This document shows positions 1 to 64,000 of a stretch of 64,000 nt of DNA, in pieces. The translations under genes and the position numbers were made by a program. This DNA is from Candidatus Moraniibacteriota bacterium. GTDB taxonomy: Bacteria > Patescibacteriota > Minisyncoccia > Moranbacterales > UBA2206. The stretch covers positions 108,589 through 172,588 of the forward strand of contig JAAXWW010000001.1 in the NCBI GenBank assembly GCA_013334765.1. Reading direction: 5' to 3'. Positions within the stretch are counted from its first letter, which is position 1. The number at the start of each line of letters is the position of its first letter. The notes beneath the pieces are model-generated. The model was not told the DNA's origin. It was given only the letters and a program-made list of their open reading frames with translations, and did not search any database.

Positions 1-524
1 GTTTTTCAGAGGAATTGGCTGGAGTTGTATTGCCTGAAGAGTTTGAGAATATTCCATCGGAAGAGGTTCTTGTTGAAAGACTCAAATCCTTTCTCATTAT
101 TGATGGAGATAATCCGTATCTTGGTACTCTTTATGATTTTTCAAGTAGCAATTCTCAATATATTTTCGAAGGAAATGAAGCGATGTTGCAAACTGACGAG
201 ATAAAGGGTCAGACTGCATATGCCGGAGCAGTCCGTGGTGCGGTTCGCATTATCAAGAAACAGAGTCAGATACAAAATATGAAACAAGGAGATATTCTTG
301 TTTCTCCTATGACGACACCTGATTTTTTGCCAGCCATGAAAATGGCAGCAGCTTTCGTTACCGACGAAGGAGGAATCACATGTCACGCCGCAATCGTTGC
401 TCGCGAGCTCAAGAAGCCCTGTATTATAGGCACTAAGAACGCTACTCAGATTTTGAAGGACGGCGATCTGGTCGAGGTGGATGCAGATAAGGGGGTAGTT
501 AGAATTCTAAAGAAAAAACCATAA
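1..524 (+). CDS. PEP-utilising enzyme (PpsA/PPDK-like) phospho-histidine mobile domain, C-terminal fragment (5' end outside window)
   Basis: Motif 'GGITCHAAIVARELKKPCIIG' is the canonical PEP-utilizers swivel-His signature; the ORF is open at the window start. Confidence 0.6.
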   Translation, partial: FSEELAGVVLPEEFENIPSEEVLVERLKSFLIIDGDNPYLGTLYDFSSSNSQYIFEGNEAMLQTDEIKGQTAYAGAVRGAVRIIKKQSQIQNMKQGDILVSPMTTPDFLPAMKMAAAFVTDEGGITCHAAIVARELKKPCIIGTKNATQILKDGDLVEVDADKGVVRILKKKP

Positions 525-606
525 AAATTTGCGTATTGAAGAAAGTAAATACCTTAAAAAACTCCTATTCTAAGCCAAAAAACAGAAGAAATAAATACTA
601 TACCAT

Positions 607-651
607 TACAAAGGGTTAGTATTGACAATCTGTAACCCTTTGATGCGGATA
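607..651 (+). promoter_or_regulatory. Candidate sigma70-type promoter (TTGACA-18-GATAAT) with an 8-bp inverted repeat (aagggtta/taaccctt) straddling the -35, ahead of the 697 operon
   Basis: ttgaca at 622-627 and gataat at 646-651; IR at 611-618 and 633-640. Read directly from the sequence. Confidence 0.35.
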
Positions 652-696
652 ATGGAATCATAAAAATAATCGGTCGGTTAAAATAAAAGAAAAAAT

Positions 697-1527
697 ATGT
701 TTGAAAATCCTATCGGAATAGCGGAAAAACAGGAACAAAAAGAGGGTCCGGAAGCCAGAGTGTTCTTTATCCGGCATTCCAAGGCTACTTATAGGAGCTA
801 TGGCGAGAAGCTGAAATCGACGGAGCCGGAAACGCCTATGGATATTGAAAGCCAATCGGCGGATCTTTCTTCAGAAGGAATCGAATTGGCTAGGAAAGAA
901 GCACAAAGATTCTTTTCCGAATTCGACCCAGGAAATGATATCGTCTTCATCGTTTCCAGCAATCAGATGCGGGCGATCGAGACGGCCAGGATATATGCGG
1001 ACACAGCCTTGGAAATGGGCATAGAAGTGGTGCATCATGAAAAGACTGGAACGGAAATAGCGGCGAAGGTCGGGGATGATATGGTCAGATCGATCGATAC
1101 TCTTTCTCCCAAAATGGAAAACATGGTTTTTGGAAGCGTCTTTAATCCAAAATCGCAGGTGCCGGAAATCAATTGGGAGGGCACGAACAGCGGAACGAAA
1201 GAGCTTTTCGAGAAAGCCAGAGCTATCGTGCTCGCGGATGATAGAGGTTCCTGGGGTGCTAATTTCTATGCGCATGCTGATGCAGTTAAAAAAATAATTC
1301 CGGAAGTGGAAACGCCGAAACATCTTCACGAAACCCAATTCAAAAATATGCAGCGCCTAGCTAAATTCGCCAGATCGAAGGCGACCGGAGAAAAAAGGGT
1401 CAATATTATCGGTTTCGGACATGAGGATGCCATGGGTGAGGTGTTAGAAGAACAGACCGGGGATCATAATATCGGGAATGTTGAGGCGGTGGAAATGACG
1501 GAGGACGGGAGGTTGGAGAGGTTGTAA
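697..1527 (+). CDS. Histidine phosphatase superfamily (PGM-like branch 1) protein
   Basis: N-terminal 'FFIRHSKATY' (RHG-type catalytic His motif) and downstream 'GFGHED' His; 276 aa. Confidence 0.45.
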   Translation: MFENPIGIAEKQEQKEGPEARVFFIRHSKATYRSYGEKLKSTEPETPMDIESQSADLSSEGIELARKEAQRFFSEFDPGNDIVFIVSSNQMRAIETARIYADTALEMGIEVVHHEKTGTEIAAKVGDDMVRSIDTLSPKMENMVFGSVFNPKSQVPEINWEGTNSGTKELFEKARAIVLADDRGSWGANFYAHADAVKKIIPEVETPKHLHETQFKNMQRLAKFARSKATGEKRVNIIGFGHEDAMGEVLEEQTGDHNIGNVEAVEMTEDGRLERL

Positions 1528-1550
1528 TGTTATAAGATAAGCATAATAAT

Positions 1551-2309
1551 ATGAATATGATGGAAATGCCAATTTTTGAGAAGAAAGAAAAAGAACCGAA
1601 GCTTCTTTTTAAGGCTATCTTAATGAGGCACGAGGAGCCTTATTATAAAGATGAGGGACATGATCTGACCGATAACGGAGTGGAGGGAGCGATTGAGACA
1701 GGAAGACGGATGAAAGCGGATGGGTTTTTTTCTGACAATGATCCGGTGACTCTTCTCCATTCTCCCAAACCTCGAGCCAAGGGCACGCTGGATTTCGTGG
1801 CTCAAGGGGCCGAAATTCCAACCGAAAAAGAAAGGGAAATAAAGATGATAGGACAGAGCAAGATGAATAATCGGGAGGCTTTTATGGATCGTGTAAGAGA
1901 ACTTGATTTTGACATTGAAAAATTAGCCGAGGATCATTATAAAAATGATATGTATGAAAACCGTCCTGACATTATTGAGCCGAACAATAAGAAAAAAGAA
2001 AGGCTGTATCGGTCAATGGAATATCTCATACGCTCGATAATGAAAAGCGATGGTAATCAGAATGAGAATGGAACGCCTCAAATCCTCGCAGTGTCGCATT
2101 TCGAGATAATCACGCATCTCATCGATGATGTTTTCGGCATTGAGAATATCGGGAAATACGATTCTCCATCATTCGGAGAGCAGGTCAAAATATCGGCTTT
2201 CGAAACAGAGGATAAAAACAAGATCAGTCTGGACATAGAATTCCGCGATATGCGAAAAACGGTAATATTCGACAGGACTTCCAGGTCAATCGAGCAAATA
2301 AACCAATAA
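1551..2309 (+). CDS. Histidine phosphatase superfamily protein, paralog of the upstream gene
   Basis: 'ILMRHEEPYY...GHDLTDNGVEGA' and a C-terminal 'AVSHFEII' His motif; 24 nt after the previous gene. Confidence 0.45.
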   Translation: MNMMEMPIFEKKEKEPKLLFKAILMRHEEPYYKDEGHDLTDNGVEGAIETGRRMKADGFFSDNDPVTLLHSPKPRAKGTLDFVAQGAEIPTEKEREIKMIGQSKMNNREAFMDRVRELDFDIEKLAEDHYKNDMYENRPDIIEPNNKKKERLYRSMEYLIRSIMKSDGNQNENGTPQILAVSHFEIITHLIDDVFGIENIGKYDSPSFGEQVKISAFETEDKNKISLDIEFRDMRKTVIFDRTSRSIEQINQ

Positions 2310-2313
2310 TCAT

Positions 2314-3324
2314 ATGGAAAATACGGTTTTTAATCTGATCAAAAAAGGGAAAATCAAAGGGTTTTCATCATCTCCAAGGATGATAGAGACGGTTATTTCC
2401 AGAGTATTCATTTTCGACGAAGACGATACGGTCCTCAAGTTCTACAAGAAGGACAATGACTGGTGGAATACCGAAATGAGGGATATATCAGAAGGGGCTC
2501 CAAGGATATCGTTCATCCGCGATGATTTTGAATTCAACAAGTTTCTCAATCCGAAGATATACATATCGCTCAAGGTTCCGATTATTTCTGATGGGATTGT
2601 CGTCTTGTCTGAGCCAAAAAAGGATGATGATGATTTGGTGATCGTCATGCGAAAAGAAGATGTGTCTTCGGTGTTTACGGATGTCCTCTGGAAGGGCGAT
2701 CTTTCAAGTGATGAATATCGCGAGATCGGAAAATCCTTCGCTAAGATAAAGCTTTCCATTCCGAGAAGCTTTATGCCTGAAGAAGTGCCCAGTTGGCATG
2801 AGCAGGCCAGGAAAAGAATCGAAGATGTGGCTGGATGGGTTGCGAGCGAGAAGGATTTTCCAGAGAAAATCGCAAAGAAGGGTATGAAAATTCTTTGGAA
2901 CAGTATCGACAGCAAGAAAGGACATTTTGATTCGATCGGAAAAAATGATCTGTTTGTCTCAATTGATTGCAACTCGGAAAACTTGATATATTCCGGGAAA
3001 GAACTTAGATTCATGGATGCCTATTCTCCAAAAGAAAATTGGCTGACTCAGACATTCGATATGGATATATTCAGGGTCGCGAGCGATATATACGCTCTTT
3101 CAGGAAAGGACGCGTATGAAAGCTATCTTTCGGGTGTCAAGGAAATCGCCGGAGAACATATGCATGATGAAGCTCACGAGTTCTACCTTTTCTATGGTGC
3201 CATGATTATGGGGCCCTATTTCTTCATGCTGAGCCATAAGGACAAGAGGTATCTTCCTATGGCGGAAAAATACCTCAAATTCATTGCTGATCAAATTAAT
3301 CAATCCAAGATAGCAGCTTCTTAA
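2314..3324 (+). CDS. Hypothetical protein, possibly protein-kinase-like fold
   Basis: 336-aa ORF 5 nt after the previous gene; 'SIDCNSEN' (D-x4-N) and 'RFMDAYS' weakly resemble a kinase catalytic loop and DFG-like motif. Speculative. Confidence 0.5.
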   Translation: MENTVFNLIKKGKIKGFSSSPRMIETVISRVFIFDEDDTVLKFYKKDNDWWNTEMRDISEGAPRISFIRDDFEFNKFLNPKIYISLKVPIISDGIVVLSEPKKDDDDLVIVMRKEDVSSVFTDVLWKGDLSSDEYREIGKSFAKIKLSIPRSFMPEEVPSWHEQARKRIEDVAGWVASEKDFPEKIAKKGMKILWNSIDSKKGHFDSIGKNDLFVSIDCNSENLIYSGKELRFMDAYSPKENWLTQTFDMDIFRVASDIYALSGKDAYESYLSGVKEIAGEHMHDEAHEFYLFYGAMIMGPYFFMLSHKDKRYLPMAEKYLKFIADQINQSKIAAS

Positions 3325-3355
3325 TTATGATAGTAAAAGTATAAGATTAAGTATT

Positions 3356-3751
3356 ATGGGACGAATACTTGGGATAGATTATGGGAAGGCTAAAGTGGGG
3401 TTGGCGATCGCGGACGCTGAGATCAGCATCGCTTTTAGCCATGGGATGCTTAGGAATGACAAGGATTTTCTGGAACGTCTGTTGAAAATAATCCAAGACG
3501 AGGATGCGGACATCATAGTCATAGGAATCCCTTCGTATGTCAATCGGGAGGAGACGGAATATGATGGGGAAAAGTTAGGAAAATATCTTGCCGATCATAC
3601 GGATGCCGCGATCGAATATCATGACGAGATGTTCTCGACGAAAATCGCCAGGGAGAATCTCAAGGAAAAAGGGATGAAGAATCTGAATGCCTTTGATGAT
3701 GCGGAGTCCGCCAAGGTTATCCTTCAGAGCTGGCTGGATAAGAAGAAATAG
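3356..3751 (+). CDS. ruvX: Holliday-junction resolvase-like YqgF/RuvX (pre-16S rRNA nuclease)
   Basis: 'ILGIDYGKAKVGLAIAD' N-terminal signature; 131 aa. Confidence 0.85.
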   Translation: MGRILGIDYGKAKVGLAIADAEISIAFSHGMLRNDKDFLERLLKIIQDEDADIIVIGIPSYVNREETEYDGEKLGKYLADHTDAAIEYHDEMFSTKIARENLKEKGMKNLNAFDDAESAKVILQSWLDKKK

Positions 3752-3781
3752 AGCTAACACGGGACTATTTTATTTTCAAAA

Positions 3782-3804
3782 GACGGGATATGCCCGTTTT
3801 TTGC
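3782..3804 (+). terminator. Rho-independent terminator after ruvX
   Basis: Hairpin acgggatatgcccgt followed by TTTTTT. Confidence 0.6.
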
Positions 3805-3841
3805 TTTATTATCGGTATTTTTTATCAATAAAAACGGGACA

Positions 3842-3870
3842 TTGACTATTTGCGAATATTATGCTAATAT
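3842..3870 (+). promoter_or_regulatory. Near-consensus sigma70 promoter (TTGACT-17-TAATAT)
   Basis: ttgact at 3842-3847, 17-nt spacer, taatat at 3865-3870. Confidence 0.45.
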
Positions 3871-3924
3871 CCACGGTCAGCTAATCTAAGAATTCAATCC
3901 TGGCTTGGCTCGGTGACAAAATCT

Positions 3925-4059
3925 ATGATTCCAGACCATCGCAACAACGAAATGATGATCAAGGGAGTAGCCATCGCTTTCGTTGCCATATTCATGGCAG
4001 CGATGTCGTTCACGTTCGTGATGGCTGTCTATGGCTCGGCAGCATTGGCGATTAGGTAG
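3925..4059 (+). CDS. Candidate 44-aa hydrophobic micro-protein (MIPDHRNNEMMIKGVAIAFVAIFMAAMSFTFVMAVYGSAALAIR)
   Basis: ORF below the 60-aa cutoff of the ORF track; sits downstream of the strong promoter; single predicted TM helix; 'ggtga' about 8 nt upstream as a weak RBS. Confidence 0.25.
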   Translation: MIPDHRNNEMMIKGVAIAFVAIFMAAMSFTFVMAVYGSAALAIR

Positions 4060-4115
4060 GATTTTGTCATATAGGCTGAAGTTTCTTAACAATTCAAAAA
4101 ACCAAGGAGAAGACC

Positions 4116-4694
4116 ATGAAGGTTTTAAGGGGTATTATTGTAGTGATCTGTGCTGTTTTTATGACAACCTTTCTTATCTGGATGTCGAGCGGCTGTTCGA
4201 AACCTGAAAAGCTCGAAGACCGGAAACAGGCATTGATGCAAATCGCCAGGGATCATCAGTTCGCCAAACAGGCTGGCGAAGCGGCCCTGACGAATGCTGG
4301 GAAATATACCAGTGCTGGCAGTTCGTCGTACTGGCTTTATGTTGCGATGGCTTGCGGGAACGACACATCCGGATATGACGGCGCGTCCATCGGCGACAAG
4401 GTTGCTCTTGGTCGGATGGCCGAGCTGGCCAAGCGGTTTGCTGATGGCGCCAAAGCTGACGAACTGTTCCGTCTTGCTCGAAGCGGACGTGCTCAAGATG
4501 CGCTTCAGCAAGCGCTCATGGTAAGCGGTGTTCCTGGTGAGCGGGATTGGCAAAAGACGGCTGATATTCTTGAGAGCCATCTGAAGAACAACCCTAATCT
4601 AACGATATCGGAAGGCAAGGCGATCGATGAAATGATCGCCAGCATCCAATCCTTTATCAAGGAGCGCAGTCGGCTTTTTGCCAAAAGTTCCTGA
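4116..4694 (+). CDS. Putative secreted lipoprotein (unknown function)
   Basis: Signal peptide with lipobox 'MSSGC'; strong RBS aaggag upstream; GC content higher than surrounding DNA. Confidence 0.55.
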   Translation: MKVLRGIIVVICAVFMTTFLIWMSSGCSKPEKLEDRKQALMQIARDHQFAKQAGEAALTNAGKYTSAGSSSYWLYVAMACGNDTSGYDGASIGDKVALGRMAELAKRFADGAKADELFRLARSGRAQDALQQALMVSGVPGERDWQKTADILESHLKNNPNLTISEGKAIDEMIASIQSFIKERSRLFAKSS

Positions 4695-4834
4695 TATTTT
4701 CAAATTTTACATCCTGCTCCGACTGCTTTGCAATTGCCCGTAAGGCAGCAAGGCAGGAGTTTCATTTTTTTGAGCCTGGTTCGCATATTGTGCGAGTCGG
4801 GCTCTTTTTATATATTTTTTCGACTTGCTGAACT

Positions 4835-4844
4835 ATGCTATAAT
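4835..4844 (+). promoter_or_regulatory. Extended -10 promoter element TGcTATAAT upstream of galT
   Basis: tgctataat at 4835-4844; no good -35. Confidence 0.3.
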
Positions 4845-4871
4845 AAGTCTGTCATAAAATGAAAAACAAAA

Positions 4872-5909
4872 ATGTCTGAGGAAAATAAAAAAGAAGAAAA
4901 AGGCAAAAAATTCACCGAGCTCCGCCAGGATCTGGTGACGGGGGATTGGGTGGTTATTGCCGCTAATAGGGCTAGGCGGCCGGAAGAATTCATCGTGCAT
5001 GACGATTGCGAGGTTGATGTCAGCGATGATGCCCAAAAGAAATGCTTTTTCTGCTATCCGGAAGAAACCGGTCAGGAAAAGGACGTTCTGATATATACGG
5101 ATGCGAAAAACGATTGGACGCTTAGGGTTTTTCCCAATAAATATCCAGCGTTCACCCGTGGGGATGAAATATCCCACCAAGAGGAAGGCCCGTATTTCAT
5201 GATGGAAGGAGTGGGATATCATGAGCTGGTGGTGACTAGGGATCACAAGAAATCGATCGCTCTTCTGGACAAAGAGGCGGTAGCGGAAGTGCTGGACGCC
5301 TATCAGGACCGCTATATTGATCTCATGAACAAGAAAAGCGTCAATTATATAGAGATATTCCATAACCATAAGAAAAGCGCCGGGGCATCCATTCCGCACC
5401 CGCATTCCCAGTTGGTGGCGATTCCGGTCATTTCCCCATATATAAAGTCCGAACTGGACGGAGCTGAGGAATATCACAAGATGAACAGGCATTGCGCTTA
5501 TTGCGCCGTGGCTGAGTGGGAAAGGGAAAATGGAAAGCGGGTCGTTTTCGAGAATGATAAGTTCATTGCGTTCTGTCCGTTCGCCTCGCGCGCCGCGTTT
5601 GAAATCTGGATCATGCCGAAAAAGCACAATCCATATTTCGAAAGGATGAGCACCGAAGACAAGCTGGAAGCGGCTGAAGCCCTTCAGGTATCGCTTGCAA
5701 AGATCTATGAATCGCTCGGCAATCCGGCTTATAATTTCTATTTGCATACGGCTCCATGCGACGGAAAGGATTATCCGCATTTCCATTGGCATATCGAGAT
5801 TCTGCCGAGGACCGCGCTTTGGGCGGGATTCGAACTTTCGACCGGAATCGAGATTTCAACAATCGAACCGGAAGCAGCAGCTGAGTTTTTGAGGAATGCG
5901 AAAGTATGA
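4872..5909 (+). CDS. galT: Galactose-1-phosphate uridylyltransferase family (HIT superfamily) protein
   Basis: Histidine-triad 'IPHPHSQ', 'FCPFASRAAFEIWIMPKKH', and Cys/His zinc motifs typical of class I GalT. Confidence 0.7.
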   Translation: MSEENKKEEKGKKFTELRQDLVTGDWVVIAANRARRPEEFIVHDDCEVDVSDDAQKKCFFCYPEETGQEKDVLIYTDAKNDWTLRVFPNKYPAFTRGDEISHQEEGPYFMMEGVGYHELVVTRDHKKSIALLDKEAVAEVLDAYQDRYIDLMNKKSVNYIEIFHNHKKSAGASIPHPHSQLVAIPVISPYIKSELDGAEEYHKMNRHCAYCAVAEWERENGKRVVFENDKFIAFCPFASRAAFEIWIMPKKHNPYFERMSTEDKLEAAEALQVSLAKIYESLGNPAYNFYLHTAPCDGKDYPHFHWHIEILPRTALWAGFELSTGIEISTIEPEAAAEFLRNAKV

Positions 5910-6012
5910 TACTGAGTGTCTTGCCAAATCAGGATGATTTATTGGCAGAAGCACTATCGATAATAACTAAATATCAAATGCAAAGCGTGAAATGCTGGAT
6001 AAGTGATACGGC

Positions 6013-6666
6013 ATGTTTGCTGTTTGGATTAGCAAATTTATGATTAGCGGAATTATATCAGTACTAGCCAGTTTCATTATTTGGGGGATATCTTCGCTGG
6101 GATATTCCGGTGTGGCTCTTATGATGGCGATCGAATCGGCGTGCATCCCTCTTCCTTCGGAAATAATCATGCCTTTTTCGGGATACCTGGTTTCTACGGG
6201 CACGTTCACTTTGCTGGGCGTGGCCTTGGCTGGAGCTATCGGATGCGTTATCGGTAGCGTCCTGGCTTATTGGGTCGGATATTATGGCGGACGTCCGATG
6301 GCGGAAAAATACGGGAAATACATCCTGGTTACGAAGCATGATCTGGATATCGCCGATAATTTTTTTGGAAAATACGGCAATGCGGCGGTATTTTTTTCCA
6401 GGATGCTTCCTGTTATCAGGACTTTCATATCGCTTCCGGCCGGGATCGCAAGGATGAATTTCCCCCAGTTTGTCCTATATACCTTCTTGGGTTCTTTTCC
6501 TTTCTGCTATATCCTAGCTTATATAGGAAAAAAATTGGGCGATAACTGGGATACTTTAGGGGTGTATTTCCATAAATTCGATATCGGCATAGGTGTTCTC
6601 ATAGCAATCGGACTGATCTGGTTCGTGAGGAGGCATCTTAATATAAAAAAATCCGGTCGGGCTTAA
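6013..6666 (+). CDS. DedA/SNARE-associated family membrane protein
   Basis: Multi-TM protein with DedA-like 'GxxxGxxxGY..G' core; 217 aa. Confidence 0.7.
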   Translation: MFAVWISKFMISGIISVLASFIIWGISSLGYSGVALMMAIESACIPLPSEIIMPFSGYLVSTGTFTLLGVALAGAIGCVIGSVLAYWVGYYGGRPMAEKYGKYILVTKHDLDIADNFFGKYGNAAVFFSRMLPVIRTFISLPAGIARMNFPQFVLYTFLGSFPFCYILAYIGKKLGDNWDTLGVYFHKFDIGIGVLIAIGLIWFVRRHLNIKKSGRA

Positions 6667-6681
6667 ATCAATATTAAATAT

Positions 6682-7449
6682 TTGGATATGGGAAAGCTGC
6701 TGATAGGGAATTTGAAAATGAATATTCTGAGCTCATATGAGAGGGACAGGTATTTTTCCGATTTCAATCTTGAAATGAAAAAATATGATTTTCCAGGATC
6801 ATCCCTGGTATTGTGCCCGCCATCCCTGCACATCGAGGCTTTCAGGAATAATTTCGGCGAGACTCTTTCTGTCGGTGCTCAGAACGTCTTTTGGGAGGAC
6901 AAAGGGTCGTATACGGGTGAGATATCGCCCAAGATGCTCAAGAACTTCGGCGTGGAATACGTGATTGTCGGACACAGTGAAAGGCGGAAATTCCTTGGCG
7001 AAAACGGGAGGATAATAAACGCTAAGGTCACAGCTTCTTTGAAGGCCAATTTGAAACCTGTTCTTTGTATCGGAGAAACGAGGCAGGAGAAGGATGCGAA
7101 TCAGATCGTGAAGGTGCTGACTCTTCAGATCAGGGAAGCTCTTCACGGCGTGTCCAAGCTGCGTGCCGGAAGCATTATCATCGCCTATGAGCCGATCTGG
7201 TCGGTTGGGACGGACAAGATTCCCAGTTCCAATGAGATCATGGAAGCCAAGGTGATAATTCGGAAGATCATATTTTCCATGTTCGACAGGAATATCGCCG
7301 AGAGCATCCCGGTTATTTATGGCGGCAGCGTCAGCTCGTTCACTGCCAAGCAGGTATGTGTCGACAGCGCCATGGACGGCGCGCTGGTCGGAAGGGAGAG
7401 TCTCATCCCGAAGGAATTCTTGAAGATAGCAGGCGTTATCGGTTGTTAG
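6682..7449 (+). CDS. tpiA: Triosephosphate isomerase
   Basis: 'GNLKMN', 'VGHSERR', 'AYEPIWSVGT', 'YGGSV' motifs. Confidence 0.9.
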   Translation: MDMGKLLIGNLKMNILSSYERDRYFSDFNLEMKKYDFPGSSLVLCPPSLHIEAFRNNFGETLSVGAQNVFWEDKGSYTGEISPKMLKNFGVEYVIVGHSERRKFLGENGRIINAKVTASLKANLKPVLCIGETRQEKDANQIVKVLTLQIREALHGVSKLRAGSIIIAYEPIWSVGTDKIPSSNEIMEAKVIIRKIIFSMFDRNIAESIPVIYGGSVSSFTAKQVCVDSAMDGALVGRESLIPKEFLKIAGVIGC

Positions 7450-7473
7450 CATAATTCTAAAAAATAAAATCAT

Positions 7474-8343
7474 ATGATTACAAGCGTAAAAGAGATTCTT
7501 GCGAAAGCTAAGGAAGGCGGATACGCGGTCGGCGCTTTCAATACGATAAACTTGGAAACGACTCGGGCAATCGTCGATGCGGCACAGGAGCTGAGGTCGC
7601 CGGTTATTATCCAGGTTACGGAGAAAACCATGGAATACGCGGGGGGCAGGATGATATTCAATATCATCAAGAATGAAGTGGAATTCTATGCTCCTGAGGT
7701 TCCGGTAGGGATCCATCTCGATCACGGGAAAAGTTTTGAAATAATAGAACGCGCGGTGGAAATCGGTTTCACTTCGGTCATGTATGACGGATCGAGAAAG
7801 AAATTCGCCGATAATCTCGATATCACTAAAAAAGTAGTCGCTCTTTGCAAAGAGAAAGGGGTGGATGTGCAGGGGGAACTGGGTAGCGTTCCGTATCTTG
7901 GAGAAGCCGGGACGGGTGAGATCAACTGGGATGAATATATGACCGATCCTGGACAGGCCGCGACGTTCGTTCGCGAATCAGGCATTGACGCTTTGGCTGT
8001 GGCGATCGGGAACGCGCATGGGTTCTTCAAAGAGCGGGAGGTGCCTGATTATGACAGGCTTGAGATGGTAAACAAATCCTGTGATAACATGCCGTTGGTC
8101 CTTCATGGCGCTTCCGATTGGGAGGATGGGAAAGTCAAAGAAGTCATAAGCCGCGGGATATGCTGCTTCAATGTCGACACGGCGATCCGGTTGGCTTTCA
8201 TAAATAGTGTTATAAATTCCACCAAGAACCAAGGGAGGAGCATTTCTTTCGATGTGCGTAATCTTCTAGGAGAGGCAAGGGAGGCGGTCAAGGACGTGGT
8301 AAAGCAGAAGATGATACTTTTCGGTTCTGACGGAAAGATATAG
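7474..8343 (+). CDS. fba: Class II fructose-bisphosphate aldolase
   Basis: 'GYAVGAFN', 'PVIIQ', 'HLDHG' class II aldolase motifs. Confidence 0.85.
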   Translation: MITSVKEILAKAKEGGYAVGAFNTINLETTRAIVDAAQELRSPVIIQVTEKTMEYAGGRMIFNIIKNEVEFYAPEVPVGIHLDHGKSFEIIERAVEIGFTSVMYDGSRKKFADNLDITKKVVALCKEKGVDVQGELGSVPYLGEAGTGEINWDEYMTDPGQAATFVRESGIDALAVAIGNAHGFFKEREVPDYDRLEMVNKSCDNMPLVLHGASDWEDGKVKEVISRGICCFNVDTAIRLAFINSVINSTKNQGRSISFDVRNLLGEAREAVKDVVKQKMILFGSDGKI

Positions 8344-8385
8344 CCAATTCCAGGCAATAATAAAAGTGAAGTGAGATATTGAACA

Positions 8386-8835
8386 ATGAAGCCTGTTACG
8401 GTTGAAAAAATCCTTTTGGAATTCGATCCCGAGCAAGGGAATATTTTGCCGGTACTGAAAAGAATCAATGCCGCTTTTGGATATGTTTCCGAAACGGACG
8501 CTAAGAAGATGGCGGATTATTTCTCAGTTTCCCTGTCTCATATTTTCGAGTTGGCGAGTTTTTACAGCCTTATCGGGACTAAAAAGGATTCGGATATCGT
8601 TATCAAGATATGTTCCGGAACTAATTGTACGGTTCAGGGCAGTTCTTGCCTTATAGCTGAAGTTGAAAAATATTTCGGAATAAAAGCAGGCGATGAGTTC
8701 AATCCCAAAGTCAGGTTGGAAGTGATCAGCTGTCTTGGGAGATGCGGCGAAGGGCCGATCATGATGGTGAATGGCAGGATATACACGAAAGTGACAGTTT
8801 CAGGCGCCCGGGATATCTTGGAAAATATGGAGTAA
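8386..8835 (+). CDS. NuoE/HoxE-like [2Fe-2S] thioredoxin-like subunit (24 kDa family)
   Basis: Four-Cys pattern 'CSGTNC...CLGRCGEGP' typical of NuoE/HoxE/HydC. Confidence 0.8.
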   Translation: MKPVTVEKILLEFDPEQGNILPVLKRINAAFGYVSETDAKKMADYFSVSLSHIFELASFYSLIGTKKDSDIVIKICSGTNCTVQGSSCLIAEVEKYFGIKAGDEFNPKVRLEVISCLGRCGEGPIMMVNGRIYTKVTVSGARDILENME

Positions 8836-8857
8836 ACGGAATGCTTCCGAATATCAT

Positions 8858-10087
8858 ATGGATAATATAAAAATAATAACCGAGCATTGGGACAAGATCG
8901 ATCCGAAGAAGATCGCGGATTATGTCGCTGTCGGAGGATACGAAACGCTTAGGAAATTCGTTTGCGAGGCGGATCCGGCTTCAGCCTTGCAAGAGATAAA
9001 GAAGTCCGGTCTTCTGGGGCGGGGCGGGGCTGGTTTCCCGATCGGCGACAAGCTCGAGCTGGTGGCTTCCAGCAATAAAAAAGAAAAGTATTTCATTTGC
9101 AACCTGGATGAATCAGAGCCAGGGACATATAAGGACAGGGAAATCGCCAAGAACAACCCGCATCTTCTCATTGAGGGAATAGCTTTGGCGTCGCTTATTA
9201 TTGGGGCGAAAAAGGCATTCATTTATCTCAATGGGAATTATGAAGAAGAAGAGGAGATTCTGGAATGTGCTCTTTCTCAGTCTATTGAGAACGGCTTCAT
9301 TGGTGAAGGAATACTCGGATCGGAATACGGGCTTGAGATGGAAGTGTTCCAAGGGGCTGGCGCGTATATTTGCGGAGAGGAAACGGCGCTTCTCAATTCG
9401 ATCGAAGGCCGTCGCGGCGAACCGAGGCTGCGTCCGCCGTATCCGACGGACAAAGGGCTTTGGGGCCATCCGACGGCTATTGGGAATGCCGAGACCGTTT
9501 CGAATTTTCCTTGGATAATCAAGAACGGAGGGGCGGAATATTCCAGGATCGGTTCGGCTGATTCTCCAGGCACGAAGCTGTATACTTTGGGCGGATCCGT
9601 GAAAAATACGGGAATATTCGAGCTGCCGACCGGAATCAGCATTCGCGATCTTATCCAGAAATCGGGTGGCGGGATGATGCTGGGGAAGGAATTCTGGTTT
9701 GCGCAGATAGGCGGAGCGTCCGGAAGGTTGGTGTTGGAAAACGAGTTGGAAGAGAAGCTGGTTCTGAAAAAGGGCGCCAAGATACCGCTGGGTTCCGGAG
9801 CGGTTCTGGTGGTTGATAAGACGGTGGATATCCATGATATGATTTTGTCCTGGACTGGATTTTTCAGGCGAGAATCTTGCGGGAAATGCGTTCCGTGCCG
9901 GGAGGGGACATTCCGCCTTTTTGAAATAGCGAAGAGGATGAATAATGGGAAGATGAGCGAACGGGATAAGGCGGCTGTTTCCGATATCCTTTGGGCGCTT
10001 GAGAACACGACTTTCTGCCCGTTCGGGAAATTTTCTGCCACTGCTTTCCGGGATACAGTGGAGAAGTTGAACATATCGAATTCGTAA
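8858..10087 (+). CDS. NuoF/HoxF-like NAD(P)H-binding FMN/[4Fe-4S] diaphorase subunit (51 kDa family)
   Basis: 'GRGGAGFP' FMN site, NADH-binding Gly-rich segment, 'CGKCVPCREG' 4Fe-4S motif. Confidence 0.85.
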   Translation: MDNIKIITEHWDKIDPKKIADYVAVGGYETLRKFVCEADPASALQEIKKSGLLGRGGAGFPIGDKLELVASSNKKEKYFICNLDESEPGTYKDREIAKNNPHLLIEGIALASLIIGAKKAFIYLNGNYEEEEEILECALSQSIENGFIGEGILGSEYGLEMEVFQGAGAYICGEETALLNSIEGRRGEPRLRPPYPTDKGLWGHPTAIGNAETVSNFPWIIKNGGAEYSRIGSADSPGTKLYTLGGSVKNTGIFELPTGISIRDLIQKSGGGMMLGKEFWFAQIGGASGRLVLENELEEKLVLKKGAKIPLGSGAVLVVDKTVDIHDMILSWTGFFRRESCGKCVPCREGTFRLFEIAKRMNNGKMSERDKAAVSDILWALENTTFCPFGKFSATAFRDTVEKLNISNS

Positions 10088-10263
10088 TAATCATCATGGT
10101 TTTCGGGATTTATACATCCTCATAGGAATTACTATTGCGACATGGATGGGTGTAAGTTTAGTTTTCGGATTTTCATAAGACGGATATCTTTTATAATAAT
10201 GGGCATGAGTAATTTATTTCTGAATGCTCACTCCCTCAGCGCAGTAATTGGTTGGTATAAATT

Positions 10264-11658
10264 ATGAAAATAAAAATAAACAACGTTGAATATAGCGCCA
10301 AAATCGGAGAAACGATTCTGGATGTCTGCAAAAGGGAGAGAATAAGGATCCCAACCCTGTGCGCGTATAAGAACCTGAATCGTGAGGCGGTTTGCCGGAT
10401 GTGTTTGGTTGAGGTGAATAAGAGCGATAGCCTGGTCACGTCCTGCTCGTTCAAGGTCTGCGGCGGTTTGGAGGTGACAACTGAAAGCGAGAGGATTCAG
10501 AAGGCTCGCAAGGTCAGTTTGGAGCTTCTTTTCGCGGATCACGCGGGGAAGTGCGTAAAATGCAGGAAAAATAGGCGCTGCGAACTTCAGAACTTGGCCG
10601 AGGAGAACAAGATAGATAATTTCCATTTTGTTCCAAAGAAAGATGAGATCGGTTCTGCTGACGAGCTTGATCTGCTCAAGGACAACAGATCGCGCCTGGT
10701 TTTTGAGGATAATAACAGGGTAATCACGAGGACGACGGAATATTGCATTTCGTGCAGAAGGTGCGTAAACGTTTGCCCGACTCAGGAATTCGGCCTTAGC
10801 CGTCGCGCGGCGGATACGGTTGTCGGAACTCCGTATGGCAAGGAACTGGATTGCATATTCTGCGGCGCATGCGTCAGGGCTTGTCCGACAGGCGCGCTTA
10901 CGGATCATGGCGATATTGTGAAAGCGCAGGACGAACTGGATAACCTCAACAAGCTCGCGGTGGCGATCGTGGACGAGACTGTTCTGAGAAATATCGCGGA
11001 TGAGATCGGAGGATTGCCGGCTGGGGATGTGAGCGGGGAAGTCATCGGGTATTTGCACGAGCTCGGATTTGAAAAAGTCTTCAGTCTTTCTTTCGGTCTC
11101 GGAAAATGGATCGAATCCGCCAAGGAAAAGATGGAAAACAGAAAAAGGCCGATTATCAGCGATTATTGCCCGTCGGTTGCCATATATGTGAAAAAATATT
11201 TCCCGTCTCTCGCGGATAATCTGCTGGGTGTGCCTACGCCGGATGATATCATGGCAAGATATATCAAGAATGAATATGCGGATAAGGAAAAGATAGATGC
11301 GGATAATATCGTGGTTATTTCAATCTCAGGGTGCCTTGCGAAGAGGAAAACCAAAGGAAGATATCTGGATCATGTCATGAGCCCGAGCCAGATCGGGCGG
11401 ATGGTCCGCGTGAAAAAGATAGGCAAGGTTGAGAAGGGTAAGTTTGATCATCTTGCAAAAGAAGATATGCATCCGGATGCGTATAGTATGAACAGGAAAG
11501 GCGGAGTGGCGAACGCTCTTTCTAGCGGGATATCCGACGCCAGGGCAGCAAGCGGAATCAAGGATATAAAGAGGATTCTTGAGGATATGGACAGAGGAAA
11601 TGCCGAATATGATTTCGCCGATCTCATGGTTTGCGATGGGGGATGTGAAAATAAATAG
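10264..11658 (+). CDS. HoxU/NuoG-N-terminal-like Fe-S subunit fused to a C-terminal domain with degenerate [FeFe]-hydrogenase H-cluster motifs
   Basis: 2Fe-2S Cys pattern (C33,C44,C47,C61); His-ligated cluster 'HAGKCVKCRKNRRC'; two CxxCxxCxxxCP motifs; C-terminal C302 (SDYCPSV), C357-K360 (SGCLAK), C457/C461 (MVCDGGC) with spacings 55/100/4. Confidence 0.7.
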   Translation: MKIKINNVEYSAKIGETILDVCKRERIRIPTLCAYKNLNREAVCRMCLVEVNKSDSLVTSCSFKVCGGLEVTTESERIQKARKVSLELLFADHAGKCVKCRKNRRCELQNLAEENKIDNFHFVPKKDEIGSADELDLLKDNRSRLVFEDNNRVITRTTEYCISCRRCVNVCPTQEFGLSRRAADTVVGTPYGKELDCIFCGACVRACPTGALTDHGDIVKAQDELDNLNKLAVAIVDETVLRNIADEIGGLPAGDVSGEVIGYLHELGFEKVFSLSFGLGKWIESAKEKMENRKRPIISDYCPSVAIYVKKYFPSLADNLLGVPTPDDIMARYIKNEYADKEKIDADNIVVISISGCLAKRKTKGRYLDHVMSPSQIGRMVRVKKIGKVEKGKFDHLAKEDMHPDAYSMNRKGGVANALSSGISDARAASGIKDIKRILEDMDRGNAEYDFADLMVCDGGCENK

Positions 11659-11672
11659 TAAATAACGAAAAT

Positions 11673-11888
11673 ATGTGTCTGACTATACCTAAGAAAGTGG
11701 TTGAGATAGACGGCAACAAAATCGTGGTCGAGCTTGCCAATGGCGATAGACAAAGCGTGAAAAGTATCGTAGCATTGGAAATAGGTGATTTTTGCTTAAC
11801 GCAGCAGAACGTTGCCATAGAGAGGATAGACGCCGACTATGCTGGCGAGCTCATTGAAATACTGAAAGGAGGAAAAGCCAATGTCTGA
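11673..11888 (+). CDS. hypC: Hydrogenase maturation factor HypC
   Basis: Starts 'MCLTIPKKVVEI', the HypC N-terminal Cys2 signature; 71 aa. Confidence 0.8.
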   Translation: MCLTIPKKVVEIDGNKIVVELANGDRQSVKSIVALEIGDFCLTQQNVAIERIDADYAGELIEILKGGKANV

Positions 11889-12600
11889 AATCATCATAAC
11901 TCCGGACGGCTTGCGCCTCCTGGGTCTTGTTTTGGTAACTTGCCCGTCGGAAACCACCAATGGAGGGGTTCTTGGCAAACAGCACGCCTTGGAATTGGCA
12001 AGAGACGAAAAAAGCGTGGGTTTTGAAGAATTCATGCACTATCTGGGATTGAGAAATCCCGGTCCGAGCGTTTTTTCCCATATCCACAAAGTGGCTGTTG
12101 GAAAAGGCGCGGCTTCGATCGATGCTGCCTTTGTGGCTGGATATTTCGGCGGCAAGCCGCATATCGAAAGAGTTGTCGCTGGAACTAGTAAAGAAACACT
12201 CTGCGGACTGTTTGGAGATAATGGATATTATTTCAAATCAATCGTTTCGCACGTCCTGCTGCCAGCTCGCGTCAGCAATGTCCGCTTGGATGATGTCAAA
12301 GGAAAGAAAGCGCATGTCGTTGATGCCATTTATGAAAATGGGGATATGAATCTTTCCTTCTCCAACCTTATTATGCTCCCAAGAGAACCGGTCGAAAAAG
12401 GCCAGTTTGTCCTGTGCCATCACTCATCCGTTCTTCCGGGAATAGTTTCTGAAGATATGAAAAAGCTGCTTCTTGAAGCGCAGTTGGATAGTAGCGCATT
12501 CATGGAAGCATGCCGCAAGATTGATCAAGACGGCATCAACCATTGTTCGATGCTGAGTTTACCTGCTGCAAGAGCAGCGCTGGATTACGATTGTTCCTAA
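11881..12600 (+). CDS. Hypothetical protein embedded in the hydrogenase cluster
   Basis: 239-aa ORF overlapping the hypC stop by 8 nt (translational coupling); no recognised motif; terminator directly after it. Confidence 0.5.
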   Translation: MSEIIITPDGLRLLGLVLVTCPSETTNGGVLGKQHALELARDEKSVGFEEFMHYLGLRNPGPSVFSHIHKVAVGKGAASIDAAFVAGYFGGKPHIERVVAGTSKETLCGLFGDNGYYFKSIVSHVLLPARVSNVRLDDVKGKKAHVVDAIYENGDMNLSFSNLIMLPREPVEKGQFVLCHHSSVLPGIVSEDMKKLLLEAQLDSSAFMEACRKIDQDGINHCSMLSLPAARAALDYDCS

Positions 12601-12643
12601 GCGGAGCATGAACCATCAGGTTTCATCGCTCCGCTTTTTTTAT
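12601..12643 (+). terminator. Rho-independent terminator
   Basis: gcggagc...gctccgc stem followed by TTTTTTT. Confidence 0.6.
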
Positions 12644-12672
12644 TCCTGCGAATTTATGGTAAAATATAAGGC

Positions 12673-13803
12673 ATGAAACACAAAAATATTTCAAATATAA
12701 AAACCGGTGCCAAGAAGAGGGTCCTTCGCAAAAAAATTGCGGAGCGGACAAAAAAGAAGGTCGCAAGAAAACCGGCAAAAAGGAAACATCTGGATATCGG
12801 ATCACTAACAGGAAAAAAATCACTGTTCGATCATATCAAGGGAAGCCTTGTGGCTTTTTCGAAAAAGAAAGAAGGCAAGAGTATCCCAGAAGAAGGGAGG
12901 ATAATTTCCATGAACGAACCGGTGAAGGAAATCGAAATCCCGATTGTTTTGAAAGAAGCAAGAAAGAATCCTGCAAAAAAAGCTCCTGCGAAAAAAAGGA
13001 AGAAGGCTGTTGCTGAGGAAACCGGGCTTATGAATCTTCCTAAGCCCCGCGTTGCGATCGTGAGCCTCACTTCGTGCGAAGGCTGCCAGTTCGTCCTTTT
13101 GGATCTCGGGGAAAGGTTTTTCGAGTTCGTGAAGAGCGTTGAACTGGTTGATTTCCGCATGGTCGAGGATCAGGAAGATGACAACCTGCAGCTCGATCTG
13201 GTGCTGGTGGAAGGCAATCCTGTTACTGAGGAGAATGTGGAAACTCTCAAAAGAGTGCGGGCTAGGGCCAAAGTCCTAGCGGCTCTTGGAAACTGTGCGG
13301 CGATGGGCGGAGTGCCAGAGATCAAGAACTATCAGAAAGGGAAGAGCACCATAAAGCACGTATACAAGTATATTCACGGCATAAGCAATCCTGAGATCAA
13401 GGAAATAGATAATTTCGTGAAAGTTGATTTCGTTTTCCCGGGGTGTCCGATTGACGGAGAAGAGTTCCTGAAATATATGCCAGAGCTTCTCAAGGGAAAT
13501 GTTCCGCAGATTCCGGATCAGGCGGTCTGTCTTGAGTGTAGGAAGAAAGGAAACAAATGCCTTCTTTTGGAGAAGAAGCCGTGCTTCGGTCCGATGATCC
13601 TGGGCGGATGCGATGCGGTCTGTCCTACGGCTAGGATGGGCTGTCAGGGTTGCCGCGGGCTGCGCCCGGAAGGCAGCATCAAAGTGATGCGTGCGACATT
13701 GAAAAGCATGATGACTGATGAAGAATTCGAGAATGTGACGGAAATATACGGCCTCAGGGATGATTTGGAAGAGAAAGAGAAAAAAGAGAAAAAGGAGAAG
13801 TAG
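12673..13803 (+). CDS. [NiFe]-hydrogenase small subunit (group 3-like) with a Cys-rich C-terminal extension; true start uncertain (alternatives 12910 or 13030)
   Basis: 'VAIVSLTSCEGCQ' proximal-cluster motif and 'CLECRKKGNKC...CFGP...GGCDAVCP...CQGCRG' extra Fe-S cysteines. The N-terminal ~119 aa are Lys/Ala-rich; a strong RBS gaagggagg precedes the ATG at 12910. Confidence 0.7.
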   Translation: MKHKNISNIKTGAKKRVLRKKIAERTKKKVARKPAKRKHLDIGSLTGKKSLFDHIKGSLVAFSKKKEGKSIPEEGRIISMNEPVKEIEIPIVLKEARKNPAKKAPAKKRKKAVAEETGLMNLPKPRVAIVSLTSCEGCQFVLLDLGERFFEFVKSVELVDFRMVEDQEDDNLQLDLVLVEGNPVTEENVETLKRVRARAKVLAALGNCAAMGGVPEIKNYQKGKSTIKHVYKYIHGISNPEIKEIDNFVKVDFVFPGCPIDGEEFLKYMPELLKGNVPQIPDQAVCLECRKKGNKCLLLEKKPCFGPMILGGCDAVCPTARMGCQGCRGLRPEGSIKVMRATLKSMMTDEEFENVTEIYGLRDDLEEKEKKEKKEK

Positions 13804-14266
13804 TCTCTACGAATTACGAATCTTACGAAATTACGAACAGCAGATGAAAACAAATAAAGATATCATATATGCCGATGAATCTTATGAGATTATTGGGATG
13901 ATGTATGAGGTTCATGACAAGATAGGATCTGGACACAAAGAAGTTTTCTATCAAAAAGCTGTAGCGGAAATTTTCAGGAAGAATGGCAAAAATTTCAAAG
14001 AGCAGCTAAGATTGAAGGTGAAGATGGGTGGCAAGGAAGTGGGAGAATATGTTCTGGATTTTTTGTATGAGGATATTATTGTCATAGAATTGAAGCAGGG
14101 TGAAGTTTTTTCAAAGAGCAATATAAATCAAATATATGTTTACCTGAAAGCGACCGGATTGAAACTTGGCTTGTTGATAAATTTTACAAGAAACGGAGTC
14201 AAATTCAAAAGAATCGTCAATATAGCATAAATTCGTAATTTCGTATAATTCGTATTTCGTAGAGAA
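13804..14266 (+). mobile_element. GxxExxY-gene cassette bounded by 'TACGAAT'-rich inverted repeats (copy E1)
   Basis: Left arm tctctacgaattacgaatcttacgaaattacgaac (13804-13838) and right arm attcgtaatttcgtataattcgtatttcgtagagaa (14231-14266) are reverse complements; inserted between the hydrogenase small and large subunit genes. Confidence 0.55.
13844..14230 (+). CDS. GxxExxY protein (PD-(D/E)XK nuclease superfamily)
   Basis: 'SYEIIGMMYEVHDKIGSGHKEVFYQKAV' (GxxExxY core) and 'ELKQGE' motif; start chosen at the internal Met 'MKTNKDIIY'. Confidence 0.75.
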   Translation: MKTNKDIIYADESYEIIGMMYEVHDKIGSGHKEVFYQKAVAEIFRKNGKNFKEQLRLKVKMGGKEVGEYVLDFLYEDIIVIELKQGEVFSKSNINQIYVYLKATGLKLGLLINFTRNGVKFKRIVNIA

Positions 14267-14269
14267 TTC

Positions 14270-15529
14270 ATGGAGATAAAAATAAACCACATTGCTAAGA
14301 TGGAAGGGCACACTGGCTTCATGGCGAGTGTGATTCATGGCGATGTGAAAGCTGCGAAACTGGAAGTCAAAGAGGGGATCCGTCTTATCGAGGGCGTGCT
14401 CATAGGCCGTGATTATCGGGATATGCCGGTGGTAGCGCAAAGGATCTGCGGGATCTGCCCGGTGGTGCACAACATCACTTCGATAAAAGCCATAGAGAAT
14501 GCGATGGGGGTTTCAGTCACGCCAGAGACGAAAAAGCTCAGGACGCTCATGGAATACGCCCAGATCATTCATTCTCATGCACTGCATCTTTTCTTTTTGT
14601 CCTTGGCTGATTTTTTGGATATGGATAATGACATCAAGCTCATGCAGGATTATCCTGAGGAAGCAAGGATGGCAATCAAAATACGCGAATACGGGATGTC
14701 GATTGTCAAAGTGATCGGAGGAAGGGTCGTGCATCCGCTCACTAATGAAGTCGGAGGATTCAAGAAGGCGCCGGATACTGAAGAACTCAAGAGGCTGCTT
14801 GATGAATCAGGGGAGGTGCTTAAAACGGCTCTGGAACTGGGAGAGTTTTTCAAGACGATCAAGGCCCCTGACTTTTCGCGCGAGACGGAATACGTATCTC
14901 TCGGCAAGAAAGGCGAATATGCCATATATGACGGCGATGTCATTTCTAATTTCGGGCTGCATATCCTGACGGAGAAATTCGAGAACAACTTCCTGGAGCT
15001 CCAGAAACAGAATGAGATCATAAAAAGGGTCGAGCATAGAGGAAAAAGCTATATGGTCGGAGCGATTGCCAGGTTGAACAATTCCAGGGAAAAACTCAGA
15101 CCGAAGGCGGCAAAATACCTGGAAAGTCTCGGCTGGAGCTTTCCGGACTATAATCCCTTCCACAACATCCTCGCTCAGATGACGGAACTTATCCACTTCA
15201 TTGAAGAATCTGCCAGGCTTCTTTCAGAGCTGCTCAATTGCGATCTGAATGAAGTCATAACCAAGGAATATGAAATCAAGGAAGGATCGGGTTCCGCGGC
15301 AGTGGAAGCTCCGCGCGGGACTCTCTACTACCATGTCGATATCGATCCGAAAGGATATATCAGGAACGTGAATATCATAACGCCGACGGCTCAATTCCTG
15401 TCGAACCTGGAAGATGACGTAGCGGCATATATCCCTGAAATAATAAACCTGGACCCGAAAGAAAGGGAGAAGAAGCTCCGCGCGTTCATCCGTGCCTATG
15501 ATCCGTGCATATCCTGCGCGGTTCACTAG
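14270..15529 (+). CDS. [NiFe]-hydrogenase large subunit (group 3-like), no C-terminal propeptide
   Basis: N-terminal 'RICGICPVVH' (RxCGxCxxxH) and C-terminal 'DPCISCAVH' immediately followed by the stop codon. Confidence 0.85.
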   Translation: MEIKINHIAKMEGHTGFMASVIHGDVKAAKLEVKEGIRLIEGVLIGRDYRDMPVVAQRICGICPVVHNITSIKAIENAMGVSVTPETKKLRTLMEYAQIIHSHALHLFFLSLADFLDMDNDIKLMQDYPEEARMAIKIREYGMSIVKVIGGRVVHPLTNEVGGFKKAPDTEELKRLLDESGEVLKTALELGEFFKTIKAPDFSRETEYVSLGKKGEYAIYDGDVISNFGLHILTEKFENNFLELQKQNEIIKRVEHRGKSYMVGAIARLNNSREKLRPKAAKYLESLGWSFPDYNPFHNILAQMTELIHFIEESARLLSELLNCDLNEVITKEYEIKEGSGSAAVEAPRGTLYYHVDIDPKGYIRNVNIITPTAQFLSNLEDDVAAYIPEIINLDPKEREKKLRAFIRAYDPCISCAVH

Positions 15530-15544
15530 ATAAAGTAAAAAATT

Positions 15545-15587
15545 AAAGGTAAAAAGTAAAAAATATTTTACATCTACTTTTTACCTT
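15545..15587. promoter_or_regulatory. AT-rich perfect 14-bp inverted repeat (aaaggtaaaaagta / tactttttaccttt) between the large subunit and hypA-like genes
   Basis: Read directly; could be a weak intrinsic terminator or an operator. Confidence 0.3.
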
Positions 15588-15613
15588 TTACTTCTAACTT
15601 TTAACTTTGAAAC

Positions 15614-15892
15614 ATGCATGATTTTCTATTAGCCAAAGAGATAATCGACAAGCTTCGCGAGATTGCCCAAGAGAAAAAGATTTCGAAGATAACTAGGGTC
15701 AATCTTGAAATAGGCAACATATCGATGAGCCACGACGGGCATCCGGAACACTTGGAGGAAATCAATATTGAAAATCTCGAATTCGGGCTTGGCGGAATCG
15801 TGAAAGACGATCCGATGTTCCGGGATGTTAAATTCGGTATCAGGAAAACTCAGAGCGAAAGCTGGGGCATAACGGATATCGAGGCGGAATGA
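15614..15892 (+). CDS. HypA-like protein lacking the zinc-finger cysteines
   Basis: N-terminus 'MHDFLLAKEIIDKLRE...ITRVNLEIGNIS' parallels the HypA 'MHE(L/I)SL...' Ni-binding N-domain; 92 aa with no Cys at all. Confidence 0.45.
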   Translation: MHDFLLAKEIIDKLREIAQEKKISKITRVNLEIGNISMSHDGHPEHLEEINIENLEFGLGGIVKDDPMFRDVKFGIRKTQSESWGITDIEAE

Positions 15893-15930
15893 GCAATTAA
15901 TTTTGAGGATTAAAATTAAACAACAAACAT

Positions 15931-16926
15931 ATGACAAAAATCGCAATCAACGGGTTTGGGAGGATCGGACGTCCATCGTTCAAAATCGCTTTCGCAAACG
16001 ATGAATTGGAAGTAGTGGCGATCAATGATCTTACGGATCTCAAAACTGCAGCGCATCTCCTCAAGTATGATTCGTCCTATGGGCGATATGGCAAGGAAGT
16101 CCTCATTGATGAGGAAAACTCGGAGCTGATCGTAGACGGAACGCGCATCAAATATCTGAGCGAACCGGATCCATCCAAGCTTCCGTGGGACGAATTGGGA
16201 GTCGAAGTAGTTCTTGAATGCACGGGAATATTCAACGACAAGGAAAAGGCAGCGAAGCATATAGCAGCCGGAGCAAGGAAGGTCATCCTTTCAGCGCCTC
16301 CGAAAGGCGACGATGTTCCGGTCTATCTCATCGGAGTCAACGACCATGAATACGCTGGCGAAGACGTCGTTTCCAATGGTTCCTGCACCACCAACTGCCT
16401 GGCGCCGATGATCAAGGTCCTGGAGGACAATTTCGGAGTGGAAAAGGGGTTTATGACAACGACGCATTCATATACCAATGATCAGAGGCTCCAGGATCTC
16501 CCGCATAGCGATCTTCGCCGGGCAAGAGCCGCAGCTTTGAATATCATCCCGACAACGACTGGAGCTGCCAAGACTGTCGGAAAAGTGATGTCCAGTCTCA
16601 AGGGTCAATTGGATGGCATAGCGCTTCGCGTTCCGACGCCGACCGTTTCGATCGTCGATTTCATCTGTATATTGAAGAAAGAAGCGACAGTCGAGGAAAT
16701 AAACGAAGCCTTCCGTCAGGCGGCATCCAACGGATTGAGGAATATTCTCGGAACCACAGACGAAGGCCTGGTATCTATGGATTTCAAGGGAGAGAAGAAC
16801 AGCGCGGTTGTCGATTTGCCGCTCACGATGGCTAACGGAACGCTTGCTAAGGTTGTCGGATGGTACGATAATGAATGGGGATACTCGAACAGGATGGTCG
16901 AGATGGCTGTCATCGTGTCGAAATAA
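15931..16926 (+). CDS. gap: Glyceraldehyde-3-phosphate dehydrogenase
   Basis: 'INGFGRIGR' and 'SCTTNCLAP' active-site motifs. Confidence 0.9.
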   Translation: MTKIAINGFGRIGRPSFKIAFANDELEVVAINDLTDLKTAAHLLKYDSSYGRYGKEVLIDEENSELIVDGTRIKYLSEPDPSKLPWDELGVEVVLECTGIFNDKEKAAKHIAAGARKVILSAPPKGDDVPVYLIGVNDHEYAGEDVVSNGSCTTNCLAPMIKVLEDNFGVEKGFMTTTHSYTNDQRLQDLPHSDLRRARAAALNIIPTTTGAAKTVGKVMSSLKGQLDGIALRVPTPTVSIVDFICILKKEATVEEINEAFRQAASNGLRNILGTTDEGLVSMDFKGEKNSAVVDLPLTMANGTLAKVVGWYDNEWGYSNRMVEMAVIVSK

Positions 16927-16949
16927 AAAACGAAATAAAACAAAACATA

Positions 16950-18521
16950 ATGTTCGATATATTAATCCGGAACGGAATAATAATCGATGGAAGCGGCAAG
17001 GCGCCATATCACGGCGATATCGGGATAAAGGGAGATAAGATCAAGGAGATAGGCGAACTTCAGGATGAGAAAGGCGACGTCGAAATAAATGCCGACGGCA
17101 GGATAATCTGTCCCGGCTTTATCGATGTCAATAACCATAGCGATACCTATTGGCGGCTGTTTCTCGATCCGGATCTCGAGAGCCTGGTGCATCAGGGCAT
17201 AACCACCATAATAGGCGGCAATTGCGGGTCGTCGCTGGCTCCGCTGGCTTCTCCGAAAACGATCGAATCGATTCAGAAATGGATCGATCTTCGCGAGATC
17301 AACGTCAATTGGCTGAGCGAGAAGGAATTCCTGAAGGTGCTGGACAAGAAAGGCGTCACGCTCAATTTCGCCACGTTGGTCGGACACGGAACGCTCAGGC
17401 GGGGGCTTCTCGGAGATGAAATCAGAAGCCTCAATGCGAAGGAAATAAAGTTCCTTCATAAGATGCTCAAGCGCGCGCTCAAGGACGGAGCGATCGGCAT
17501 GTCTTCCGGGCTTATCTATTCGCACGCCAAATCAGCCGGCATAGAGGAATTGGTCGAACTGTCCAGGATAGTCAAGGATTATGACGGGGTTTATGCGACA
17601 CACATGAGATCCGAACAGGAAGGATTTTTGGATGCTATCGATGAGACTGTTTATCTGGCTAAAGAGACAGGCGTGAAGACTCATATTTCCCACTTGAAAG
17701 CCATGGGAGAAAGCAATTGGGGAAAAATGGACGAGGCTCTCGCGCTCTTGAGCGATGCCAAGGAAAAGGGCGCGGACATAACATTTGATATCTATCCATA
17801 TACCAACACCGGTTCGGTCCTTTATACCTTCCTTCCCGATTGGGTGACGGAGGGAGGAAAGAAAGCGATGCTATACAAGCTCAAGAACAAGGAGGTCCGC
17901 GAGCGCGTCATTTCGGAAATGAAGAGCTCTCCTTTCGACTATAGCAAAGTTGAGATTTCCATTTCTCCGCTTGATAAGACGCTGGCGAGGCGCAATATCA
18001 TGGAAATCGCCAAGAGCCAGGAGAAGGGCGTGGAGGATGCGATAATAGACATCCTGATAGCGTCCGAGGGGCGCGTCATCACCTCGATCGAGCTTCTGAG
18101 CGAAGAGAATATAAGAAAAGCCCTGTTGCATCCCTTATCGATGGTCGCGACCAACGGTTCCGGATATAGCATAGAGCATGTGAAGAGCGGGGAGAAGGTG
18201 CATCCTAGAAGCTTCGGTTCCTTCACTAAGGTTCTGGAAAAATATGTCAAAGCGGAAAGGATCCTGAGCTGGGAAAGCGCCATAAACAAGATGACCGGCT
18301 TCCCGGCTGCAAGGTTCGGGATTATGAAACGCGGACTTCTGAAAGAGGGATATTTCGCCGATATCCTGATGATAGATTCCGACCGGATAAAGAGTCCTGC
18401 AACGACCAAAAGCCCCTATCAGTATTCATCAGGAATCGATCTGGTCATGATCAATGGGGAAGTGGCGCTGAACGATGACAAGTTTGCCGGCGGCAAGAAC
18501 GGGATGGTCTTGAGGAGATAA
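16950..18521 (+). CDS. Amidohydrolase-family N-acyl-D-amino-acid deacylase (D-aminoacylase)-like protein
   Basis: 'FDILIRNG.IIDGSG....GDIGIKGDKI' and 'PGFIDVNNHSD' metal-binding start; start set at the internal Met 16950. Confidence 0.6.
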   Translation: MFDILIRNGIIIDGSGKAPYHGDIGIKGDKIKEIGELQDEKGDVEINADGRIICPGFIDVNNHSDTYWRLFLDPDLESLVHQGITTIIGGNCGSSLAPLASPKTIESIQKWIDLREINVNWLSEKEFLKVLDKKGVTLNFATLVGHGTLRRGLLGDEIRSLNAKEIKFLHKMLKRALKDGAIGMSSGLIYSHAKSAGIEELVELSRIVKDYDGVYATHMRSEQEGFLDAIDETVYLAKETGVKTHISHLKAMGESNWGKMDEALALLSDAKEKGADITFDIYPYTNTGSVLYTFLPDWVTEGGKKAMLYKLKNKEVRERVISEMKSSPFDYSKVEISISPLDKTLARRNIMEIAKSQEKGVEDAIIDILIASEGRVITSIELLSEENIRKALLHPLSMVATNGSGYSIEHVKSGEKVHPRSFGSFTKVLEKYVKAERILSWESAINKMTGFPAARFGIMKRGLLKEGYFADILMIDSDRIKSPATTKSPYQYSSGIDLVMINGEVALNDDKFAGGKNGMVLRR

Positions 18522-18550
18522 GTACGAAGTTTTCTTGATATAATAAAAAA

Positions 18551-18577
18551 CTCTCATTCTAGTGAGAGTTTTTTTAT
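18551..18577 (+). terminator. Rho-independent terminator after the D-aminoacylase gene
   Basis: ctctcattctagtgagag hairpin followed by TTTTTTT. Confidence 0.6.
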
Positions 18578-18579
18578 GT

Positions 18580-18653
18580 GGGCTTATCTGGATTCGAACC
18601 AGAGACCTCGTCATTATCAGTGACGCGCTCTAACCAACTGAGCTATAAGCCCT
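18580..18653 (-). tRNA. tRNA-Ile (anticodon GAU)
   Basis: Reverse complement folds as a cloverleaf: GGGCTTATAGCTCAGTTGGTTAGAGC...CTGATAA...GGTTCGAATCC...TAAGCCCA. Confidence 0.85.
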
Positions 18654-18659
18654 TCCTGT

Positions 18660-18732
18660 GGACCCTATCGGGCTCGAACCGATCACCCCCTGCTTGCAAA
18701 GCAGGTGCTCTACCAAATGAGCTAAGGGCCCG
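18660..18732 (-). tRNA. tRNA-Ala (anticodon UGC)
   Basis: Reverse complement GGGCCCTTAGCTCATTTGGTAGAGC...CTTTGCAAG...GGTTCGAGCC...AGGGTCCA with G3:U70 Ala identity pair. Confidence 0.85.
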
Positions 18733-18770
18733 TTTTCCGTTAATTCCTGAGAAAACAGCACTAAGGACTA

Positions 18771-18798
18771 TTATACATAAAATTTTCAGCTTGTCTAC
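18771..18798 (-). promoter_or_regulatory. Candidate promoter for the tRNA-Ala/Ile pair (minus strand TAGACA-16-TATAAT)
   Basis: Reverse complement of 18771-18798 reads tagaca...tataat. Confidence 0.4.
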
Positions 18799-18803
18799 TT
18801 TTA

Positions 18804-18832
18804 TTGACAAAATCGTGGAAATGATATAGTAT
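18804..18832 (+). promoter_or_regulatory. Candidate promoter for secE-nusG-rplK-rplA (TTGACA-17-TAGTAT), divergent from the tRNA promoter
   Basis: ttgaca at 18804-18809; tagtat at 18827-18832. Confidence 0.4.
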
Positions 18833-18848
18833 TAGGTAAATAGAAAAA

Positions 18849-18865
18849 AGCCCTGAGGGGCTTTT
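18849..18865. terminator. Short GC hairpin (agccctgaggggct) flanked by an A-run and a T-run
   Basis: Symmetric; could terminate in either direction. Confidence 0.3.
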
Positions 18866-18877
18866 AAAAAAGGGGAA

Positions 18878-19003
18878 TTCTCTACGAATTACGAATTTTT
18901 ACGAATATACGAATCTTTTCTAAATCAGATTCATCCAGGTGGAAAGGCAAGGATTGCCAAGGAAGTATTCGTAATTTCGTAAAAATTCGTAATTCGTAGA
19001 GAA
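18878..19003. repeat. 'Empty' copy (E2) of the TACGAAT-rich inverted-repeat element with no gene between the arms
   Basis: Arms tctctacgaattacgaatttttacgaatatacgaat (18881-18914) and attcgtaatttcgtaaaaattcgtaattcgtagagaa (18966-19002) flank only about 50 nt. Confidence 0.55.
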
Positions 19004-19028
19004 TACAGACAATTTTAAAATCAAAAAC

Positions 19029-19214
19029 ATGAATAAGATTGCCCAATTTTTCAAAGAAGCCAAGGTTGAGCTCATGAAGGTCAATTGGCCGACCAAGAAA
19101 GAGACGATAAATTACACGATGGTCGTTATCGGCATAAGCCTCGGAACGGCGATCTTTCTCGGAGGGTTGGATTATTTTTTCGAATTCATCTTGAAAACAT
19201 TTATTATAAAATAA
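19029..19214 (+). CDS. secE: Preprotein translocase subunit SecE
   Basis: 61 aa with a single C-terminal TM; position immediately upstream of nusG. Confidence 0.75.
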   Translation: MNKIAQFFKEAKVELMKVNWPTKKETINYTMVVIGISLGTAIFLGGLDYFFEFILKTFIIK

Positions 19215-19225
19215 CCTTATAAACT

Positions 19226-19771
19226 ATGGCCAAGCAATCGCAGCACCACGGAAGAGCATGGTATGTCATCCACACCTATTCCGGTTACGAGGATAACGTA
19301 GCGAGGAATCTCAAGCAGAGGATCGAATCCATGGACATGCAGGAATATATTTTCGATGTCATGGTTCCGATGGAGAAGAAGATCAAGATCAAAGCCGGAA
19401 AAAGAACGGTTGTTGAAGAGAAGATCTATCCGGGATATGTCCTTGTGGAAATGGTCGTTACGGATGCTTCATGGTATGTCGTAAGGAATACTCCGAACGT
19501 GACCGGATTCATCGGGCTTGGAACCACTCCGACTCCGGTCGATCCGAAAGAGATCGAGATGCTCAAGAAGAGGATGGGAGTGGCTGAGCCGAAATACAAG
19601 ATCGACGTCAAGGAAGGCGATGTGGTCAAGATCACTGACGGTCCGTTCAAGGATTTCGATGGCAAAGTCAGCGAGGTGGATGAAGAGAAAGGGAGAATCA
19701 AGGTGTTCGTTTCCATTTTCGGTCGCGAAACTCCCGTGGAATTAGACTTTTTACAGATTAATAAGATATAA
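19226..19771 (+). CDS. nusG: Transcription termination/antitermination factor NusG
   Basis: NGN domain 'AWYVIHTYSGYE' and KOW motif 'GDVVKITDGPFKDFDGKV'. Confidence 0.9.
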   Translation: MAKQSQHHGRAWYVIHTYSGYEDNVARNLKQRIESMDMQEYIFDVMVPMEKKIKIKAGKRTVVEEKIYPGYVLVEMVVTDASWYVVRNTPNVTGFIGLGTTPTPVDPKEIEMLKKRMGVAEPKYKIDVKEGDVVKITDGPFKDFDGKVSEVDEEKGRIKVFVSIFGRETPVELDFLQINKI

Positions 19772-19834
19772 ATCAGATCAGGCTAAGTGTCTAAATTCAT
19801 TTTAGAGCTTCTCACTTCGCCCATAAAAAAAACA

Positions 19835-20260
19835 ATGGCAAAGAAAATCAAGGCAATCGTCAAACTACAGATTCAGGCGGGCAAAGCTAATCCTGCGCCT
19901 CCGGTCGGACCGGCTTTGGGACAGCATGGTCTCAATATTCAGGAGTTCTGCGTCAAATTCAATGAGGCGACCAAGGACAAAGGAACCGATATCATCCCGG
20001 CTGAAATAACCGTTTATGAAGACAGGACTTTCGAGTTCATCTTGAAGACTCCTCCTGCTTCTGACTTGCTCAGGAAAGCGGCAGGAGTGGCGAAAGGAGC
20101 TGGAAATCCTCTCAAGGACAAAGTCGGATCGATCAGTAAAGACAAGCTTCGCGAACTGGCTGAAAAGAAACTGCCTGACCTCAATGCGAACGATGTCGAT
20201 GGAGCGATGAAGATCATCGCCGGAACCGCAAGATCGATGGGGATAAAAATCGAGGGCTAG
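19835..20260 (+). CDS. rplK: 50S ribosomal protein L11
   Basis: '[29 protein letters not shown]'; start set at the internal Met 19835. Confidence 0.9.
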
Positions 20261-20281
20261 TTTTTATTCAGGCATATTTTT

Positions 20282-20425
20282 TGTCATCTCGAGCGTAATG
20301 AGTTCCGCTTGGTGGAACGAATGGAGTCGAGAGATCTGCCCACGAAATTGTTTCTGTGAATATTTCTGCCAGATTTCTCGACTTCGCTGCCTGCCTGCTG
20401 GCAGGCGCTTCGCTCGAAATGACAT
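20282..20425. repeat. MITE-like palindromic intergenic element, copy A (between rplK and rplA)
   Basis: Termini tgtcatctcgagcg / cgcttcgctcgaaatgacat and internal agtcgagagatctg...tcgacttcgct shared with copies at 29415, 35117 and 52045. Confidence 0.6.
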
Positions 20426-20482
20426 ATTATTAATACCTTAATCGTGGGAGGCTGCATATCAGCCGTCTGACCACAAAATATC

Positions 20483-21172
20483 ATGAAGCACGGAAAAAAA
20501 TACCGCGCGGTCGCAGAGAAGGTGGACAGGAATACTGTCTATGCTCTCGAGGAAGCGCTGAAGATCATCAAGGAGAACAAGACTGCCAAGTTCGATGAAA
20601 CTGTCGAGATTCACATCAAGACCAATATCGACCCGAAAAAGGGAGATCAGCAGATCCGTTCGACCGTATCCCTTCCGCATGGAGCTGGAAAGACAAAGAA
20701 AATCGCTGTCATTACGACGACTCATGCTGCTGACGCGAAAGCGGCTGGCGCTGAAATCGTGGGGGGCGAAGAAATGATTGACGAGATCAAGAGCGGCAAG
20801 ATTTTTGCCAAGGCCGGAGGATTCGATGTCCTGGTGGCGACTCCTGAAATGATGCCGAAACTCGCTCCGGTTGCCAAAATCCTGGGACCCAAGGGGTTGA
20901 TGCCGAACCCGAAAACTGAAACTGTGACTGTGAAAATCAAGGAAACAGTGGAGGCTCTCAAAAAAGGGAAAGCGGCATACAAGAACGACAATTCTGCCAA
21001 TATCCACCAAGCGGTCGGAAAAGTTTCTTTCGATGATGCGAAACTTTTGGAGAATATCAAGGCTTTCATGGATAGTCTTGAAAAGGCCAGACCGGTCGGA
21101 TTCAAAGGAAGGCTCATCAAGAGCATCTTCATCTGCTCTACGATGGGGATAGGAATCAAAGTCAATATCTAG
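20483..21172 (+). CDS. rplA: 50S ribosomal protein L1
   Basis: 'MKHGKKYRAV...ETVEIHIKTNIDPKKGDQQIRSTVSLPHGAGK'. Confidence 0.9.
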   Translation: MKHGKKYRAVAEKVDRNTVYALEEALKIIKENKTAKFDETVEIHIKTNIDPKKGDQQIRSTVSLPHGAGKTKKIAVITTTHAADAKAAGAEIVGGEEMIDEIKSGKIFAKAGGFDVLVATPEMMPKLAPVAKILGPKGLMPNPKTETVTVKIKETVEALKKGKAAYKNDNSANIHQAVGKVSFDDAKLLENIKAFMDSLEKARPVGFKGRLIKSIFICSTMGIGIKVNI

Positions 21173-21188
21173 GGTTTCAATAGCATGA

Positions 21189-21218
21189 AACAGCCCTTTT
21201 CAGAGGGGCTGTTTTTTG
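21189..21218 (+). terminator. Rho-independent terminator after rplA
   Basis: cagccc...gggctg stem followed by TTTTTT. Confidence 0.55.
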
Positions 21219-21282
21219 TTTTCGTGCTTGACGCGGCGTACTCTTTTTGATACACTCACAAAGTGTTTTAATATTCAAAAAT

Positions 21283-21849
21283 ATGCCAAATAGAAAAATC
21301 GTTTTCGGATTGATCGGGGAAAAAGGAGCTGGGAAAGGGACTGTTTCGGATTATATGATCGAGAAATATGGGGCGGTGCATTATGGGACTTCCAAGATTC
21401 TCCGCCGCACGCTGGAGGATATCCACTTACCGGTTACAAGGGATAATCTGGTGAAACTGGCGCTGGTTCTAAAAGAAGGATACGGTCCTACGATAATCAT
21501 CGATTCGCTGATCCATGACATGGAAAAGAACGGGTCAGATATCCTGATTGCCGATGGGATCAGGATGCACGGCGATGTGGATCCTTTCAGGAAGAAATAC
21601 GGAGAAAACTTCTATTTGGTATATGTGACGGCTGATCTCAAACTCCGCTATGAGAGGACGAAGGCCAGGAAGGAAAAGGCCGGCGAAGGCGACGCGACAC
21701 TCGAGCAGTTCCTCGAAGAAGAGGGAAAGCTGACCGAAGTGTCCATTCATGAAATCGGCCGCCAAGCGGATTTCAAGCTCAACAACAACGGCACCCAGGA
21801 CGAACTGGAGGCGCAGGTGGAAGAGATGCTTGGAAAAATCAGGAAATAG
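21283..21849 (+). CDS. P-loop NTPase, nucleoside/deoxynucleoside monophosphate kinase-like
   Basis: Walker A 'GEKGAGKGT' at the N-terminus; about 190 aa; context of dNTP-metabolism genes. Confidence 0.45.
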   Translation: MPNRKIVFGLIGEKGAGKGTVSDYMIEKYGAVHYGTSKILRRTLEDIHLPVTRDNLVKLALVLKEGYGPTIIIDSLIHDMEKNGSDILIADGIRMHGDVDPFRKKYGENFYLVYVTADLKLRYERTKARKEKAGEGDATLEQFLEEEGKLTEVSIHEIGRQADFKLNNNGTQDELEAQVEEMLGKIRK

Positions 21850-21857
21850 CTTCGAAA

Positions 21858-21885
21858 ACCCTCCCGCTTAGCGGGAGGGTTTTTA
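21858..21885 (+). terminator. Rho-independent terminator
   Basis: accctcccgc-ttag-gcgggagggt followed by TTTTT. Confidence 0.65.
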
Positions 21886-21956
21886 AATCCTTGACTTTCT
21901 GCAGGATAGCAGATAGGATTGTCTCAGCGAAAAAATATAGCCGAGGAGGCATCACG

Positions 21957-22295
21957 ATGGATGACGGTATTGATCGGTATTTCAGTGTAATCGTTGTCGG
22001 AAGCAATTTGGCTAAACTCGATAATGAGGAAATCCTGGGAGTGATCCAAGCAGCCAAGAAGCTTACCGAGGTCGATCAATGGGTGAAAGATGAACGTTTC
22101 CTGCTCGATACTGGAGCAGGAAAGGCACTGGCTTTGAAACGGATCGAAGCTGGTGACAGAAAGCTCCTTCTTGAAATGGTGGCTTATAACTTGGGTGGGA
22201 CTCTTTACAGGATTCCGCCCAGTGAGCGAGACGCTTTTATTGATGAAGTTCTTGAACAAGCCAATAATCCTCTATTTTATTCTTTCTTCTTATGA
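21957..22295 (+). CDS. Hypothetical protein
   Basis: ORF with RBS gaggagg 8 nt upstream of the ATG at 21957; no recognised motif. Confidence 0.4.
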   Translation: MDDGIDRYFSVIVVGSNLAKLDNEEILGVIQAAKKLTEVDQWVKDERFLLDTGAGKALALKRIEAGDRKLLLEMVAYNLGGTLYRIPPSERDAFIDEVLEQANNPLFYSFFL

Positions 22296-22329
22296 GCCAT
22301 CCATCTGCCAGAGCAGAGTGCGGGCTTAG

Positions 22330-22366
22330 CCTGGGGAGCATCATTGCTCCCCAGGCCTTTTTTTTT
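22330..22366 (+). terminator. Rho-independent terminator
   Basis: cctggggagca-tcat-tgctccccagg followed by a T9 run. Confidence 0.65.
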
Positions 22367-22431
22367 GACTCCCAGGGTGAAAAATAGTAGGATTAAGGAA
22401 CTGAATAGGAAAAACGGGGGATGGTTAATAT

Positions 22432-22980
22432 ATGAAAATCATCGCGGTTATCGGTCTTCCTGGTTCTGGAAAATCAGAATTAATCTCTTATCTTATCGAA
22501 AAATATCATTGGCCGAAAGTATATTTCGGGGACGTTACTTTCGATGAAATGAAACGTCGCGAACTTCCGATCAATGAGAAAAATGAGAGGATGGTTCGGG
22601 AAGAGCTGCGGGAAAAGTACGGCAAATTGCATTATGCGGATAAGGTCATTGAAAAGATAGAATCATTGAGGGGTTCTGAATATGTGATAGTCGAAAGCCT
22701 GTATATGTGGGAGGAATATTTGAGATTCAAAGAAGAATTCGGCGATGACTTCGTAACGATAGCGGTTTATGCCTCTCCGAAAACAAGGTATAATCGCCTC
22801 ATGAATCGTGAATATCGTCCACTGACAGAAGAGGAATCAAAGAGCCGTGATTATGCGCAGATAGGAAACCTGAGCCAGGGCGGGCCGATTGCTATGGCAG
22901 ATTATCTGGTGGTGAATGAGGGGACGAAGGAAGAGCTTGTTGAAAAAACTGATAAAGTAATAAAAAATATAAATAAATGA
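22432..22980 (+). CDS. P-loop NTPase, (d)NMP kinase / dephospho-CoA-kinase-like, paralogous in role to the 21283 gene
   Basis: Walker A 'GLPGSGKSE' at residues 8-16; 182 aa. Confidence 0.45.
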   Translation: MKIIAVIGLPGSGKSELISYLIEKYHWPKVYFGDVTFDEMKRRELPINEKNERMVREELREKYGKLHYADKVIEKIESLRGSEYVIVESLYMWEEYLRFKEEFGDDFVTIAVYASPKTRYNRLMNREYRPLTEEESKSRDYAQIGNLSQGGPIAMADYLVVNEGTKEELVEKTDKVIKNINK

Positions 22981-22986
22981 AATCAT

Positions 22987-23556
22987 ATGGCAGTCAAGAA
23001 AAAAATGAAATCGACGCGGTTGGGCTGGGATGAGACTTTTATGAATATGGCGATAGTTTTGACGAGAAGGGTTTCTTGCCAGGTTGTGAAGACAGCCGCT
23101 GTCTATGTGGATGCGGATCACCGGGTTGTTTCTTTGGGATATAACGGACCAGTCAAAGGCGGATATAATTGCGATGAAGTCGGATGTGCCAAAATAGACG
23201 GTAATCCTAAAACTGGGAAATTGGAAAGGTGCCGGGGGGCTCATGCGGAAATGAATGGCATAATCAATGCGGTTGATCCGAGAGCTCTGAAGGGAGCAAC
23301 GCTTTATAGCGTGAAATTCCCTTGTTTTGATTGCATGAAAGCCTTGGCCAACGCTGGCATAAAGGAAATAGTCTATTATGAGAAATATCTGAGGACGCAG
23401 ACCGGTGGCGAAAAATTCGAAGAGGAGACAGAGGCGGAAGATTTGGCGAAGATGAAAAAGATAAAAATAAGGAAATTCGAAGGAAATGTGCTCTCTGATC
23501 CAGCCGAAAGCCGTGATTCCAAGGAACATAAGAAGGGCGGTAAGAAGTGCTGCTGA
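22987..23556 (+). CDS. dCMP deaminase (cytidine/deoxycytidylate deaminase family)
   Basis: 'HAEMN' zinc motif and 'PCFDCMKALANAGI' (PCxxC). Confidence 0.8.
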   Translation: MAVKKKMKSTRLGWDETFMNMAIVLTRRVSCQVVKTAAVYVDADHRVVSLGYNGPVKGGYNCDEVGCAKIDGNPKTGKLERCRGAHAEMNGIINAVDPRALKGATLYSVKFPCFDCMKALANAGIKEIVYYEKYLRTQTGGEKFEEETEAEDLAKMKKIKIRKFEGNVLSDPAESRDSKEHKKGGKKCC

Positions 23557-23600
23557 CTGTAAAAGGCAATATATTAATTAGTAAACTTAAAAATATTCAT

Positions 23601-24656
23601 ATGGATAAAAAACATCCCGAGTATCAATATCTTGATTTATTAAAAGATATTCTTGATAACGGCTCCGATAAACAGCTATTCTTCACTCCGGAAATTTTAA
23701 AACAGTATGAAGAAAAAGGAGAACAGCCGCCTTTCATTCGCTCTGTTTTCGGTAGAATGATCCGGTTTGATCTGAATGAAGGATTTCCTCTGCTTACTAC
23801 TAAGAAAGTTTTTCATCGCGGTATTTTTACAGAGCTCATATGGTTTTTAAGGGGAGATTCGAATATAAAATATCTTGCTGATAATGACGTTCATATCTGG
23901 GATGAATGGGCCTGGAAGCGCTATCATAAAGCAGCATTGGCAGGTCAGCATGATGACATGACTCAACAGGATTTCATTGCCAAAATAAAAGCGGAAGATA
24001 AAGACAGCGAATTCGTGAAGACCTGGGGGGACCTCATCACAATCTATGGGCGCATGTGGAGGAGATGGCCGGCAAGTGATGGGCGAGAAATCGATCAGTT
24101 AGCTTGGGTTATCGATGGACTTAAAAACGATCCTTATCGCAAGTCTTATGTGGTTTCTTCCTGGAACCCAGACTTCATATATGCCATGGCTTCTGCTGGG
24201 AACAAGAATGAGGTTCCTCCATTCTGCCATACGACCTATCAATTCGGAGTTGTTAATGGAAAGTTGAACCTGGCTCTTTTTCAAAGAAGCGCTGATTCTT
24301 TTCTGGGAGTTCCGTTCAATATTGCAAGCTATGCCTTGCTTTTGCAGATGGTAGCTCAGGTCACCAATCTTCCAGTCGGAGAATTCGTGCATTTCTTTGG
24401 CGATGTCCATGTCTATTCCAATCATATGGATCAGGTCAAGGAGCAGATTTCGAGAATTCCAAAGGCTTTCCCAATTTTGAAGCTCAACTCGGAAATAACT
24501 GATATAGACGGATTTTCAATGAAGGACATCGTTCTGGAAAATTATGACCCGCACCCGATTCTTAAGGCTGAGATTGCTAATATTGGAGGCTTTAAAGAAA
24601 CGACCAAGAATTATGCCAGCAAGTCGGCTTGCGCTAAGGAACAAGATAAGAAATAA
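23601..24656 (+). CDS. thyA: Thymidylate synthase (ThyA)
   Basis: 'PPFCHTTYQF' catalytic Cys loop and 'LALFQRSADSFLGVPFNIASYALLLQM'. Confidence 0.85.
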   Translation: MDKKHPEYQYLDLLKDILDNGSDKQLFFTPEILKQYEEKGEQPPFIRSVFGRMIRFDLNEGFPLLTTKKVFHRGIFTELIWFLRGDSNIKYLADNDVHIWDEWAWKRYHKAALAGQHDDMTQQDFIAKIKAEDKDSEFVKTWGDLITIYGRMWRRWPASDGREIDQLAWVIDGLKNDPYRKSYVVSSWNPDFIYAMASAGNKNEVPPFCHTTYQFGVVNGKLNLALFQRSADSFLGVPFNIASYALLLQMVAQVTNLPVGEFVHFFGDVHVYSNHMDQVKEQISRIPKAFPILKLNSEITDIDGFSMKDIVLENYDPHPILKAEIANIGGFKETTKNYASKSACAKEQDKK

Positions 24657-24658
24657 TT

Positions 24659-25132
24659 ATGATTTCAATGATATGCGCGGTCGGGAGCAATAGGGCGATC
24701 GGTTGCAAAAATAAGCTTATCTGGGATATTCCCAATGATCTTCAACATTTCAAGAAGATTACTCTTGGTCATACAGTCATTATGGGAGACAGGACTTTTG
24801 AGTCGATCGGACGACCGCTTCTGGGAAGGAAAAATATCGTGGTAAGTCTCGATGAGAACTACGAAGCGCCCGGATGCGAAGTTTCTCATTCACTGGAAAA
24901 TCTTCTGGATGAAGCGAAAAAATCGGATGAGGAAATTTTCATTATCGGCGGAGCGACGATCTATCGCTTGACGCTGCCATATGCGGACAAGCTATATCTT
25001 ACTCTTGTCGATGATGCTCCGATTGATGCTGATGTGTTTTTTCCCGATTTTTCCGAATTCAAGAATGAAATTTCTCGCGAAGAACACGAAGAAAACGGAT
25101 TCAAATATGCGTTTGTGGAACTAATAAAATAA
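24659..25132 (+). CDS. folA: Dihydrofolate reductase
   Basis: 'MISMICAVGSNRAIG...LIWDIP.D...F...T.G..VIMG..T'; 157 aa, immediately after thyA. Confidence 0.85.
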   Translation: MISMICAVGSNRAIGCKNKLIWDIPNDLQHFKKITLGHTVIMGDRTFESIGRPLLGRKNIVVSLDENYEAPGCEVSHSLENLLDEAKKSDEEIFIIGGATIYRLTLPYADKLYLTLVDDAPIDADVFFPDFSEFKNEISREEHEENGFKYAFVELIK

Positions 25133-25143
25133 GATTATGCAAT

Positions 25144-25692
25144 ATGATTCTAGGTATTCAGGAACTTCACAAATTGGTCAAGGAGAATAAATTAGTTGAA
25201 GATTTGTGTGATAGGGAAATCAATAATCCGGAAGGCGCGGGTTTTGATTTGAGATTAGGCGAGGTCTTTGAGCTCGAGGGCGACGGATTTTTGGGTGTTG
25301 AAGAAAGACAGACCCCGAACTCTAAATCCGTTGCGAAATATGATTCAAAAAAAATAGACGACGAAAACTTTTTCGTTTTCGAACCCGGAAAATATTATCT
25401 AATAAAGACGATAGAGAAGGTTAATCTGCCAGTGACGCTTTCAGGAGTAATTTTTCCCAGAACCACCATGTTCCGTTCGGGTCTCGGACTTTTCAACGGA
25501 GTTGTCCAACCTGGATATTGCGGAGAGCTGACTTTCGGCATTTGCAATCTAGGGGAAAGCAACATCAAGGTTTCTTTTGGCGCAAGAGTCGTTCACATCA
25601 CCTTTCATGAAGTTCTTGGAGAAGGCAATCAATACCGCGGGCAATGGCAAGGAGGTCGTGTCAGCACTGGCGGAAAAGAAGTGCAAGTGTAG
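25144..25692 (+). CDS. dcd: dCTP deaminase / dUTPase-superfamily enzyme
   Basis: 'AGFDLRLG' and 'VVQPGYCGEL' motifs of the dCTP deaminase/dUTPase fold. Confidence 0.65.
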   Translation: MILGIQELHKLVKENKLVEDLCDREINNPEGAGFDLRLGEVFELEGDGFLGVEERQTPNSKSVAKYDSKKIDDENFFVFEPGKYYLIKTIEKVNLPVTLSGVIFPRTTMFRSGLGLFNGVVQPGYCGELTFGICNLGESNIKVSFGARVVHITFHEVLGEGNQYRGQWQGGRVSTGGKEVQV

Positions 25693-25716
25693 GTTTTCTT
25701 CGAAATGAATAAAAAA

Positions 25717-25752
25717 CAGGGAGGTCTCTTTTGGGACCTCCCTTTATTTTTT
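25717..25752. terminator. Bidirectional rho-independent terminator between convergent dcd and the Nudix gene
   Basis: gggaggtc...gacctccc stem with T-runs on both strands. Confidence 0.65.
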
Positions 25753-25773
25753 GCCCAACCTCCCTGGATTAGG

Positions 25774-26391
25774 TCAGGATGCCGACAGGAATTCGAGCAA
25801 GTGGCTGAAAATCAACCGGGACCAGTTTTCAAAGGGCTCCTTCTGAATGATGATGCCGACATCGCCGGCGTCCAGGAACATGCCCCAGAGTGCTTCGCCG
25901 CTTCTGGACCTGATAACCTTGCATCCTGTGTGAAGGATGAAGACGATGCCCAAATGAACCTGGCCCACGGAATCGCTGTCGTCGTTGATGATTCCGAAAA
26001 GCTCGAGTTTCTCTTTCTGGATCATGAGGTCGCGGTCAACGCCTTTGACCTCTTCTTGGAGTTCCCTTCTAATGTTGTCAGGGATGCTCTCATCGTTTTC
26101 GATGTGCCCTCCGACGCCCAGTGATACCTTCCCGCGGAGCCGCTTTTCTTCGTAGTCCTTTTCTTTAATCGAGCGCTGGTAGGTGTATACCCGCTTGTCA
26201 GGGTTGAGTATGACCGTGTAAGGGATGAGCTGCTTGAAATCGGTGTTTTTTTCAGCCTGTTCCTTTTCAATCATGTGTGCTTCCCTAGCCAGCCTGTCGA
26301 TGATGGCTGGATCGGAGAGCGGGACGAAGCCCTGAAGATTCCCGATGATGGCGGGAAGCTTGTCCGTTCTAACAACAAGAACCTGACGCAT
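25774..26391 (-). CDS. Nudix hydrolase family protein
   Basis: Nudix box 'GGHIENDESIPDNIRRELQEEVKGV' (Gx5Ex7REx2EExG); start trimmed to the internal Met so it does not overlap gatB. Confidence 0.6.
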   Translation of the reverse strand: MRQVLVVRTDKLPAIIGNLQGFVPLSDPAIIDRLAREAHMIEKEQAEKNTDFKQLIPYTVILNPDKRVYTYQRSIKEKDYEEKRLRGKVSLGVGGHIENDESIPDNIRRELQEEVKGVDRDLMIQKEKLELFGIINDDSDSVGQVHLGIVFILHTGCKVIRSRSGEALWGMFLDAGDVGIIIQKEPFENWSRLIFSHLLEFLSAS

Positions 26392-26511
26392 AATCTCCCT
26401 CCTGGGGTTTGTATTGCCTATTGTTGTCAAAGAAAGTACTATATTTCTAGCGCATTTGGAAATTTTTGGCAAGCGGGAGCTCATTTGCCATCGGGCGGTT
26501 TTTTGGTTAAG

Positions 26512-28008
26512 ATGAAACAAGTGATAAAAACAATTATTATGGCAAAATACACTCCTGTGATCGGCATGGAAATACATGTCGAGCTGAAAACTGAATCGAA
26601 GATGTTTTGTGATTCGAAAAACGGAATGGGACTTGAGAAAGAACCCAATGTGAATATCTGTCCGGTCTGCACGGGTCAGCCTGGGACTCTGCCGGTGCCT
26701 AATCGCCAAGCAATCGAGTTTGTCCAGCTGGCTGGGCTCGCGCTCAACTGCAATTTGGCTCTCACGAGCAAATTCGACCGCAAGAACTACTTCTACCCCG
26801 ATCTGCCCAAGGGATACCAGATTTCGCAATACGACCAGCCATTCTGCGAAAATGGGCATTTGGAGGTGCTAGGGAGGAACATCGGAATCACCCGTATTCA
26901 TCTCGAGGAGGACACAGGAAAGCTGGTTCATCCCAAAGGGGTCGATTATACCCTGGTGGACTTCAATCGCGCTGGGGTGCCCCTTATGGAGCTTGTGACG
27001 GAACCGGACATCGAAACCGGAGAGGAAGCCCGCGTGTTCTGCCAGAAGCTGCAGCAGATCTGCCGCTATATCGGGATATCGGATGCTGACATGGAACGTG
27101 GCAATATGCGCTGCGAAGTCAATCTGTCGCTATACAAAGAGGGCGAGGAAAAGCTGTCCGGAACCAAAGTGGAGGTGAAGAATATCAACTCTTTCAAATT
27201 CGTCGAGAAGGCGATCGCCTATGAGATCGAAAGGCAGACCGAAGTTTTGGAAAGAGGGGAAAAGGTCGTTCAGGAGACAAGAGGATGGGACAGCAACAAG
27301 AACGCGACTGTTTCCCAGCGCGCCAAGGAATCGGCGCATGACTATCGGTATTTCCCGGAACCTGACATCCCGCCTTTCAGGTTCGATGCTGCCTATGTGG
27401 ATAGCATCAGGAAGAAGCTGCCCGAGCTTCCCGACCAGAAGGCCAGCCGCTTCGAAAAAGAATATTCGCTTTCCAAGGACGATGTGGCAGTGCTCACTTC
27501 CGAGCGGGAATTGGCAAGCTATTTCGAGGACGTCATGAGCGAACTGGGCGACAAGATCCAAAGCGGAGAATTTTCCTGCCCGATCGACAAAGCCTCGAAG
27601 CTGGCTGCCAACTATGCTATCACGGAACTCAGGAAACATATGATCGTCAATGGGCACGACATCAGGGATGTGAAGATCACTCCGGAAAATTACGCCGAAC
27701 TCATCTGCTTCGTGGCAGAGGGAAAGATCAATTCTTCCGCGGCGCAGGCAGTCCTTCTCGAGATGTATCAGGCCGGAGGCGACCCGTCACAGATCATTTC
27801 AGAAAAAGGGCTGCTTCAGGTGAGCGATGAGGGAGAATTGGAAAAGATCGTCGATGACGTCCTTTCGAAGAATGAGAAATCGGTTGCTGATTTCAAAGCC
27901 GGGAAAGAGAATGCTCTCAAATTCATGATGGGACAAGTGATGGCAGCAACGAAGGGGTCGGCCAATCCGCAGATAGTCATGGAAATCATCAGGAGAAAGC
28001 TGACTTGA
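26512..28008 (+). CDS. gatB: Asp/Glu-tRNA(Asn/Gln) amidotransferase subunit B
   Basis: 'KYTPVIGMEIHVEL' N-terminal signature and GatB-type C-terminal YqeY-like tail; start at 26512 or 26539. Confidence 0.8.
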   Translation: MKQVIKTIIMAKYTPVIGMEIHVELKTESKMFCDSKNGMGLEKEPNVNICPVCTGQPGTLPVPNRQAIEFVQLAGLALNCNLALTSKFDRKNYFYPDLPKGYQISQYDQPFCENGHLEVLGRNIGITRIHLEEDTGKLVHPKGVDYTLVDFNRAGVPLMELVTEPDIETGEEARVFCQKLQQICRYIGISDADMERGNMRCEVNLSLYKEGEEKLSGTKVEVKNINSFKFVEKAIAYEIERQTEVLERGEKVVQETRGWDSNKNATVSQRAKESAHDYRYFPEPDIPPFRFDAAYVDSIRKKLPELPDQKASRFEKEYSLSKDDVAVLTSERELASYFEDVMSELGDKIQSGEFSCPIDKASKLAANYAITELRKHMIVNGHDIRDVKITPENYAELICFVAEGKINSSAAQAVLLEMYQAGGDPSQIISEKGLLQVSDEGELEKIVDDVLSKNEKSVADFKAGKENALKFMMGQVMAATKGSANPQIVMEIIRRKLT

Positions 28009-28128
28009 TAGCGGACATTGCCAAATTTTTCCGTTGTGATATGCTGATTGTAATATGGAGAAAGATTCAAGGAAAAACTCAGAAGTGGGAGTGATGGCAA
28101 AGAATCGCGTTTTCGTTTTTAGGAATCA

Positions 28129-28154
28129 TACCCGCCAATGAGGCGGGTTTTTTG
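28129..28154 (+). terminator. Rho-independent terminator after gatB
   Basis: acccgcc-aatg-aggcgggt followed by TTTTTT. Confidence 0.6.
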
Positions 28155-28185
28155 TTCCTTTGAGAAAAAAAGGGGGGAAGGAGTC

Positions 28186-28404
28186 ATGCTTACACCTAAG
28201 AGGCGGGCACTCAAGGCTTATGGAATCCAGTTCAAGCGCATCTTCGCTTTGCGCGGCAAAGTCGATTATGCAGAAGAGCCTATAGCATCCCTGATAAGGA
28301 AGTGCTTAGAGACTGGCGTTACTTGGGAAGAAATGCATTTGCTGGAAGACAAGATTATGAGCGAATGCCAACAGGGCATAAGCGGATCTCTTGCAACTGC
28401 CTAG
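28186..28404 (+). CDS. Small hypothetical protein (72 aa)
   Basis: Strong RBS aggggggaaggag before the ATG at 28186. Confidence 0.35.
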   Translation: MLTPKRRALKAYGIQFKRIFALRGKVDYAEEPIASLIRKCLETGVTWEEMHLLEDKIMSECQQGISGSLATA

Positions 28405-28431
28405 GTTTCCAGGCATGAAGCGCTTTTTAAA

Positions 28432-28474
28432 AACCCCGGGAACGCTATCGCGCGTTTCCGGGGTTGATTTTTTC
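28432..28474. terminator. Bidirectional terminator (serves minus-strand miaA)
   Basis: aaccccgggaacgc...gcgtttccggggtt stem; T-runs on both strands. Confidence 0.6.
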
Positions 28475-28479
28475 TTGGT

Positions 28480-29409
28480 CTATCCTAGGAATTCCTTAGC
28501 TTCTTTTTCTATGTCAGCATAATCATTCAGCCATAATATCCTCCTGTCTTTCTTGAACCAGGTCATCTGCCTCTTGGCATAATCCTTTTCCGATTGATAG
28601 GTCTTTTCGAACGCTTCGTCTTTTGAAATGCGTCCTTTGAAATATTGGGTTATCCAATAATATCCGAGACCGATTTCTTCCAGTCTTTTCCAGGATACGC
28701 CGCCTTCTAAATGCAGCTTCCCGACTTCCTCGACCATGCCGTTGTCGAATCTTTGCTTGAGCCTTATCCTGATCCTTTCATCAAGAACCTCTTTGGGATG
28801 CGTTATGCCTATCTGGAGGAACTCATAGGATGACTTTTCATTCCCAGTATTGATTGCCGGGACTTTTCCGATAGCTTTGCAGATCTCGATAGCCCGTATG
28901 AGGCGGACCTTGTTTTTGGCATCTATGCTGCTGGCCCGTTCCGGATCGATTTTTTTGAGCTCTTCGAATAATTCAGCGGCGGATTTTTCCGATAGCTTTT
29001 CCCGCAGTTTTGGGTCTGGCTTCACTTCCGGAAATATGGCATTGTCCACGACCGCCTTGATCCAGAAACCGGTTCCGCCGCAGATGATGGGCAGTTTTCC
29101 GCGCTTCAGCATATCCTTGATGATTTTCCCGGTTTTTCTTTTGAACTGGGCGGCGCTCCAGGAGGTCTTCGGACTCAGGATGTCTATCAGGTGATGCGGG
29201 ACATCTTCTGAAATGAAGGTTTTGCTATCCTCATTCCATATCCCAACAACTTTTCCCGTGCCGACATCCATCCCGCGATAGATCTGGCGCGAATCGGCGC
29301 TGATCACTTCACCATCGAATTTCTTCGCTAGGCGAATAGCCGCATCCGATTTTCCTGATGAGGTCGGTCCTAGGATGACGATTATTTTATTGAAATTTTT
29401 CATTGGCAT
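28480..29409 (-). CDS. miaA: tRNA dimethylallyltransferase
   Basis: P-loop 'ILGPTSSGKS' and 'SADSRQIYRGMDVGTGK'. Confidence 0.9.
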   Translation of the reverse strand: MPMKNFNKIIVILGPTSSGKSDAAIRLAKKFDGEVISADSRQIYRGMDVGTGKVVGIWNEDSKTFISEDVPHHLIDILSPKTSWSAAQFKRKTGKIIKDMLKRGKLPIICGGTGFWIKAVVDNAIFPEVKPDPKLREKLSEKSAAELFEELKKIDPERASSIDAKNKVRLIRAIEICKAIGKVPAINTGNEKSSYEFLQIGITHPKEVLDERIRIRLKQRFDNGMVEEVGKLHLEGGVSWKRLEEIGLGYYWITQYFKGRISKDEAFEKTYQSEKDYAKRQMTWFKKDRRILWLNDYADIEKEAKEFLG

Positions 29410-29414
29410 TATGA

Positions 29415-29578
29415 TGTCATCTCGAGCGGAGCATGGCTATTTCGTAGAAATGATCATGCGAAGTCGAGAGATCTGGTTGTGAAATATTCACTAGGTAGAT
29501 TATTGCCAGATTCCTATGCTACCGCTGAAGCTAAGGCGACACGCGGTCGACTTCGCTACGCTTCGCTCGGAATGACAT
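29415..29578. repeat. MITE-like palindromic element, copy B (between miaA and miaB)
   Basis: gtcatctcgagcgg...gcgaagtcgagagatctgg...gctaaggcgacacgcggtcgacttcgctacgcttcgctcggaatgacat. Confidence 0.6.
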
Positions 29579-29585
29579 AAGAAAG

Positions 29586-30869
29586 CTATTTTGTAATAGT
29601 ACCCTCCAGATTCCAGCAATTTGCTTTTACAATTTTCAGTTCTACTAATTTTCCGACTAAGCCTTTTTTATCGCTTTCGAATCTGACATGTTTTCCGGTA
29701 CGGGTCCGGGCGAAATAAATAGCATCATCTTCTTTTCTATCCACTAGAACCTCCATCATTTTCCCGACATATTTCCTGTTGTTGGCAGCCGCGGTTTCTT
29801 TGAGGATTTCATTCAGTGAATTCTCTCGGTATGCCTTTTCTTTTTTGGAAACGTTGTCTTTCATTTTCCACGCGACGGTGCCGGGGCGCGGGGAGAATTG
29901 TCCGAAATATACCATGTCATATTTGACCTTTTTCATGACTTCGGCGGAATCGGCAAATTGCTTCCTGGTTTCTCCCGGGAAGCCGACGATTATGTCGGAG
30001 GTGATGGAATAGGGCGTACCTGGTTTGTATTTCTTGAAGGCCGCCTTTATTTTCTTTGCGAGTGCCAAATATTGTTTCCGGGTATATTTCCTGTTCATCC
30101 TTTCCAGTATCTCGTCATTTCCAGCTTGCAGAGGGAGATGGATCAGTTCCGAGATCTTTTTCGATTTGGCGATGGTTTCGATGAGTTCGTCGGAATAATC
30201 CTTGGGATGGGCGGACATGAAAGACAGCCAGAATTTCCCGGGAATTTTTTCGATATCTTTCAGAAGCTTCGGGAAATCAGTATTTCCGAAATTATATGAG
30301 TTTACGTTCTGACCCAAGAGGATTATTTCTTTGTATCCCTGCCTGATAAGATTCCTGATTTCCTGGATTATATCTTCTGGATCCCTGGAAATCTCACGGC
30401 CTCTGGCATAGGGGACGACGCAATAGGAACAGAAATTGTCGCAGCCGGTCATGATAGGGACGGAAGCGGTGAAGGCGCTTGAATAGGCAGGCGTTATTTT
30501 CAGATAGTCGCTCCCATTGCTTTCTTGGCTGTTCTTCGCACCTATCAATCTTCCTAGTTCTTCAGGGAAGTCTTTTATTTCCAGGAACAGGTCGACTTTG
30601 TCACGGAGCCTTCTTTGGACATCTTTCCGGTTGGCTAGGCAACCGGTGAGGACTATCTTTTTATCCGGATAGGATTCTTTCAAATTGTGGATCTGGCCAT
30701 AAACCCGGTCTTCCGCCATTTGGCGCACTCCGCAAGTGTTGAAAATGACTAAAGAGGCATTTTTTACGTCTAGCGCGGCGCTGAAACCATGCATCTCTAA
30801 AAACCCGGAAATCCGCTCAGAATCGCTATGGTTCATTTGACAGCCGAATGTTTTGATGTAGTATTCCAT
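29586..30869 (-). CDS. miaB: Radical-SAM methylthiotransferase MiaB (tRNA-i6A37 methylthiotransferase)
   Basis: UPF0004 N-domain 'IKTFGCQMN', radical SAM 'CDNFCSYC', C-terminal TRAM; adjacent to miaA. Confidence 0.75.
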   Translation of the reverse strand: MEYYIKTFGCQMNHSDSERISGFLEMHGFSAALDVKNASLVIFNTCGVRQMAEDRVYGQIHNLKESYPDKKIVLTGCLANRKDVQRRLRDKVDLFLEIKDFPEELGRLIGAKNSQESNGSDYLKITPAYSSAFTASVPIMTGCDNFCSYCVVPYARGREISRDPEDIIQEIRNLIRQGYKEIILLGQNVNSYNFGNTDFPKLLKDIEKIPGKFWLSFMSAHPKDYSDELIETIAKSKKISELIHLPLQAGNDEILERMNRKYTRKQYLALAKKIKAAFKKYKPGTPYSITSDIIVGFPGETRKQFADSAEVMKKVKYDMVYFGQFSPRPGTVAWKMKDNVSKKEKAYRENSLNEILKETAAANNRKYVGKMMEVLVDRKEDDAIYFARTRTGKHVRFESDKKGLVGKLVELKIVKANCWNLEGTITK

Positions 30870-30940
30870 TGAACTGGATATGGTTGATAAGTACCTTACA
30901 AGGTATCAAAAATTGATACGATGAACAAGAAGGGGGCACC

Positions 30941-31294
30941 ATGGTTATCCCGCCAACTGGAAAGCATTACGAAAAGCCGCCAGAGGAGCTGAAAAATCCG
31001 AAGATGGGGCTAAGAGAAGTGGAGGACTTCGTCATCTATCTCAGATGCAATGGATCGGTATCCGCCTTCCAGATTGATTTTCGAAATCGCAGATCCGTTA
31101 TCGGTTATGGTCCTGCCACAATCGAAAAAAGCGATGATCCCGAACTTCGGGAAGGTGTGTTGAAATATCTTGACTCTTCAGGAAAGGAGACGTCAGTGAG
31201 CATCGAAGATATCTCAGGCATGTCTGTGCACGACCCGGATTGCAAGTCCGGGGAACATCTTGAAGTTGTCGAGGAAATGCCTGATAACGAGTGA
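30941..31294 (+). CDS. Hypothetical protein (117 aa)
   Basis: ORF with RBS-like aaggggg upstream; no recognised motif. Confidence 0.35.
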   Translation: MVIPPTGKHYEKPPEELKNPKMGLREVEDFVIYLRCNGSVSAFQIDFRNRRSVIGYGPATIEKSDDPELREGVLKYLDSSGKETSVSIEDISGMSVHDPDCKSGEHLEVVEEMPDNE

Positions 31295-31304
31295 TGCTGC
31301 AAAC

Positions 31305-31337
31305 GAGAGGCTGGCGTTCCGTGGAACGCCAGCCTCT
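31305..31337. terminator. Strong 14-bp hairpin between convergent genes (no clean T-run)
   Basis: agaggctggcgttc / gaacgccagcctct. Confidence 0.35.
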
Positions 31338-31353
31338 GATTATTTCTTGCGCC

Positions 31354-33099
31354 CTATTTTTTGCTTTTTATTTCCTCGCTGATCCTGTTTACAAATCCTT
31401 CGATAGCCAGCGCTTCCTGCTCCTTCACTCCTCGTTTTCTCACGGCAACGGTTCCAGACTCTTTCTCTTTTTCTCCGACGACCAGGATGTATGGGGCTTT
31501 CTGCATCTCTGCTTGGCGGATTTTTTTACCGAGCGATTCATCGGAATCATCTATCTCGGCTCTTGCGCCGGACTGAGTCAAGCTGTCTTTGACGGTTTTA
31601 GCATAATCAATGAATTTCTCGCTGACCGGAAGGATAGACACTTGGATGGGGGAGAGCCAAGCCGGGAACGCTCCGGCGTAGTGTTCAATGAGTATTCCCA
31701 TGAACCTTTCGAATGATCCCATAATAGTCCTATGTATCAGGACAGGGGTTTTTTCTTTCCCGTCATTGTCGATATACCGGCAATCGAATTTTAGCGGCAT
31801 CTGGAAGTCGAGCTGGACAGTAGCGCATTGCCATGTTCTTCCAATAGCATCCTTAAGTTGGAAGTCTATCTTTGGTCCATAGAATGCTCCGTCTTTTTCC
31901 TTGAGTCCATAATTGTCTCCATACAGTTCTCCAAGGATTTTCCTGAGGTCATCCTCGGCTTTTTCCCACACCGAAGCCTCTCCCATGAAATCATCCGGAC
32001 GAGTTGAAAGATATGCTTTATATTCGAGCCCGAACGGCTTATATATCTTATCAATCAATCTGATAACATTCTTTATCTCTTCCTCGATCTGTCCTTCGCT
32101 TATGAATATGTGGGCGTCATCCTGGACAAATTGCTGAACCCTTAAGAGGCCGCCGAGCTGGCCGGATTTTTCCTTCCTCGTAATCAGTCCCGGTTCAGCA
32201 TAGCGGATCGGCAGATTCCGATAGGATTTCATCGAGTTATTGTATATCATTATAGCTCCTGGACAATCCATGGGACGGAGGGCGAATTGCCGCTCGTTCT
32301 CTTTCGAATCAATGAAATACATATCATCTTTGTAGTGATCCCAATGTCCGGACTGCTTCCAAACCGATACATCCAGCATTGAAGGCGCAAGAACCATATC
32401 ATACCCGAATTCTTCCTGTGATTCTATCCAGAATTTCTTGAGCTCATTATATATGATCATTCCCTTTGGATGGAAAAATGGCATGCCCGGAGCAATATCG
32501 TGGAAAGAAAACAAATCCAGTTCTTTTCCGATTTTCCTGTGATCCCTTTTCTTGGCTTCTTCGATCATCTCGAGATATTCGTCCAGTTCCTTTTTGCTTT
32601 CGAAAACGACGCCATAGATCCTTTGCATCTGCTTGTTTTTCTCGTCAGCCTTCCAATAGGCGCCGGAAATCTTTGTGAGCTTGATGGCGTCCTTTTTTAT
32701 TTCTCCGGTCGAATCAAGATGGGGACCGGAGCAGAGGTCGACGAATGGCCCGGATTTATAGACGGATATTTTGGCTCCTTCTTTTTCAAGTTCGCCTATC
32801 AGTTCCAGCTTATAGTCCTGGCCGAGTTCCTGGAAATCTTTCCTGGCTTCCTGGGCTGAAATCTCGGCACGCTCGAAAGAATAGTCCTTGTCGATTATTT
32901 CCCGCATCTTGCCTTCCAGGATTTCCAGATCTTCCGGGATGAGGGTTCTCGGCAGGTCGAAGTCATAATAGAAGCCGTTTTCGATAGCAGGCCCGGTTCC
33001 GAATTTGGCTTCGGGAAACATTTCAAGGACAGCCGCCGCCAGGACATGGGCGGCGGAGTGACGGAGGATTTCAAGACGATCGGTTTTTTGCGTATTCAT
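31354..33099 (-). CDS. thrS: Threonyl-tRNA synthetase (lacks the N-terminal TGS domain)
   Basis: Editing-domain 'HSAAHVLAAAV', class II motifs, 'RDHRKIGKELDLF'; 581 aa. Confidence 0.85.
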   Translation of the reverse strand: MNTQKTDRLEILRHSAAHVLAAAVLEMFPEAKFGTGPAIENGFYYDFDLPRTLIPEDLEILEGKMREIIDKDYSFERAEISAQEARKDFQELGQDYKLELIGELEKEGAKISVYKSGPFVDLCSGPHLDSTGEIKKDAIKLTKISGAYWKADEKNKQMQRIYGVVFESKKELDEYLEMIEEAKKRDHRKIGKELDLFSFHDIAPGMPFFHPKGMIIYNELKKFWIESQEEFGYDMVLAPSMLDVSVWKQSGHWDHYKDDMYFIDSKENERQFALRPMDCPGAIMIYNNSMKSYRNLPIRYAEPGLITRKEKSGQLGGLLRVQQFVQDDAHIFISEGQIEEEIKNVIRLIDKIYKPFGLEYKAYLSTRPDDFMGEASVWEKAEDDLRKILGELYGDNYGLKEKDGAFYGPKIDFQLKDAIGRTWQCATVQLDFQMPLKFDCRYIDNDGKEKTPVLIHRTIMGSFERFMGILIEHYAGAFPAWLSPIQVSILPVSEKFIDYAKTVKDSLTQSGARAEIDDSDESLGKKIRQAEMQKAPYILVVGEKEKESGTVAVRKRGVKEQEALAIEGFVNRISEEIKSKK

Positions 33100-33343
33100 A
33101 TTGGTTGAGATTATGGTTTATTGAAATAAAAAATGCCCTAATAACACGGAAGAAACTTGATGTTTCCATATCGAGGTCCAGCTTTCATACTGGACGGTTC
33201 CACTCGATTTCCCTGTATTATTCGGGCGCTTTCTTTGATCCTCTCGCGGATCGGGACGGAAGCTCAGCAGGTGGTGGGGCTGCGTCAAGGCTTCATTCGG
33301 TTTTCTAGTTGCTATTATACATTATTGATATGGATAAGTCAAT

Positions 33344-33373
33344 TTGACATCGCATTCTGTTTTTGCTTATATA
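33344..33373 (+). promoter_or_regulatory. Near-consensus sigma70 promoter (TTGACA-17/18-TATATA) upstream of the GC-rich gene
   Basis: ttgaca at 33344-33349; ttatat/tatata at 33367-33373. Confidence 0.4.
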
Positions 33374-33503
33374 AGGTCAGTGTTTTAAAGTTCTTTTATT
33401 AATTTGAACGGAGGATAATGTCATGTATTAGCTGTCTTGGAAGAACGGCGTGTTGTTGGGTAATGACAAATTAAACCGAAGTGAGAAAGAGCGAGGTTGA
33501 GTC

Positions 33504-34109
33504 ATGCGAAAAATGCTCATGCCCCTCTTCGCCGCGATGGCCGTCATGCTGCTGCTTTGTAGCATGGCCATCGCTGCTCCGCCGCAAGTTGCGGGCGGAG
33601 CCGGAGCCATGGCCGTGCATGCCACTCCCCAATTGGGCGGTGGTGGCAGCAATGCTCTTCAGCCCGACTACAAAACGCTTGCCTGCATCGACTGCAGGTC
33701 CGATTCGCTCGGGGGCATTTACAAGGGCGAAACTACCCTGACCATGGCTGAGCCGTTCGGCACCCACACCAAGCCGTTGACGACAGCCAAGTTGTACGAC
33801 ACCGACAAGCTCGCCGCATCCGCGCAACAAGGCGTACCCGCCGCCATCGCCCGGACCGTGACCACCTTCGATACCGCAAGGCCCCCTTTCCTGGGCGCCT
33901 CGAAACATGACCCCGGCGTTGCGGAGGTCGCTCCGCTCAAGATGCCGGGCCGCGTTGCCTCCGTCATCGTACCTGGTCTTCACCATCAGCAGCCGCAAGC
34001 CCTGGCCGTAACGACCATCGAGGTGGCGCACTGCGACATCTTGCCGCAGTCGGCCCCCATGTCTATCGTGGGCTTCAACGGCAGCGCGGACGGTCACTTC
34101 GTTACCTAG
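33504..34109 (+). CDS. Secreted protein of unknown function in a GC-rich island
   Basis: Signal peptide 'MRKMLMPLFAAMAVMLLLCSMAIAAP'; RBS gaggt 8 nt upstream; about 62% GC against about 42% background. Confidence 0.55.
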   Translation: MRKMLMPLFAAMAVMLLLCSMAIAAPPQVAGGAGAMAVHATPQLGGGGSNALQPDYKTLACIDCRSDSLGGIYKGETTLTMAEPFGTHTKPLTTAKLYDTDKLAASAQQGVPAAIARTVTTFDTARPPFLGASKHDPGVAEVAPLKMPGRVASVIVPGLHHQQPQALAVTTIEVAHCDILPQSAPMSIVGFNGSADGHFVT

Positions 34110-34165
34110 GCACCACATCGCCAGGGCAAGTGACTGTAGGAGCAACTGCTCTAACTCTCTCCCTT

Positions 34166-34203
34166 GGAGAGGATAATCTCGCTGATTATCCTCTCCTTTT
34201 TTA
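34166..34203 (+). terminator. Rho-independent terminator
   Basis: ggagaggataatc...attatcctctcc stem followed by TTTTTT. Confidence 0.65.
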
Positions 34204-34260
34204 TTGCTTCGATTCGCATGATATAATGAATGCACTAAACAAAATTCATTTCAAAAAAAT

Positions 34261-35049
34261 ATGGAACAGGAAACAAATCAGAGCGAGGAAAAAAATTGGA
34301 AGAAATACAAGATCGCAATCAGGTTTTTCGGCATGCTGATTCTGGGCGCGATAGTCATCGTTTCCATCCTGCGCGAGAGGATCGTCAATCCGCCGCAGAA
34401 CAGGGTGACGGTTGCCGGCGAGGGGAGGGTGGAATATTCTCCCGATCAGGCGACCATAACTCTCGGCGTTCAGGTCTTCAAGGCTCCGACAGCGCAGGAT
34501 GCCTTGAATCAGCTCAACGACAAGATGAAAAGCGTCACTTCTTCAATAAGGAGCGCCGGAGTGGACGACAAGGATATCAAGACCGATACGTATTCGTTGA
34601 GCCCGCAATACGATTATGCTGACGGGACAAGCACCGTTTCCGGATATAACGCCAATCAGAATCTTGAAATCAAAGCCAAAGATATCAAGAAGAACAGCGC
34701 GCTTGTCGCGAGCATCATCCAGGCCGCTTCATCCCAGGGGGTGAACCGGGTACTAGGCGTTGATTTCGATACGTCTGATCTGGAAAGCTTCAAGCAAGAG
34801 GCGAGAGTGAAAGCTATCGAAGATGCCAAGAAGAAAGCGGATGAGCTTTTCAAGTCAGCCGGAATGCGGGAAGGAAAAGTCGTCGGGTGGCATGAGAATT
34901 CAGTGAACATTCCATGGACATATGGCAGGAATTATGATGCGATGGGCGGATCTCTTACGGATTCGGCTAAGGCGGTATCAGTTCCGGAAGTGCCATCAGG
35001 AACCCAAGAAGTGGTCGTCGAAGTCGGCGTGGATTATGCCGCGAACTAG
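34261..35049 (+). CDS. SIMPL-domain (DUF541 / BP26-like) protein
   Basis: N-terminal TM then 'VTVAGEGRVEYSPDQATITLGVQV', characteristic of the SIMPL/DUF541 family. Confidence 0.65.
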   Translation: MEQETNQSEEKNWKKYKIAIRFFGMLILGAIVIVSILRERIVNPPQNRVTVAGEGRVEYSPDQATITLGVQVFKAPTAQDALNQLNDKMKSVTSSIRSAGVDDKDIKTDTYSLSPQYDYADGTSTVSGYNANQNLEIKAKDIKKNSALVASIIQAASSQGVNRVLGVDFDTSDLESFKQEARVKAIEDAKKKADELFKSAGMREGKVVGWHENSVNIPWTYGRNYDAMGGSLTDSAKAVSVPEVPSGTQEVVVEVGVDYAAN

Positions 35050-35116
35050 ATATATATGAAATCGAAAATAAGAAGCGATACGCAAGTATCGCTTTTTTTG
35101 ATTATGATATGGATAT

Positions 35117-35292
35117 CGTCATCCTGAGCGGAATGACGAAACGATAGCGGAGGAATGAAGTCGAAGGATCTAGCAATGAAAATTTCTATGATTGTATATG
35201 AGGGAAGATTTCTGTGCCGCCGCTAAAGCTTTGGCGACACGCGGTCGACTTCGCTTCCTGCCTGCTGGCAGACGCTTCGCTCAAAATGACAT
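35117..35292. repeat. MITE-like palindromic element, copy C (between the SIMPL gene and the dnaE 3' end)
   Basis: cgtcatcctgagcgg...gaagtcgaaggatct...ggcgacacgcggtcgacttcgcttcctgcctgctggcagacgcttcgctcaaaatgacat. Confidence 0.6.
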
Positions 35293-35295
35293 TTT

Positions 35296-38200
35296 TTATG
35301 CACTGACTTTGACTTTCACCTCAGGCGCTATCAAGCTCAATTCCTCTTCGATTTTTTCGGAAAGGGCTATGGAATAATTGGTCTTCACTTTCTTGCCGCT
35401 TATCCATAGGTATATTTTCACGTCTCCCTTTTCGCAGTTGGCGAAATAGTCTGAAAGGCTCTTGATGGCAGAGGGATCGATGCTTGCCGGGAGGACCACT
35501 TCCGCGGAGGCTTCCGGCGCTTCCGATTTCGGAACGAAAGCGTCGCCGTTAGCTTTCCTGGTTTCCAGGATGCGGCGGAACCTTTCGACTTCCTGATTGT
35601 TGACCGCGCTGGCGCTGTCGACCAGGAATTTCGCGCTTCCGTCCTTGTCGGATATCTTTCCTGACGCGAGGATTATCTTGTCTTCCACCCAAAGGGAAGC
35701 TGATTCTTCAAGGATCTTGGGGAAAACGATGAACTCTATGGATGACTCCGTGTCTTCTATGGTCACGAACATCATGGCTTTGCCGGTTTTAAGATATATT
35801 TTCTTGGTCTTGGTTATGATGCCTCCGAGATTGACGCTCTTTCCAGCGAGATGGCTGCCGATATTCCTGAGCGGAACGGCCATATGCTCGAAATATTCCT
35901 TGTATTCATGCATGGGGTGATCGCTGATGTATAGTCCCATGAGTTCCTTTTCCCAGGCGAGGCGCTGTTTTTTGTCAGCAGGAATGGCCGCGACCAGCTG
36001 GATTTCCGGCAAGGTAGCCTCGATGTCGCCGAAAAGGCTTATCTGGGCTGAGTTCCTGACATTATTAAAGTTCTTGATGTGGGTGATGATGTTTTCGACG
36101 GATTGGATTATCTGGTTCCTTTCTCCCATCATATCGAGCGCTCCGACTTTCGCCAGCGCCTCGATGGATTTCTTGTTCAAATCTTTCGTGTCGACTCTTT
36201 CCGCCAGGTCGCGCAGGCTTTTGAATTTCCCGTTCCTCTTCCTTTCCTCAACGATTTCATGCGCGACCGTGCGGCCGACATTCTTGATGGCATTCAGTCC
36301 GAACCTGATCTTGTTCCGCCGGCTGGCGGATTCCTCCTCGCCTTTTATGACCGCGAATTCCTCGAAGCTCTCATTCACGTCGGGTGGAAGGACTTCGATG
36401 CCCATTTCACGGCATTCCGAAACCTCGATTGCCACGCGATCGATATCGTCCTGATCGGAAGTGAGAAGGGCTGCCATGAATTCGGCAGGGAAATGAGCTT
36501 TGAGATAGGCGGTCTGATAGCCGATAAGGCCATAGCAGGCGGCATGCGAACGGTTGAATCCGTATCCGGCGAAAGGTTCGATATATGCGAAGACTTCTTC
36601 TGCCACTTTCTTGGTGATGCCGTTGGCGACGCATCCCTCGACGAATTTTATCTTCTGCTCCTTGATGAGATCGAAAATCTTCTTGCCGACCGCTTTCCTG
36701 AGAACGTCAGCTTCGCCGAGCGTGAATCCGGCAAGCGCCTGAGCGATCTGCATGATCTGCTCCTGATATACTGCTACGCCATAGGTTTTCCCCAGGATCG
36801 ATTCCAGTTTCGGATGGAGATAGGTTATTTTCTTTTCGCCGTGCTTCCTGGCAATAAAGTCTGGAATCCAATCCATCGGACCCGGGCGATAGAGGGCGAC
36901 CATAGCGATGACATCTTCAAGGTCGTTGGGTTTCAAGAGTTTCAGATATCTTTTCATGCCGGAACTTTCAAGCTGGAACACTCCGGTGGTCTGTGCTTTC
37001 TGAAGAAGCTCGAAAGCCTTCTCATCATCAAGAGGTATCTTGTCTATATCAACGTCTATGCCTTTCGTTTTCTTGACTATTCGGAGGGTGTTCTGGATGA
37101 TGGTGAGATTCTTGAGTCCCAAAAAGTCCATTTTGAGAAGGCCGATCTTTTCCACGAAACTGGATTTGGTCGATGAGGAATATTGTGTCACGCAGCCTTC
37201 CCCTTTGCCTTGGATTTTCTGAAGAGGAGAATATTCCGTGACGGGTTCCGGCGTGATGACTACTCCGCAAGCATGCATGCCGGCATGGCGCACCACTCCT
37301 TCGAGCCGCTTGGCGCTGTCGATCAGCTTCTTGGCATCGGGACCGCTGTCGTAGAGGTCTTTGAATTCCTTCACTTCTTCCAATGCTTTCGAGATGGAAG
37401 AGAACATCGGGATCATCTGGGAAGTCTTGTTGCAGAAATCATAGGGGAGACCGAGAGCCCGTCCGGTGTCGCGGATGGCAGCGCGGGCTGCCATGGTTCC
37501 GAAGGTGATGATCTGGGCGACATGGTCATTGCCATATCTCCTTCTGACATAATCCAGAACGTCGTCGCGCCTGTCGTCAGCGAAGTCCATATCGACATCG
37601 GGCATGGAGATCCTTTCCGGATTGAGGAACCTTTCGAACAGAAGGTCATACTTGATCGGATCCATGTTGGTGATGCCGACAAGATAGGACACGAAGCTTC
37701 CGGCGGCGCTTCCGCGTCCCGGTCCGGTGACGATGCCGTTGTCCTTGGCCCAGTTCACGAAATCCTGGACGATAAGGAAGTATGACGCATAGCCGGTCTT
37801 CTCGATGACCGAAAGCTCGTATTCCATGCGGTCCCTCTGTTCTTTGGTGATATCCTGGTCGCCGTATCTTTTTATGAGCCCTTCTTCGCACATCTGTCTC
37901 AGGAAGCTCATAGGAGTATGACCATCGGGAACATCGAAATGGGGGAGCTTGGTTTCGCCGAGCTTCAGTTTGAACTCGCAAAGGTCGACTACTTTCTGGG
38001 TATTGGAAAGAACCTCCGGATTATCCGGGAAACCGGCTGCCACTTCCTCCGGGCTCCTGAGAGACAGATTGAAATCCATAAGGTTCATGCGGTTGGTCTC
38101 ATCCACTTTGCGGTTGGTCTGCACGCAAAGGAGGATATCCTGCGCCGATGCGTCTTCCTTGCGGACATAATGGACATCGCAGGTCGCGACTACCAGCAGG

Positions 38201-38808
38201 TCAAGCTCTTTAGCTAGCTTGAAAATTCCTTTATTGGCGATTTTCTGGGGCTCGAAATTGGGATGATCCTGCACTTCCAGAAAGAAGCTGCCTTCATCGA
38301 AAATATCCTTGTATTCCAGTGCAAGATTCTTGGCTTTCTCGTAGTCTCCAGTAATAATGGCGACAGGAATTTCTCCCTCAGCGCACGCGCTCAGTCCCAC
38401 GAGCCCTTTAGCATATTGCCGCAGGACCTTGCGGTCGATGCGCGGCTTGTAATAGAACCCGTCGAGGTGGGCGATGGAAACCAGCTTCATGAGGTTGTGA
38501 TAGCCTTCCTCGTTCTTGACCAGCAGGATGAGATGATGGCGCTTCCTGTCTTCGGCAGTCGGATTCTTGCTGTGAAGGTCGTTGGCGGTTATATACATCT
38601 CGCAACCGATGATCGGCTTGATTCCTTTTTCTTTGGCTTTGATGAAAAGCTCCACTGCGCCATACATGACCCCGTGGTCGGTGAGGGCGATCGAATCCAT
38701 GCCGAGCTCCTTGGCGCGGTCAATAAGGTCGTCGATCTTCCCGAGGCCGTCGAGCAGGGAATAGTGGGAATGGACGTGGAGGTGGGTGTATTTCAATTGT
38801 TCAGGCAT
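35296..38808 (-). CDS. dnaE: DNA polymerase III alpha subunit
   Basis: PHP domain 'LHVHSHYSLLDG', polymerase core, OB-fold; 1170 aa. Confidence 0.9.
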   Translation of the reverse strand: MPEQLKYTHLHVHSHYSLLDGLGKIDDLIDRAKELGMDSIALTDHGVMYGAVELFIKAKEKGIKPIIGCEMYITANDLHSKNPTAEDRKRHHLILLVKNEEGYHNLMKLVSIAHLDGFYYKPRIDRKVLRQYAKGLVGLSACAEGEIPVAIITGDYEKAKNLALEYKDIFDEGSFFLEVQDHPNFEPQKIANKGIFKLAKELDLLVVATCDVHYVRKEDASAQDILLCVQTNRKVDETNRMNLMDFNLSLRSPEEVAAGFPDNPEVLSNTQKVVDLCEFKLKLGETKLPHFDVPDGHTPMSFLRQMCEEGLIKRYGDQDITKEQRDRMEYELSVIEKTGYASYFLIVQDFVNWAKDNGIVTGPGRGSAAGSFVSYLVGITNMDPIKYDLLFERFLNPERISMPDVDMDFADDRRDDVLDYVRRRYGNDHVAQIITFGTMAARAAIRDTGRALGLPYDFCNKTSQMIPMFSSISKALEEVKEFKDLYDSGPDAKKLIDSAKRLEGVVRHAGMHACGVVITPEPVTEYSPLQKIQGKGEGCVTQYSSSTKSSFVEKIGLLKMDFLGLKNLTIIQNTLRIVKKTKGIDVDIDKIPLDDEKAFELLQKAQTTGVFQLESSGMKRYLKLLKPNDLEDVIAMVALYRPGPMDWIPDFIARKHGEKKITYLHPKLESILGKTYGVAVYQEQIMQIAQALAGFTLGEADVLRKAVGKKIFDLIKEQKIKFVEGCVANGITKKVAEEVFAYIEPFAGYGFNRSHAACYGLIGYQTAYLKAHFPAEFMAALLTSDQDDIDRVAIEVSECREMGIEVLPPDVNESFEEFAVIKGEEESASRRNKIRFGLNAIKNVGRTVAHEIVEERKRNGKFKSLRDLAERVDTKDLNKKSIEALAKVGALDMMGERNQIIQSVENIITHIKNFNNVRNSAQISLFGDIEATLPEIQLVAAIPADKKQRLAWEKELMGLYISDHPMHEYKEYFEHMAVPLRNIGSHLAGKSVNLGGIITKTKKIYLKTGKAMMFVTIEDTESSIEFIVFPKILEESASLWVEDKIILASGKISDKDGSAKFLVDSASAVNNQEVERFRRILETRKANGDAFVPKSEAPEASAEVVLPASIDPSAIKSLSDYFANCEKGDVKIYLWISGKKVKTNYSIALSEKIEEELSLIAPEVKVKVSA

Positions 38809-39024
38809 ATTTTTGCATGTATGGATTGGATAAAATAAAAACCACTATCTGAATGAATAGCAGTTCAAGCGAATTTTGAATCGGATGTTTTCATATTCTT
38901 TCGTTTCCTCATAGCCCGGAGCTAAGTCGCTAGGTTTTGCAGGAAAGGTTAAGTGGTTTGATTATAGCATGAGTCGGGGAAAACCGATACTGGATAAAAG
39001 ATACTCAAGGAGTATACTGAGGAT

Positions 39025-39744
39025 ATGGCTAGAATAATCGCAAATTTCGATTTGGAAAAAGATCTTCTTGAAAAGGGGTATGGCCTTCTGATAGGCATCG
39101 ACGAGGCGGGAAGGGGGCCGCTGGCAGGGCCGGTGGTGGCCGCGGTGGCGTGTCTCAAAAATGAGAACTGGGATTTCATTTCGGAAATCGAATCTTCAGA
39201 GAACGACAAGGACAAATGGCATCTGGTGCGGGATTCCAAGACTTTGTCAGAGCGCCAGCGCGACATGGCATTCGATTTCGTCAGGGAAAATTTCCACGTC
39301 GGCATCGGCATTTGCGATCATGAGACGATTGACCGGATGAATATCTTGGAAGCGACATTCCTGGCTATGAAAAAAGCGCTTACGGAATTTTCCAATATCA
39401 CGAAAGAAATGTCCGGCGAGAGGATACTTCTGGTTGACGGGAACAAGGAAATCCCAAGTATCAGCATGGAGCAGAAAGCGATCGTTTCCGGAGACAAACT
39501 AGTGAAGTCAATCGCTGCCGCTTCGATAATCGCCAAAGTTACCAGGGACCGCATAATGCTTCTGGCTGAGGAGAAATATCCGCACTACGCTTTCAAGAAA
39601 CATAAAGGATACGGAACGAAGCTTCATTTCGAACTGCTTAGGAAGTTCGGGCCTTGCGAGATTCACCGCAAGAGCTTCGATCCAGTGAAAAAGGCAATAA
39701 ATATCCAAGACAGGATGCTCAGTGCCAGGGGAGGAGGATATTGA
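39025..39744 (+). CDS. rnhB: Ribonuclease HII
   Basis: 'GIDEAGRGPLAGPVV' catalytic motif. Confidence 0.85.
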   Translation: MARIIANFDLEKDLLEKGYGLLIGIDEAGRGPLAGPVVAAVACLKNENWDFISEIESSENDKDKWHLVRDSKTLSERQRDMAFDFVRENFHVGIGICDHETIDRMNILEATFLAMKKALTEFSNITKEMSGERILLVDGNKEIPSISMEQKAIVSGDKLVKSIAAASIIAKVTRDRIMLLAEEKYPHYAFKKHKGYGTKLHFELLRKFGPCEIHRKSFDPVKKAINIQDRMLSARGGGY

Positions 39745-39845
39745 ACCTGATCGAGCTGTTTCTAACTTGCATTTTCCTGCAAGCTGGCATAATATATGAC
39801 CAGCTCTTTTTGTGTTATTTAAACCTTCTTAAGGAGGAAAATCGA

Positions 39846-40568
39846 ATGGAAGGGTATATGGATATGAGAGAGTTGGTGGCCACTGTGATTATCGGAAGCG
39901 GCGCATTACGTTTCGGACAGTTCCGGCTCAAGCTTCATGAGAGTAACCCGGAGGCGCCTCTTTCTCCAGTGTATCTCAATCTTCGCACGTCTTTTCACCC
40001 CGATCCGAATAAGCGCGGACCGTTGACGGAGGCTCATTGCAGTATAATTGGTCGGGCCTTGGCAGACATGACGGTCCGCCTTCCGAATTTCCAGGGATTT
40101 GTTGCTGGTTTGCCATACGCGGCCGATCCTTTTGTTGGTGCGGTATCCAATATGCCTGAGTGGTGCGGGCAGATAAGATTTGTCAGTCTGGCAAAATATA
40201 TTGATCCGGAATCCGGTAATCGCTGCATCGTTCCCGAGCGGAAAAACAGCTATCCGGTGGGTCGGAATGTGGTTCTTTGGGATGATCTCATAACCATGGC
40301 CGATTCCAAAATTGAGGCTGCCAACAGTCTCATGCTCATGGGTTGTGATGTGACCGACATCATTGTTCTCGTTGATTGTCAGCAAGGAGGGTCCGAAAAG
40401 CTCGTCAACATGGGTTTTCGCGTTCACTCGATACTGCCCTTTCTCAATTACCTTCTTCCATTTGCCCGTCAAACCGGCTATGTCGAGAAGGATGATTGGG
40501 ACAGGTGCTGCGAATATTTCGGCAGCCAAGGCCATCCCTTATCCGACAATCCCACCGCTTTCGTTTGA
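39846..40568 (+). CDS. pyrE: Type I phosphoribosyltransferase, orotate-PRTase-like
   Basis: 'FGQFRLKLHESNPEAPLSPVYLNLR' (OPRT-like N-terminus) and PRPP loop 'VVLWDDLITMADS'; RBS aaggagg before the ATG at 39846; elevated GC. Confidence 0.45.
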   Translation: MEGYMDMRELVATVIIGSGALRFGQFRLKLHESNPEAPLSPVYLNLRTSFHPDPNKRGPLTEAHCSIIGRALADMTVRLPNFQGFVAGLPYAADPFVGAVSNMPEWCGQIRFVSLAKYIDPESGNRCIVPERKNSYPVGRNVVLWDDLITMADSKIEAANSLMLMGCDVTDIIVLVDCQQGGSEKLVNMGFRVHSILPFLNYLLPFARQTGYVEKDDWDRCCEYFGSQGHPLSDNPTAFV

Positions 40569-40669
40569 ATGCGCGGCTGTTTCCCCTCTCCCCGGACTGT
40601 TCTTACAGTCCGGGGATTTTTTGTCTAGTCAAATTTGCCTTTATTCAGGCTCTGATATAAGATGAAATC

Positions 40670-42262
40670 ATGAAAAACAAGCTCAAAAAAGCAATAGAAA
40701 GCGCCGTTTCAAGCCTCAAGGAAAAATATGGGGCGGATTTCGATCATCTCGAAATCGAGGTCGATTATCCGAAAAACGAAGCGTTCGGGGACTATACGAC
40801 CAACGTCGCCATGATGCTTGGGAAAGTATTGAAAAAGAACCCGATGGAAGTGGCAGAAGAGATTGTCAAAGAGCTGGATGGAAAAATCGACGGTTTTGAA
40901 GCGCCTGAAATAGTGAAGCCGGGATATATCAATTTTCGCTTGGCAGAAGGACGGTTGCAGGAATTGGTTGGCGAAATATCAGAACTCGGAAAAAAATATG
41001 GCGAGAGCGGAATAGGCAATGGGATAAGAATAAATAACGAATTCATATCAGCCAATCCGACCGGACCGCTTCATCTTGGAAACGGACGCGGAGGATTTTT
41101 CGGCGATACTCTTTCAAGGGTTTTCAGGAAAGCTGGATATGAAGTGGTAAATGAATATTATCTGAATGATGCCGGAGAGCAGGTGATGAAGCTGGGGCAT
41201 AGCGTCCTTAAGGATTCCGAGGCAGCCTATGCAGGAGAATATATAGATAATCTTCATGAAAAATTGGGGAATATTTCAGATGTCAGGGAGGCCGGAGAAA
41301 AAGCAGCCAAAGAAATCATTGATAATATAATCAAGAGGATCGTAAAAGAGAAAATGGGCATCCATTTTGATTTGTGGTTTTCAGAAAAAAAACTTCAGGC
41401 TGATGGATATGTCGATAAGGCGATAGAAATATTCAAGGAAAAGGATCTGACTTACGAAAAAGACGAAGCCCTCTGGCTCAAGACGACTGAATTCGGGGAT
41501 GACAAGGATCGTGTGCTTATCAAAAAGGATGGACAGAAGACATATTTCGCATCTGATTGCGGCTATATTCTCAACAAGATGGAAAGGGGATTCGATGTGA
41601 CGATTGAGACCTGGGGAGCGGATCACCATGGATATATCGCGAGGTTCAAGGCTGCAGCCGAAGCTCTCGGATTCAAGGGCGAACTCAGGTTCGTCATTGT
41701 TCAGATGGTCAGGCTCGTGAAAGACGGCAAGGAAGTGAGGATGAGCAAGCGTGCCGGAAATGTCGTTTATATTGACGAGCTTATTGATAAGATTGGAATC
41801 GATGTGGCAAGATTCTTTTTCCTGATGTATTCATGCGATACTCACATGAATTTCGATCTGGGTCTTGCCGAGGAAAGATCGCAGAAAAACCCGGTCTATT
41901 ATGTCCAATACGCCCACGCCAGGATTTCAAGCATTCTCGGAAAGGCGGAAGATGGGAAATTTGGAAACGGAAAAGCGGACCTAGGATTGCTTAAGCATGA
42001 AAAGGAATTAGATCTTATTCGCGAGCTCAACAAATTTCCGGAACTTATCGAGGAGGTGGCAAAGAGCTATGATGTTCACAAGTTTCCGTATTATGCCATC
42101 AAGATCGCTGACAGATTCCATTCTTTCTATAACGACTGCCGAGTGATCGACGAAGAGAATCCGGCTTTGACCACTGCCAGGCTGGAGCTTATAAGATCCG
42201 CTAAGACCGTTCTCGGGGAAGTGCTTGGAATGTTGGGAGTCAGCGCGCCGGAGAAGATGTAG
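40670..42262 (+). CDS. argS: Arginyl-tRNA synthetase
   Basis: Class I 'ANPTGPLHLGNGRGG' (HIGH-type), DALR anticodon-binding C-terminus 'YYVQYAHARISSIL'. Confidence 0.85.
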   Translation: MKNKLKKAIESAVSSLKEKYGADFDHLEIEVDYPKNEAFGDYTTNVAMMLGKVLKKNPMEVAEEIVKELDGKIDGFEAPEIVKPGYINFRLAEGRLQELVGEISELGKKYGESGIGNGIRINNEFISANPTGPLHLGNGRGGFFGDTLSRVFRKAGYEVVNEYYLNDAGEQVMKLGHSVLKDSEAAYAGEYIDNLHEKLGNISDVREAGEKAAKEIIDNIIKRIVKEKMGIHFDLWFSEKKLQADGYVDKAIEIFKEKDLTYEKDEALWLKTTEFGDDKDRVLIKKDGQKTYFASDCGYILNKMERGFDVTIETWGADHHGYIARFKAAAEALGFKGELRFVIVQMVRLVKDGKEVRMSKRAGNVVYIDELIDKIGIDVARFFFLMYSCDTHMNFDLGLAEERSQKNPVYYVQYAHARISSILGKAEDGKFGNGKADLGLLKHEKELDLIRELNKFPELIEEVAKSYDVHKFPYYAIKIADRFHSFYNDCRVIDEENPALTTARLELIRSAKTVLGEVLGMLGVSAPEKM

Positions 42263-42286
42263 ATATTGAGAAAATAATTTATTGCC

Positions 42287-42595
42287 ATGCAGGAATTCTA
42301 CGAACACATAACTTTGGAAGAAGCCAGCAAACTGGCTTTAGAGAATAAGGATAATAAGGATTTCATCATCCTGGACGTGAGGACGCCGCAGGAACTTATG
42401 GGCGGGGTGATCGGGGAACCGGTCAATATCGACATCTATGACTCTGAGTTCGCTGCGAAGATCGGAGCGCTCGACAAAGAGAAGACCTATTTGGTCTATT
42501 GCCGGAGCGGCAACCGCAGCAAGGCGGCCGCGGGACTTATGAAACAGCTGGGCTTCAAGAAGATATATGAAGTCGACAGGGGAATCATGGGCTAG
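42287..42595 (+). CDS. Rhodanese-domain sulfurtransferase
   Basis: Active-site loop 'CRSGNRS'; 102 aa. Confidence 0.75.
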   Translation: MQEFYEHITLEEASKLALENKDNKDFIILDVRTPQELMGGVIGEPVNIDIYDSEFAAKIGALDKEKTYLVYCRSGNRSKAAAGLMKQLGFKKIYEVDRGIMG

Positions 42596-42735
42596 CATTC
42601 AACCTTGCCAAAAATAGGATATTATGCTAGAGTTGCACCAATAAAGCCACTCTGCTGGCTAAATAGTTCTTTGCGTCATATAGCTGCTTTTTGTTTTTCC
42701 CGACGAATCCTTCTAAATTTTTTGGAGGGCAAGAC

Positions 42736-42933
42736 ATGTCTGGATCTGAGATTGATGGCAAATCCGGCGGCAAAAGGTCGTTCAAACGTACCAAGAATTT
42801 CCTCTTGAATATGTATCGGGCAGGCCGGAACGGTTGCAGTATGCTGGCGGACAAATACCGTGGCAAGCTGAACGATCTTGGCTTGACCGATGAGGAGATT
42901 TTCGAGGAACTTGACCGACTTGCTGGTGCTTAG
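42736..42933 (+). CDS. Small hypothetical protein
   Basis: Short ORF; terminator follows directly. Confidence 0.3.
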   Translation: MSGSEIDGKSGGKRSFKRTKNFLLNMYRAGRNGCSMLADKYRGKLNDLGLTDEEIFEELDRLAGA

Positions 42934-42963
42934 CTAGGTTTCTAGCCTAGTCCCAATCTCACA

Positions 42964-43000
42964 AAGGGCGGCGAACGCTTTCGTCGCCCTTTTCTTTTTT
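42964..43000 (+). terminator. Rho-independent terminator
   Basis: aagggcggcga...tcgtcgccctt followed by TTTCTTTTTTT. Confidence 0.55.
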
Positions 43001-43024
43001 TCATTTTCAGGTATTATGTATTTG

Positions 43025-43255
43025 CAAAGATAAAAGCGTTTGAGGAAGGCTATCACCTTCCGAGCTGGGGAAAGAAATGTTTGTCGTAGCATGAAGGCAA
43101 CCCGCCTTCGTCCCGCTGAGCGGGACTACGGCGGGCGAAGTAGAATCTCCCGGGTTTGCCCGTAACAGCTAGAATGAAGCCCTGATTTTTTCGGGGGAAT
43201 TAAGGTGGTACCACGCTATTGGCGTCCTTATGTTGTATTGAGGGCGTTTTTTATT
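43025..43255 (+). promoter_or_regulatory. Putative T-box leader (Ile specifier) for ileS
   Basis: 'aattaaggtggtaccacg' at 43198-43215 matches the T-box consensus AATTAGGGTGGTACCGCG at 16/18; candidate specifier 'ggctATCAcc' at 43048-43057; nested GC hairpins at 43095-43135; T-run at 43246-43252. Confidence 0.4.
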
Positions 43256-43721
43256 AGACTACGAAATACGAAAATATTACAAAAATACAAAAAATGGAGA
43301 CGGGCAAAGTTATTTATAAGGAGTTAAGTTATGAGATAGTCGGTGCTGCTTTTGAAGTTTTTAAAGAGCTTGGACCTGGCTATAAAGAGAAACATTATGA
43401 AGATGCTGTCTCAAAGGAATTTACAAAAAGAAATATAAGCTATAAAAGACAGATACAATATAAATTGCTATATAAAGGAGAATCAATAGGAATGAATCAG
43501 TTTGATTTCCTGATAGATGATAGAATAATCGTAGAGTTGAAACGCGGAGATTATTATTCTAAAAACAATATAGACCAAGTGATCCAATATTTGAAGACGT
43601 CCAAGCTGAAGCTGGCCATTCTCATAAATTTCACATCAACCGGAGTAAAATTCAAACGAATATTGAATATAAAATAGTTTGTAATTTTTGTATTTTTGTA
43701 ATAATTTTGTAATTTTGTAGG
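43256..43721 (+). mobile_element. GxxExxY-gene cassette with TACGAAA/TACAAAA-type inverted repeat arms (copy E3), between the T-box leader and ileS
   Basis: Left arm agactacgaaatacgaaaatattacaaaaatacaaaaa; right arm tttgtaatttttgtatttttgtaataattttgtaattttgtag (imperfect reverse complement). Confidence 0.5.
43294..43677 (+). CDS. GxxExxY protein (PD-(D/E)XK nuclease superfamily), paralog of the 13844 gene
   Basis: 'SYEIVGAAFEVFKELGPGYKEKHYEDAV' and a C-terminus 'KLAILINFTSTGVKFKRILNI' nearly identical to the other copy. Confidence 0.75.
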   Translation: METGKVIYKELSYEIVGAAFEVFKELGPGYKEKHYEDAVSKEFTKRNISYKRQIQYKLLYKGESIGMNQFDFLIDDRIIVELKRGDYYSKNNIDQVIQYLKTSKLKLAILINFTSTGVKFKRILNIK

Positions 43722-43724
43722 AAT

Positions 43725-46670
43725 ATGTTCAAAAAAGTAGACCCGAAACGAACGCTTCCCAAAATGGAAGAGGAAATATTGAAGTTCTGGAACGAGAACA
43801 GGATATTCGAGAAATCCATCGAGAATAGGGAATGCTCACCGCTCTATAGCTTCTATGACGGTCCGCCGTTCGCGACTGGGCTGCCTCACTACGGTCATTT
43901 GGTCGGCAGCACTATGAAAGATGTCGTACCGAGATATTGGACGATGAAAGGATATAAAGTGGAAAGGAAATGGGGATGGGATTGCCATGGCCTTCCGATC
44001 GAGAACATCGCTGAGAAAGGGCTGGGAATCAAAAGGAAGAATGAGATCGAGGAATTGGGCGTTGAAAAATTCAACGAGTTCTGCCGTTCGACGGTTCTTG
44101 AATATGTCGCGGAGTGGAAAGTCATCATCAATCGCCTGGGGCGCTGGGCGGATATGGAAAACAGCTATAAGACGATGGATAAGCCGTTCATGGAATCGGT
44201 CTGGTGGGTTTTCAAGGAACTTTGGGACAAAGGGCTCATATATGAAGGATACCGTTCCATGCATGTCTGCACCCGATGCGAGACGACTTTGTCGCAACAG
44301 GAAGTTTCTGAAGGTTACAAAGACATCAAGGATCTTTCGGCAATCGCAAAATTTGAGTTTGTTGATGAACCGGGAATATATGTTCTTGCTTGGACGACGA
44401 CACCTTGGACGCTGATTGGAAATGTCGCATTAGCTGTCGGGAAAGATATTGATTATGTGAAAATAAGATATAACAACAAAGAAGGTGATCCTGAATTATT
44501 TATTTTGGCAAAAAACATTTATGATGCCAGAAAAGAAGACTTATTTCCGTCAGTTAAGCAACTGTCCGAGGGTGAAGTTCCTCCTGTGCCGCCAGTCATA
44601 ATAGATACTATCCATGGATCGGATCTAGTTGGCAAAAAATACAAACCCCTCTTTGATTATTATCAGGACAAAGGTCTTCAGAACGAAGAGAATGGCTGGA
44701 AAATATATCCGGCTGATTTCGTGACGACCGAAGATGGAACAGGGGTGGTGCATATCGCTCCGGCTTTCGGAGAAGACGATTTGAATTTGAGTTATGAACA
44801 TAAGCTGCCGTTCATCCAGCATGTCGGCATGGACGGGCTCATCAGGAAAGAAGCCGGTGAATTTGCCGGGATGAGCGTGAAACCCCTGGATGATCACATG
44901 AAAACCGACATCGAAATCATCAGATATCTTGCCAAGAACGGGTTGCTTTTTTCCAAAGAGAAATACGAGCATAGCTATCCTCACTGCTGGAGATGCGACA
45001 CTCCTCTCATCAACTATGCGACATCATCCTGGTTCGTGGCTGTCACTAAGATCAAAGAAAAGGCCTTGGAGTTGGCCAAAGAAATAAGCTGGTCGCCGGA
45101 GCATATGAAAGAAGGGCGGTTCGGCAACTGGCTGGAAGGGGCGCGTGACTGGTCGATTTCCCGTCAGCGCTATTGGGCTTCAGTCATGCCGATCTGGAAA
45201 TGCGAATGCGGGGAAATGCGAGTGTTCGGCCGGGTGAGCGATCTGGAAGAGGCGAGCGGACAGAAAGTTGATGATCTTCATAAGCATGTCGTCGATAAGA
45301 TAACCATGCCTTGCGCGAAATGCGGAGGAATAATGAAGCGCATTCCTGACGTTCTTGATACTTGGTTTGATTCCGGATCGATGCCGTATGCCCAGGCTCA
45401 TTATCCGTTTGAAAATGAGGAGAAATTCGAAAAAAGTTTCCCGGCCCAATTCGTTGCGGAAGGCGTCGATCAGACGCGTGCCTGGTTCTATTATCTGCAT
45501 GTCATCGCAACTGGCATCAAGGAAAAAGCCGCATATAAGAATGTCATCGTGAACGGAATAGTTTTAGCGGAAGATGGAAAGAAAATGTCGAAACGTCTTA
45601 AGAATTATCCTGATCCGACTGATATGTTCGATAAGTATGGGGCGGATGCGCTCAGGTTCTATCTGATGTCTTCTCCTGTTGTTGCTGCAGAAAATCTCAA
45701 TTTCAAAGAAGCGGATGTGTCCGATCTTGTGCGCGGGATGTTCCGCATGCTCTGGAATTCATATTCATTCTTCGCGCTCTATGCCGATATCGATGGCTGG
45801 GATCCAAAGAGGAATCGGCTTGAACCTGTTCATCTCTTGGATAAATGGATGTTGTCAGAGCACAATGTCCTCGTTCGTGACGTGAATAGGCACATGGAGA
45901 ATTATGAACTGCACAGAGCTTCCAGGCTGTTCGTGAAATTCATCGACAACCTGTCCAACTGGTATATCCGCCGCTCAAGGAAGCGCTTCTGGAAGAGCGA
46001 GAATGATGATGACAAGAATCAGGCCTATGCGACGCTCTATCATGTCCTTGTCGAGCTTTCCAAACTGATGGCTCCGTTCACGCCGTTCATTGCTGAAGAG
46101 ATATACAAGAACCTGACCCAGGGGGAATCGGTGCATCTCGAAGATTTTCCGCAGGCCGACGCTTCTGCGATAGATGAGAAGCTGAATCAGGAGATGGCTA
46201 AGGTCAGGGAGGTGATCAGCGAGGGATTGCAGTTGCGCGCCAAGGCAAAGATAAAAGTCAGGCAGCCGCTTCAAGCGGTTATCGTCAAGAACGAGGTATC
46301 CAATAGCGAACTGGTAGAAATAATCAAGGACGAGCTGAACGTCAAAGATGTCGTCGTGAAAAAAGACCAGGAAGAAGAGATTGTCTTGAACACTGAAATC
46401 ACTGAGGATTTGAAACTCGAAGGTCAGGCTCGCGAGATCGTCCGCGCTGTCCAGGAGATGAGAAAAGAAGCTGACTATGTTGTCGACAACCGGATCGAAA
46501 TCGCCTATGATTCAGCTTCGCCGATATTTTCAAATCCGGAGCTCAAAGAGCTCATCAAGAAAGAAACCCTTGCCAACAAGCTGGAAGAGGGGGGCATGGA
46601 AAATCCGGATATCCGAAAAGAACTGAATATCGATGGAGAAAAGATTTCCATCTCGATAAGAAAAGCATAA
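43725..46670 (+). CDS. ileS: Isoleucyl-tRNA synthetase
   Basis: 'PFATGLPHYGHL' (HIGH), 'KMSKRLKN' (KMSKS), CP1 editing domain; 981 aa. Confidence 0.9.
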   Translation: MFKKVDPKRTLPKMEEEILKFWNENRIFEKSIENRECSPLYSFYDGPPFATGLPHYGHLVGSTMKDVVPRYWTMKGYKVERKWGWDCHGLPIENIAEKGLGIKRKNEIEELGVEKFNEFCRSTVLEYVAEWKVIINRLGRWADMENSYKTMDKPFMESVWWVFKELWDKGLIYEGYRSMHVCTRCETTLSQQEVSEGYKDIKDLSAIAKFEFVDEPGIYVLAWTTTPWTLIGNVALAVGKDIDYVKIRYNNKEGDPELFILAKNIYDARKEDLFPSVKQLSEGEVPPVPPVIIDTIHGSDLVGKKYKPLFDYYQDKGLQNEENGWKIYPADFVTTEDGTGVVHIAPAFGEDDLNLSYEHKLPFIQHVGMDGLIRKEAGEFAGMSVKPLDDHMKTDIEIIRYLAKNGLLFSKEKYEHSYPHCWRCDTPLINYATSSWFVAVTKIKEKALELAKEISWSPEHMKEGRFGNWLEGARDWSISRQRYWASVMPIWKCECGEMRVFGRVSDLEEASGQKVDDLHKHVVDKITMPCAKCGGIMKRIPDVLDTWFDSGSMPYAQAHYPFENEEKFEKSFPAQFVAEGVDQTRAWFYYLHVIATGIKEKAAYKNVIVNGIVLAEDGKKMSKRLKNYPDPTDMFDKYGADALRFYLMSSPVVAAENLNFKEADVSDLVRGMFRMLWNSYSFFALYADIDGWDPKRNRLEPVHLLDKWMLSEHNVLVRDVNRHMENYELHRASRLFVKFIDNLSNWYIRRSRKRFWKSENDDDKNQAYATLYHVLVELSKLMAPFTPFIAEEIYKNLTQGESVHLEDFPQADASAIDEKLNQEMAKVREVISEGLQLRAKAKIKVRQPLQAVIVKNEVSNSELVEIIKDELNVKDVVVKKDQEEEIVLNTEITEDLKLEGQAREIVRAVQEMRKEADYVVDNRIEIAYDSASPIFSNPELKELIKKETLANKLEEGGMENPDIRKELNIDGEKISISIRKA

Positions 46671-46691
46671 GCATTCCGTATTGAAGATAAA

Positions 46692-46719
46692 AAACAGAAG
46701 CCAGGCTTCTGTTTTTTTG
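46692..46719 (+). terminator. Rho-independent terminator after ileS
   Basis: aacagaagcc-agg-cttctgtt followed by TTTTTT. Confidence 0.65.
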
Positions 46720-46757
46720 TACTCTTTTGAGAGCATTCAGGATGCTGTATAATTGAG

Positions 46758-46997
46758 ATGGCTCATTTATTGAATTCAAAGGAGGTCCTTATGTCAGAAT
46801 ATAAGGAAGAAGGGGCGGTTTCTTCTGATGCTGAAAAGCTGGAGGAAAAGGTGGCAGATGCCTGGAGAGCGTTTCAGCAAGCTATCGTTCCTGACGGCAG
46901 CGATGAGGCGATGGCCAAAAAGCAGAAGCAGCTTTTTCTCAGGTATCAGGAACTAAGGAGACAGCTGGATGACAAGAGCAGCGCAATAGCTGCCTAG
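46758..46997 (+). CDS. Small hypothetical protein (79 aa)
   Basis: ORF followed by a GC hairpin ggggcgacg...cgtcgcccc. Confidence 0.3.
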   Translation: MAHLLNSKEVLMSEYKEEGAVSSDAEKLEEKVADAWRAFQQAIVPDGSDEAMAKKQKQLFLRYQELRRQLDDKSSAIAA

Positions 46998-47143
46998 AGC
47001 CAGCCTTCCCAATGAAAGGGGCGACGCAACGATCGTCGCCCCTACAAATTATTTGCATAGAATGGAAAAACGTGCTATAATGCATCTGTAGATGGCTCAG
47101 GAGAGCCTAAATCAACGGGTAAAGACCCGTTTTTTATTTTTTT

Positions 47144-47986
47144 ATGGACACATTCAAATCAGAATTGCAGAAGAACAAGCATATCATCCATATATTGGCG
47201 ATGGCTTCTTTGTTCGCTCTTTTCATGTTCATCCACTTCGCCTCAGCTTCTGAAATAACCGCCGATAACGTCATCAGGCTGGTCAATGAATCCAGGGAAA
47301 AGGAAGGGCTGCCCGGCTTGAGAGTCAGCGAGATCCTGTCGGACATCGCCAAAGACAAGGCGGATGACATGGTCAGCAATCACTATTTCGCTCACACGTC
47401 GCCGCAGGGAATCACGCCCTGGTATTGGTTCGGGAAGAATCAATACGATTATCGTTATGCCGGAGAGAACCTGGCTATAAACTTCACGAACTCGGAAGAC
47501 GAACAGGAGGCCTGGATGAACAGCCCGACGCACAGGAAGAATATCCTCAATCCTAATTACAAGGAAATAGGAGTAGCGATCGCGGTCGACAAAGTGGATG
47601 GGAAAGAGTCCCTGATAGTGGTGCAGGAATTCGGAGCCTTGATCGGTTCATCCGAAACCGGAGCCAAGAAAGAGGAGAATGCCGCGAGCGACCCGGCAAG
47701 CAAAGAAGCAGGAGCGATGCCGGCAATACTTTCTATCGATAATATCAATGGTCCGACTGATTCCGAGGGCAAGAATGATGGTTTATTGTCGGGCAATCAA
47801 TCCGGTGAGATAGGATCGCAAGGCATGATGATCGAACTTCTCGATATCGCCATCATCTGCCTTATCTTTGCCTTATTCATTTCGATCCCGGCGGTTTTTG
47901 TTGAGAAGTCATGGAAGGATATCCTTGCTGTCATGAATGAGCAGCGGAGGTATCGCCTTAATAGGAATATCGAACAGTTCAAATAG
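47144..47986 (+). CDS. CAP/SCP/PR-1 (YkwD-like) domain protein with N- and C-terminal TM segments
   Basis: 'HYFAHTSPQG...GENLA...EAWMNSPTHRKNIL' CAP signature; 280 aa. Confidence 0.7.
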   Translation: MDTFKSELQKNKHIIHILAMASLFALFMFIHFASASEITADNVIRLVNESREKEGLPGLRVSEILSDIAKDKADDMVSNHYFAHTSPQGITPWYWFGKNQYDYRYAGENLAINFTNSEDEQEAWMNSPTHRKNILNPNYKEIGVAIAVDKVDGKESLIVVQEFGALIGSSETGAKKEENAASDPASKEAGAMPAILSIDNINGPTDSEGKNDGLLSGNQSGEIGSQGMMIELLDIAIICLIFALFISIPAVFVEKSWKDILAVMNEQRRYRLNRNIEQFK

Positions 47987-48110
47987 GAAAAACAAAAATA
48001 AAAACAGAATAAAAAACAAAAAATCCCGCGAAAGCGAGACAAAAAAGATCAAAGACAAGTTTCCTTGTCTTTCCCACATGGATTTTTTTCCAAGGGAATC
48101 AGATAGAAAA

Positions 48111-48141
48111 TACCTCGGCAATTATTGCCGGGGTATTTTTG
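48111..48141 (+). terminator. Rho-independent terminator
   Basis: tacctcggcaat-tat-tgccggggta followed by TTTTT. Confidence 0.55.
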
Positions 48142-48169
48142 TTATCCGCTATTATGCTAGTATTGGGGT

Positions 48170-48889
48170 ATGGAAATGAAATATTCAGGAATCATTATCG
48201 GCAAGAGGGACGTTCGGGAAGTCGACCGACTGTATGTCGTCTATACCTTGGAACAGGGGAGGCTCAGTATGCTTGGAAAAGGCGTCAGGAAAGCAAGCGC
48301 CAAGCTGGCGGGAAATCTTGAAACGCTGAGCCATGTCGAGATATACATGTCCAAGGGGCGCGGGCAGGGGAATATTACTGGAGCGATAGCTTTGGACAGC
48401 TTCCTTTCGCTTAAGGCGGATTTTTCAGCGCTGGGGCGCGTTTTTTATGCTGTTTCGTATTTCAACAAATTCATAACCCAGGAAGAGAAAGATGAGAAAA
48501 GCTTCGAATTCCTGCTGGAATATCTGAGGGTCATGGACGCGCTGGCTGCAAGCGGGAAGGGAGAGAGAAAATATGACGCGGTGACTTTCGGTTTCCTTTT
48601 CAAGTTCCTGGAAAATGTGGGTTACGGTATCGACGCTAATTTCTGTTCTGTCTGCGAAGGGAAGATAACAGGCGGCGGAAACTATTTCAGTGCCAAGCGG
48701 GGCGGGATAATCTGCGGCAATTGCAGGAGACAGGAAGGAGGAACAGTCAGGATCGATGATCATTCAGTGAAGCTTATCCGCATTTTCTATAAAAACAGGA
48801 TAGCCAGCCTTTCAAAGCTGGAAGTCAGCAGGCGGGATATTTCCAATCTGAAGATAGTTTTCCAGGAATTCGCGAACTGGATAAAGTGA
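48170..48889 (+). CDS. recO: DNA repair protein RecO
   Basis: N-terminal OB fold 'GIIIGKRDVREVDRLYVVYT', C-terminal zinc motif 'CSVCEGK...CGNC'. Confidence 0.75.
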   Translation: MEMKYSGIIIGKRDVREVDRLYVVYTLEQGRLSMLGKGVRKASAKLAGNLETLSHVEIYMSKGRGQGNITGAIALDSFLSLKADFSALGRVFYAVSYFNKFITQEEKDEKSFEFLLEYLRVMDALAASGKGERKYDAVTFGFLFKFLENVGYGIDANFCSVCEGKITGGGNYFSAKRGGIICGNCRRQEGGTVRIDDHSVKLIRIFYKNRIASLSKLEVSRRDISNLKIVFQEFANWIK

Positions 48890-49007
48890 TAGCAGATGTT
48901 TCGGCATGCCTGTCCGGTTGTTAGTATTCGGATAGTTTGGTATTATTGAGCTGAACAGCTGCCTCAAATGTCAGGCGGTCGCTAAACATAAAAACAATCA
49001 CAAAAAA

Positions 49008-50912
49008 ATGTCACTTTCGGAAATAAAGAAGAAGCTTTATCAGAAAAACGCGGAAGAAAACCTTGCGCGTCATGACGAAAGCGAATATGACGCCAGGATC
49101 GCTAGCGGAACGATAAATAGCGGAGAGCCTGGAGACGCCTGGGAAAAGAAAAAGGATTGGTTCGGAACCGAAGAAAAGAAAGCGTCAAAAGTCGGCATAG
49201 TGGCCTTGTCCATAGTGCTTGGCATTATCGCGATCATGGTTATCGGATATCTCGTCATGAGCGCTCTTTTCAAGACTGAGCGGGTGACGGTTTCCATCAA
49301 CGGGACAAGCGAGGCAAAAAGCGGAAACCTTATCACCTATGAGATAGGCTATAGCAATGACAACTTCGTCGATATCAAGAACGCGACTCTCAGGCTCACG
49401 TATCCGGCGGATATCCGCCCGGAAAGCAACCCTGATTTCGTGACTAGCGAGATGACTACCGGAACTTTCAATATCGGAACGATAAAATCACACGGTTCAG
49501 GGAAGATAACTTTCAATGTAAGGACATATAATCCCAAGGGCGCGCTGGTGTATCTGAAAACCGATCTGGCGTATACGCCTTTCTCTATCGGAGGGCAGTC
49601 AGTCGCCAGCAATCAGCTCGGCATCAATATCGTCACTTCGCCCATAAGCATCGAGGTCGCCGCTCCGCAGAGCGTTTCTTCGGGGGACCAGGTCGATTAT
49701 CAGATAATATACAAGAACACTTCCCAGGAGGAATCGAATGGGATAAGGATCCGCTTGGAATATCCTGACGGGTTCGCTTTCACAGGCTCCGATCCTAAAG
49801 TGTTCGAGGGTGGCAATGTCTGGTATATCGGGACGCTTGCTCCTGGTCAATCCGGGAAAATAGTTGCCAGCGGGAAATTGGAAGGGGTCCAGGGCGACAA
49901 CAAGCAGGTCAAAGCGACTGTCGGAATCGTTGAGAACAGCCGATTCATAAGCTATAACGAAGAGGACGCGGATACGAAGATCGCTTCTTCCCCTTTCGTG
50001 ATCTCGCAGACGGTCAATGGGCGTTCGAAGCTGTCGGTTAATGCCAAGGATAGCTTGAGCTTCGAAATAAACTATAAGAACACAGGCACGATAGGGCTTC
50101 GGGATGCTATCGTCAAGGAATATCTGGATAGCCCGGTTCTGGATTATTCGCTGCTGGATCTCAAGGGCAAAGGGGTTTATGACGATTCGAAGAAGACGAT
50201 CACTTGGAAAGCTTCCGATTTCCCGGAGCTTGCCAATGTGCTTCCGGGACAAGGCGGAAAGATACAGTTCTCTATCCGGGTCAAGGAAACCATTCCGATT
50301 GCCGGCAACAATGACAAGAATTTCATCATTTCAAGCCTTGCGAAAATAGACAGTCCGGATGTTCCGACATCGATCAACGCCAACAAGGTCATCGCGGGGA
50401 ACAGGATGGATATGCGGCTTAACTCCAAGCTGGTGCTGGATGTGAAAGCTTATTATAACGATCCGAATATTCCCAACTCCGGTCCGATTCCTCCCAAAGT
50501 AGGTCAAGAGACGACATATACGGTCCATCTTATTGCTAGCAATATTTCTAACGACGTCGAGGGCGCCAAAGTCGAGGCCGTCCTTCCGACTGGCGCAACC
50601 ATGACGGGAGCTATATTCCCACAGGACGCAAGCCTCAAATATAACGAGAGGACCAACTCCCTAGTTTGGGACATGGGGAATATTCCGTCTGGAACCGGCG
50701 TCCTGACTGTGCCGCAGGAAGTGTCTTTTCAAGTGAGGATAAAGCCGTCGCTTGATCAGGTCAGGAAAGAGGCGATTCTTATGGAACGGGCGGCTTTCAG
50801 CGCTAAGGACACCTTTACAGGAGAAAATTTATCCGTTAATATCTATCAGAAGACAACAGTGCTGACGGAGGATACTTCTGTTCCTAGCTCGGCGTATAGG
50901 GTGGTGAATTAA
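49008..50912 (+). CDS. Membrane-anchored surface protein with repeated DUF11-like beta-sandwich domains
   Basis: N-terminal TM (residues about 60-85) followed by repeated 'G..V.Y.I.Y.N.G' segments; 634 aa. Confidence 0.55.
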   Translation: MSLSEIKKKLYQKNAEENLARHDESEYDARIASGTINSGEPGDAWEKKKDWFGTEEKKASKVGIVALSIVLGIIAIMVIGYLVMSALFKTERVTVSINGTSEAKSGNLITYEIGYSNDNFVDIKNATLRLTYPADIRPESNPDFVTSEMTTGTFNIGTIKSHGSGKITFNVRTYNPKGALVYLKTDLAYTPFSIGGQSVASNQLGINIVTSPISIEVAAPQSVSSGDQVDYQIIYKNTSQEESNGIRIRLEYPDGFAFTGSDPKVFEGGNVWYIGTLAPGQSGKIVASGKLEGVQGDNKQVKATVGIVENSRFISYNEEDADTKIASSPFVISQTVNGRSKLSVNAKDSLSFEINYKNTGTIGLRDAIVKEYLDSPVLDYSLLDLKGKGVYDDSKKTITWKASDFPELANVLPGQGGKIQFSIRVKETIPIAGNNDKNFIISSLAKIDSPDVPTSINANKVIAGNRMDMRLNSKLVLDVKAYYNDPNIPNSGPIPPKVGQETTYTVHLIASNISNDVEGAKVEAVLPTGATMTGAIFPQDASLKYNERTNSLVWDMGNIPSGTGVLTVPQEVSFQVRIKPSLDQVRKEAILMERAAFSAKDTFTGENLSVNIYQKTTVLTEDTSVPSSAYRVVN

Positions 50913-50913
50913 G

Positions 50914-52026
50914 ATGATAGAAATAACGAAAAAGGAAAAAAACAGCAGATCGCTGACTTTTAAGACGAAGAGCGGAGTAATCAATACTCCGTTTTTTATG
51001 CCTGACGCGACGCGCGGATTCGTGAAGTCGATGGGATTGGACGATCTTCGCGGTGTCGGGATGGGTCCGATGGTAGTGAACACATATCATCTCTATCTCC
51101 AACCGGGAATGGAGCTTGTGAAGGAAGCTGGCGGGGTGCATAAGCTCATGAATTGGGACAAGCCGCTCCTTTCCGACTCGGGCGGGTATCAGGTGTTTTC
51201 GCTGATCCACAAGAATCCGAAGATGGGTAAGGTCACCGAAGACGAGGTCATTTTCAAGTCGCCGCTCGACGGTTCGATGCACAGGATCACTCCGGAAAAG
51301 GCGATCGAGATCCAATTCGATCTGGGAGTGGATATGATGGTATGCTTGGATGACCCTTGTCCGAATGATTATCCTAAGGAGAAAATCGCGGCGGCAGTCG
51401 AGCGGACCATCCGCTGGGGCAGGAGATGCAAGGATGAATACGCGAGGCAGATTGCGGCGAGGAATATTCCCGAAGAGAACCGCCCGCTCATTTTCGGCGT
51501 CATTCAAGGCGGGGAATATCTGGATCTCAGGAAACGCTGCGCGGATGGATTGGCCCAAATCGGTTTCGACGGCTATGGTTTCGGGGCGCGGCATGTGGAT
51601 TCGGATGGCAATTTCTTGAGCGAGGTTCTGGAATATACGGCGAGCATCATCCCTGAAAATGCTCTCCGCTTCGCGTTGGGAATCGGGACGCCGTCGGATA
51701 TCGTGAAATGCCATTCGTTCGGTTGGGATATGTTCGACTGTGTCATTCCGACGCGCGAGGGGCGTCATGGCAAGCTTTTCGTCTGGAAAAGGGACGCTGA
51801 TATCCATAGCGGTTCTTTCTATGAGACAGTGAACATGAACAATGAAAAGTTCCGGCATGACTTTTCTCCGGTGGACGCGGATTGCGAGTGCGAGCTTTGC
51901 AGGAATTATTCCCGCGGCTATCTCCAGCATCTTTTCAGAATGAAGGAACCGCTTGGGATGCGCCTTTCCGCGATCCATAACCTGAAGTTCTATATGGAGT
52001 TGATGGAGAAACTGAGAGCGTCTTAG
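50914..52026 (+). CDS. tgt: Queuine tRNA-ribosyltransferase
   Basis: 'FMPDATRG', 'LSDSGGYQVFSL', zinc site 'CECELC...H'. Confidence 0.85.
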   Translation: MIEITKKEKNSRSLTFKTKSGVINTPFFMPDATRGFVKSMGLDDLRGVGMGPMVVNTYHLYLQPGMELVKEAGGVHKLMNWDKPLLSDSGGYQVFSLIHKNPKMGKVTEDEVIFKSPLDGSMHRITPEKAIEIQFDLGVDMMVCLDDPCPNDYPKEKIAAAVERTIRWGRRCKDEYARQIAARNIPEENRPLIFGVIQGGEYLDLRKRCADGLAQIGFDGYGFGARHVDSDGNFLSEVLEYTASIIPENALRFALGIGTPSDIVKCHSFGWDMFDCVIPTREGRHGKLFVWKRDADIHSGSFYETVNMNNEKFRHDFSPVDADCECELCRNYSRGYLQHLFRMKEPLGMRLSAIHNLKFYMELMEKLRAS

Positions 52027-52044
52027 GAGTCATAGTTTATTTTT

Positions 52045-52212
52045 TGTCATTTCGAGCGAAGTTATTTTATCCCGCTTTGCGGGATAAAATAACGCAGTCG
52101 AGAGATCTGCTTTCTAATATTTTCTGTATATGTTTATTGCCAGATCCCTGCGCCACCGCTAGAGCTAAGGCGGCACGTGGTCGACTTCGCTCCGCTACGC
52201 TCGGGATGACAT
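52045..52212. repeat. MITE-like palindromic element, copy D (between tgt and the U32 peptidase gene)
   Basis: tgtcatttcgagcg...[perfect hairpin ttattttatcccgctttgcgggataaaataa]...cagtcgagagatctg...gctaaggcggcacgtggtcgacttcgctccgctacgctcgggatgacat. Confidence 0.6.
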
Positions 52213-52216
52213 TATT

Positions 52217-53494
52217 TTGAATAGGGTTAATTTTATGAAAAGTAAAATCGAACTGCTGGCTCCGGCGGGGAGCCTGCAAAAACTCAAATACGCCATTTCA
52301 TTCGGGGCGGACGCTATCTATTGCGGCATGCCTGATTTTTCTTTGCGCGTGAGGATCAATAAATTTTCGAAAGAGGATCTTGAAGAAGCGGTGAAATATG
52401 TTCATGAACGCGGAAAGAAGATATACGTGACGCTCAATATCTATGCGCACAATTCGCATCTGGAAAAAATCAAAGAGCACCTCGGATATCTGAATGGGCT
52501 TGGGATTGACGCTATCATCGTAAGCGATCCGGGGATCATAATGCTTATCAAGAAATATTGTCCCGGCGTGGAAATCCACCTTTCGACGCAAGCCAATGCG
52601 ACCAATTATGAGGCGGTGGAGTTTTGGAAAAGCCAGGGGGTGAGCCGGGTGATTTTGGCGCGCGAGGCAAGCTTGCCTGAAATAAAGGAAATAAGCGAGA
52701 AAGTCGAAGGAATCGAGCTTGAGACTTTCGTTCATGGAGCGATGTGCATGAGCTATTCAGGCCGTTGCATCCTGTCGAAGTGGGTGACGGGACGGAGCGG
52801 AAATCTGGGGGATTGTTCGCAGCCGTGCCGCTGGGCCTATCATGAAGTTCAGAATATGGGGCACGGAGAAAAGGAAATAAGCCTTGTTGATGATCAGAAC
52901 AGATTCGGGATGGATGTCGAAGAAGACAGACACGGGACATATATGTTCAACAGTTATGACATGAACCTTATTGAACACGTTGGAGAAGTTATCGATTCCG
53001 GGATAACGTCGCTCAAAATCGAAGGCCGCGCCAAGAGCGCCTATTATCTGGCTGTCGTCGTGCGAGCATATAGGCGCGTTATCGATGCGATCGAAAACGG
53101 AGCCACCACCGAAGAGCTTGCCGGTATAGTCGCTGAACAGAAGGCGGAATTGGATAATCTAGCGCATAGGGGATATTCGACTGGATTCCTGCTCGGAGAA
53201 GAACCGACGCATAATTTCGAGAACAAGCTGAATAAAGGAAACTTTGAATTTGTCGGTGAAGTGGAAGGCACTCAAGGAAAAGCCAATATTATCCGCGCTC
53301 ATAATCATTTTTCAATTGATGACAGCTTGGAAGCGATTACGCCTCTGGGGAATATTCCTGTCAGGATAGTGAGGATCATTGATATGAACGGAAATAAGGT
53401 GAGCAATGCCAACGGAGGGCACGAGGGGAGATATGCAGTGGAGCTTGATAGGGTTTTGGAAGAGTGGAGTTTGTTGAGGAATAAATTTAATTAG
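52217..53494 (+). CDS. Peptidase U32 family protein (collagenase-like / RlhA-type)
   Basis: 'ELLAPAGSLQKLKYAISFGADAIYCG' N-terminus and 'E.EGRAKS.YY' motif. Confidence 0.75.
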   Translation: MNRVNFMKSKIELLAPAGSLQKLKYAISFGADAIYCGMPDFSLRVRINKFSKEDLEEAVKYVHERGKKIYVTLNIYAHNSHLEKIKEHLGYLNGLGIDAIIVSDPGIIMLIKKYCPGVEIHLSTQANATNYEAVEFWKSQGVSRVILAREASLPEIKEISEKVEGIELETFVHGAMCMSYSGRCILSKWVTGRSGNLGDCSQPCRWAYHEVQNMGHGEKEISLVDDQNRFGMDVEEDRHGTYMFNSYDMNLIEHVGEVIDSGITSLKIEGRAKSAYYLAVVVRAYRRVIDAIENGATTEELAGIVAEQKAELDNLAHRGYSTGFLLGEEPTHNFENKLNKGNFEFVGEVEGTQGKANIIRAHNHFSIDDSLEAITPLGNIPVRIVRIIDMNGNKVSNANGGHEGRYAVELDRVLEEWSLLRNKFN

Positions 53495-53633
53495 AAGATT
53501 TTAGATAGTACATTTCTTTATTTTTTCTTTATCTCTCTTCTGCTAGAATTTTTAAAGAGATGGGTCAGGGGGGGGTGAACTGCCGCCTGGTTTTTATGCA
53601 GCTATGTCATACTAAATTATCAAGCAAAATTTT

Positions 53634-54356
53634 ATGAATAGGAAAAAACTTGCTTTGGTCAGTATTGTAATTGCCGGAATCTTCGTTTTTTATTTTTGTG
53701 TCATTGAGATCGGAACAAAAAGCCATGATGCGCAAGTGGAAATCGAAGGAGCGGATAATTCTGAAAGTGAGAAGGAAGAAAACGCTGGCAGGGAGTTTGC
53801 GGAAAATGGAAAAGGAGGAGCTGACCTAGGGAACAATTATAAGCTGTATAAGGGCAGGATATATTATTGGAATGACGGTTCTCCCCAGGCGCCCTCATCG
53901 ATGTCCGAAATAGATGCGGATCCTGCCAGTTTCGTTTCGTTTTCAAGCGCATACTGCGTTAAAAATGCTGATTGTGCGGGATATGGAAAGGACAATGAAA
54001 AAGTTTTTATCAATGATTTTGAAATTGTAGGTGCCGATCCTGGCACATTCGTTCTTATGGGTACTGATCCGGGACTATACGGATATAGCAAAGATAAAGA
54101 TAGAGTCTATGTTGACAATAGCCCCGTGGACAATGCTGATCCGAATTCGTTCAAGGTATTGGGAGGATGCTATGGTTCGGATTACAGGGCTGTTTATTGT
54201 GACAGGAATGAAATGGGGAGTGCTGATGCGAAAACATTCACCGTTATTGATTCCAATAGAGGAATCGCGAAGGATAAGAATGGATTTTTTTTGAGAGGCG
54301 AAAGAGTCAGTCCGTCGAATTATGATAGTTATGGGATAAGCAAGTATCTTAAGTAG
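53634..54356 (+). CDS. Membrane-anchored DKNYY-repeat protein
   Basis: N-terminal TM; repeated 'GADP.TF..LG..YSKDKDRVY' units. Confidence 0.5.
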   Translation: MNRKKLALVSIVIAGIFVFYFCVIEIGTKSHDAQVEIEGADNSESEKEENAGREFAENGKGGADLGNNYKLYKGRIYYWNDGSPQAPSSMSEIDADPASFVSFSSAYCVKNADCAGYGKDNEKVFINDFEIVGADPGTFVLMGTDPGLYGYSKDKDRVYVDNSPVDNADPNSFKVLGGCYGSDYRAVYCDRNEMGSADAKTFTVIDSNRGIAKDKNGFFLRGERVSPSNYDSYGISKYLK

Positions 54357-54592
54357 CTTTTTTTATACTTATTGTTTTGATTCAAACCTGTCGGACGGGG
54401 TTGCTTGTTGTTGGTTTAGAAAAGAATTGCTGTTGAAAATATCTTTAAGAAAATTTTATCTGAGTTGTTTAGAATATAAAGGTAGAACCTTAACAATTAA
54501 AAACAAAAGGAAGGATTAATGGGTATCTGAACGAGGTAGATTCTTAGGGAGGTTTCTATTTCGGTTAATAGGTAACCAAAAGGAGTGGCTAA

Positions 54593-56818
54593 ATGAAACG
54601 TTTGGCTAGCATGGTCGTTATGCTATTCGCGATTGTTTTCGCTGGTATGGCTTTCGCCGGCTATCCTTATGAAAACTTCTGTCCGAACGGAGGGCGAGTT
54701 TTCAGTGACGATTATTATAATACGAGTGATAAGTACTGGGTGGATATTTGGAAGTTTGGAGAATGCGAATGCACCTCGTATGTTGCCTGGAAATTGAATG
54801 ATTTTATCGGGCGATCAAATTCTGACCCGGCGTTTTTCAATTCGTACTACATTAATAGATGGGGGAATGCCTACGGATGGAAAAGCCCGGTTGATGACGA
54901 GGTGTTCGCTCACTTCAGTCGTACGCCGGAGTATTTCTCAAAATCCGAACGGTCATATCCGTGGAAGCCGTATAAAGGGGGAATGTTCGATGTCAGAGCA
55001 GCCGTTGCATGGTGGGACAAGGGGAGTGGCGCATTGAGCTATGGCCATGTCGCTTTCGTGGATAGCATTTCGTGGAATAGCGATAAGACTGCTTCTAGCA
55101 TAACGGTTTCCGAATATAACTGGAACAATCCGCATGAATTCGGGCGCAGAACTTTGCGTCCGGGAGATTCGGGATATCCTGACGGATTTCTCTATATAGT
55201 GACCGACACATTTGTCGAGTGTTCTGATACTGATCTTTGCAGGAAGACGGTCAATGCTGGCGGCGGAGGTGGTGGTATTGTTGATTATCCTAATCTCAGG
55301 GTAAATAGCGTGGGTGTATTTACGCTTGATGGCCATGAGAAGAATGAACAGGCGTCGTTTCTCAGTATCGGGGAGACTTACGAAATTAGGGTTTATCCTG
55401 TTTCCGAAAAAGAGGACTGCGCAAGCGGGGTTGATTCGGATATTGAAAACGTGGAAACGGATATCTATTACAAGATTTCCAACGAGGATTCAGACGGTGA
55501 ATGGGCTTTTCTCAAGAGGGTTTATACTCGTCCTTCAACCTTGACCGAGGGAAATACCAACAAGGAGACAGCTTACTTCAAGATACCCGAAGAAGCCGCA
55601 AACAGGCGGATATATTTCAAGGCTAGGGTGGATGCGGCCAGCGAAGTCCATGAAACTGATGAGGGTGATAACGAGTCCTATTGGCAGAAAGAGTGGTATC
55701 CGGTCGCTGGAAACTATGATTTCATCATCTCTTACGCTCAAGTCAATAGCGGAAGATCTTCGCTCAACGAGGGAGATCGCTACGGTTTCGAAATGGGTGT
55801 CAAGAATATCGGAACGGATAGGCCGCTAGTGGGAATCCGGAGCGCTTATTATCACCAGGATCCTGGTTCTGCTGACGCTTGGGAGCTGGTTGCGACGGAT
55901 GGAACGGATAATTATGATCTGGTGCCTGGATTGGTCAAAGAAGAAACAACCCATTACCAGCCTTTTGTTGCCAAGAACCCAGGCATTCATAAAGCGAAGA
56001 TCTGTGCTGATTACGAAGGCAATGTGCCGGAAAAGGATGAAACGAACAATTGCATCGTTTTTTCTTTCGGTGTGAACATGCATCGTCCCGACTTCGTAAT
56101 ATCCCAATTCGGTCTTACGGGTGGACGGACATCGCTTAATCTTGGTGAACATTTCGGGCTGCGAGCAGTAGTATCTAATCAGGGATCGGCACCAGCCGTT
56201 ATTGATATTCGTAGCGCTTACTATCTTAAATTACCCGGGGAAGTTAGCTGGAAATACGTCCAAGATGATGGTACTGACGCTAATGAGCTCTGTCCAGGGT
56301 GTTCGCATGAAGAAGTGACCTTGAATGATCCTTTCCTGGCAAGTTCCGTGGGAACATGGCAAGCAATGGCTTGCGCTAATTATCAGCAAGCATCCGAAGT
56401 TGATTCGACCAATGATTGCTCAACCTTCTCATTTGAGGTTAAGCCTGTCGGACCGGATTTTGTTATTTCAGATCTGTATATAAAGGTTGGTAGTGCGGTT
56501 TATCGTGAAGGGTCGACGATCAAGAGAAATTCTGTCGTCCATCCTTACGCGATAGTTTCCAATATTGGCAATTCATCGATACATCCAGGATTCAGAATTG
56601 CGTATTATATAGATGCTGATAAATTCCGCGATTCGGATGGTCTGAATTCTAATGAGGTGTGTGCAGGCTGTTCGAAGACGGAATATATCTCCAACGACGG
56701 CATACGGCTTGGGGAAAAGGGGGCTAGAACATATAGGTGTTGCGCTGATTATCAAGGAGCAGCTCCTGAGCTAGACGAAACGAATAACTGCAAGACGATG
56801 ACTTTTCGCATAAAGTAG
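54593..56818 (+). CDS. Secreted CHAP-domain peptidoglycan amidase/peptidase fused to four CARDB-like repeats
   Basis: Signal peptide 'MKRLASMVVMLFAIVFAGMAFA'; CHAP Cys 'GECECTSYVAWKL' and His 'YGHVAFVDSI'; four repeats ending 'E(K/T)DETNNC'. Confidence 0.6.
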   Translation: MKRLASMVVMLFAIVFAGMAFAGYPYENFCPNGGRVFSDDYYNTSDKYWVDIWKFGECECTSYVAWKLNDFIGRSNSDPAFFNSYYINRWGNAYGWKSPVDDEVFAHFSRTPEYFSKSERSYPWKPYKGGMFDVRAAVAWWDKGSGALSYGHVAFVDSISWNSDKTASSITVSEYNWNNPHEFGRRTLRPGDSGYPDGFLYIVTDTFVECSDTDLCRKTVNAGGGGGGIVDYPNLRVNSVGVFTLDGHEKNEQASFLSIGETYEIRVYPVSEKEDCASGVDSDIENVETDIYYKISNEDSDGEWAFLKRVYTRPSTLTEGNTNKETAYFKIPEEAANRRIYFKARVDAASEVHETDEGDNESYWQKEWYPVAGNYDFIISYAQVNSGRSSLNEGDRYGFEMGVKNIGTDRPLVGIRSAYYHQDPGSADAWELVATDGTDNYDLVPGLVKEETTHYQPFVAKNPGIHKAKICADYEGNVPEKDETNNCIVFSFGVNMHRPDFVISQFGLTGGRTSLNLGEHFGLRAVVSNQGSAPAVIDIRSAYYLKLPGEVSWKYVQDDGTDANELCPGCSHEEVTLNDPFLASSVGTWQAMACANYQQASEVDSTNDCSTFSFEVKPVGPDFVISDLYIKVGSAVYREGSTIKRNSVVHPYAIVSNIGNSSIHPGFRIAYYIDADKFRDSDGLNSNEVCAGCSKTEYISNDGIRLGEKGARTYRCCADYQGAAPELDETNNCKTMTFRIK

Positions 56819-56837
56819 CTCTTTCAGGCAATAGCTT

Positions 56838-56872
56838 AACCCCGGCTTTATTTGAAGTCGGGGTTATTTTAT
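56838..56872 (+). terminator. Terminator-like hairpin after the CHAP gene
   Basis: aaccccggc...gtcggggtt followed by a weak T-run. Confidence 0.45.
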
Positions 56873-57039
56873 AGTCAGCAGAGTTGCCATTAGCATGCCA
56901 AGTCGTACATCGTGTTGACTATAACGGCGCAGTATCTTATTATTCTTGTATATGACCGAGGGGTTTGGCTCCCTTGGAAAAGTGAATAAATCAAGGTGCC
57001 TTCTGCTTGGCGGGAGGAAGCTAGATGGAATCGCGAGGA

Positions 57040-57105
57040 AACCTCGTTCTAGCAACTGAAGAAGCAACGATGCTTCTTGGTTGTCGGAACGAGGTTTTTT
57101 GTTGA
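57040..57105 (+). promoter_or_regulatory. Long terminator-like hairpin (attenuator candidate) in the glyQS leader
   Basis: aacctcgttc...(inner gaagaagca/tgcttcttg)...gaacgaggtt followed by TTTTTTG, about 150 nt upstream of the glyQS ATG. Confidence 0.35.
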
Positions 57106-57251
57106 TATTATGCTGGCAAAGGCGTTTCTTTTTCGGCACGCCCTTGGACAAGGAGTTAATGTCCAAGGGCTAAGAATTCGCTCTTGCTCATTATTGCCTC
57201 AAAAGAAACGCCTTTACCTTAATTATTAAAATTACTAATAATCAAAAATAT

Positions 57252-58646
57252 ATGACAGAAAAAAAAGAGGGATTGATGGAAAAAATAGTTTCCTTGTGCA
57301 AGAGGCGCGGATTCGTTTTTCCGAGTTCGGAAATCTATGGCGGATTCGCGGCGGTGTATGATTTCGGTCCATACGGAGTGGAACTGGCCAGGAATATCCG
57401 CGAAGCGTGGTGGAACGCGATGGTGCGTGATCATGAGAATATCGTGGGATTGGACAGCGCCATATTCATGCATCCGAAAGTTTGGGAGGCGTCGGGACAT
57501 GTCGGGGGATTCGCTGATCCTTTGGCGGAATGCCGTGAGTGTCATTTCCGGGCGCGCGTCGATCATCTCTTGGAAGAAGTCGGCGTGTTTGCCGATGAGA
57601 AGATGACTGAAGAAGAAATCAATCAGCTGATGAAAGAGAACAAGGATAGGATAAAATGTCCGAAATGCGGGAAGAGAGATTTTTCCGAGGCGAAGAAATT
57701 CAATCTGCTGGTCCAATCGAATCTGGGAAATTTCACGGGAGATTGGGGGAAGGAACCGACATATCTTCGTGGTGAGACCTGCCAGGGGATATATGTGAAT
57801 TTCAAGAACGTGCTTGACTCGACCCGTGTCAAAGTCCCGTTCGGAATCGCGCAGATCGGGAAGGCTTTCAGGAACGAAATCACTGCCAGGCAGTTCATTT
57901 TCAGGAAACGCGAATTCGAACAGATGGAGATGCAATATTTCGTTCACCCGGAAAGCGCGTCCGCGGCATATGACGAGTGGCGGGAAAAGCGCTGGCAATA
58001 TTATCTGGATCTTGGAATCAAAAAGGAGAATCTCAAGTGGCATGAGCATGAGAATCTTGTTTTCTATGCCAAAGCGGCTTGGGATATCGAATATAATTTT
58101 CCATTCGGATTCAAGGAGTTGGAAGGAATCCATAACCGCAGCGATTATGACCTGACGCAGCATTCGAAATTTTCAGGAGCGGATCTGTCTTATCGCGACC
58201 CTAAGACCAATGAGAAATATGTTCCTTGGATCGTGGAAACTTCAGTGGGGCTCGACAGGACTTTCCTGGCGGTTATGACCGAGGCCTATACTGAAGAGGA
58301 AGTTGCTGACGGTGATATTCGCACAGTGCTTAAATTTCCCAAGAAACTTGCTCCGATCAAGGCGGCGGTTTTTCCTCTGCTTAAGAACAAGCCGGAGCTG
58401 GTCGACAAGGCCAAAGCGATTTATGATGAATTGAAATCGAGTTTCATGTGTGAATTCGATGATAATGGCAATGTCGGCAAGCGCTACCGCCGTCAGGATG
58501 AGATCGGGACGCCGTATTGCATTACGGTCGATTTCGAAACGCTTTCCGACGGAGCGGTTACGGTGAGGGATCGCGATACGATGCTGCAGGAAAGGATAAA
58601 GATCGAAGAACTCAAGAAATACTTAGAGGATAATCTGGGTAAATAG
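57252..58646 (+). CDS. glyQS: Glycyl-tRNA synthetase (dimeric alpha2 type)
   Basis: 'FVFPSSEIYGGFAAVYDFGPYG' N-terminal signature; class II core; 464 aa. Confidence 0.85.
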   Translation: MTEKKEGLMEKIVSLCKRRGFVFPSSEIYGGFAAVYDFGPYGVELARNIREAWWNAMVRDHENIVGLDSAIFMHPKVWEASGHVGGFADPLAECRECHFRARVDHLLEEVGVFADEKMTEEEINQLMKENKDRIKCPKCGKRDFSEAKKFNLLVQSNLGNFTGDWGKEPTYLRGETCQGIYVNFKNVLDSTRVKVPFGIAQIGKAFRNEITARQFIFRKREFEQMEMQYFVHPESASAAYDEWREKRWQYYLDLGIKKENLKWHEHENLVFYAKAAWDIEYNFPFGFKELEGIHNRSDYDLTQHSKFSGADLSYRDPKTNEKYVPWIVETSVGLDRTFLAVMTEAYTEEEVADGDIRTVLKFPKKLAPIKAAVFPLLKNKPELVDKAKAIYDELKSSFMCEFDDNGNVGKRYRRQDEIGTPYCITVDFETLSDGAVTVRDRDTMLQERIKIEELKKYLEDNLGK

Positions 58647-58651
58647 AAAAT

Positions 58652-60157
58652 ATGAATCAGAATTCCATAGAAAAATTCAAGGAAGAATTGGCGGAAATAT
58701 ATCATCTTGGCGCTGCTGTTTCCGTGCTTCATTGGGATCAGGATGTGAATATGCCCAAAAAAGGAATGGAAATGAGAGCCAAGTCTATCGCCAATCTTTC
58801 TGGGATACTGCATGACAAATTCGTTTCGCCTTCTTTTTCCAGACTGGTGAGAGCGGCGAAAAAAGAATTGGATGGCGGAAAGCTGAGCGATGAGAACGCT
58901 TGCATCGTGAGGGAAATATGGCGCGAGTTTTCCAGGGAGAAGAAGCTGCCGCTGGAATTCGTCAAGGAGCTGTCAGAGACGACATCCGTGGCGACATCTG
59001 TCTGGGCTGAAGCGAGAAAAGAGAACGATTTCGGACTCTTCTTGCCGTATCTCAAGAAGATAGTGTCGCTTAAGAGGAAAGAGGCGGAGCTTGTCGGATA
59101 TAAGGATTCTCCGTATGACGCCCTGCTGGATGCCTATGAACCTGGCATGACGGCGCGCGAGATTGAGATGATATTTTCTGAGCTGAGGGATTTCCTGGTT
59201 CCTTTCTTGGCGAATATCATGAAATCAAAAGTGAGAGTCAGGAATATCCTGAAGGGTAAATTTCCTATTGAGCGCCAGGTCGAGTTCAACAAGGCTGTAG
59301 CGGAGAAGATCGGGTTCGATTTCGATGCTGGAAGATTGGATATAAGCACTCATCCTTTCACGACGCAGTTCCATCCGGGGGATGTCAGGATAACGACCAG
59401 ATATAGTGACAGAGACCCTTTCTATTCTATCGGAAGCACTATCCATGAATCGGGGCATGCTCTTTATGAGCAGGGAATACCGATGGAAAACTTCGGTTCT
59501 CCGTTGGGCGATGCTATTTCGCTCGGAATCCACGAATCGCAGTCGCGCATGTGGGAGAATATTGTCGGTAGGAGTGAAAATTTCTGGAAATATTTTTTTC
59601 CGCGCCTTAAGAAGGCTTTTCCCAAGAATTTCGATAAAGCGGAAATGGGCGATATCTATAGATATGTGAATGCGGTGAAGCCCTCGCTTATCAGGACGGA
59701 AGCGGATGAAGTGACATATAATCTGCATATCATCATGCGTTTTGAGATAGAGAAGGAATTGATTGAAGGAAGCATTGCAGTTGAAGACCTGCCGAAGATT
59801 TGGAACAGTAAAGTGAAGGAGTATTTCGGAATAGATGTTCCGAATGATGCTCTCGGGGTTTTGCAGGATGTGCATTGGTCGGGAGGATTGATTGGATATT
59901 TTCCGACCTATGCTCTTGGCAATCTTTATAGTGCCCAATTCTATGAGGCTGCCAAGCGGGATGTTCTGAATCTGGAAAAAGAGATCCGAGCCGGACAATT
60001 CGCGCATCTGCTCAACTGGCTTAGGAAGAATATCCATATTCATGGTAAGATGTTCACAGCCAGGGAGCTGATTGAAAATGCCAGCGGCGAGCCTTTGAAT
60101 GCGCAATATTTCATGGATTACATCGAGGACAAATATTCCAGGATCTATGGATTTTAG
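58652..60157 (+). CDS. M32 carboxypeptidase (Taq-type thermostable carboxypeptidase family)
   Basis: 'HESGHALYEQG' HEXXH and 'DVRITTRY', 'HPF' family motifs; 501 aa. Confidence 0.8.
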   Translation: MNQNSIEKFKEELAEIYHLGAAVSVLHWDQDVNMPKKGMEMRAKSIANLSGILHDKFVSPSFSRLVRAAKKELDGGKLSDENACIVREIWREFSREKKLPLEFVKELSETTSVATSVWAEARKENDFGLFLPYLKKIVSLKRKEAELVGYKDSPYDALLDAYEPGMTAREIEMIFSELRDFLVPFLANIMKSKVRVRNILKGKFPIERQVEFNKAVAEKIGFDFDAGRLDISTHPFTTQFHPGDVRITTRYSDRDPFYSIGSTIHESGHALYEQGIPMENFGSPLGDAISLGIHESQSRMWENIVGRSENFWKYFFPRLKKAFPKNFDKAEMGDIYRYVNAVKPSLIRTEADEVTYNLHIIMRFEIEKELIEGSIAVEDLPKIWNSKVKEYFGIDVPNDALGVLQDVHWSGGLIGYFPTYALGNLYSAQFYEAAKRDVLNLEKEIRAGQFAHLLNWLRKNIHIHGKMFTARELIENASGEPLNAQYFMDYIEDKYSRIYGF

Positions 60158-60354
60158 GTTGTTTTCATCGGGATTCGCGTATTTTAGGAAATTACTATAG
60201 CGACTTTTGTGGTGTCCGGGGAAGCCTGGCAATACATTTAATCAAGCCATAGTACTGTAATATGAATCTTGGTGAGTAATTCTTAAAAATTCCCCAGACA
60301 CCTCATTTGTTATTAAAAATATATAAACAATAAGAATGTTAAGATTTACGAATT

Positions 60355-61623
60355 ATGAAATTCAAGAAAACCAAACTGAAAAACGGGCTTAGGATAATCA
60401 CGGCTCCGATGACCGGAACGGAAACCGCGACAGTGGTTGTGATGGTGGGAGTGGGATCGCGCTATGAAACAGAAAAACAGGCGGGTCTTTCTCATTTCAT
60501 CGAGCATATGATGTTCAAGGGGACTGCGAACCGTCCGACGGCGCTCTCGATTTCTTCGGAGCTGGATGCGATTGGCGGTGAGTTCAATGCTTTCACATCC
60601 AAGGATGCGACCGGGTATTATGCCAAGGCGGATGCTAGGCATATGGATATTGCGCTGGATGTGATTTTCGATATGTTCTTGAATTCTAAATTGGATCAAG
60701 AAGAGATCGATCGCGAAAAAGGGACGATCATTCAGGAGCTCAATATGTATGAGGATAATCCGATGAGAAGCATCGGGGATGTTTTCGAGGGCATGCTGTA
60801 TGCTGGCAATAATCTCGGGCGGGATATCGGAGGATACAAGGAGACTGTGAAATCGTTCAAGCGCAGGGATTTCGTTTCATATATGAAGCGTTTCTATGTG
60901 GCTAATGACACTGTTGTTTCCGTTGCGGGTAAATTCAATGAAAAGAAAATCATACCGCAGATCAAGAAGTATTTCGAAAGCTTCTCTTCCGGGAACAAGG
61001 CGGCGATTTCCAGGGTCAAGGAGAATCAGAAAAAACCTGAAATCAAGGTCAAATTCAAGAAGACCGATCAGACTCATTTCATCGTCGGCACGCGCGCATT
61101 CGATCGGGATGATGATAGGCGCTATGCTCTTTCGCTGCTTTCCATAATCCTGGGCGGGAATATGTCGAGCCGTCTTTTCATCGAAGTACGCGAAAGGAGA
61201 GGCCTGGCATATTATGTCAGGACTACGACGGATCTTTTCGAAGATTGCGGATATATCGCGACGCAGGCGGGAGTGGAGCATGAGAATCTGGAAAAGGCGC
61301 TGAAAGTCATTTTAGAGGAATACAGGAAGATATCTGAAATGAGGGTGAGCGATGAGGAACTCAAGCGTGCTAAGGAATATGTGAAGGGCAAATCGGTGAT
61401 GGGATTGGAGGCATCGGATGAGATGGCGCTTTTCCTTGTGAACCAGGAAATAGAGAAGGGGAATATATTGGAGCAGGAGGAGATTTTCAAGAGGATTGAT
61501 AAGGTGACGGCTGATGATATAATGAAGGTGGCCAAGGAAGTGTTCCGCACCGAGATTCTCAATTTGGCAGTCATCGGTCCGCATAAGAATGAAGATAAGC
61601 TGAGGAATCTGCTGAAATTGTAG
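60355..61623 (+). CDS. M16 family zinc peptidase (pitrilysin-like)
   Basis: Inverted zinc motif 'HFIEHMMFKGT' (HxxEH). Confidence 0.8.
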   Translation: MKFKKTKLKNGLRIITAPMTGTETATVVVMVGVGSRYETEKQAGLSHFIEHMMFKGTANRPTALSISSELDAIGGEFNAFTSKDATGYYAKADARHMDIALDVIFDMFLNSKLDQEEIDREKGTIIQELNMYEDNPMRSIGDVFEGMLYAGNNLGRDIGGYKETVKSFKRRDFVSYMKRFYVANDTVVSVAGKFNEKKIIPQIKKYFESFSSGNKAAISRVKENQKKPEIKVKFKKTDQTHFIVGTRAFDRDDDRRYALSLLSIILGGNMSSRLFIEVRERRGLAYYVRTTTDLFEDCGYIATQAGVEHENLEKALKVILEEYRKISEMRVSDEELKRAKEYVKGKSVMGLEASDEMALFLVNQEIEKGNILEQEEIFKRIDKVTADDIMKVAKEVFRTEILNLAVIGPHKNEDKLRNLLKL

Positions 61624-61632
61624 TTCGGAATC

Positions 61633-61715
61633 GCTTGCCGTCATGGTGCTATTTTACTTGCCTTTCGTTCGCTTCGCTCACACGGAAGCCGCAAAATAGC
61701 ATCATGACGGCAAGC
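61633..61715. repeat. Long near-perfect inverted repeat (25-bp arms, about 33-nt loop); hairpin/terminator, possibly a degenerate relative of the MITE-like family
   Basis: gcttgccgtcatggtgctattttac...gcaaaatagcatcatgacggcaagc; loop contains 'cgcttcgctc' as in the MITE termini. Confidence 0.5.
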
Positions 61716-61737
61716 TTATAAATTTTTTCTATTCATT

Positions 61738-62781
61738 ATGGCTAAGCATGAAGTCGATGTGACGACGGGGATAATTTTCAGGACGGTCTTGATATTGGCT
61801 GGCATTCTGTTTTTGTATCTTATTCTGGATATATTGGCGCTTCTTTTCATCGCGGTGATTATCGCGTCTGCTATGAATCCGGCGATTGATTGGATGGAGA
61901 GGAAAAAGGTTCCGCGTACGGCGGGAGTGCTGATTCTCTATCTGCTTCTGCTCCTGGTTATCGGAGCTGCCATATTTTTTGTCGGTCCCTCCATTGCTGC
62001 TCAAGCTGGAGATTTCTATCAGAAACTGCCTCAATATCTGGAGGGGGTCCAGAATTCGATAAACTCTCTCCGAGACGCTTTCAGCGCTAAGAACATCAAT
62101 TTCAACTATCAGAGTTTTCAAAGCAGTGTGGACGGGGTTGTTTCCAATCTTCCAAGCAATATATTCTTCGGAACGATCGGAATATTTTCCGGACTCATTT
62201 CGGGAGTCATCGCGCTTTCCCTGGCATTCTATATGTCTATTGAGAGGGATGGGATAAAGAAATTCGTCGCGATGCTGGTGCCAGAGTCGCACAAGAAATA
62301 CGCCATTAGCCTCGTGGAGAGAATACAATCAAAAATAGGCAAATGGCTGCTGGGTCAGCTTCTCCTGATGCTTATCATTTTCGTTCTTGATTCCGTGGGA
62401 CTGTATATTATCGGCGTTCCGTATCCGCTTATTTTGGGAGCCTTTGCGGGGCTTATGGAAGTCATAGCCTATATCGGACCCATAATCTCAGCTGTTCCGG
62501 GAATAATCCTAGGGTTCTTCATCTCTCCGACTATCGGATTTTTAGCAATGCTTGTCTACCTGGTGGCTCAGCAACTGGAAGGGAATATCATCGTTCCTCA
62601 GATAATGAAAAAGGCGGTGGGATTGAATCCTATCGCTGTCATTATGGCGCTTCTTATCGGCGCCAAACTGGGCGGAGTGCTTGGCGCTATCCTGGCGATT
62701 CCGATAGCGACTGCTATCGGTCTTTTCCTGAGCGATATCATGAACAGGCAGAAAGAAGCGGAAGGGGCAGAAGGGTTGTGA
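61738..62781 (+). CDS. AI-2E family transporter (PerM/YdiK-like)
   Basis: 8-TM topology with the AI-2E core 'GPIISAVPGII'-type segment; 347 aa. Confidence 0.7.
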   Translation: MAKHEVDVTTGIIFRTVLILAGILFLYLILDILALLFIAVIIASAMNPAIDWMERKKVPRTAGVLILYLLLLLVIGAAIFFVGPSIAAQAGDFYQKLPQYLEGVQNSINSLRDAFSAKNINFNYQSFQSSVDGVVSNLPSNIFFGTIGIFSGLISGVIALSLAFYMSIERDGIKKFVAMLVPESHKKYAISLVERIQSKIGKWLLGQLLLMLIIFVLDSVGLYIIGVPYPLILGAFAGLMEVIAYIGPIISAVPGIILGFFISPTIGFLAMLVYLVAQQLEGNIIVPQIMKKAVGLNPIAVIMALLIGAKLGGVLGAILAIPIATAIGLFLSDIMNRQKEAEGAEGL

Positions 62782-62808
62782 TATTGAAAGGAGTATATTT
62801 GAAAAAGA

Positions 62809-62839
62809 AAAAACCGATTCGCAAGAAATCGGTTTTTTG
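62809..62839. terminator. Bidirectional rho-independent terminator
   Basis: aaaccgatt-cgcaagaa-atcggttt followed by TTTTT. Confidence 0.6.
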
Positions 62840-62870
62840 ATATTTCCGGATAGGATTTCGATTTGTGCCA

Positions 62871-63350
62871 TCAATTCGTTCCGATGATGATCATTATTAT
62901 CACAGCGGCTGAAATCAGGATGTCATTCCTGGCGTTCCTAAGATTCCAATGGCGTTCCCTGGCATCTTTGGGGTATTTCCCATAGCGATGGCAGAAGAAA
63001 TGGAACCTTATTATTTTCCTGAAAATCCTAGTTGGAAACAGCCAATAGATAGCTGTGATAAGATCGGGAAACATCGAAGCGAAGCTGCCGAGAAGTATGT
63101 TTCTGGATTTCTCGGGAGAAAAATCCTTGAAGTATGTCAGGGAAAACACTATCAGGAATGCCGCAGAAAGGTCCAGCGCTATTTTCCACCAGGTATTTTT
63201 AATGGTGGCTTTCTTCTCGTCGAGATATTCCCCATGGCGGAAAGAATCCATGAAGAAGTGGGTTATGAGCGAAAAGACGACTATCCAGAAAGGATTTTCG
63301 ACTTCCTTCCCGATGATGGCGCCGGCAAGGGCATGGGTGGTGAGAATCAT
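62871..63350 (-). CDS. Membrane protein, putative membrane-bound metal-dependent hydrolase (YdjM/DUF457-like)
   Basis: Hydrophobic protein with His-rich 'ITHFFMDSFRHGEY' segment; 159 aa. Confidence 0.4.
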   Translation of the reverse strand: MILTTHALAGAIIGKEVENPFWIVVFSLITHFFMDSFRHGEYLDEKKATIKNTWWKIALDLSAAFLIVFSLTYFKDFSPEKSRNILLGSFASMFPDLITAIYWLFPTRIFRKIIRFHFFCHRYGKYPKDARERHWNLRNARNDILISAAVIIMIIIGTN

Positions 63351-63411
63351 GACTCAAATTGTCAAACGGATGAATTATTGATAGAGTTACTGTATATCTA
63401 ACTTTTCTATC

Positions 63412-64000
63412 ATGGATACTGGTATATTATACATTGTCGCGACTCCGATTGGCAACCTGGGAGACATCACTTTCCGCGGGGTTGAAACGCTTAAAAAGGC
63501 TGATTTGATCGTGTGCGAAGACACTAGGACAACTAAGAGGCTCCTTGAGCAGTATGGGATTCCGACTCCGACCGTTTCATTCTATAAGAAGGTTTCCGGT
63601 GGCGGAGGCGTGAAGCCGCAGCCGAAAACGGAAGAAATCATCCGAGAGCTGAAAGCCGGAAAGAACGTGGCCTTCGTGAGCGACGCCGGAACGCCGGGAA
63701 TATCAGATCCGGGGAATCAGCTGGTGGAAGCGGCAATCGCGGAAAACATCTGCGTCATTCCGATTCCCGGGGCATCATCGATCACCTCGCTCATCAGCGT
63801 TTCCGGAATAGATATGCAGAAATTCGTTTTCATGGGGTTCCCGCCGCACAAGAAAGGAAGGGAGACTTTTTTCAAGGAAGTCGTCGCGCTCTCATATCCT
63901 GCCGTCTATCTGGAATCCCCGCATAGGCTAATCAAGAACCTGGAACTTCTCAAAAGCCTTGCTCCTGAAAAGAATATCATCCTCGGCCGTGAGCTCACCA
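63412..64000 (+). CDS. rsmI: 16S rRNA (cytidine1402-2'-O)-methyltransferase RsmI, N-terminal part (continues beyond window)
   Basis: 'LYIVATPIGNLGDITFRG...ADLIVCEDTR' tetrapyrrole-methylase-fold signature; open at the window end. Confidence 0.75.
   Translation, partial: MDTGILYIVATPIGNLGDITFRGVETLKKADLIVCEDTRTTKRLLEQYGIPTPTVSFYKKVSGGGGVKPQPKTEEIIRELKAGKNVAFVSDAGTPGISDPGNQLVEAAIAENICVIPIPGASSITSLISVSGIDMQKFVFMGFPPHKKGRETFFKEVVALSYPAVYLESPHRLIKNLELLKSLAPEKNIILGRELT

Follow-up and report, generated by a model that had tools for sequence, protein, structure and literature searches.

A locus pairing a group-3b-like [NiFe] hydrogenase with a NuoEF module and an apparently relic [FeFe] H-domain in a Moranbacterium

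The locus lies in a 64-kb window, the whole stretch of DNA analysed (64,000 nucleotides), from a Candidatus Moraniibacteriota bacterium, a member of the Moranbacteria (CPR) with a tiny reduced genome. All of the ORFs named in the original prediction are present on the + strand with unchanged coordinates, and their assignments are supported by Pfam and NCBIfam. The prediction spoke of seven consecutive genes but listed eight, and an overlooked GxxExxY gene brings the number to nine. Its central observation, that a reduced-genome bacterium combines a NuoEF diaphorase and an [FeFe] H-domain with a [NiFe] pair and an incomplete set of Hyp genes, is real, and the arrangement is not a textbook one. 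The features are as follows.

6682–7449, + strand: triosephosphate isomerase (TIM; Pfam TIM, E 9e-73), upstream context
7474–8343, + strand: class II fructose-bisphosphate aldolase (FBA; F_bP_aldolase, E 9e-88), directly 5′ of nuoE
8386–8835, + strand: NuoE/HydC/HoxE-like [2Fe-2S] subunit, 149 aa (2Fe-2S_thioredx, E 1e-30)
8858–10087, + strand: NuoF/HydB-like FMN/NAD(H) subunit, 409 aa (Complex1_51K, SLBB, NADH_4Fe-4S; nuoF_fam, 419 bits)
10170–10197, + strand: weak promoter-like site in the 176-bp nuoF–hydA* gap (TTTTCA-16-TATAAT, a consensus match only, 10 of 12)
10264–11658, + strand: HydA*, 464 aa (Fer2_4, NADH-G_4Fe-4S_3, two Fer4, Fe_hyd_lg_C)
11673–11888, + strand: HypC type 2 (HupF_HypC, E 6e-12; MCLTIPKK...GDFCLTQQNVAI)
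11881–12600, + strand: ORF239, uncharacterised, 239 aa (no family match; 8-nt overlap with hypC)
12599–12641, + strand: intrinsic-terminator-like hairpin with U7 (dG −22.4 kcal/mol, z −6.1), directly after the ORF239 stop
12673–13803, + strand: HyhS, [NiFe] small subunit of group-3b type (Oxidored_q6, E 2e-22)
13760–14230, + strand: GxxExxY / PD-(D/E)XK gene, 156 aa (PDDEXK_3, E 9e-28; TIGR04256, E 4e-29)
14270–15529, + strand: HyhL, [NiFe] large subunit, 419 aa, group-3b-like (NiFeSe_Hases, E 6e-37)
15614–15892, + strand: HypA*, Cys-less HypA-like protein, 92 aa (Pfam HypA over residues 1–39, 27.2 bits, cut-off 28.9)
15931–16926, + strand: glyceraldehyde-3-phosphate dehydrogenase (GAPDH; Gp_dh_N and Gp_dh_C), directly 3′ of HypA*

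An independent Logan assembly of SRR11449211 gives the identical gene order, which excludes an assembly chimera. The flanking glycolytic genes are conserved synteny, with TIM–FBA located 5′ of nuoE in most related loci and GAPDH 3′ of HypA* in relatives. The array had been described as operon-like, which holds for the same-strand order but probably not for transcription as a unit: the terminator-like hairpin after ORF239, which none of 200 shuffled sequences matched in folding, and the 176-bp gap before hydA* make a single transcript improbable. The GxxExxY gene occupies a slot between hyhS and hyhL whose content varies among relatives, and it is probably not a component of the enzyme.

NuoE shares 49–64% identity with its counterparts in related loci. 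NuoF aligns only with residues 117–508 of the 597-aa HydB of A. mobile (7t2r_B); the N-terminal [2Fe-2S] and C-terminal 2×[4Fe-4S] domains are accordingly missing. Judged from its sequence, the architecture of NuoF is non-bifurcating, with FMN and one [4Fe-4S] cluster only; the criterion derives from non-bifurcating homologues, which lack clusters B2–B5 (PMC9304861).

The N-terminal part of HydA* is NuoG-N/HoxU-like and carries a [2Fe-2S], a His-ligated [4Fe-4S] and 2×[4Fe-4S] clusters. Residues 234–461 match Fe_hyd_lg_C (E 8.9e-32), as expected from the original prediction of an [FeFe]-type C-terminus; the absence of such similarity, set beforehand as its refutation, was not seen. The top PDB match is HydA1 of T. 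kivui (8a6t, 198 bits), and the score against the group A6 [FeFe] model is 274 bits, below the cut-off of 765. The motifs read SDYCPSV, SGCLAKR and LMVCDGGCENK, the last followed by the stop codon, so that of the H-domain equipment only the four cubane cysteines and the Lys are retained. Tyr occupies the position of the proton-relay Cys, the Met-Pro preceding the L2 Cys is missing, the Ala of the APS motif is replaced by Asp, and the L3 motif, the most eroded within its class, lacks its GGGQ end. The protein stops three residues past the last Cys, without the Fe_hyd_SSU-type C-terminal tail of roughly 70 residues.

The best NCBIfam matches of HyhS are sulfhydrogenase delta subunits (ShyD and HydD, 153 bits). 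Its core begins at ~13042 and is preceded by a Lys-rich N-terminal tail of 123 aa; in relatives, this Lys/Ala-rich tail ranges from 0 to ~150 aa. Residues 124–331 align with the P. furiosus SHI delta subunit (138 bits) with all cluster cysteines present, and these serve the proximal, medial and distal [4Fe-4S] clusters. What had been taken for extra Fe-S cysteines are thus the normal medial and distal cluster ligands of a group-3b small subunit. HyhL matches sulfhydrogenase alpha subunits best (238 bits) and has all four Ni-Fe cysteines in RICGICPVVH and DPCISCAVH. Among PDB entries, P. furiosus SHI alpha scores highest (223 bits), followed by Mvh (176), A. mobile HydL (174) and Hox (132). The pair is therefore group-3b-like rather than HoxYH, which runs counter to the alternative of a group 3d-type enzyme or a clean HoxEFUYH operon. 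The last residue of HyhL is the His of DPCxxCxxH, and every complete copy in relatives likewise ends in DPCISCAVH; the protein thus has no C-terminal extension, and it requires no endopeptidase. Conservation across the locus is highest for HyhL (73–81% identity to relatives) and HyhS (60–78%). The scan of 49 predicted proteins from the window gave no alternative redox partner for HyhSL, and in particular neither HyhB nor HyhG.

Maturation genes are few. HypC keeps Cys2, but its counterpart of the usual VHAGFAI motif is without the His; of the two HypC types among relatives, this one (type 2) is confined to loci that carry a member of the ORF239 family or lack hypDE. ORF239, correctly flagged earlier as unrecognised and coupled to hypC, consists of an OB-fold barrel (~residues 127–185) flanked by an N-terminal helical domain and C-terminal helices. 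HypA*, which follows hyhL in all relatives, resembles HypA at its N-terminus only, where it carries an MHDF motif, and the His-rich loop AHDGHPEH replaces the Zn finger; its family profile matches T. kodakarensis HypA (3a43) at an E value of only 0.39. The original prediction had listed hypB, hypD, hypE, hypF and an endopeptidase as absent from the window, and our searches agree: tblastn with the relatives' proteins found no hypD, hypE or hypF in the locus or the 64-kb window, and no HypB, HydEFG or endopeptidase domain was present in the 49 scanned proteins, a set that left out 13 shorter ORFs including 61738–62781 (347 aa). The locus is a compact variant in which a His-less HypC and ORF239 stand in place of hypD/E/F, an arrangement that recurs in at least six further species, which fall on separate branches of the HydA tree.

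A GTDB scan yielded 80 loci, all from Moranbacteria, Parcubacteria or Patescibacteria MAGs, with three classes of HydA: full-length, ~470 aa with the H-cluster cysteines (class A) and ~340 aa without them (class B). The canonical order is TIM-FBA-NuoE-NuoF-HydA*-HypC-HypD-HypE-(HypF Kae1 half)-HyhS-HyhL-HypA*-GAPDH. Truncated HydA has hypC after it in 40 of 43 loci, full-length HydA in none of 30. Among the 45 species-representative loci with truncated HydA, hypD lies between hypC and hyhS in 33 and hyhSL follows HydA in 22; hyhS was not found within 9 kb of full-length HydA in any of 21 loci. Hence the combination described earlier as a distinct module is non-textbook, as claimed, but not unique to this genome. 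A neighbour-joining tree places class B inside class A, and the two together make up a clade that excludes full-length HydA. Class B has lost all H-cluster cysteines and retains hypC, with hyhSL in 10 of 24 loci. The NuoEF and HyhSL modules are separable, since one locus (L059) has NuoEF-HydA* but has lost the hyp and hyh genes and four others (L017, L023, L027 and L034) have HydA* without NuoEF. In one MAG the two kinds of locus, with full-length HydA and with truncated HydA plus [NiFe] genes, occur together (L032 and L033).

Conservation was counted in 87 truncated class A proteins. The four cubane cysteines are retained in 84–86 of them and Lys or Arg in 86, whereas the relay Cys is found in none: His, Phe, Tyr or Asn takes its place. 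Ser has replaced the Met ahead of the L2 Cys in 84, an Asp at a pocket position is invariant (87 of 87), and a pocket Ser is kept in 84 of 87. The truncated H-domain has also lost the L1 Trp, carries GGVAN for GGVME and has a ~35-aa deletion between L2 and L3; the tail past L3 is 3–20 aa, compared to 66–82 aa in true HydA. Mean pairwise identity is 67% in the N-terminal part and 43% in the H-domain of class A, against 80% and 78% in true HydA, indicating that in class A the H-domain diverges far more rapidly than the N-terminal Fe-S part. Selection on the four cysteines, Lys, Asp and Ser shows that the domain is not merely decaying and suggests some retained or new role. Taken together, the H-domain of HydA* looks like a relic rather than a second active site. 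The earlier idea of two superimposed architectures finds no support in the sense of two working hydrogenases: key motifs and the tail are lost, the domain diverges fast, and sister loci lack the H-cluster cysteines altogether while retaining hyp and hyhSL.

We consider it moderately probable that the gene products form a single [NiFe] hydrogenase, cytosolic, non-bifurcating and NAD(H)-linked, in which HyhSL is wired to NuoEF-HydA*. H2 chemistry would occur at the [NiFe] site of HyhL, and electrons would pass through the three [4Fe-4S] clusters of HyhS and the N-terminal Fe-S chain of HydA* to the [4Fe-4S] and FMN of NuoF with its NAD+/NADH site, NuoE contributing an accessory [2Fe-2S] cluster. 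The H-domain would most likely bind only a [4Fe-4S] on a dead-end branch, similar to cluster A5 of the A. mobile NiFe-HydA. In NiFe-HydABCSL of that organism, a [4Fe-4S] takes the place of the H-cluster in HydA, with the docking site of the NiFe module on a different branch (PMC8880783), and the present locus is better read, by analogy, as a further case of this known principle, a [NiFe] enzyme on a formerly [FeFe] HydABC chassis. In this scheme, three points are inferred: that HyhSL binds NuoEF-HydA*, which cofactors the H-domain holds, and in which direction the enzyme works. Counted against a single enzyme are the hairpin, the 176-bp gap, the separable modules, selection on the H-domain, the absence of hypD/E/F from the window and the thermodynamic limit on NADH-driven H2 evolution.

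The hairpin and the promoter-like site would fit two separate enzymes that are neighbours by history, with NuoEF-HydA* acting as an NADH:acceptor (e.g. ferredoxin) oxidoreductase and HyhSL as a free heterodimer using a soluble carrier. The locus without hyp and hyh genes, the orphan HydA* genes and the unrelated inserts between modules (GxxExxY here; matrixin-like, transposition-type or others in relatives) point the same way. However, truncation of HydA is strictly tied to hyp/hyh genes (40/43 versus 0/30), order and strand are kept across dozens of species, characterised group-3 small subunits hand electrons to a bound partner and none other is encoded nearby, and the same pairing forms a complex in A. 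mobile (PMC8880783); we regard separate enzymes as rather unlikely. A true hybrid with two H2-active sites, in which the truncated H-domain still binds the [2Fe] subcluster or a related cofactor, would be a bacterial counterpart of the archaeal hybrids of group F/G [FeFe] and 3f/3g [NiFe] enzymes, in which HydA is active and many of the hosts lack HydEFG (PMC11216029). Consistent with this are the significant Fe_hyd_lg_C match (E 9e-32), the near-universal cysteines and CN-binding Lys, a CxGGCxxGGG(Q/N/K/R) L3 motif in ~80% of the family, and the MAG with both locus types, which implies that maturases could exist in some hosts. We nevertheless judge it quite improbable, given the substitutions, deletion and missing C-terminal lid of the H-domain, its universal loss of the relay Cys and its low conservation relative to the remaining protein, the abrupt end of HydA* without GGGQ, the retention of hyp genes and, where seen, hyhSL beside class B, and the lack of HydE/F/G domains in the scanned window proteins.

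It is just as doubtful that this genome is losing its hydrogenase, a reading in which the lack of hypD/E/F would preclude an Fe(CN)2CO group and the remaining genes would be non-functional remnants. The missing hypD/E/F set this locus apart from the 33 of 45 that keep hypD, its L3 motif is the most eroded of the class, and some relatives have demonstrably lost the locus or carry it in broken form. Yet all nine ORFs are intact, the catalytic motifs of HyhL are complete, and HyhL is as similar to hypDEF-carrying relatives (74–81%) as to other compact loci (73–80%). Recurrence of HypC2-ORF239 on separate branches argues for selection, not decay, and hypD/E/F could sit elsewhere in the genome.

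For the single NAD(H)-linked [NiFe] enzyme, the NuoE-NuoF-HydA* ancestor would have been an NADH-dependent trimeric [FeFe] hydrogenase; the [NiFe] module and Hyp genes would then have joined the locus, after which the HydA H-domain lost its catalytic equipment. A trimeric [FeFe] hydrogenase of the ancestral type is still located downstream of TIM and FBA in other Moranbacteria. The relatives seem to display stages of this [FeFe]-to-[NiFe] swap. For thermodynamic reasons, NADH can drive H2 evolution only where the H2 partial pressure is very low. The enzyme genes are positioned between TIM/FBA and GAPDH, and the likely role of the enzyme would be re-oxidation of glycolytic NADH through H2 production at low H2 partial pressure, although the reverse reaction may also occur.

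The hydrogenase locus (8386–15892) consists of nine ORFs, all on the same strand, which were delimited by ORF calling and identified with Pfam and NCBIfam.

Genes of the hydrogenase locus
8386–8835, + strand: NuoE/HoxE-type [2Fe-2S] protein, 149 aa (Pfam/NCBIfam)
8858–10087, + strand: NuoF-type FMN/NAD(H) subunit, 409 aa (Pfam/NCBIfam)
10264–11658, + strand: HydA homologue with a NuoG-N/HoxU-like N-terminus and an Fe_hyd_lg_C C-terminus, 464 aa
11673–11888, + strand: HypC, 71 aa (Pfam/NCBIfam)
11881–12600, + strand: ORF239, 239 aa, no family match, 8-nt overlap with hypC
12673–13803, + strand: HyhS, [NiFe] small subunit, 376 aa
13760–14230, + strand: GxxExxY/PD-(D/E)XK protein, 156 aa
14270–15529, + strand: HyhL, [NiFe] large subunit, 419 aa
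15614–15892, + strand: HypA-like protein without Cys, matching the HypA N-terminus only, 92 aa

Genes for TIM and class II FBA lie directly upstream of the locus and GAPDH lies directly downstream. An independent assembly (SRR11449211) recovers an identical gene order, and the window HydA is 100% identical to a GenBank protein from a Candidatus Moranbacteria MAG. The GxxExxY/PD-(D/E)XK gene at 13760–14230 had been overlooked in the gene list of the original prediction. Pfam scans of 49 predicted window proteins otherwise returned housekeeping functions only, with a MiaB-like protein as the single radical-SAM member, and the sole Rfam matches in the whole window are two adjacent tRNAs (18579–18731, − strand). 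GC skew is positive nearly throughout the window (1–64000), the cumulative skew climbs steadily, and the genes lie nearly all on the + strand except at about 28–39 kb. Real genes are overlapped by numerous long antisense ORFs (for example 6799–7725 and 9277–10074, − strand), which this composition most likely produced as artefacts.

The window HydA combines an N-terminal part of 230 residues, containing Fer2_4, NADH-G_4Fe-4S_3 and two Fer4 domains (Pfam), with a C-terminal part (residues 234–461) that matches Fe_hyd_lg_C over profile positions 5–241 of 245 (PF02906, E = 8.9e-32, 111 bits; a true Moranbacteria HydA scores 325 bits). This similarity is significant, so the [FeFe] H-domain that had been proposed for the third gene is borne out. 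The best solved relatives of the protein are the T. kivui-type bifurcating [FeFe] HydA (198 and 184 bits) and T. maritima HydA (150 bits). The nearest HydA relatives are bacterial group A enzymes from the same phylum, and the 585-aa full-length Moranbacteria HydA proteins show 38–41% identity to the window HydA. An [FeFe] catalytic subunit is recognised by the motifs L1 (TSCCPxW), L2 (MPCxxK) and L3 (ExMxCxxGCxxGGGQP) and by a complete H-domain that includes an Fe_hyd_SSU-type segment; the window HydA shares the Fe_hyd_lg_C homology but has none of the three motifs in full and no complete H-domain.

H-cluster motifs in true HydA and in the window HydA
L1: TSCCPSW in true HydA, SDYCPSV in the window HydA; relay Cys changed to Tyr, Trp lost
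L2: MPCxxKK in true HydA, SGCLAKR in the window HydA; Cys and Lys kept, Met-Pro lost
L3: MACPxGCxxGGGQP in true HydA, LMVCDGGCENK followed by the stop codon in the window HydA; both Cys kept, GGGQP absent

In addition, ~35 residues are missing between L2 and L3, and an Fe_hyd_SSU-type tail is absent, with no PF02256 match and the protein ending 3 residues after its last Cys compared with 66–82 residues in true HydA. The scores also lie below the curated cut-offs (NF040763, 274 bits versus 765; TIGR02512, 133 versus 406). The four Cys of the [4Fe-4S] part of the H-cluster are kept together with the conserved Lys. The residues that make the H-cluster site a catalyst are missing, and the protein is predicted to be without the H-cluster cofactor. 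HydE, HydF and HydG domains were not found among the 49 scanned window proteins, and nothing obvious of this kind appeared in the ORF lists beside the full-length HydA of three relatives.

A database search returned hundreds of relatives of the window HydA, nearly all named as Moranbacteria or Parcubacteria or unnamed; an 82%-identical homologue (P0002) points to closely related genomes as well. The relatives fall into three classes.

Classes of HydA relatives
Class C, about 585–600 aa: full-length, with perfect L1–L3 motifs and an SSU tail
Class A, about 450–510 aa: truncated with the H-domain Cys kept; includes the window HydA
Class B, about 338–353 aa: shorter, H-cluster Cys lost, no Fe_hyd_lg_C match

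Among 87 class A proteins, the cubane Cys are kept in 84–86, and 86 have Lys or Arg at the position of the conserved Lys. None of the 87 has the relay Cys (replaced by His in 43, Phe in 20, Tyr in 15 and Asn in 7), the Met ahead of the L2 Cys is Ser in 84, and all 87 have Asp in place of the Ala in the APS motif. Only 3–20 residues follow L3 in this class, compared with 66–82 in true HydA. The mean pairwise identity of the N-terminal part and the H-domain is 67% versus 43% in class A and 80% versus 78% in class C, where the ratio is the informative number because the class C sequences sampled are closer relatives of one another. In class B, L1 has been deleted, the L2 Cys substituted and L3 truncated away, yet the hypC-...-hyhSL context is retained. 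The motif losses, the low H-domain identity and the further losses in class B together argue for a dispensable H-domain and for catalysis having passed to the [NiFe] site. In class A the H-domain has probably retained a [4Fe-4S] cluster. Selection still acts on the class A pocket, as its invariant Asp and conserved Ser show, and the pocket may serve some residual or new role.

One genome per GTDB species was scanned, which yielded 80 loci that were processed by ORF calling and purpose-built family HMMs. By title the loci belong to Moranbacteria, Parcubacteria or Patescibacteria MAGs, apart from those whose titles are uninformative or evidently mislabelled. Their canonical order is TIM-FBA-NuoE-NuoF-truncated HydA-HypC-HypD-HypE-(HypF half, opposite strand)-HyhS-HyhL-HypA-like protein-GAPDH-amidohydrolase, in which the HypD and HypE assignments were confirmed by Pfam, as was a HypF that consists of the Kae1-like half only. 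A hypC gene follows truncated HydA (classes A and B) in 40 of the 43 loci with enough downstream sequence and full-length HydA (class C) in none of 30. Likewise, where at least 9 kb of downstream sequence was available, hyhS was present in 6/8 class A, 10/17 class B and 0/21 class C loci. Truncated HydA is thus strictly associated with hyp and hyh genes. A neighbour-joining tree of the N-terminal 230 residues, which is indicative only because it carries no bootstraps, places A and B in one clade apart from C, with B monophyletic inside a paraphyletic A.

The [NiFe] module is most similar to group 3b enzymes. HyhL matches the alpha subunit of P. furiosus sulfhydrogenase I (SHI) best (223 bits), followed by Mvh (176 bits), HydL of Acetomicrobium mobile (174 bits) and the NAD-reducing Hox enzyme (132 bits), and it contains the motifs RICGICPVVH, EAPRG and DPCISCAVH. 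HyhS (138 bits to SHI) aligns over residues 124–331 to SHI delta, including all of the proximal, medial and distal cluster Cys, and the 'extra Fe-S cysteines' previously ascribed to the small subunit are therefore the normal group 3b set. The best PDB (9E15, 9NEZ, 5YXY) and NCBIfam matches of both subunits are the alpha and delta subunits of P. furiosus SHI/SHII, which makes them group 3b-like, with NCBIfam scores far under the equivalog cut-offs (HyhL, 238 versus 880; HyhS, 153 versus 460–500). HyhB (beta; Fe-S) and HyhG (gamma; FAD/NAD(P)), both part of SHI, were found neither in the locus nor among the 49 scanned window proteins or in the related loci; the NuoEF-HydA module stands in their place. 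Residues 1–123 of HyhS (12673–13041) form a Lys-rich low-complexity N-terminal tail with no counterpart in SHI delta. In-frame Lys/Ala-rich tails of 0 to about 150 residues occur at the same place in relatives, so the tail is real but variable. HyhL ends at the last His of DPCISCAVH, as does every complete relative, and therefore needs no C-terminal endopeptidase; no maturation endopeptidase was found among the scanned window proteins.

In the diaphorase, NuoF is closest to the Bfu-type HydB of A. mobile (344 bits) but aligns only to residues 117–508 of the 597-residue chain (7t2r_B); the [2Fe-2S] domain at the N-terminus and the 2x[4Fe-4S] domain at the C-terminus are therefore missing. These domains, which carry clusters B2–B5, separate bifurcating from non-bifurcating enzymes (PMC9304861). 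With three Pfam domains only, NuoF has the size of Aquifex or Thermus NuoF, and the Moranbacteria loci with full-length HydA have the same short NuoF. Electron bifurcation was rejected on the basis of this architecture, and the domain content suggests a simple NADH-to-H2 (or reverse) enzyme. NCBI names one full-length Moranbacteria HydA an NADH-dependent group A6 [FeFe] hydrogenase. The trimeric non-bifurcating group A6 enzymes of the S. wolfei/S. aciditrophicus type (PMC7311640) have the same NuoE-NuoF-HydA order. Moranbacteria loci of this type encode a NuoE of 146 aa and a NuoF of about 408 aa and often lie downstream of TIM-FBA. True A6 members differ in carrying TSCCPSW, MPC and CPNGCIGGGGQP with an Fe_hyd_SSU tail, and in having no hyp or hyh neighbours. 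A group A6-type NADH-dependent [FeFe] hydrogenase is the probable ancestor of the diaphorase module.

These features were compared with known systems. The electron-bifurcating NiFe-HydABCSL complex of A. mobile (Bfu family; 7T2R/7T30; PMC8880783, PMC9304861) has the same five subunit types as the window locus, namely HydC/NuoE, HydB/NuoF, a HydA without a working H-cluster and the [NiFe] small and large subunits. By gene order and motif losses, the window has a HydA homologue predicted to be without a functional H-cluster next to the [NiFe] small and large genes, as in the Bfu type; clusters B2–B5 of HydB are absent from the window NuoF. The two systems also differ in that the C-terminal domain of A. 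mobile HydA has no sequence match to the window H-domain, the alignment to the window HydA covering only residues 14–214 with the N-terminal clusters, that HydS has one cluster where the window HyhS has three, and that the window HyhL is nearer group 3b than A. mobile HydL. In A. mobile HydA, the [4Fe-4S] cluster A5 lies on a terminal branch at the H-cluster position, while the NiFe module feeds in through a different cluster (PMC8880783). By analogy, the [4Fe-4S] situation in the class A H-domain probably matches that of A5.

The archaeal hybrids of group F/G [FeFe] and 3f/3g [NiFe] hydrogenases likewise encode a HydA domain, NuoE/F/G-like subunits and a group 3 [NiFe] pair together, and many of their hosts lack HydEFG (PMC11216029). 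In group F, a single polypeptide joins HydA and HyhS, the H-cluster ligands are conserved and HydA produces H2 once matured artificially; the diaphorase carries a GltA domain in a complex predicted to bifurcate (PMC11216029). The window HydA, by contrast, is an unfused protein of bacterial group A descent that carries NuoG-like clusters at its N-terminus and no longer has the C-terminal tail or key pocket residues; it and HyhS (12673–13803) are separate genes with two genes between them. Group 3d HoxEFUYH shares the logic of a NuoE/F-type diaphorase that is linked to a NiFe dimer through a HoxU-type Fe-S connector, and the N-terminal 220 residues of the window HydA match HoxU (135 bits). It differs in the single cluster of HoxY and in HoxU (about 240 aa) being without an H-domain, of which the window HydA has an extra 230 aa. 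HoxH normally has a C-terminal extension that is removed by HoxW. A group 3d HoxEFUYH assignment was rejected on the three-cluster HyhS, the weak Hox large-subunit match (132 bits) and the H-domain. H-domain relatives that keep the cluster Cys and bind Fe-S clusters only, without a [2Fe] subsite, exist in Nar1/NARFL-type proteins, which are eukaryotic cytosolic Fe-S assembly factors found outside hydrogenase complexes and in another domain context. A literature search of incomplete coverage, and thus weak as evidence of novelty, found no description of a NuoEF-HydA-HyhSL arrangement with truncated HydA in CPR bacteria.

The original prediction held that [FeFe] and [NiFe] architectures are superimposed in one operon-like array. 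The genes and the H-domain are confirmed; the reading as two hydrogenases gives way to that of one [NiFe] enzyme on an ex-[FeFe] scaffold. The better-supported reading is a Moranbacteria-wide enzyme in which a group 3b-type [NiFe] dimer sits on the diaphorase/Fe-S scaffold of a former NADH-dependent [FeFe] hydrogenase, with the H-domain of the window HydA surviving as a truncated relic. A live alternative is that NuoEF-HydA and HyhSL are two separate enzymes. One locus (L059:8311–13000) encodes NuoEF and a class B HydA followed by a small Cys-rich ORF and GAPDH and has lost all hyp and hyh genes, and in four others (L017, L023, L027 and L034) the truncated HydA is present without NuoEF; these five are degraded versions of the locus. 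A full-length HydA locus (L032) and a truncated-HydA/NiFe locus (L033) both occur in MAG C12_metabat.bin.56, so the two HydA forms can co-exist as paralogues if the binning is correct. The modules are therefore separable and the locus evolutionarily labile, which leaves two separate enzymes as a less likely alternative.

The 'operon-like' description is better taken to mean a conserved gene neighbourhood, since a terminator-like hairpin followed by U7 lies right after the ORF239 stop codon (12599–12641; dG −22.4 kcal/mol, z −6.1) and a promoter-like site lies within the 176-bp gap ahead of hydA. The neighbourhood probably yields more than one transcript. A consensus terminator scan overlooked this hairpin because its stem is bulged. 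The slot between hyhS and hyhL is an insertion hotspot. It is occupied by the GxxExxY gene in the window and in one related locus (L060), and by a matrixin-like membrane-anchored gene, sometimes with extra small ORFs, in 15 of the 20 relatives having both hyh genes; in four of those relatives it is empty. The matrixin-like proteins (for example L001:15805–16758) are 307–341 aa long with an N-terminal hydrophobic anchor and a Zn-peptidase domain (Peptidase_M10, E = 2e-10), and no such gene is present in the slot of the window. The annotated start of the GxxExxY gene (13760–14230) overlaps the end of hyhS by 44 nt, and a second GxxExxY/PD-(D/E)XK gene (43294–43677) lies immediately upstream of the isoleucyl-tRNA synthetase gene (43725–46670). 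Both resemble small selfish or insertion-prone genes of the kind that settle between essential ones.

Among the maturation genes, hypD lies between hypC and hyhS in 33 of 45 truncated-HydA loci, usually with hypE and a half-hypF; the window, L003, L009, L020, L045, L055 and apparently L035 are compact loci without hypD/E/F. The compact loci other than that of the window come from the MAGs JARLIA01, JBMOKR01, JAKLFF01, JBAZUU01, JAKQLJ01 and JAPLXG01. The absence of hypD/E/F from the window, as originally noted, was upheld by tblastn, which gave no match in the entire 64 kb. The HypF of related loci (for example L001:13753–14931, − strand) is a Kae1-like half of 371–500 aa by longest-ORF call, with HypF_C and HypF_C_2 but no acylphosphatase, Zn-finger or YrdC-like domains, and lies on the opposite strand inside the locus. 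Instead of hypD/E/F, the compact loci carry a distinct HypC and a member of the ORF239 family. They are scattered across the HydA tree, and the compact arrangement is seen in at least five or six species besides that of the window. HyhL is equally conserved in compact and canonical loci, which argues against decay.

The distinct HypC (type 2) reads MCLTIPKK...GDFCLTQQNVAI and is 43–62% identical within the type, but only 25–33% identical to the usual MCLAIPGK...VHAGFAI type. The window copy (11673–11888; PF01455, E = 6e-12) has the MCL start, and LTQQNVAI replaces VHAGFAI in it and in other type 2 copies; by this alignment, type 2 appears to be without the conserved His. For ORF239, a word-indexed search returned only the protein itself, an exhaustive phmmer search 53 clusters and a profile search 8. 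Its interpretation as a remnant of HypD, HypE or HypF was rejected: tblastn shows no similarity, and one related locus (L048) encodes HypD/E/F next to an ORF239 homologue, which rules ORF239 out as a degraded Hyp gene. A ~90-aa HypA-like protein follows hyhL in all relatives, with an invariant MHDF N-terminus. It has no Cys at all, as had been predicted, and an AHDGHPEH loop stands where the HypA Zn site would be. HypA nickel metallochaperones have an N-terminal MHE Ni site and a four-Cys Zn site, whereas this protein has MHD and no four-Cys site. Its Pfam HypA score is 27.2 bits against a cut-off of 28.9, the likeness being confined to the first 40–50 residues; the PDB profile match to HypA (3a43) is weak (E = 0.39), and a single-sequence AF2 model (pLDDT 53) was too poor for a fold search.

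A joint proposal, which we consider improbable, is that the compact loci encode a minimal route to [NiFe] maturation suited to ultra-small genomes, combined with a truncated H-domain whose reshaped cofactor site has a function of its own. The His-less HypC and ORF239, in which an OB barrel resembling that of HypC may supply the missing VLVH-type motif, would replace HypD/E/F, alongside a Cys-less, His-rich HypA and a processing-free large subunit. Around the intact four-Cys site, the invariant Asp together with a Ser and a His/aromatic residue may mark a reshaped cofactor site and not a silent relic, for which redox or H2 sensing, or a second electron entry point, would be candidate roles.

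This enzyme follows a design principle already known from NiFe-HydABCSL and the archaeal hybrids and does not constitute a new kind of system; what it adds are the evolutionary intermediates that have been preserved and, in the compact loci, an unusually reduced maturation set. Moranbacteria '[FeFe] hydrogenase' calls of this kind are probably not [FeFe] hydrogenases, which would be an annotation correction. HydDB files a Moranbacteria large subunit under group 3b (PMC5037454), and CPR group 3b enzymes have been treated as P. furiosus-like HyhLSGB complexes (PMC10811913). These 'group 3b' enzymes are without the P. furiosus-type partners, so their cofactor specificity (NADH rather than NADPH, no sulfur reduction) may have been predicted wrongly. 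Provided that the genome truly lacks the missing genes, the compact variant, with no local hypD/E/F, a His-less HypC, ORF239, a Cys-less HypA and no endopeptidase needed, would be a candidate smallest known [NiFe] maturation set. If true, the locus records a swap of an [FeFe] domain for a [NiFe] module on a NuoEF-HydA chassis in CPR, independent of A. mobile and of the archaeal hybrids; living relatives represent three stages, namely an intact HydA, an H-domain that is truncated but still has its cubane site, and a vestige without the Cys. This would provide a natural series for how two hydrogenase families came to share electron-transfer hardware, and would also bear on what a stripped H-domain can still do.

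What the first reader, a model, noticed from the sequence alone, without database searches (positions are those of the whole stretch)
13804..14266. GxxExxY nuclease-family gene cassette with TACGAAT-rich terminal inverted repeats inserted between hydrogenase small and large subunit genes
A 387-nt gene for a GxxExxY (PD-(D/E)XK superfamily) protein is bracketed by 35-nt arms built from 'tacgaat' units that are mutual reverse complements. The whole unit occupies the gap between the small subunit stop (13803) and the large subunit start (14270).

GxxExxY genes are classically found inside 23S rRNA intervening sequences; here the same kind of gene sits in a protein operon with clean inverted-repeat boundaries. 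This suggests a compact selfish cassette or homing module, possibly transcribed with, and interrupting, the hydrogenase operon.
Basis: partly seen in the sequence, partly recalled or inferred. Interest (0 to 1): 0.6.

Follow-up and report, generated by a model that had tools for sequence, protein, structure and literature searches.

The report
Hairpin-framed nuclease cassette between hydrogenase genes
A small nuclease gene enclosed by two 34-base inverted arms sits between the two hydrogenase subunit genes of a Moranbacteria (candidate phyla radiation) genome, and comparison with about 130 related loci shows it belongs to a widespread, apparently mobile family of such cassettes that settle between co-transcribed genes.

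Summary
A 128-aa GxxExxY / PD-(D/E)XK gene (13844-14230) is bracketed by 34-nt inverted arms (13804-13837 and 14232-14265, 31/34 complementary). Each arm holds four TACGAA units. The unit fills the gap between the hydrogenase small-subunit stop and the large-subunit ATG.

The cassette is not a fixed gene. Among 44 orthologous loci the junction is empty (4-47 nt) in about 16. In others it holds this cassette type, a 30%-identical cassette with different arm units, a GIY-YIG gene with its own inverted repeat, or a metalloprotease gene. Two hosts with 93%-identical large subunits carry cassette proteins only 32% identical.

Of 86 related GxxExxY genes, 73 have the same frame: four TACNAAT heptamers per arm, with ATG and stop touching the arms. 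Nearly all are co-oriented with their neighbours, between coupled genes such as rpsG|fusA and pheS|pheT. Gene-less deletion derivatives and a cargo-swapped copy with identical arms exist. The protein is under strong purifying selection (dN/dS about 0.05), and the element is AT-rich relative to the host.

Best reading: a promoterless, selfish, mobile cassette resembling 23S rRNA intervening sequences and REPIN-RAYT systems. How it moves is not shown.

The parts
12673..13803 (+). Upstream flank: [NiFe] hydrogenase small subunit (group 3b / sulfhydrogenase delta-like). Its stop codon ends one base before the left arm.
   Evidence: ORF; PF01058 and NF040831/NF040836 matches.
13804..13837 (+). E1 left arm: TCTC + four TACGAA(T/A) units (TCTCTACGAATTACGAATCTTACGAAATTACGAA).
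   Evidence: Pairs with 14232-14265 in the minimum-free-energy fold.
13844..14230 (+). E1 cargo: 128-aa GxxExxY / PD-(D/E)XK nuclease-family gene, with no strong Shine-Dalgarno core and no promoter-like site of its own. Motifs: G30xxE33xxY36, D72, E82-x-K84, Q96xxxY100.
   Evidence: D72 and K84 invariant; E82 at least 90% conserved in A2 and replaced by D in clade B; AlphaFold model with pLDDT 92; Foldseek hits to Cas4, lambda exonuclease, Hjc and EndA; (promoter scan).
14232..14265 (+). E1 right arm: four TTCGTA units + GAGA (TTCGTAATTTCGTATAATTCGTATTTCGTAGAGA). It ends 4 nt before the large-subunit ATG.
14270..15529 (+). Downstream flank: [NiFe] hydrogenase large subunit, intact (RICGIC... 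and ...DPCISCAVH ends present).
18877..19004 (.). E2: gene-less hairpin of the same family, with 45-nt arms (89% complementary), 4 + 4 TACGAA units and a 38-nt loop. It shares its outer 18 nt with the E1 left arm. It lies between the tRNA-Ala/Ile genes (minus strand) and secE-nusG, 24 nt before the secE ATG.
   Evidence: (fold z = -10.5).
43259..43293 (+). E3 left arm (TACGAAA x2 and TACAAAA x2). It abuts the ATG of the E3 gene.
43294..43677 (+). E3 cargo: second GxxExxY gene, 127 aa, 47% identical to the E1 protein.
43678..43720 (+). E3 right arm (five TTTGTA units). It ends 4 nt before the ileS ATG at 43725.
43030..43232 (+). T-box leader upstream of E3. E3 is therefore inserted between the T-box riboswitch and the ileS coding sequence.
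   Evidence: RF00230, 47.5 bits, E = 3.5e-9, below the gathering score of 93.

Best explanation
E1 is one copy of a family of compact, promoterless, selfish cassettes. Each consists of a small RecB/Cas4-like PD-(D/E)XK nuclease gene that exactly fills the loop of a long hairpin. The two roughly 35-nt arms of that hairpin are each built from four TACNAAT heptamers.

The cassette sits in the junction between two co-transcribed genes, in the same orientation, and is transcribed by read-through from the hydrogenase operon. In the transcript the arms pair, loop out the 394-nt interior (ORF plus its short flanks), and bring the small-subunit stop (13803) and the large-subunit start (14270) to the base of the stem, 4 nt apart. 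That is about the spacing seen in uninterrupted relatives, so the insertion is tolerated. By analogy with 23S rRNA intervening sequences, the stem is probably also an RNase III substrate.

The encoded nuclease is kept by strong purifying selection. I infer that it recognises the heptamer arrays of the arms and supplies the DNA cleavage that lets the framed unit be copied into, lost from or replaced at such junctions, with host recombination and repair doing the joining. It could act in trans on gene-less or cargo-swapped copies.

Shown: anatomy, family-wide conservation of the frame, presence/absence and replacement at one site, relatives at different sites, deletion derivatives, foreign base composition, and selection on the protein.

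Inferred: the RNA-level role of the stem, protein-arm recognition, and the DNA cleavage and joining steps.
For: 1. Frame. 73 of 86 related GxxExxY genes have flanking inverted repeats scoring far above shuffled controls. The ATG lies mostly 0-6 nt after the left arm, and the stop mostly 0-3 nt before the right arm or overlapping it. The modal count is four TACNAA units per arm (39 and 40 of 75 elements), against a background of 0.106 per 70 nt.

2. Pairing. On 30 aligned arm pairs, 85.8% of cells pair against 78.7% in shuffles. The covariation score is 0.181 against 0.079 (0 of 500 shuffles reach it), and slid registers give 31-42%. The outermost pairs, outside the heptamers, covary (CG 15 / UA 11).

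3. Motif beyond pairing. TAC and AA(T) are invariant on both arms, whereas the fourth base is mismatched in 23-47% of cases depending on the unit. Unit sequence changes with protein clade: TACNAAT, CACGAAT/AACGAAT, ATCCGAAT, and CRCRGAGGA in Bacteroides.

4. Turnover. Empty, clade-A, clade-B, GIY-YIG and metalloprotease states are interleaved on the large-subunit tree. L030 and L028 have 93%-identical large subunits but cassette proteins only 32% identical. L027, sister to L030, keeps only a four-unit right arm.

5. Site switching. Cassettes about 70% or more identical in protein occupy different junctions. The rpsG|fusA junction is occupied by at least five clades.

6. Derivatives. Twelve gene-less hairpins in the fetched loci, plus E2, have the same placement. 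One retains the first ~17 and last ~4 codons of the ORF and has a left arm identical to that of a neighbouring full copy. In L075 two elements with identical arms carry unrelated ORFs.

7. Placement. The downstream neighbour is co-oriented in 71 of 73 cases and the upstream neighbour in 68 of 75. The distance from the upstream stop to the stem is 0-5 nt in 37 of 42 cases, and from the stem to the downstream ATG 0-10 nt in 34 of 43. There is no terminator and no + strand promoter-like site inside E1.

8. Composition. E1, E2 and E3 have 33.5, 32.8 and 29.5% GC; the host genes have 47-48%.

9. Protein. dN/dS is 0.05-0.06 in four pairs where dS is measurable and not small. D72, K84, Q96 and Y100 are invariant, and position 82 is always D or E. 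The model is confident and has a PD-(D/E)XK fold.

10. Precedent. The Coxiella 23S intervening sequence is an inverted-repeat stem around a small ORF, with three or four tandem heptamers just upstream of the ATG, and is excised by RNase III (PMC4990558).
Against: No mobility step was observed. No target-site duplication exceeds chance. The only two contigs carrying the identical large-subunit protein, both of this organism, also carry the cassette, so no same-species empty allele was found.

Synonymous sites between E1 and its nearest relatives are saturated (pS about 0.8), so E1 itself is an old resident or came from an unsampled donor.

The arms show no RNA-type wobble bias (GT/TG 20 against AC/CA 18), so an RNA-level role of the stem is not specifically supported over a DNA-level one.

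In compact genomes with 4-45 nt spacers, any tolerated insertion must abut the stop and start codons. The juxtaposition alone therefore does not prove design.

A 128-aa PD-(D/E)XK nuclease has no known strand-joining activity.

dN/dS of 0.05 is also what a host-beneficial gene would show.

The 80 metagenome loci were selected by similarity to E1, so the statistics describe this clade. Of four more distant plasmid-borne members, only the Bacteroides one had a clear unit-built inverted repeat.

Neighbour genes were called from long ORFs only, and the trees are neighbour-joining without support values.
Confidence: 0.6

Rival explanations
1. Free-standing homing endonuclease gene. The nuclease cuts the uninterrupted small|large junction in genomes that lack it, and the gene is copied in by recombinational repair (intronless homing, as for phage T4 seg and mob genes). 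The inverted repeat serves only to insulate the insert at the RNA level.
For: A nuclease gene lies between two conserved genes with presence/absence polymorphism. A GIY-YIG gene, a recognised homing-endonuclease family, occupies the same junction in L011, also inside an inverted repeat. Most of E1's closest relatives are at the hydrogenase junction. Several filled loci (all five clade-B loci, plus L030 and L033 of clade A) share the large-subunit start MNIRI/MQIRI, whose codons contain an arm unit (ATTCGTA or ATTAGGAT), whereas empty relatives have K at that position. This could be a co-conversion tract. Clade-A protein identity (77-80% among W, L030, L053, L048 and L051) exceeds large-subunit identity (66-74%) between the same hosts.
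Against: Cassettes about 70% or more identical sit at unrelated junctions, with L055 (hydrogenase) next to L058/L060 (rpsG|fusA) and L051 next to L047. A homing enzyme's conserved partner is its target site, yet here the conserved and clade-covarying partner is the element's own arms. Gene-less and cargo-swapped copies keep perfect arms. E1 itself has MEIKI at the large-subunit start, so no co-conversion mark is present.
Confidence: 0.15
2. Host-serving operon module. The hairpins are intercistronic RNA processing or stability sites, comparable to REP sequences or RNase III sites, and the GxxExxY protein is the dedicated endonuclease that tunes the relative expression of the flanking genes. 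The cassette is retained because it benefits the cell.
For: Purifying selection is very strong (dN/dS 0.05-0.06). Orientation bias is strict and placement is between subunit pairs of tightly coupled operons. Arms are kept intact in gene-less copies. The fold resembles, among others, archaeal RNA-splicing endonucleases. At the variable fourth base, G.A mismatches on the sense strand outnumber the mirror T.C type 19 to 4.
Against: Close relatives do without it: the junction is empty in about 16 of 44 orthologous loci, and cassette types are swapped between 93%-identical hosts. The element has foreign base composition. There is no G-U over A-C bias in the stem. The motif set E...D...ExK...QxxxY and the best fold hits (Cas4, lambda exonuclease) point to DNA nucleases (the family assignment rests on my own knowledge).
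Confidence: 0.12
3. Ancient resident gene, vertically inherited and repeatedly lost, with no present mobility. The inverted repeat is just a conserved transcript structure.
For: Synonymous divergence between E1 and its relatives is saturated. There are no target-site duplications. No same-species empty allele was found.
Against: This requires many independent losses and cannot explain several findings: two unrelated cassette clades and a GIY-YIG gene at one junction; near relatives at different junctions; identical arms around unrelated ORFs on one contig; and element GC 13-18 points below that of the host genes.
Confidence: 0.06

Closest known systems
Intervening sequences of bacterial 23S rRNA genes (Coxiella, Leptospira, Salmonella)
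   Same: Both are about 0.4-0.5 kb units with terminal inverted repeats that form a long stem and a small ORF in the loop. Both have three or four tandem heptamers directly upstream of the ORF start (GACAGAT in Coxiella; TACGAAT here, and TACAGAT in L115). Both are sporadically distributed in a way that suggests horizontal spread, are AT-rich relative to the host, and are embedded in and transcribed with a host transcript. Their mobility mechanism is unknown (PMC4990558).
   Different: The host context is an intercistronic junction of mRNA operons or a 5' leader, not an rRNA helix, and no rRNA was found in 20 related loci. The ORF belongs to PF13366 (a nuclease fold), not S23p/PF05635 (a four-helix bundle). 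The ORF is under strong purifying selection, whereas the Coxiella ORF is decaying. RNase III excision is untested here.
REPIN-RAYT systems (REP doublets and their REP-associated tyrosine transposase)
   Same: Both have roughly 100-nt hairpin-forming doublets of a short repeat in extragenic and intercistronic positions. In both, the associated enzyme gene is itself flanked by the repeats in inverted orientation, and gene-less hairpins are plausibly served in trans (PMC3337134, PMC3116915).
   Different: The enzyme is a PD-(D/E)XK nuclease, not an HUH Y1 transposase. The gene is multi-copy (two in 64 kb) rather than single-copy. The number of gene-less copies per genome is unknown and appears modest. 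The arms are arrays of four heptamers, not a single imperfect palindrome.
Free-standing homing endonuclease genes (phage T4 seg/mob; intronless homing)
   Same: Both are small nuclease genes inserted between conserved genes without disrupting them, variable among relatives, and a possible source of flanking co-conversion (PMC2790892, PMC2988022, titles and abstracts only; otherwise my own knowledge).
   Different: Those genes have no conserved terminal inverted repeats and are tied to one target site. Here the arms are conserved and the sites vary.
Inverted-repeat DNA transposons and their miniature derivatives (MITEs)
   Same: Both have terminal inverted repeats with multiple internal binding-site-like units, internal-deletion derivatives that keep the ends, several copies per genome, and clustering in neighbouring junctions.
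   Different: There is no target-site duplication and no DDE, HUH, serine or tyrosine recombinase. Orientation and placement are strict relative to host genes.
Cas4 / RecB-family nucleases
   Same: The fold and the motif set E, D, ExK, QxxxY are shared. The best Foldseek hits are Cas4 SSO0001 and lambda exonuclease, and there is a weak PADLOC Cas4 hit.
   Different: The GxxExxY protein is half the size, has no Fe-S cluster cysteines, no CRISPR or recombination-gene neighbourhood, and low sequence identity to these nucleases (12-19%).

Membership tests
GxxExxY protein family (TIGR04256 / Pfam PF13366 PDDEXK_3) | Profile score above the curated cut-off over the whole profile length | tested here: met
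   TIGR04256: 102 bits (cut-off 35), profile positions 2-116 of 116. PF13366: 98.2 bits (cut-off 22).
GxxExxY protein family (TIGR04256 / Pfam PF13366 PDDEXK_3) | GxxExxY motif near the N-terminus | tested here: met
   G30-H-K-E33-V-F-Y36 in E1. E33 and Y36 are invariant in A2. Clade-B relatives lack the E.
PD-(D/E)XK nuclease superfamily | alpha-beta-beta-beta-alpha-beta core with D...(D/E)xK on strands 2 and 3 | tested here: met
   The model (pLDDT 92) has H10-27, H33-46, E51-61, E64-75, E79-85, H91-104, E108-114 and E119-125. D72 and K84 are invariant and position 82 is D or E. Foldseek hits are to Cas4, lambda exonuclease, Hjc and EndA.
PD-(D/E)XK nuclease superfamily | Metal-dependent phosphodiester cleavage | not testable with these tools
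   Requires a biochemical assay.
23S rRNA intervening sequence | Inserted in a helix of an rRNA gene | tested here: not met
   E1 lies between protein-coding genes. The window holds no rRNA, and neither do 20 related loci.
23S rRNA intervening sequence | Terminal inverted repeats forming a stem that encloses a small ORF | tested here: met
23S rRNA intervening sequence | ORF of the S23p / PF05635 family | tested here: not met
   The only Pfam match is PF13366.
23S rRNA intervening sequence | Excision of the stem-loop by RNase III | not testable with these tools
   Requires transcript end-mapping.
Free-standing homing endonuclease gene | Presence/absence at the same intergenic site among relatives | tested here: met
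Free-standing homing endonuclease gene | Each lineage is tied to one cognate target site | tested here: not met
   Cassettes about 70% or more identical sit at hydrogenase, rpsG|fusA and other junctions.
Free-standing homing endonuclease gene | Cleaves the empty allele | not testable with these tools
   Requires a biochemical assay.
Inverted-repeat transposon / MITE | Terminal inverted repeats and internally deleted derivatives | tested here: met
Inverted-repeat transposon / MITE | Target-site duplication | tested here: not met
   Among 51 elements, the distribution of flanking direct repeats equals that of shuffled pairs.
Inverted-repeat transposon / MITE | Transposase of a known class | tested here: not met
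   The only ORF is a 128-aa PD-(D/E)XK protein.
REPIN-RAYT | Enzyme gene flanked by inverted copies of the repeat, plus gene-less hairpin doublets | tested here: met
REPIN-RAYT | The enzyme is an HUH Y1 transposase, single-copy per genome | tested here: not met
   PF13366 rather than Y1. Two gene copies lie within 64 kb.

The most novel reading that the evidence does not exclude
These cassettes are a previously undescribed class of bacterial mobile element. The unit is a hairpin 'frame' whose arms are arrays of four heptamers, recognised by a minimal RecB/Cas4-like nuclease carried in the loop. It can move itself, its gene-less derivatives and foreign cargo between intercistronic junctions without target duplications. 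The classical 23S rRNA intervening sequences, which also combine heptamer repeats, an inverted-repeat stem and a small ORF, would be the rRNA-resident branch of the same design.
Probability: 0.3. Interest if true: 0.85.

Novelty: new variant of a known kind. Interest (0 to 1): 0.62.

Why it matters
The GxxExxY family is large: 4,794 clusters at 50% identity are detectable from this one sequence. Yet it is annotated only by a motif name, and full-text search found three papers that mention it, none about its biology.

This work gives the family a reproducible genomic anatomy: a heptamer-built hairpin frame placed exactly between coupled genes. It also gives evidence of gain, loss, replacement, site change, decay to gene-less hairpins and cargo exchange. 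Together these turn a 'hypothetical small nuclease' into a testable element.

Three consequences follow:
- It offers a concrete model for the long-unexplained origin and mobility of rRNA intervening sequences, whose 'functionality and origin remain unclear' (PMC4990558).
- It shows that essential operons of streamlined candidate-phyla-radiation genomes (ribosomal protein/EF-G, PheRS, IleRS leader, hydrogenase) tolerate such inserts, which bears on operon expression and on gene calling in these genomes.
- A sequence-specific minimal nuclease with a defined 7-nt repeated site could be a useful reagent.

Tried and rejected
- **Target-site duplications.** None beyond chance in 51 elements, so classical cut-and-paste with staggered cuts is not supported.
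- **rRNA context.** Absent from the window and from 20 related loci. The rRNA-insert survey of CPR bacteria lists LAGLIDADG, GIY-YIG and PF05635, and no PDDEXK entry.
- **RNA-specific wobble bias in the stem.** Not seen: 20 GT/TG against 18 AC/CA. The RNA and DNA levels could therefore not be separated this way.
- **Shine-Dalgarno analysis.** Uninformative, because this organism rarely shows strong cores (6 of 51 long ORFs).
- **Own promoter or terminator.** No + strand promoter-like site inside the cassette and no terminator-like site in 13500-14500. A TATAAT at 14244-14249 in the right arm is not conserved across elements.
- **Defence-system and phage libraries.** Only a weak Cas4 hit (E = 0.006) in PADLOC and nothing in PHROGs.
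- **Solved structures by sequence.** No true relative.
- **Same-species empty allele.** Both contigs with the identical large subunit come from this organism and both carry the cassette.
- **RNAalifold on the arm alignment.** It chose a register shifted by one unit, so I specified the nested register and tested it with controls.
- **First coordinate guesses.** My initial coordinates for the two ORFs were off by one and were corrected.
- **Chance as an explanation.** Rejected by the shuffles.
Full report
**1. What is in the window**

The region reads, on the + strand, as follows.
- The hydrogenase small-subunit ORF ends at 13803.
- The left arm is TCTCTACGAATTACGAATCTTACGAAATTACGAA (13804-13837).
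- Six bases follow, then a 387-nt ORF (13844-14230).
- One base follows, then the right arm TTCGTAATTTCGTATAATTCGTATTTCGTAGAGA (14232-14265).
- Then come ATTC and the large-subunit ATG at 14270.

The arms are 34 nt long and 91% complementary. Each holds four TACGAA/TTCGTA hexamers.

The ORF product (128 aa) matches PF13366 PDDEXK_3 (98 bits; cut-off 22) and TIGR04256 GxxExxY (102 bits; cut-off 35). The flanking genes are group-3b-type [NiFe] hydrogenase small and large subunits.

Folded as RNA, the arms close the whole unit and leave the large-subunit AUG unpaired. No + strand promoter-like site lies inside the cassette, and no terminator-like site was found in 13500-14500.

**2. Source**

The protein is identical to NTU66425.1, a GxxExxY protein of a Candidatus Moranbacteria genome assembled from a metagenome (candidate phyla radiation / Patescibacteria).

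**3. Other copies in the window**

- **E2 (18877-19004)** is a gene-less hairpin with 45-nt arms, 4 + 4 units and a 38-nt loop. It lies upstream of secE-nusG.
- **E3 (43259-43720)** is a second full cassette. Its protein is 47% identical to E1 and its units are TACGAAA/TACAAAA. It lies between a T-box leader (43030-43232, E = 3.5e-9) and the ileS ATG.

**4. Empty-site test at the hydrogenase junction**

A scan of one genome per species returned 44 orthologous loci. The distance from small-subunit stop to large-subunit ATG, and the content of that gap, fall into these states:

| State of the junction | Loci |
|---|---|
| Empty, 4-47 nt | about 16 |
| Clade-A cassette (78% identical to E1, same TCTC-TACGAAT arms) | L030, L033 |
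| Clade-B GxxExxY cassette (30-38% identical to E1; ATCCGAAT/ATCCTAAT units) | L019, L024, L025, L026, L028 |
| 84-aa GIY-YIG gene inside a perfect 14-nt inverted repeat | L011 |
| About 310-aa M10-like metalloprotease gene | 14 loci, including E1's closest hosts |
| Remnants: solo four-unit arm, or gene-less inverted repeat | L027, L036 |

On a neighbour-joining tree of the large subunit these states are interleaved.

The sharpest case is L030 against L028. Their large subunits are 93% identical, but their cassette proteins are 32% identical. L027, sister to L030, retains only the right arm.

**5. The frame is a family trait**

A metagenome scan gave 80 more loci.
- Of 86 GxxExxY genes with enough flank, 73 have a flanking inverted repeat far above shuffled controls. 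The ATG is mostly 0-6 nt from the left arm, and the stop mostly 0-3 nt from the right arm or overlapping it.
- After removing duplicates (75 elements), the modal count is four TACNAA units per arm, against a background of 0.106 per 70 nt. Spacings are 7, 10-11 and 8 nt.
- On 30 aligned arm pairs the nested pairing is supported. 85.8% of cells pair against 78.7% in shuffles, the covariation score is 0.181 against 0.079 (0 of 500 shuffles reach it), and slid registers give 31-42%.
- The outermost pairs and the spacer between units 3 and 4 covary. The central spacer is mostly unpaired. TAC and AA(T) are invariant on both arms. The fourth base is mismatched in 23-47% of cases depending on the unit.

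Both complementarity and the heptamer sequence itself are therefore constrained.

The unit sequence tracks the protein clade:
- TACNAAT in the broad E1 clade;
- CACGAAT/AACGAAT in a 40%-identical clade;
- ATCCGAAT in clade B;
- three CRCRGAGGA 9-mers in a Bacteroides finegoldii plasmid copy between radA and the next gene.

I read this co-variation as a sign that the encoded protein recognises the arms. This is an inference.

**6. Placement**

The downstream neighbour is on the same strand in 71 of 73 cases and the upstream neighbour in 68 of 75. The stem starts 0-5 nt after the upstream stop in 37 of 42 cases. It ends 0-10 nt before the downstream ATG in 34 of 43.

Identified junctions are rpsG|fusA (many loci), pheS|pheT, ABC ATPase|FtsX-type permease, pilC|pilin and glyA|nucleotidyl transferase. 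In the window the junctions are T-box|ileS and the secE leader.

Because native spacers are only 4-45 nt, abutting the stop and start codons is partly unavoidable. The near-absolute co-orientation is not. It points to dependence on read-through transcription.

**7. Signs of movement and decay**

- In the protein tree, cassettes about 70% or more identical sit at different junctions. The rpsG|fusA junction holds at least five clades.
- Twelve gene-less hairpins of the same units occur in the fetched loci, plus E2, with the same placement, for example rpsL|rpsG next to a full copy at rpsG|fusA.
- L077 has three consecutive occupied junctions. One element retains the first ~17 and last ~4 codons of the ORF. 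Its left arm is identical over 33 nt to that of the neighbouring full copy, although the ORF remnant is only about 80% identical.
- In L075 two elements about 1 kb apart have identical arms (34/34 and 35/35). One carries GxxExxY and the other an unrelated 106-aa ORF.
- The E1, E2 and E3 elements have 33.5, 32.8 and 29.5% GC, against 47-48% for the flanking genes.
- No target-site duplication exceeds chance.
- No same-species empty allele was available.

**8. The protein**

D72, K84, Q96, Y100 and R123 are invariant. Position 82 is D or E. E33 and Y36 of the name motif are invariant outside clade B.

The AlphaFold model is confident (pLDDT 92) and has the alpha-alpha-beta-beta-beta-alpha-beta-beta order of the PD-(D/E)XK core. 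Foldseek's best matches are Cas4 SSO0001 and lambda exonuclease. The lowest rmsd values (2.7-2.9 Å) are to the Holliday-junction resolvase Hjc, and archaeal splicing endonucleases also appear.

The series E...D...ExK...QxxxY is the RecB/Cas4-type motif set. This assignment rests on my own knowledge of that family. It favours DNA as the substrate.

dN/dS is 0.05-0.06 in four pairs where dS is measurable and not small. The protein is therefore functional, unlike the decaying ORF of the Coxiella intervening sequence (PMC4990558).

There is no match in the defence or phage libraries beyond a weak Cas4 hit. No solved structure was found by sequence. The family comprises 4,794 clusters at 50% identity at E <= 1e-3.

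**9. Mechanism**

Best-supported account (confidence 0.6): a promoterless selfish cassette.
- Its hairpin frame makes insertion between coupled genes tolerable, because the stem loops out the insert and restores stop-start proximity. It is probably also a processing site, as in rRNA intervening sequences.
- Its nuclease recognises the heptamer arrays and provides the cleavage that allows copying, loss and replacement of framed units, including gene-less and cargo-swapped ones. The joining step is left to host functions.

Not shown: any cleavage, binding, excision or insertion event; whether the stem acts as RNA, single-stranded DNA or both. The wobble test was neutral. A G.A over T.C bias of 19 to 4 at the fourth base hints at sense-strand relevance.

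Rivals are site-specific homing (0.15), a host-serving RNA-processing module (0.12) and an immobile ancient gene (0.06). Arguments for and against each are given in the rival entries.

**10. Relation to known systems**

- **23S rRNA intervening sequences** are closest in design: an inverted-repeat stem, a small ORF, tandem heptamers before the ATG, and RNase III excision in Coxiella. E1 is not a member, because it is not in rRNA and its ORF belongs to a different family.
- **REPIN-RAYT** is similar in logic: the enzyme gene is flanked by inverted repeats and there are gene-less hairpin doublets (PMC3337134, PMC3116915). The enzyme class and copy numbers differ.
- **Free-standing homing endonuclease genes** share the intergenic lifestyle but not the conserved ends.
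- **Inverted-repeat transposons** share ends and deletion derivatives, but not target duplications or a transposase.

I found no paper describing this architecture. The search covers open-access text only, so prior description elsewhere cannot be excluded.

**11. Verdict**

The feature is real and correctly observed. It is a member of a known protein family embedded in an element architecture that appears to be an undescribed variant of known selfish-element designs. It is not an artefact and not a fixed housekeeping gene.

- Interest: 0.62.
- Most novel reading not excluded: a new class of heptamer-hairpin mobile element that also explains rRNA intervening sequences. Probability about 0.3.

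**Caveats**
- The trees are neighbour-joining without support values.
- Neighbouring genes were inferred from long ORFs.
- The metagenome loci were chosen by similarity to E1.
- Some loci are near-duplicates. Duplicates were removed where stated.

Noticed in passing
window 18877-19004: E2 is a gene-less hairpin of the same TACGAAT units, with 45-nt arms and a 38-nt loop. It lies between the tRNA-Ala/Ile genes (minus strand) and secE-nusG. Its outer 18 nt are identical to the E1 left arm. The loop shows no recognisable ORF remnant.
   Followed up: yes
window 43030-43725: The E3 cassette is inserted between a T-box leader (with its terminator) and the ileS start codon. Expression of its nuclease would therefore be under T-box (Ile-tRNA charging) control.
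   Followed up: partly
window 15537-15590: A 14-bp hairpin built of AAAGTAA/TTACTTT-like units lies between the large-subunit stop and hypA. Similar ACTTTAT-type units fill the 'empty' small|large gaps of L032 and L036. This may be the remnant of another unit type.
   Followed up: partly
L075:487-953 and L075:1537-1948: Two elements on one contig have identical arms (34/34 and 35/35). One carries GxxExxY. The other carries an unrelated 106-aa Lys/Glu-rich ORF with no Pfam match. This amounts to cargo exchange within the same frame.
   Followed up: partly
L077:1576-1716, 3001-3387, 4249-4327: Three consecutive intercistronic junctions are occupied. The first element is an internal-deletion derivative that keeps about 17 N-terminal and 4 C-terminal codons. 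Its arm is better conserved than its ORF remnant.
   Followed up: yes
L011:3700-4000: An 84-aa GIY-YIG gene bracketed by a perfect 14-nt inverted repeat (CCCCCACACCAATT) occupies the same small|large hydrogenase junction. A different nuclease family uses the same 'inverted repeat around ORF' design.
   Followed up: partly
L002, L003, L005-L008, L010, L012, L016, L022, L038, L040, L042, L044 (gap between small and large subunit): The closest relatives of the window's hydrogenase carry a gene of about 310 aa for an M10/matrixin-like metalloprotease (HExxGHxxGxxH) between the two subunit genes. The window genome has the GxxExxY cassette there instead.
   Followed up: partly
window 12673-13041: The small subunit has a Lys-rich N-terminal extension of about 123 aa. 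It does not align with most orthologues, whose matches start near residue 124.
   Followed up: no
L019, L024, L025, L026, L028, L030, L033, L036 (first codons of the large subunit): These filled loci begin the large subunit with MNIRI/MQIRI, whose codons contain an arm unit (ATTCGTA or ATTAGGAT). Empty relatives and the window have K at that position (AAA; the window reads MEIKI). In clade B the inverted repeat also runs into the C-terminal codons of the small subunit. This is either arm extension into coding sequence or a co-conversion tract.
   Followed up: partly
L092:1-870: A tandem array of a 95-nt unit (right arm plus the first ~25 nt of the ORF plus ~35 nt) lies on both sides of a GxxExxY gene, which is thus flanked by direct instead of inverted arms. 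This may be a rearrangement or an assembly artefact.
   Followed up: no
L128:1400-1960 (Fusobacteria bacterium ZRK30 plasmid): A GxxExxY gene is flanked by a 22-nt direct repeat (CAGATTTAATCCGTGTACCTAT) rather than an inverted repeat.
   Followed up: no
L115:270-800: The arms of this cassette use TACAGAT units, close to the GACAGAT heptamer reported upstream of the S23p ORF in the Coxiella 23S intervening sequence.
   Followed up: no
window 14244-14249: The E1 right arm contains a perfect TATAAT 20 nt before the large-subunit ATG, which could be an outward-facing -10 box. No -35 match was found, and the hexamer is not conserved across elements.
   Followed up: partly
window 60340-60359; gaps of L015, L021, L031: A single TACGAAT unit lies directly before an ATG at 60347-60357. 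Single TACNAA units occur in three of about ten naive 13-17-nt hydrogenase spacers. These could be target sites or footprints, but the statistics are weak.
   Followed up: no
one search hit list (e.g. P0173, P0193, P0197, P0233): Some representatives carrying a GxxExxY domain are 600-870 aa long. They may be fusions, or gene calls that read through from a neighbouring gene.
   Followed up: no

Follow-up and report, generated by a model that had tools for sequence, protein, structure and literature searches.

Heptamer-armed palindromes with and without a GxxExxY nuclease gene in operon spacers of a Candidatus Moranbacteria genome: probable counterparts of 23S rRNA intervening sequences

Introduction

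The DNA just upstream of secE in a Candidatus Moranbacteria MAG contains a palindrome whose arms are built of repeated TACGAAT heptamers. Similar arms recur nearby on both sides of two small genes of the GxxExxY family. The question is what the palindrome before secE is, and how it is related to the copies that carry a gene. The preliminary description of this DNA regarded the set as the trace of a mobile cassette, with full copies and a solo or excised remnant.

Two groups of sequences bear on this question. The function of GxxExxY/PDDEXK_3 proteins was given as unknown in a 2012 survey of the PD-(D/E)XK fold (PMC3424549). The intervening sequences (IVSs) of 23S rRNA classically lie in helices 25 and 45, where RNase III excises them, and the ORF-bearing IVS of Coxiella has tandem heptameric repeats (GACAGAT) beside its S23p ORF (PMC4990558). 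How IVSs arose and spread has been open since 1990 (PMC4990558, discussion).

Results

Three elements with inverted heptamer arms

Inverted arms of four TACGAAT-type heptamers each marked exactly three elements, here called E1, E2, and E3, in the window, the whole 64 kb stretch of DNA that was analysed. A regular expression for the four-heptamer architecture matched only their six arms in the window. With at most two mismatches allowed, the 14-mer TACGAATTACGAAT was found at 7 places in the window, where 0.57 were expected; none of 100 shuffled sequences reached 7. The elements lay where the preliminary description had placed them, with GxxExxY genes in E1 and E3 and none in E2. Its account of the E3 arms as a TACGAAA/TACAAAA variant, and of the gene-less copy as adjoining secE on the 5' side, was also correct. 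The features of the three loci are as follows.

13804–13837, + strand: E1 left arm, 34 nt, immediately 3' of the hydrogenase small-subunit stop codon (gene at 12673–13803)
13844–14230, + strand: E1 cargo, a GxxExxY/PDDEXK_3 gene of 128 aa with the E33-D72-E82-K84 nuclease motif intact
14232–14265, + strand: E1 right arm, 34 nt, 4 nt 5' of the hydrogenase large-subunit ATG (14270)
18804–18832, + strand: promoter-like site TTGACA-17-TAGTAT, upstream of E2
18846–18865, no strand assigned: short GC hairpin with TTTTAAAAAAG after it, a conserved feature in relatives; insertion point of E2 a few bases further on
18877–18921, + strand: E2 left arm, 45 nt, with four TACGAAT heptamers at 18883–18913 and ATTCTC before them
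18922–18959, + strand: E2 loop, 38 nt, without an ORF, with a small internal hairpin GGCAA-GGA-TTGCC
18960–19004, + strand: E2 right arm, 45 nt, with reverse-complement heptamers at 18968–18998 and the arm terminus CGTAGAGAAT
19029–19214, + strand: secE, its ATG 24 nt past the right end of E2; nusG follows at 19226
43030–43232, + strand: T-box leader of ileS (context); E3 sits between this leader and ileS
43260–43293, + strand: E3 left arm (TACGAAA, TACGAAA, TACAAAA, TACAAAA), beginning 11 nt past the T-box terminator
43294–43677, + strand: E3 cargo, a GxxExxY paralogue of 127 aa, ~45% identical to the E1 protein
43678–43720, + strand: E3 right arm, with TTTGTA-type heptamers, ending 4 nt before the ileS ATG (43725)

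The paired arms were 91% complementary in E1 and 89% in E2, the latter element spanning 18877–19004 as a whole. The left arms of E1 and E2 were identical over their first 18 nt (TCTCTACGAATTACGAAT). Another gene-less hairpin was seen in the window at 15511–15622, in the hydA|hypA spacer.

Genomic context and predicted RNA folds

All three elements were found in transcribed untranslated spacers directly 5' of a start codon: hydD|hydA, between the [NiFe]-hydrogenase small- and large-subunit genes, for E1; the secE leader for E2; and T-box|ileS for E3. Because of the promoter-like site upstream, E2 was assigned to the secE-nusG leader transcript. The T-box leader matched RF00230 with 47.5 bits (E = 1.4e-9), a score below the gathering threshold. 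At gathering thresholds, Rfam matched two tRNAs and nothing else in the window, and gave no match to the hairpins of 16 loci.

For the E2 RNA, a single long stem was predicted (−59.4 kcal/mol, z = −10.7). In the E1 and E3 RNAs, the arms paired over ~390 nt in both MFE and centroid structures, enclosing the whole ORF. A long double-stranded stem formed from the ends around an insert, a feature of IVSs, was therefore present in E1–E3. The E2 stem is AT-rich and is followed by ATACAGAC, without a U-tract, so it does not have the form of an intrinsic terminator. The terminator scan reported only the neighbouring small GC hairpin.

The GxxExxY protein

The E1 and E3 ORFs scored 102 and 114 bits against TIGR04256 (cut-off 35) and 98 and 109 bits against PF13366 (cut-off 22). 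E33, D72, E82, and K84 were invariant in 21 sequences. The AF2 model (pLDDT 92.8) showed a PD-(D/E)XK fold, the nearest solved folds being Cas4, lambda exonuclease, tRNA-splicing endonuclease, and Hjc; the catalytic domain of I-Bth0305I was a weak Foldseek neighbour. No solved structure related by sequence to the GxxExxY protein was found. With the family catalytic residues and the modelled fold present, the cargo of E1 and E3 is a putative PD-(D/E)XK nuclease. No GxxExxY protein is known to cleave or bind a substrate. The GxxExxY/PDDEXK_3 family comprised 21,547 representatives at 50% identity (E ≤ 0.001). Many members are tandem two-domain fusions of ~265 aa, an arrangement that hints at a dimeric GxxExxY unit.

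Gene-bearing cassettes in relatives

Relatives of the E1 protein were collected by a metagenome scan (80 loci of 537 relatives) and by contig look-ups (13 further loci). The scan was seeded with 11 closer sequences, so the cassette sample is biased to CPR relatives; it is restricted to proteins at least ~35–46% identical. The comparative data throughout are MAG and metagenome contigs. In 68 non-redundant cassettes from this sample, the nuclease gene lay nearly always between the same arms. One side reads CTACGAAT-TACGAAT, 3–4 nt, TACGAAT, 1 nt, TACGAAT, and the other side is the reverse complement. TACTAAT, TACAAAT, and TACGAAA occurred as heptamer variants. The spacing of heptamer starts was 7 / 10–11 / 8 in 64 of 109 arms beside GxxExxY genes. 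The information in these arms was concentrated in the heptamers, with hardly any in the spacers.

All 59 upstream neighbours and 55 of 61 downstream neighbours lay on the same strand as the cassette gene. Median distances from the gene to its neighbours were ~38–42 nt, equal to the arm length, the cassette thus filling the spacer exactly. The last heptamer ended 2–12 nt before the next ATG in 40 of 49 cassette tails. The right end was also considered as a Shine-Dalgarno donor for the next gene. This was rejected, an SD-like motif being present in just 12 of 49 tails and many tails being 2–4 nt long.

The same junctions were occupied repeatedly. Cassettes were present at hydD|hydA in the window and at L122, L135, L139, and L140, and at rpsG|fusA in L128, L143/L086, L144, L145, L206, L209, and L210. 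Further junctions in related genomes were pilC|pilin, upstream of greA, and DsbA|porG. The same arms enclosed a 46%-identical protein in a Planctomycetota MAG (L034), and L030 had a GxxExxY gene with quite different arms. Cassettes with other heptamers (ATGTATT, TTAGTAT, TAAATTG, AATTTTGAA) were also found, and their ORFs resemble the S23p/PF05635 four-helix-bundle protein. One of them, with non-TACGAAT heptamers and a precomputed PF05635 match to its ORF, lies in the hydA|hypA spacer of L122. The ORFs of L069, L141, L204, and L175 were judged PF05635-like by eye from the sequence.

Gene-less hairpins and rRNA intervening sequences

An exact scan for the 15-mer CTACGAATTACGAAT, with one genome per species, gave at least 120 loci. 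The matches listed came from Patescibacteria, Bacteroidota, Planctomycetota, Gammaproteobacteria, Bdellovibrionales, and Nostocales, i.e., at least five phyla. The possibility, left open in the preliminary description, that the arm motif is confined to the window loci was thus not borne out. The match count by itself means little, since ~1,100 chance occurrences are expected in 596 Gb. Further heptamers were present at no fewer than 72 of the 120 listed loci, 48 in the canonical 2+2 form and 24 as pure tandem arrays. All tandem-array loci that were placed taxonomically belong to Nostocales. The sample was seeded with the canonical 15-mer in exact form.

Short hairpins like E2 were found at many of these loci, e.g., L061, L068, L101, L118, and L096. 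A GxxExxY gene, identified with the family HMM, lay within 8 kb at 3 of the 120 arm-motif loci listed, and the idea of such a gene beside every arm array was ruled out. Gene-less hairpins are the majority form of the family.

The rRNA operon of a gammaproteobacterial MAG (L035) contained three hairpins with the same arms.

Hairpin 1, between 23S model positions 583 and 584: helix 25 loop
Hairpin 2, between 23S model positions 1218 and 1219: helix 45 loop
Hairpin 3: 23S-5S spacer

Because hairpins with these arms occupy 23S helices 25 and 45, the family includes true IVSs. In the strict sense of an insert at the tip of an rRNA-gene helix (23S helix 25/45), the term covers these L035 hairpins and does not cover E1–E3. 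The family connects rRNA intervening sequences with cassettes in ordinary operons.

Solo arrays of the right type (ATTCGTA), with no partner within 1.3 kb, were found 2–15 nt 5' of the ATGs of long ORFs in several phyla. Such solo arrays before start codons suit a cis-acting motif better than a stem. Phages as cross-phylum vectors received no support from the 24 viral-contig matches, which were mostly isolated 15-mers without arm architecture.

Insertion polymorphism and signs of mobility

The secE site was unoccupied in L215/L216, L218, and L220, whose NusG proteins are 94, 90, and 89% identical to that of the window. There, the conserved GC hairpin and TTTTAAAAAAG are followed by the ATG within 20–25 nt. 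In L217 (NusG 91%), the secE site held a different hairpin of the family, with TACTAAT/TACGAAT arms and an unrelated loop. The ileS site was unoccupied in L245, L246, and L247 (IleS 87, 85, and 74% identical), with the T-box terminator, ~22 nt, and the ATG in succession; the same site of the window holds the 461-nt E3 cassette. The elements are therefore insertions. Their sporadic presence among close relatives at the secE and ileS sites is a further feature of IVSs, and the polymorphism that the preliminary description had proposed to look for was found.

Target-site duplications, proposed in the same place as a further sign of mobility, did not appear: in 48 elements, the best direct repeats were 2–3 nt, at chance level. 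A classical TIR transposon is therefore unlikely. Among 240 loci, no transposase was found between such arms, only GxxExxY or four-helix-bundle ORFs. The HUH Y1 transposase that marks REP/RAYT elements was not found in the cargo, which has the PD-(D/E)XK fold.

Selection on the ORF and the arms

Pairwise comparison of the hydD|hydA cassettes gave dN of 0.10–0.22 with saturated dS. The GxxExxY protein has therefore been maintained, and the heptamers have outlasted neutral saturation. The ORF and the heptamers are under purifying selection.

Arm-to-arm identity was 95% in the heptamers vs. 40% in the central spacer; shuffled partners gave 32 ± 8%. Differences in the length of the central spacer were present in 12 of 30 cassettes. 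The low identity and the length differences show that the spacer is an unconstrained internal loop in the stem and that the heptamer motif itself is conserved. Complementarity reached past the heptamers, with covariation: the base just outside the first heptamer covaried as C:G or T:A and was complementary in 88% of cases, against 50% in shuffles (maximum 70%).

Two coding-strand G·U pairs in the E3 arms had prompted the idea of a stem acting in RNA only. Over the 68 cassettes, sense-compatible and antisense-compatible transition mismatches between arms numbered 48 and 47, with no G·U strand bias. The idea was dropped, as RNA-level selection on pairing is not demonstrable from these counts.

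Discussion

Proposed nature and mechanism of the elements

The elements form a dispersed family that shares a heptamer architecture, is gained or lost between close relatives, includes copies at rRNA IVS sites, and is under purifying selection in its ORF and heptamers. E2 is, in our judgement, rather likely a gene-less member of an IVS-type palindromic insertion family. E1 and E3 would be its gene-bearing members, and all three would be operon-spacer counterparts of 23S IVSs. By analogy with IVSs, the elements are probably selfish palindromes, and their removal from RNA by RNase III is predicted.

The proposed course of events is as follows. An element inserts into a transcribed untranslated spacer, after a stop codon or a leader and 2–12 nt before the next start codon. 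It is co-oriented with the host genes and transcribed by read-through. Its arms would pair in the transcript to form a ~30-bp stem with a central internal loop. RNase III would then cut the stem, as experiments have demonstrated for rRNA IVSs, and the insert would be removed or separated, so that the insertion would do little harm. That RNase III accepts the transcript stem as a substrate, as it does the stems of IVSs, is given slightly better than an even chance; such processing would make the insertion tolerable. RNase III is reported to process the secE-nusG leader of E. coli and the intercistronic sites of phage T7.

The mobility of the elements may depend on the encoded nuclease. The nuclease would act on heptamer arrays or on empty target sites and thereby cause spread, and gene-less copies would be non-autonomous or decayed passengers. 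Recognition of arrays or empty sites by the nuclease as the driving force, with the hairpins as non-autonomous copies, is offered tentatively. More broadly, GxxExxY proteins, probably acting as dimers, might be the mobility or processing nucleases of an unrecognised class of autonomous elements. They would recognise TACGAAT arrays and move or maintain the arm-gene-arm unit. The gene-less hairpins would be derivatives of this unit, known for 35 years as rRNA IVSs, and the PF05635 "IVS protein" cassettes with other heptamers would behave likewise. This broader proposal is speculative and rather less likely than not to be right. One observation does not follow from the IVS-type reading: RNase III requires no specific sequence, so the conservation of TACGAAT across phyla is left unexplained by it.

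Alternative explanations

In the main rival, the heptamer arrays are host cis-regulatory sites 5' of start codons. A trans-acting factor would bind them in mRNA or DNA and control translation or mRNA stability, and the inverted pairs and genes would be secondary. This rival agrees with a heptamer sequence conserved far above the level of complementarity (95% vs. 40%), with the lack of a G·U strand bias, with the persistence of heptamers despite saturated synonymous sites, and with the solo ATTCGTA arrays 2–15 nt before long-ORF ATGs in several phyla. The TAACTGA direct repeats provide a parallel (PMC4679880). Against it, close relatives differ in whether an element occupies a given site. Identical hairpins are also found within 23S rRNA and the 23S-5S spacer, with no start codon after them. 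The steady inverted pairing around a nuclease gene is left unexplained, and complementarity with covariation continues past the heptamers. On balance, the regulatory rival is unlikely, although it carries appreciable weight.

The second rival takes E2 as the scar of an excised GxxExxY cassette or of a deleted gene, as in the remnant of the preliminary description. The 18 nt and the four-heptamer layout that the E2 and E1 arms share would fit such a history. By inspection, however, the E2 loop has no start or stop remnant and no likeness to GxxExxY, and the L217 loop at the same site is unrelated to it. In the relatives examined, the secE site never held a GxxExxY cassette. Gene-less hairpins far outnumber cassettes and are also present in rRNA. 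A scar is therefore improbable. The earlier view stands insofar as a single inserted family occurs with and without a gene at several sites, with the secE and ileS sites empty in relatives. It is not supported for E2 as a remnant, since the loop shows no gene likeness by inspection and the gene-less form is the commoner one and occurs in 23S rRNA.

Conventional MITEs, non-autonomous derivatives of a TIR transposon that are moved by a transposase encoded elsewhere, would likewise have terminal inverted repeats, a high copy number, and intergenic positions. Here, target-site duplication was not above chance, and the arms enclosed small nuclease or four-helix-bundle ORFs and no transposase gene. 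In addition, each arm consists of internal tandem heptamers whose spacers are unconstrained, and the ORF is always in the orientation of the host genes. This explanation is very improbable. The position of E2 in the secE leader and its very stable fold might suggest a structured leader RNA, or a terminator, dedicated to the secE-nusG operon. This reading is hardly credible: orthologous sites are unoccupied in the closest relatives although the leader is otherwise conserved, no U-tract follows the stem, no Rfam match was obtained, and E2 belongs to a dispersed family.

Novelty and significance

IVSs with inverted repeats and ORFs, and palindromic intergenic repeats, are already known. Literature searches on GxxExxY and PF13366 proteins, on IVS-like elements, on heptamer repeats, and on the arm sequence itself gave no account of armed GxxExxY cassettes, of TACGAAT arrays, or of IVS-type elements in mRNA spacers. 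This agrees with the remark in the preliminary description that its author knew of no description of GxxExxY genes as TIR-bounded elements; the arm sequence was likewise absent from the literature searched. There is a substantial chance that the elements form a new class of nuclease-associated mobile element.

The constant pairing of GxxExxY genes with inverted heptamer arrays at operon junctions provides this large orphan family with a testable role. The same hairpins in 23S helices 25/45 and in mRNA spacers, near relatives that bear the nuclease, make the origin of IVSs approachable by experiment. The elements also account for many odd small ORFs and hairpins in CPR operons for ribosomal proteins, hydrogenases, pili, and tRNA synthetases. 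"Conserved" intergenic hairpins in CPR operons should be treated with caution, as they may be insertions.

Comparison with known systems

REP/BIME sequences with RAYT genes (REPtrons) consist of many short intergenic palindromes, of which a few have a small gene between inverted repeats, as here. They differ in their HUH Y1 transposase, in place of the PD-(D/E)XK fold, and in their hairpin unit, in place of a tandem heptamer array. Homing endonuclease genes resemble the cassettes in bringing a small nuclease gene to recurrent housekeeping sites (rpsG|fusA, hydD|hydA, rRNA helices) that are empty in relatives. Homing nucleases cleave the unoccupied allele of their own insertion site. In contrast to homing elements, the present elements involve no intron or intein and insert between genes. 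Homing elements are, to our knowledge, not marked by conserved inverted heptamer arms. The RNase III signals of the phage T7 early genes are intercistronic stem-internal loop-stem structures right before the next cistron, as here; unlike the present elements, they are not palindromes of repeated heptamers, are not mobile, and enclose no gene.

TAACTGA direct repeats end beside start codons in Beggiatoaceae, Cyanobacteria, and Bacteroidetes (MacGregor 2015, PMC4679880). In these and in cyanobacterial tandem heptamer repeats, a specific heptamer is present in 2–6 copies right before start codons in distant phyla, and the solo ATTCGTA arrays are the same in this respect. The TAACTGA heptamer is a different one, and TACGAAT arrays usually form inverted pairs that make a stem, often around a gene.

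The 23S IVSs, including the ORF-bearing ones of Leptospira and Coxiella (S23p/PF05635), were compared on several points. They differ from the window copies in site, which here is mRNA leaders and operon spacers, and RNase III excision, which in IVSs proceeds without religation, is assigned to the window copies by analogy. They also differ in cargo, a PD-(D/E)XK nuclease (PF13366) in the window and not S23p, and the heptamer of the window family is conserved across phyla. Both have a stem of terminal inverted repeats with a loop that can accommodate an ORF of ~120 aa, and both are distributed sporadically among relatives. Heptamer repeats lie beside the ORF of the Coxiella IVS, and TACGAAT-armed hairpins lie in 23S helices 25/45. 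Sister cassettes carry a PF05635 ORF (L122) or ORFs that appear PF05635-like by eye (L069, L141, L204, L175), consistent with the assignment of the window elements to the IVS type.

Arms and cargo of the TACGAAT elements

The TACGAAT arms and the GxxExxY nuclease gene were not always found together in the loci collected from other genomes and metagenomes. In L071, two arms (5650-5690 and 6124-6165) were 474 nt apart and in direct rather than inverted orientation; therefore, arms exist as independent units too. A GxxExxY gene of Saccharibacteria (L030, 1488-1886, minus strand; 35% identical) was flanked by GCGAGATTA/GCAAGATTA-type repeats and not by TACGAAT, and therefore the pairing of cargo and arms is not absolute. 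Cyanobacterial loci of the Nostocales (among L003-L120; e.g., L044, L076, L106; L008, L039, L045, L103) carried plain tandem (TACGAAT)n arrays of at most 11 units. Some of these arrays were paired in the opposite order, with ATTCGTA arrays followed after about 110 nt by TACGAAT arrays. No GxxExxY gene was found near the Nostocales arrays within 8 kb of sequence per locus.

Some elements had a compound or nested architecture. The right arm of a cassette in L122 was split by a GC-rich hairpin (GCCCGTCTGCAATGCAAGCAAAGCTTTGCGGGCAGG; 6388-6470), and in L196 (3376-3480) half a right arm was followed by a complete gene-less hairpin. Many members of the GxxExxY family (e.g., P0365, P0367, and P0368) were about 260-275 aa long and consisted of two tandem GxxExxY domains. 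This tandem arrangement in the protein sequences suggests that a dimer may be the functional unit.

Hairpins in ribosomal-protein and nusG|rplK spacers

In some CPR genomes, a TACGAAT hairpin was present in nearly every ribosomal-protein operon spacer. Such hairpins were located around rplF and rpsC in L096 (whole locus), and in the following spacer:
L209, 1131-1251: TACGAAT hairpin in the rpsL|rpsG spacer

The nusG|rplK spacers of the close relatives L218 (2040-2160) and L220 (2040-2200) contained hairpins formed from other short repeats, namely three copies of ATGTTTC, and GAATTTAGAAT / ATTCAAAATTC. In the window, this spacer was only 15 nt.

The ileS leader and other features of the window

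Further features were identified in the window:
15511-15622: gene-less hairpin of a second kind, in the hydA|hypA spacer
18578-18731, minus strand: tRNA-Ala(TGC), then tRNA-Ile(GAT)
43030-43232: T-box leader 5' of ileS (RF00230, 47.5 bits, E = 1.4e-9)
61633-61715: near-perfect hairpin between two genes (23-nt arms, 96% complementary, 37-nt loop)

The T-box leader was absent from the default Rfam scan because its score was under the Rfam gathering score. E3, a GxxExxY cassette of the window, was located after the T-box terminator and before ileS; given this position, T-box control would extend to the cassette. Additional small hairpins were observed within the leader itself in two relatives:
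L247, 1350-1420: heptamer-repeat hairpin (TTAGTTT... / ...CTACAAACCACAAA)
L245, 1410-1445: GC hairpin with the T-box motif on one side and the terminator on the other

A promoter-like site in the region 18770-18832, divergent from that of secE, apparently drives the two tRNA genes; no accompanying rRNA gene was found in the window. The hairpin at 61633-61715 showed no relation to the family of TACGAAT heptamer elements and may be a terminator.

Possible relation to 23S rRNA intervening sequences

The hydA|hypA hairpin of the window had 48-nt arms of GTAAAAA/AAAGTAAAAA-type repeats, with a complementarity of 71%. The corresponding spacer in the relative L122 (7759-8210) contained a PF05635 "23S rRNA IVS protein" gene with TAAATTG-repeat arms on either side. 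The 23S rRNA gene of a gammaproteobacterial MAG (L035, 2078-6187, minus strand) was 4110 nt long, compared with 2925 positions in the model. Its inserts totaled about 1.2 kb, and two TACGAAT hairpins were among them.
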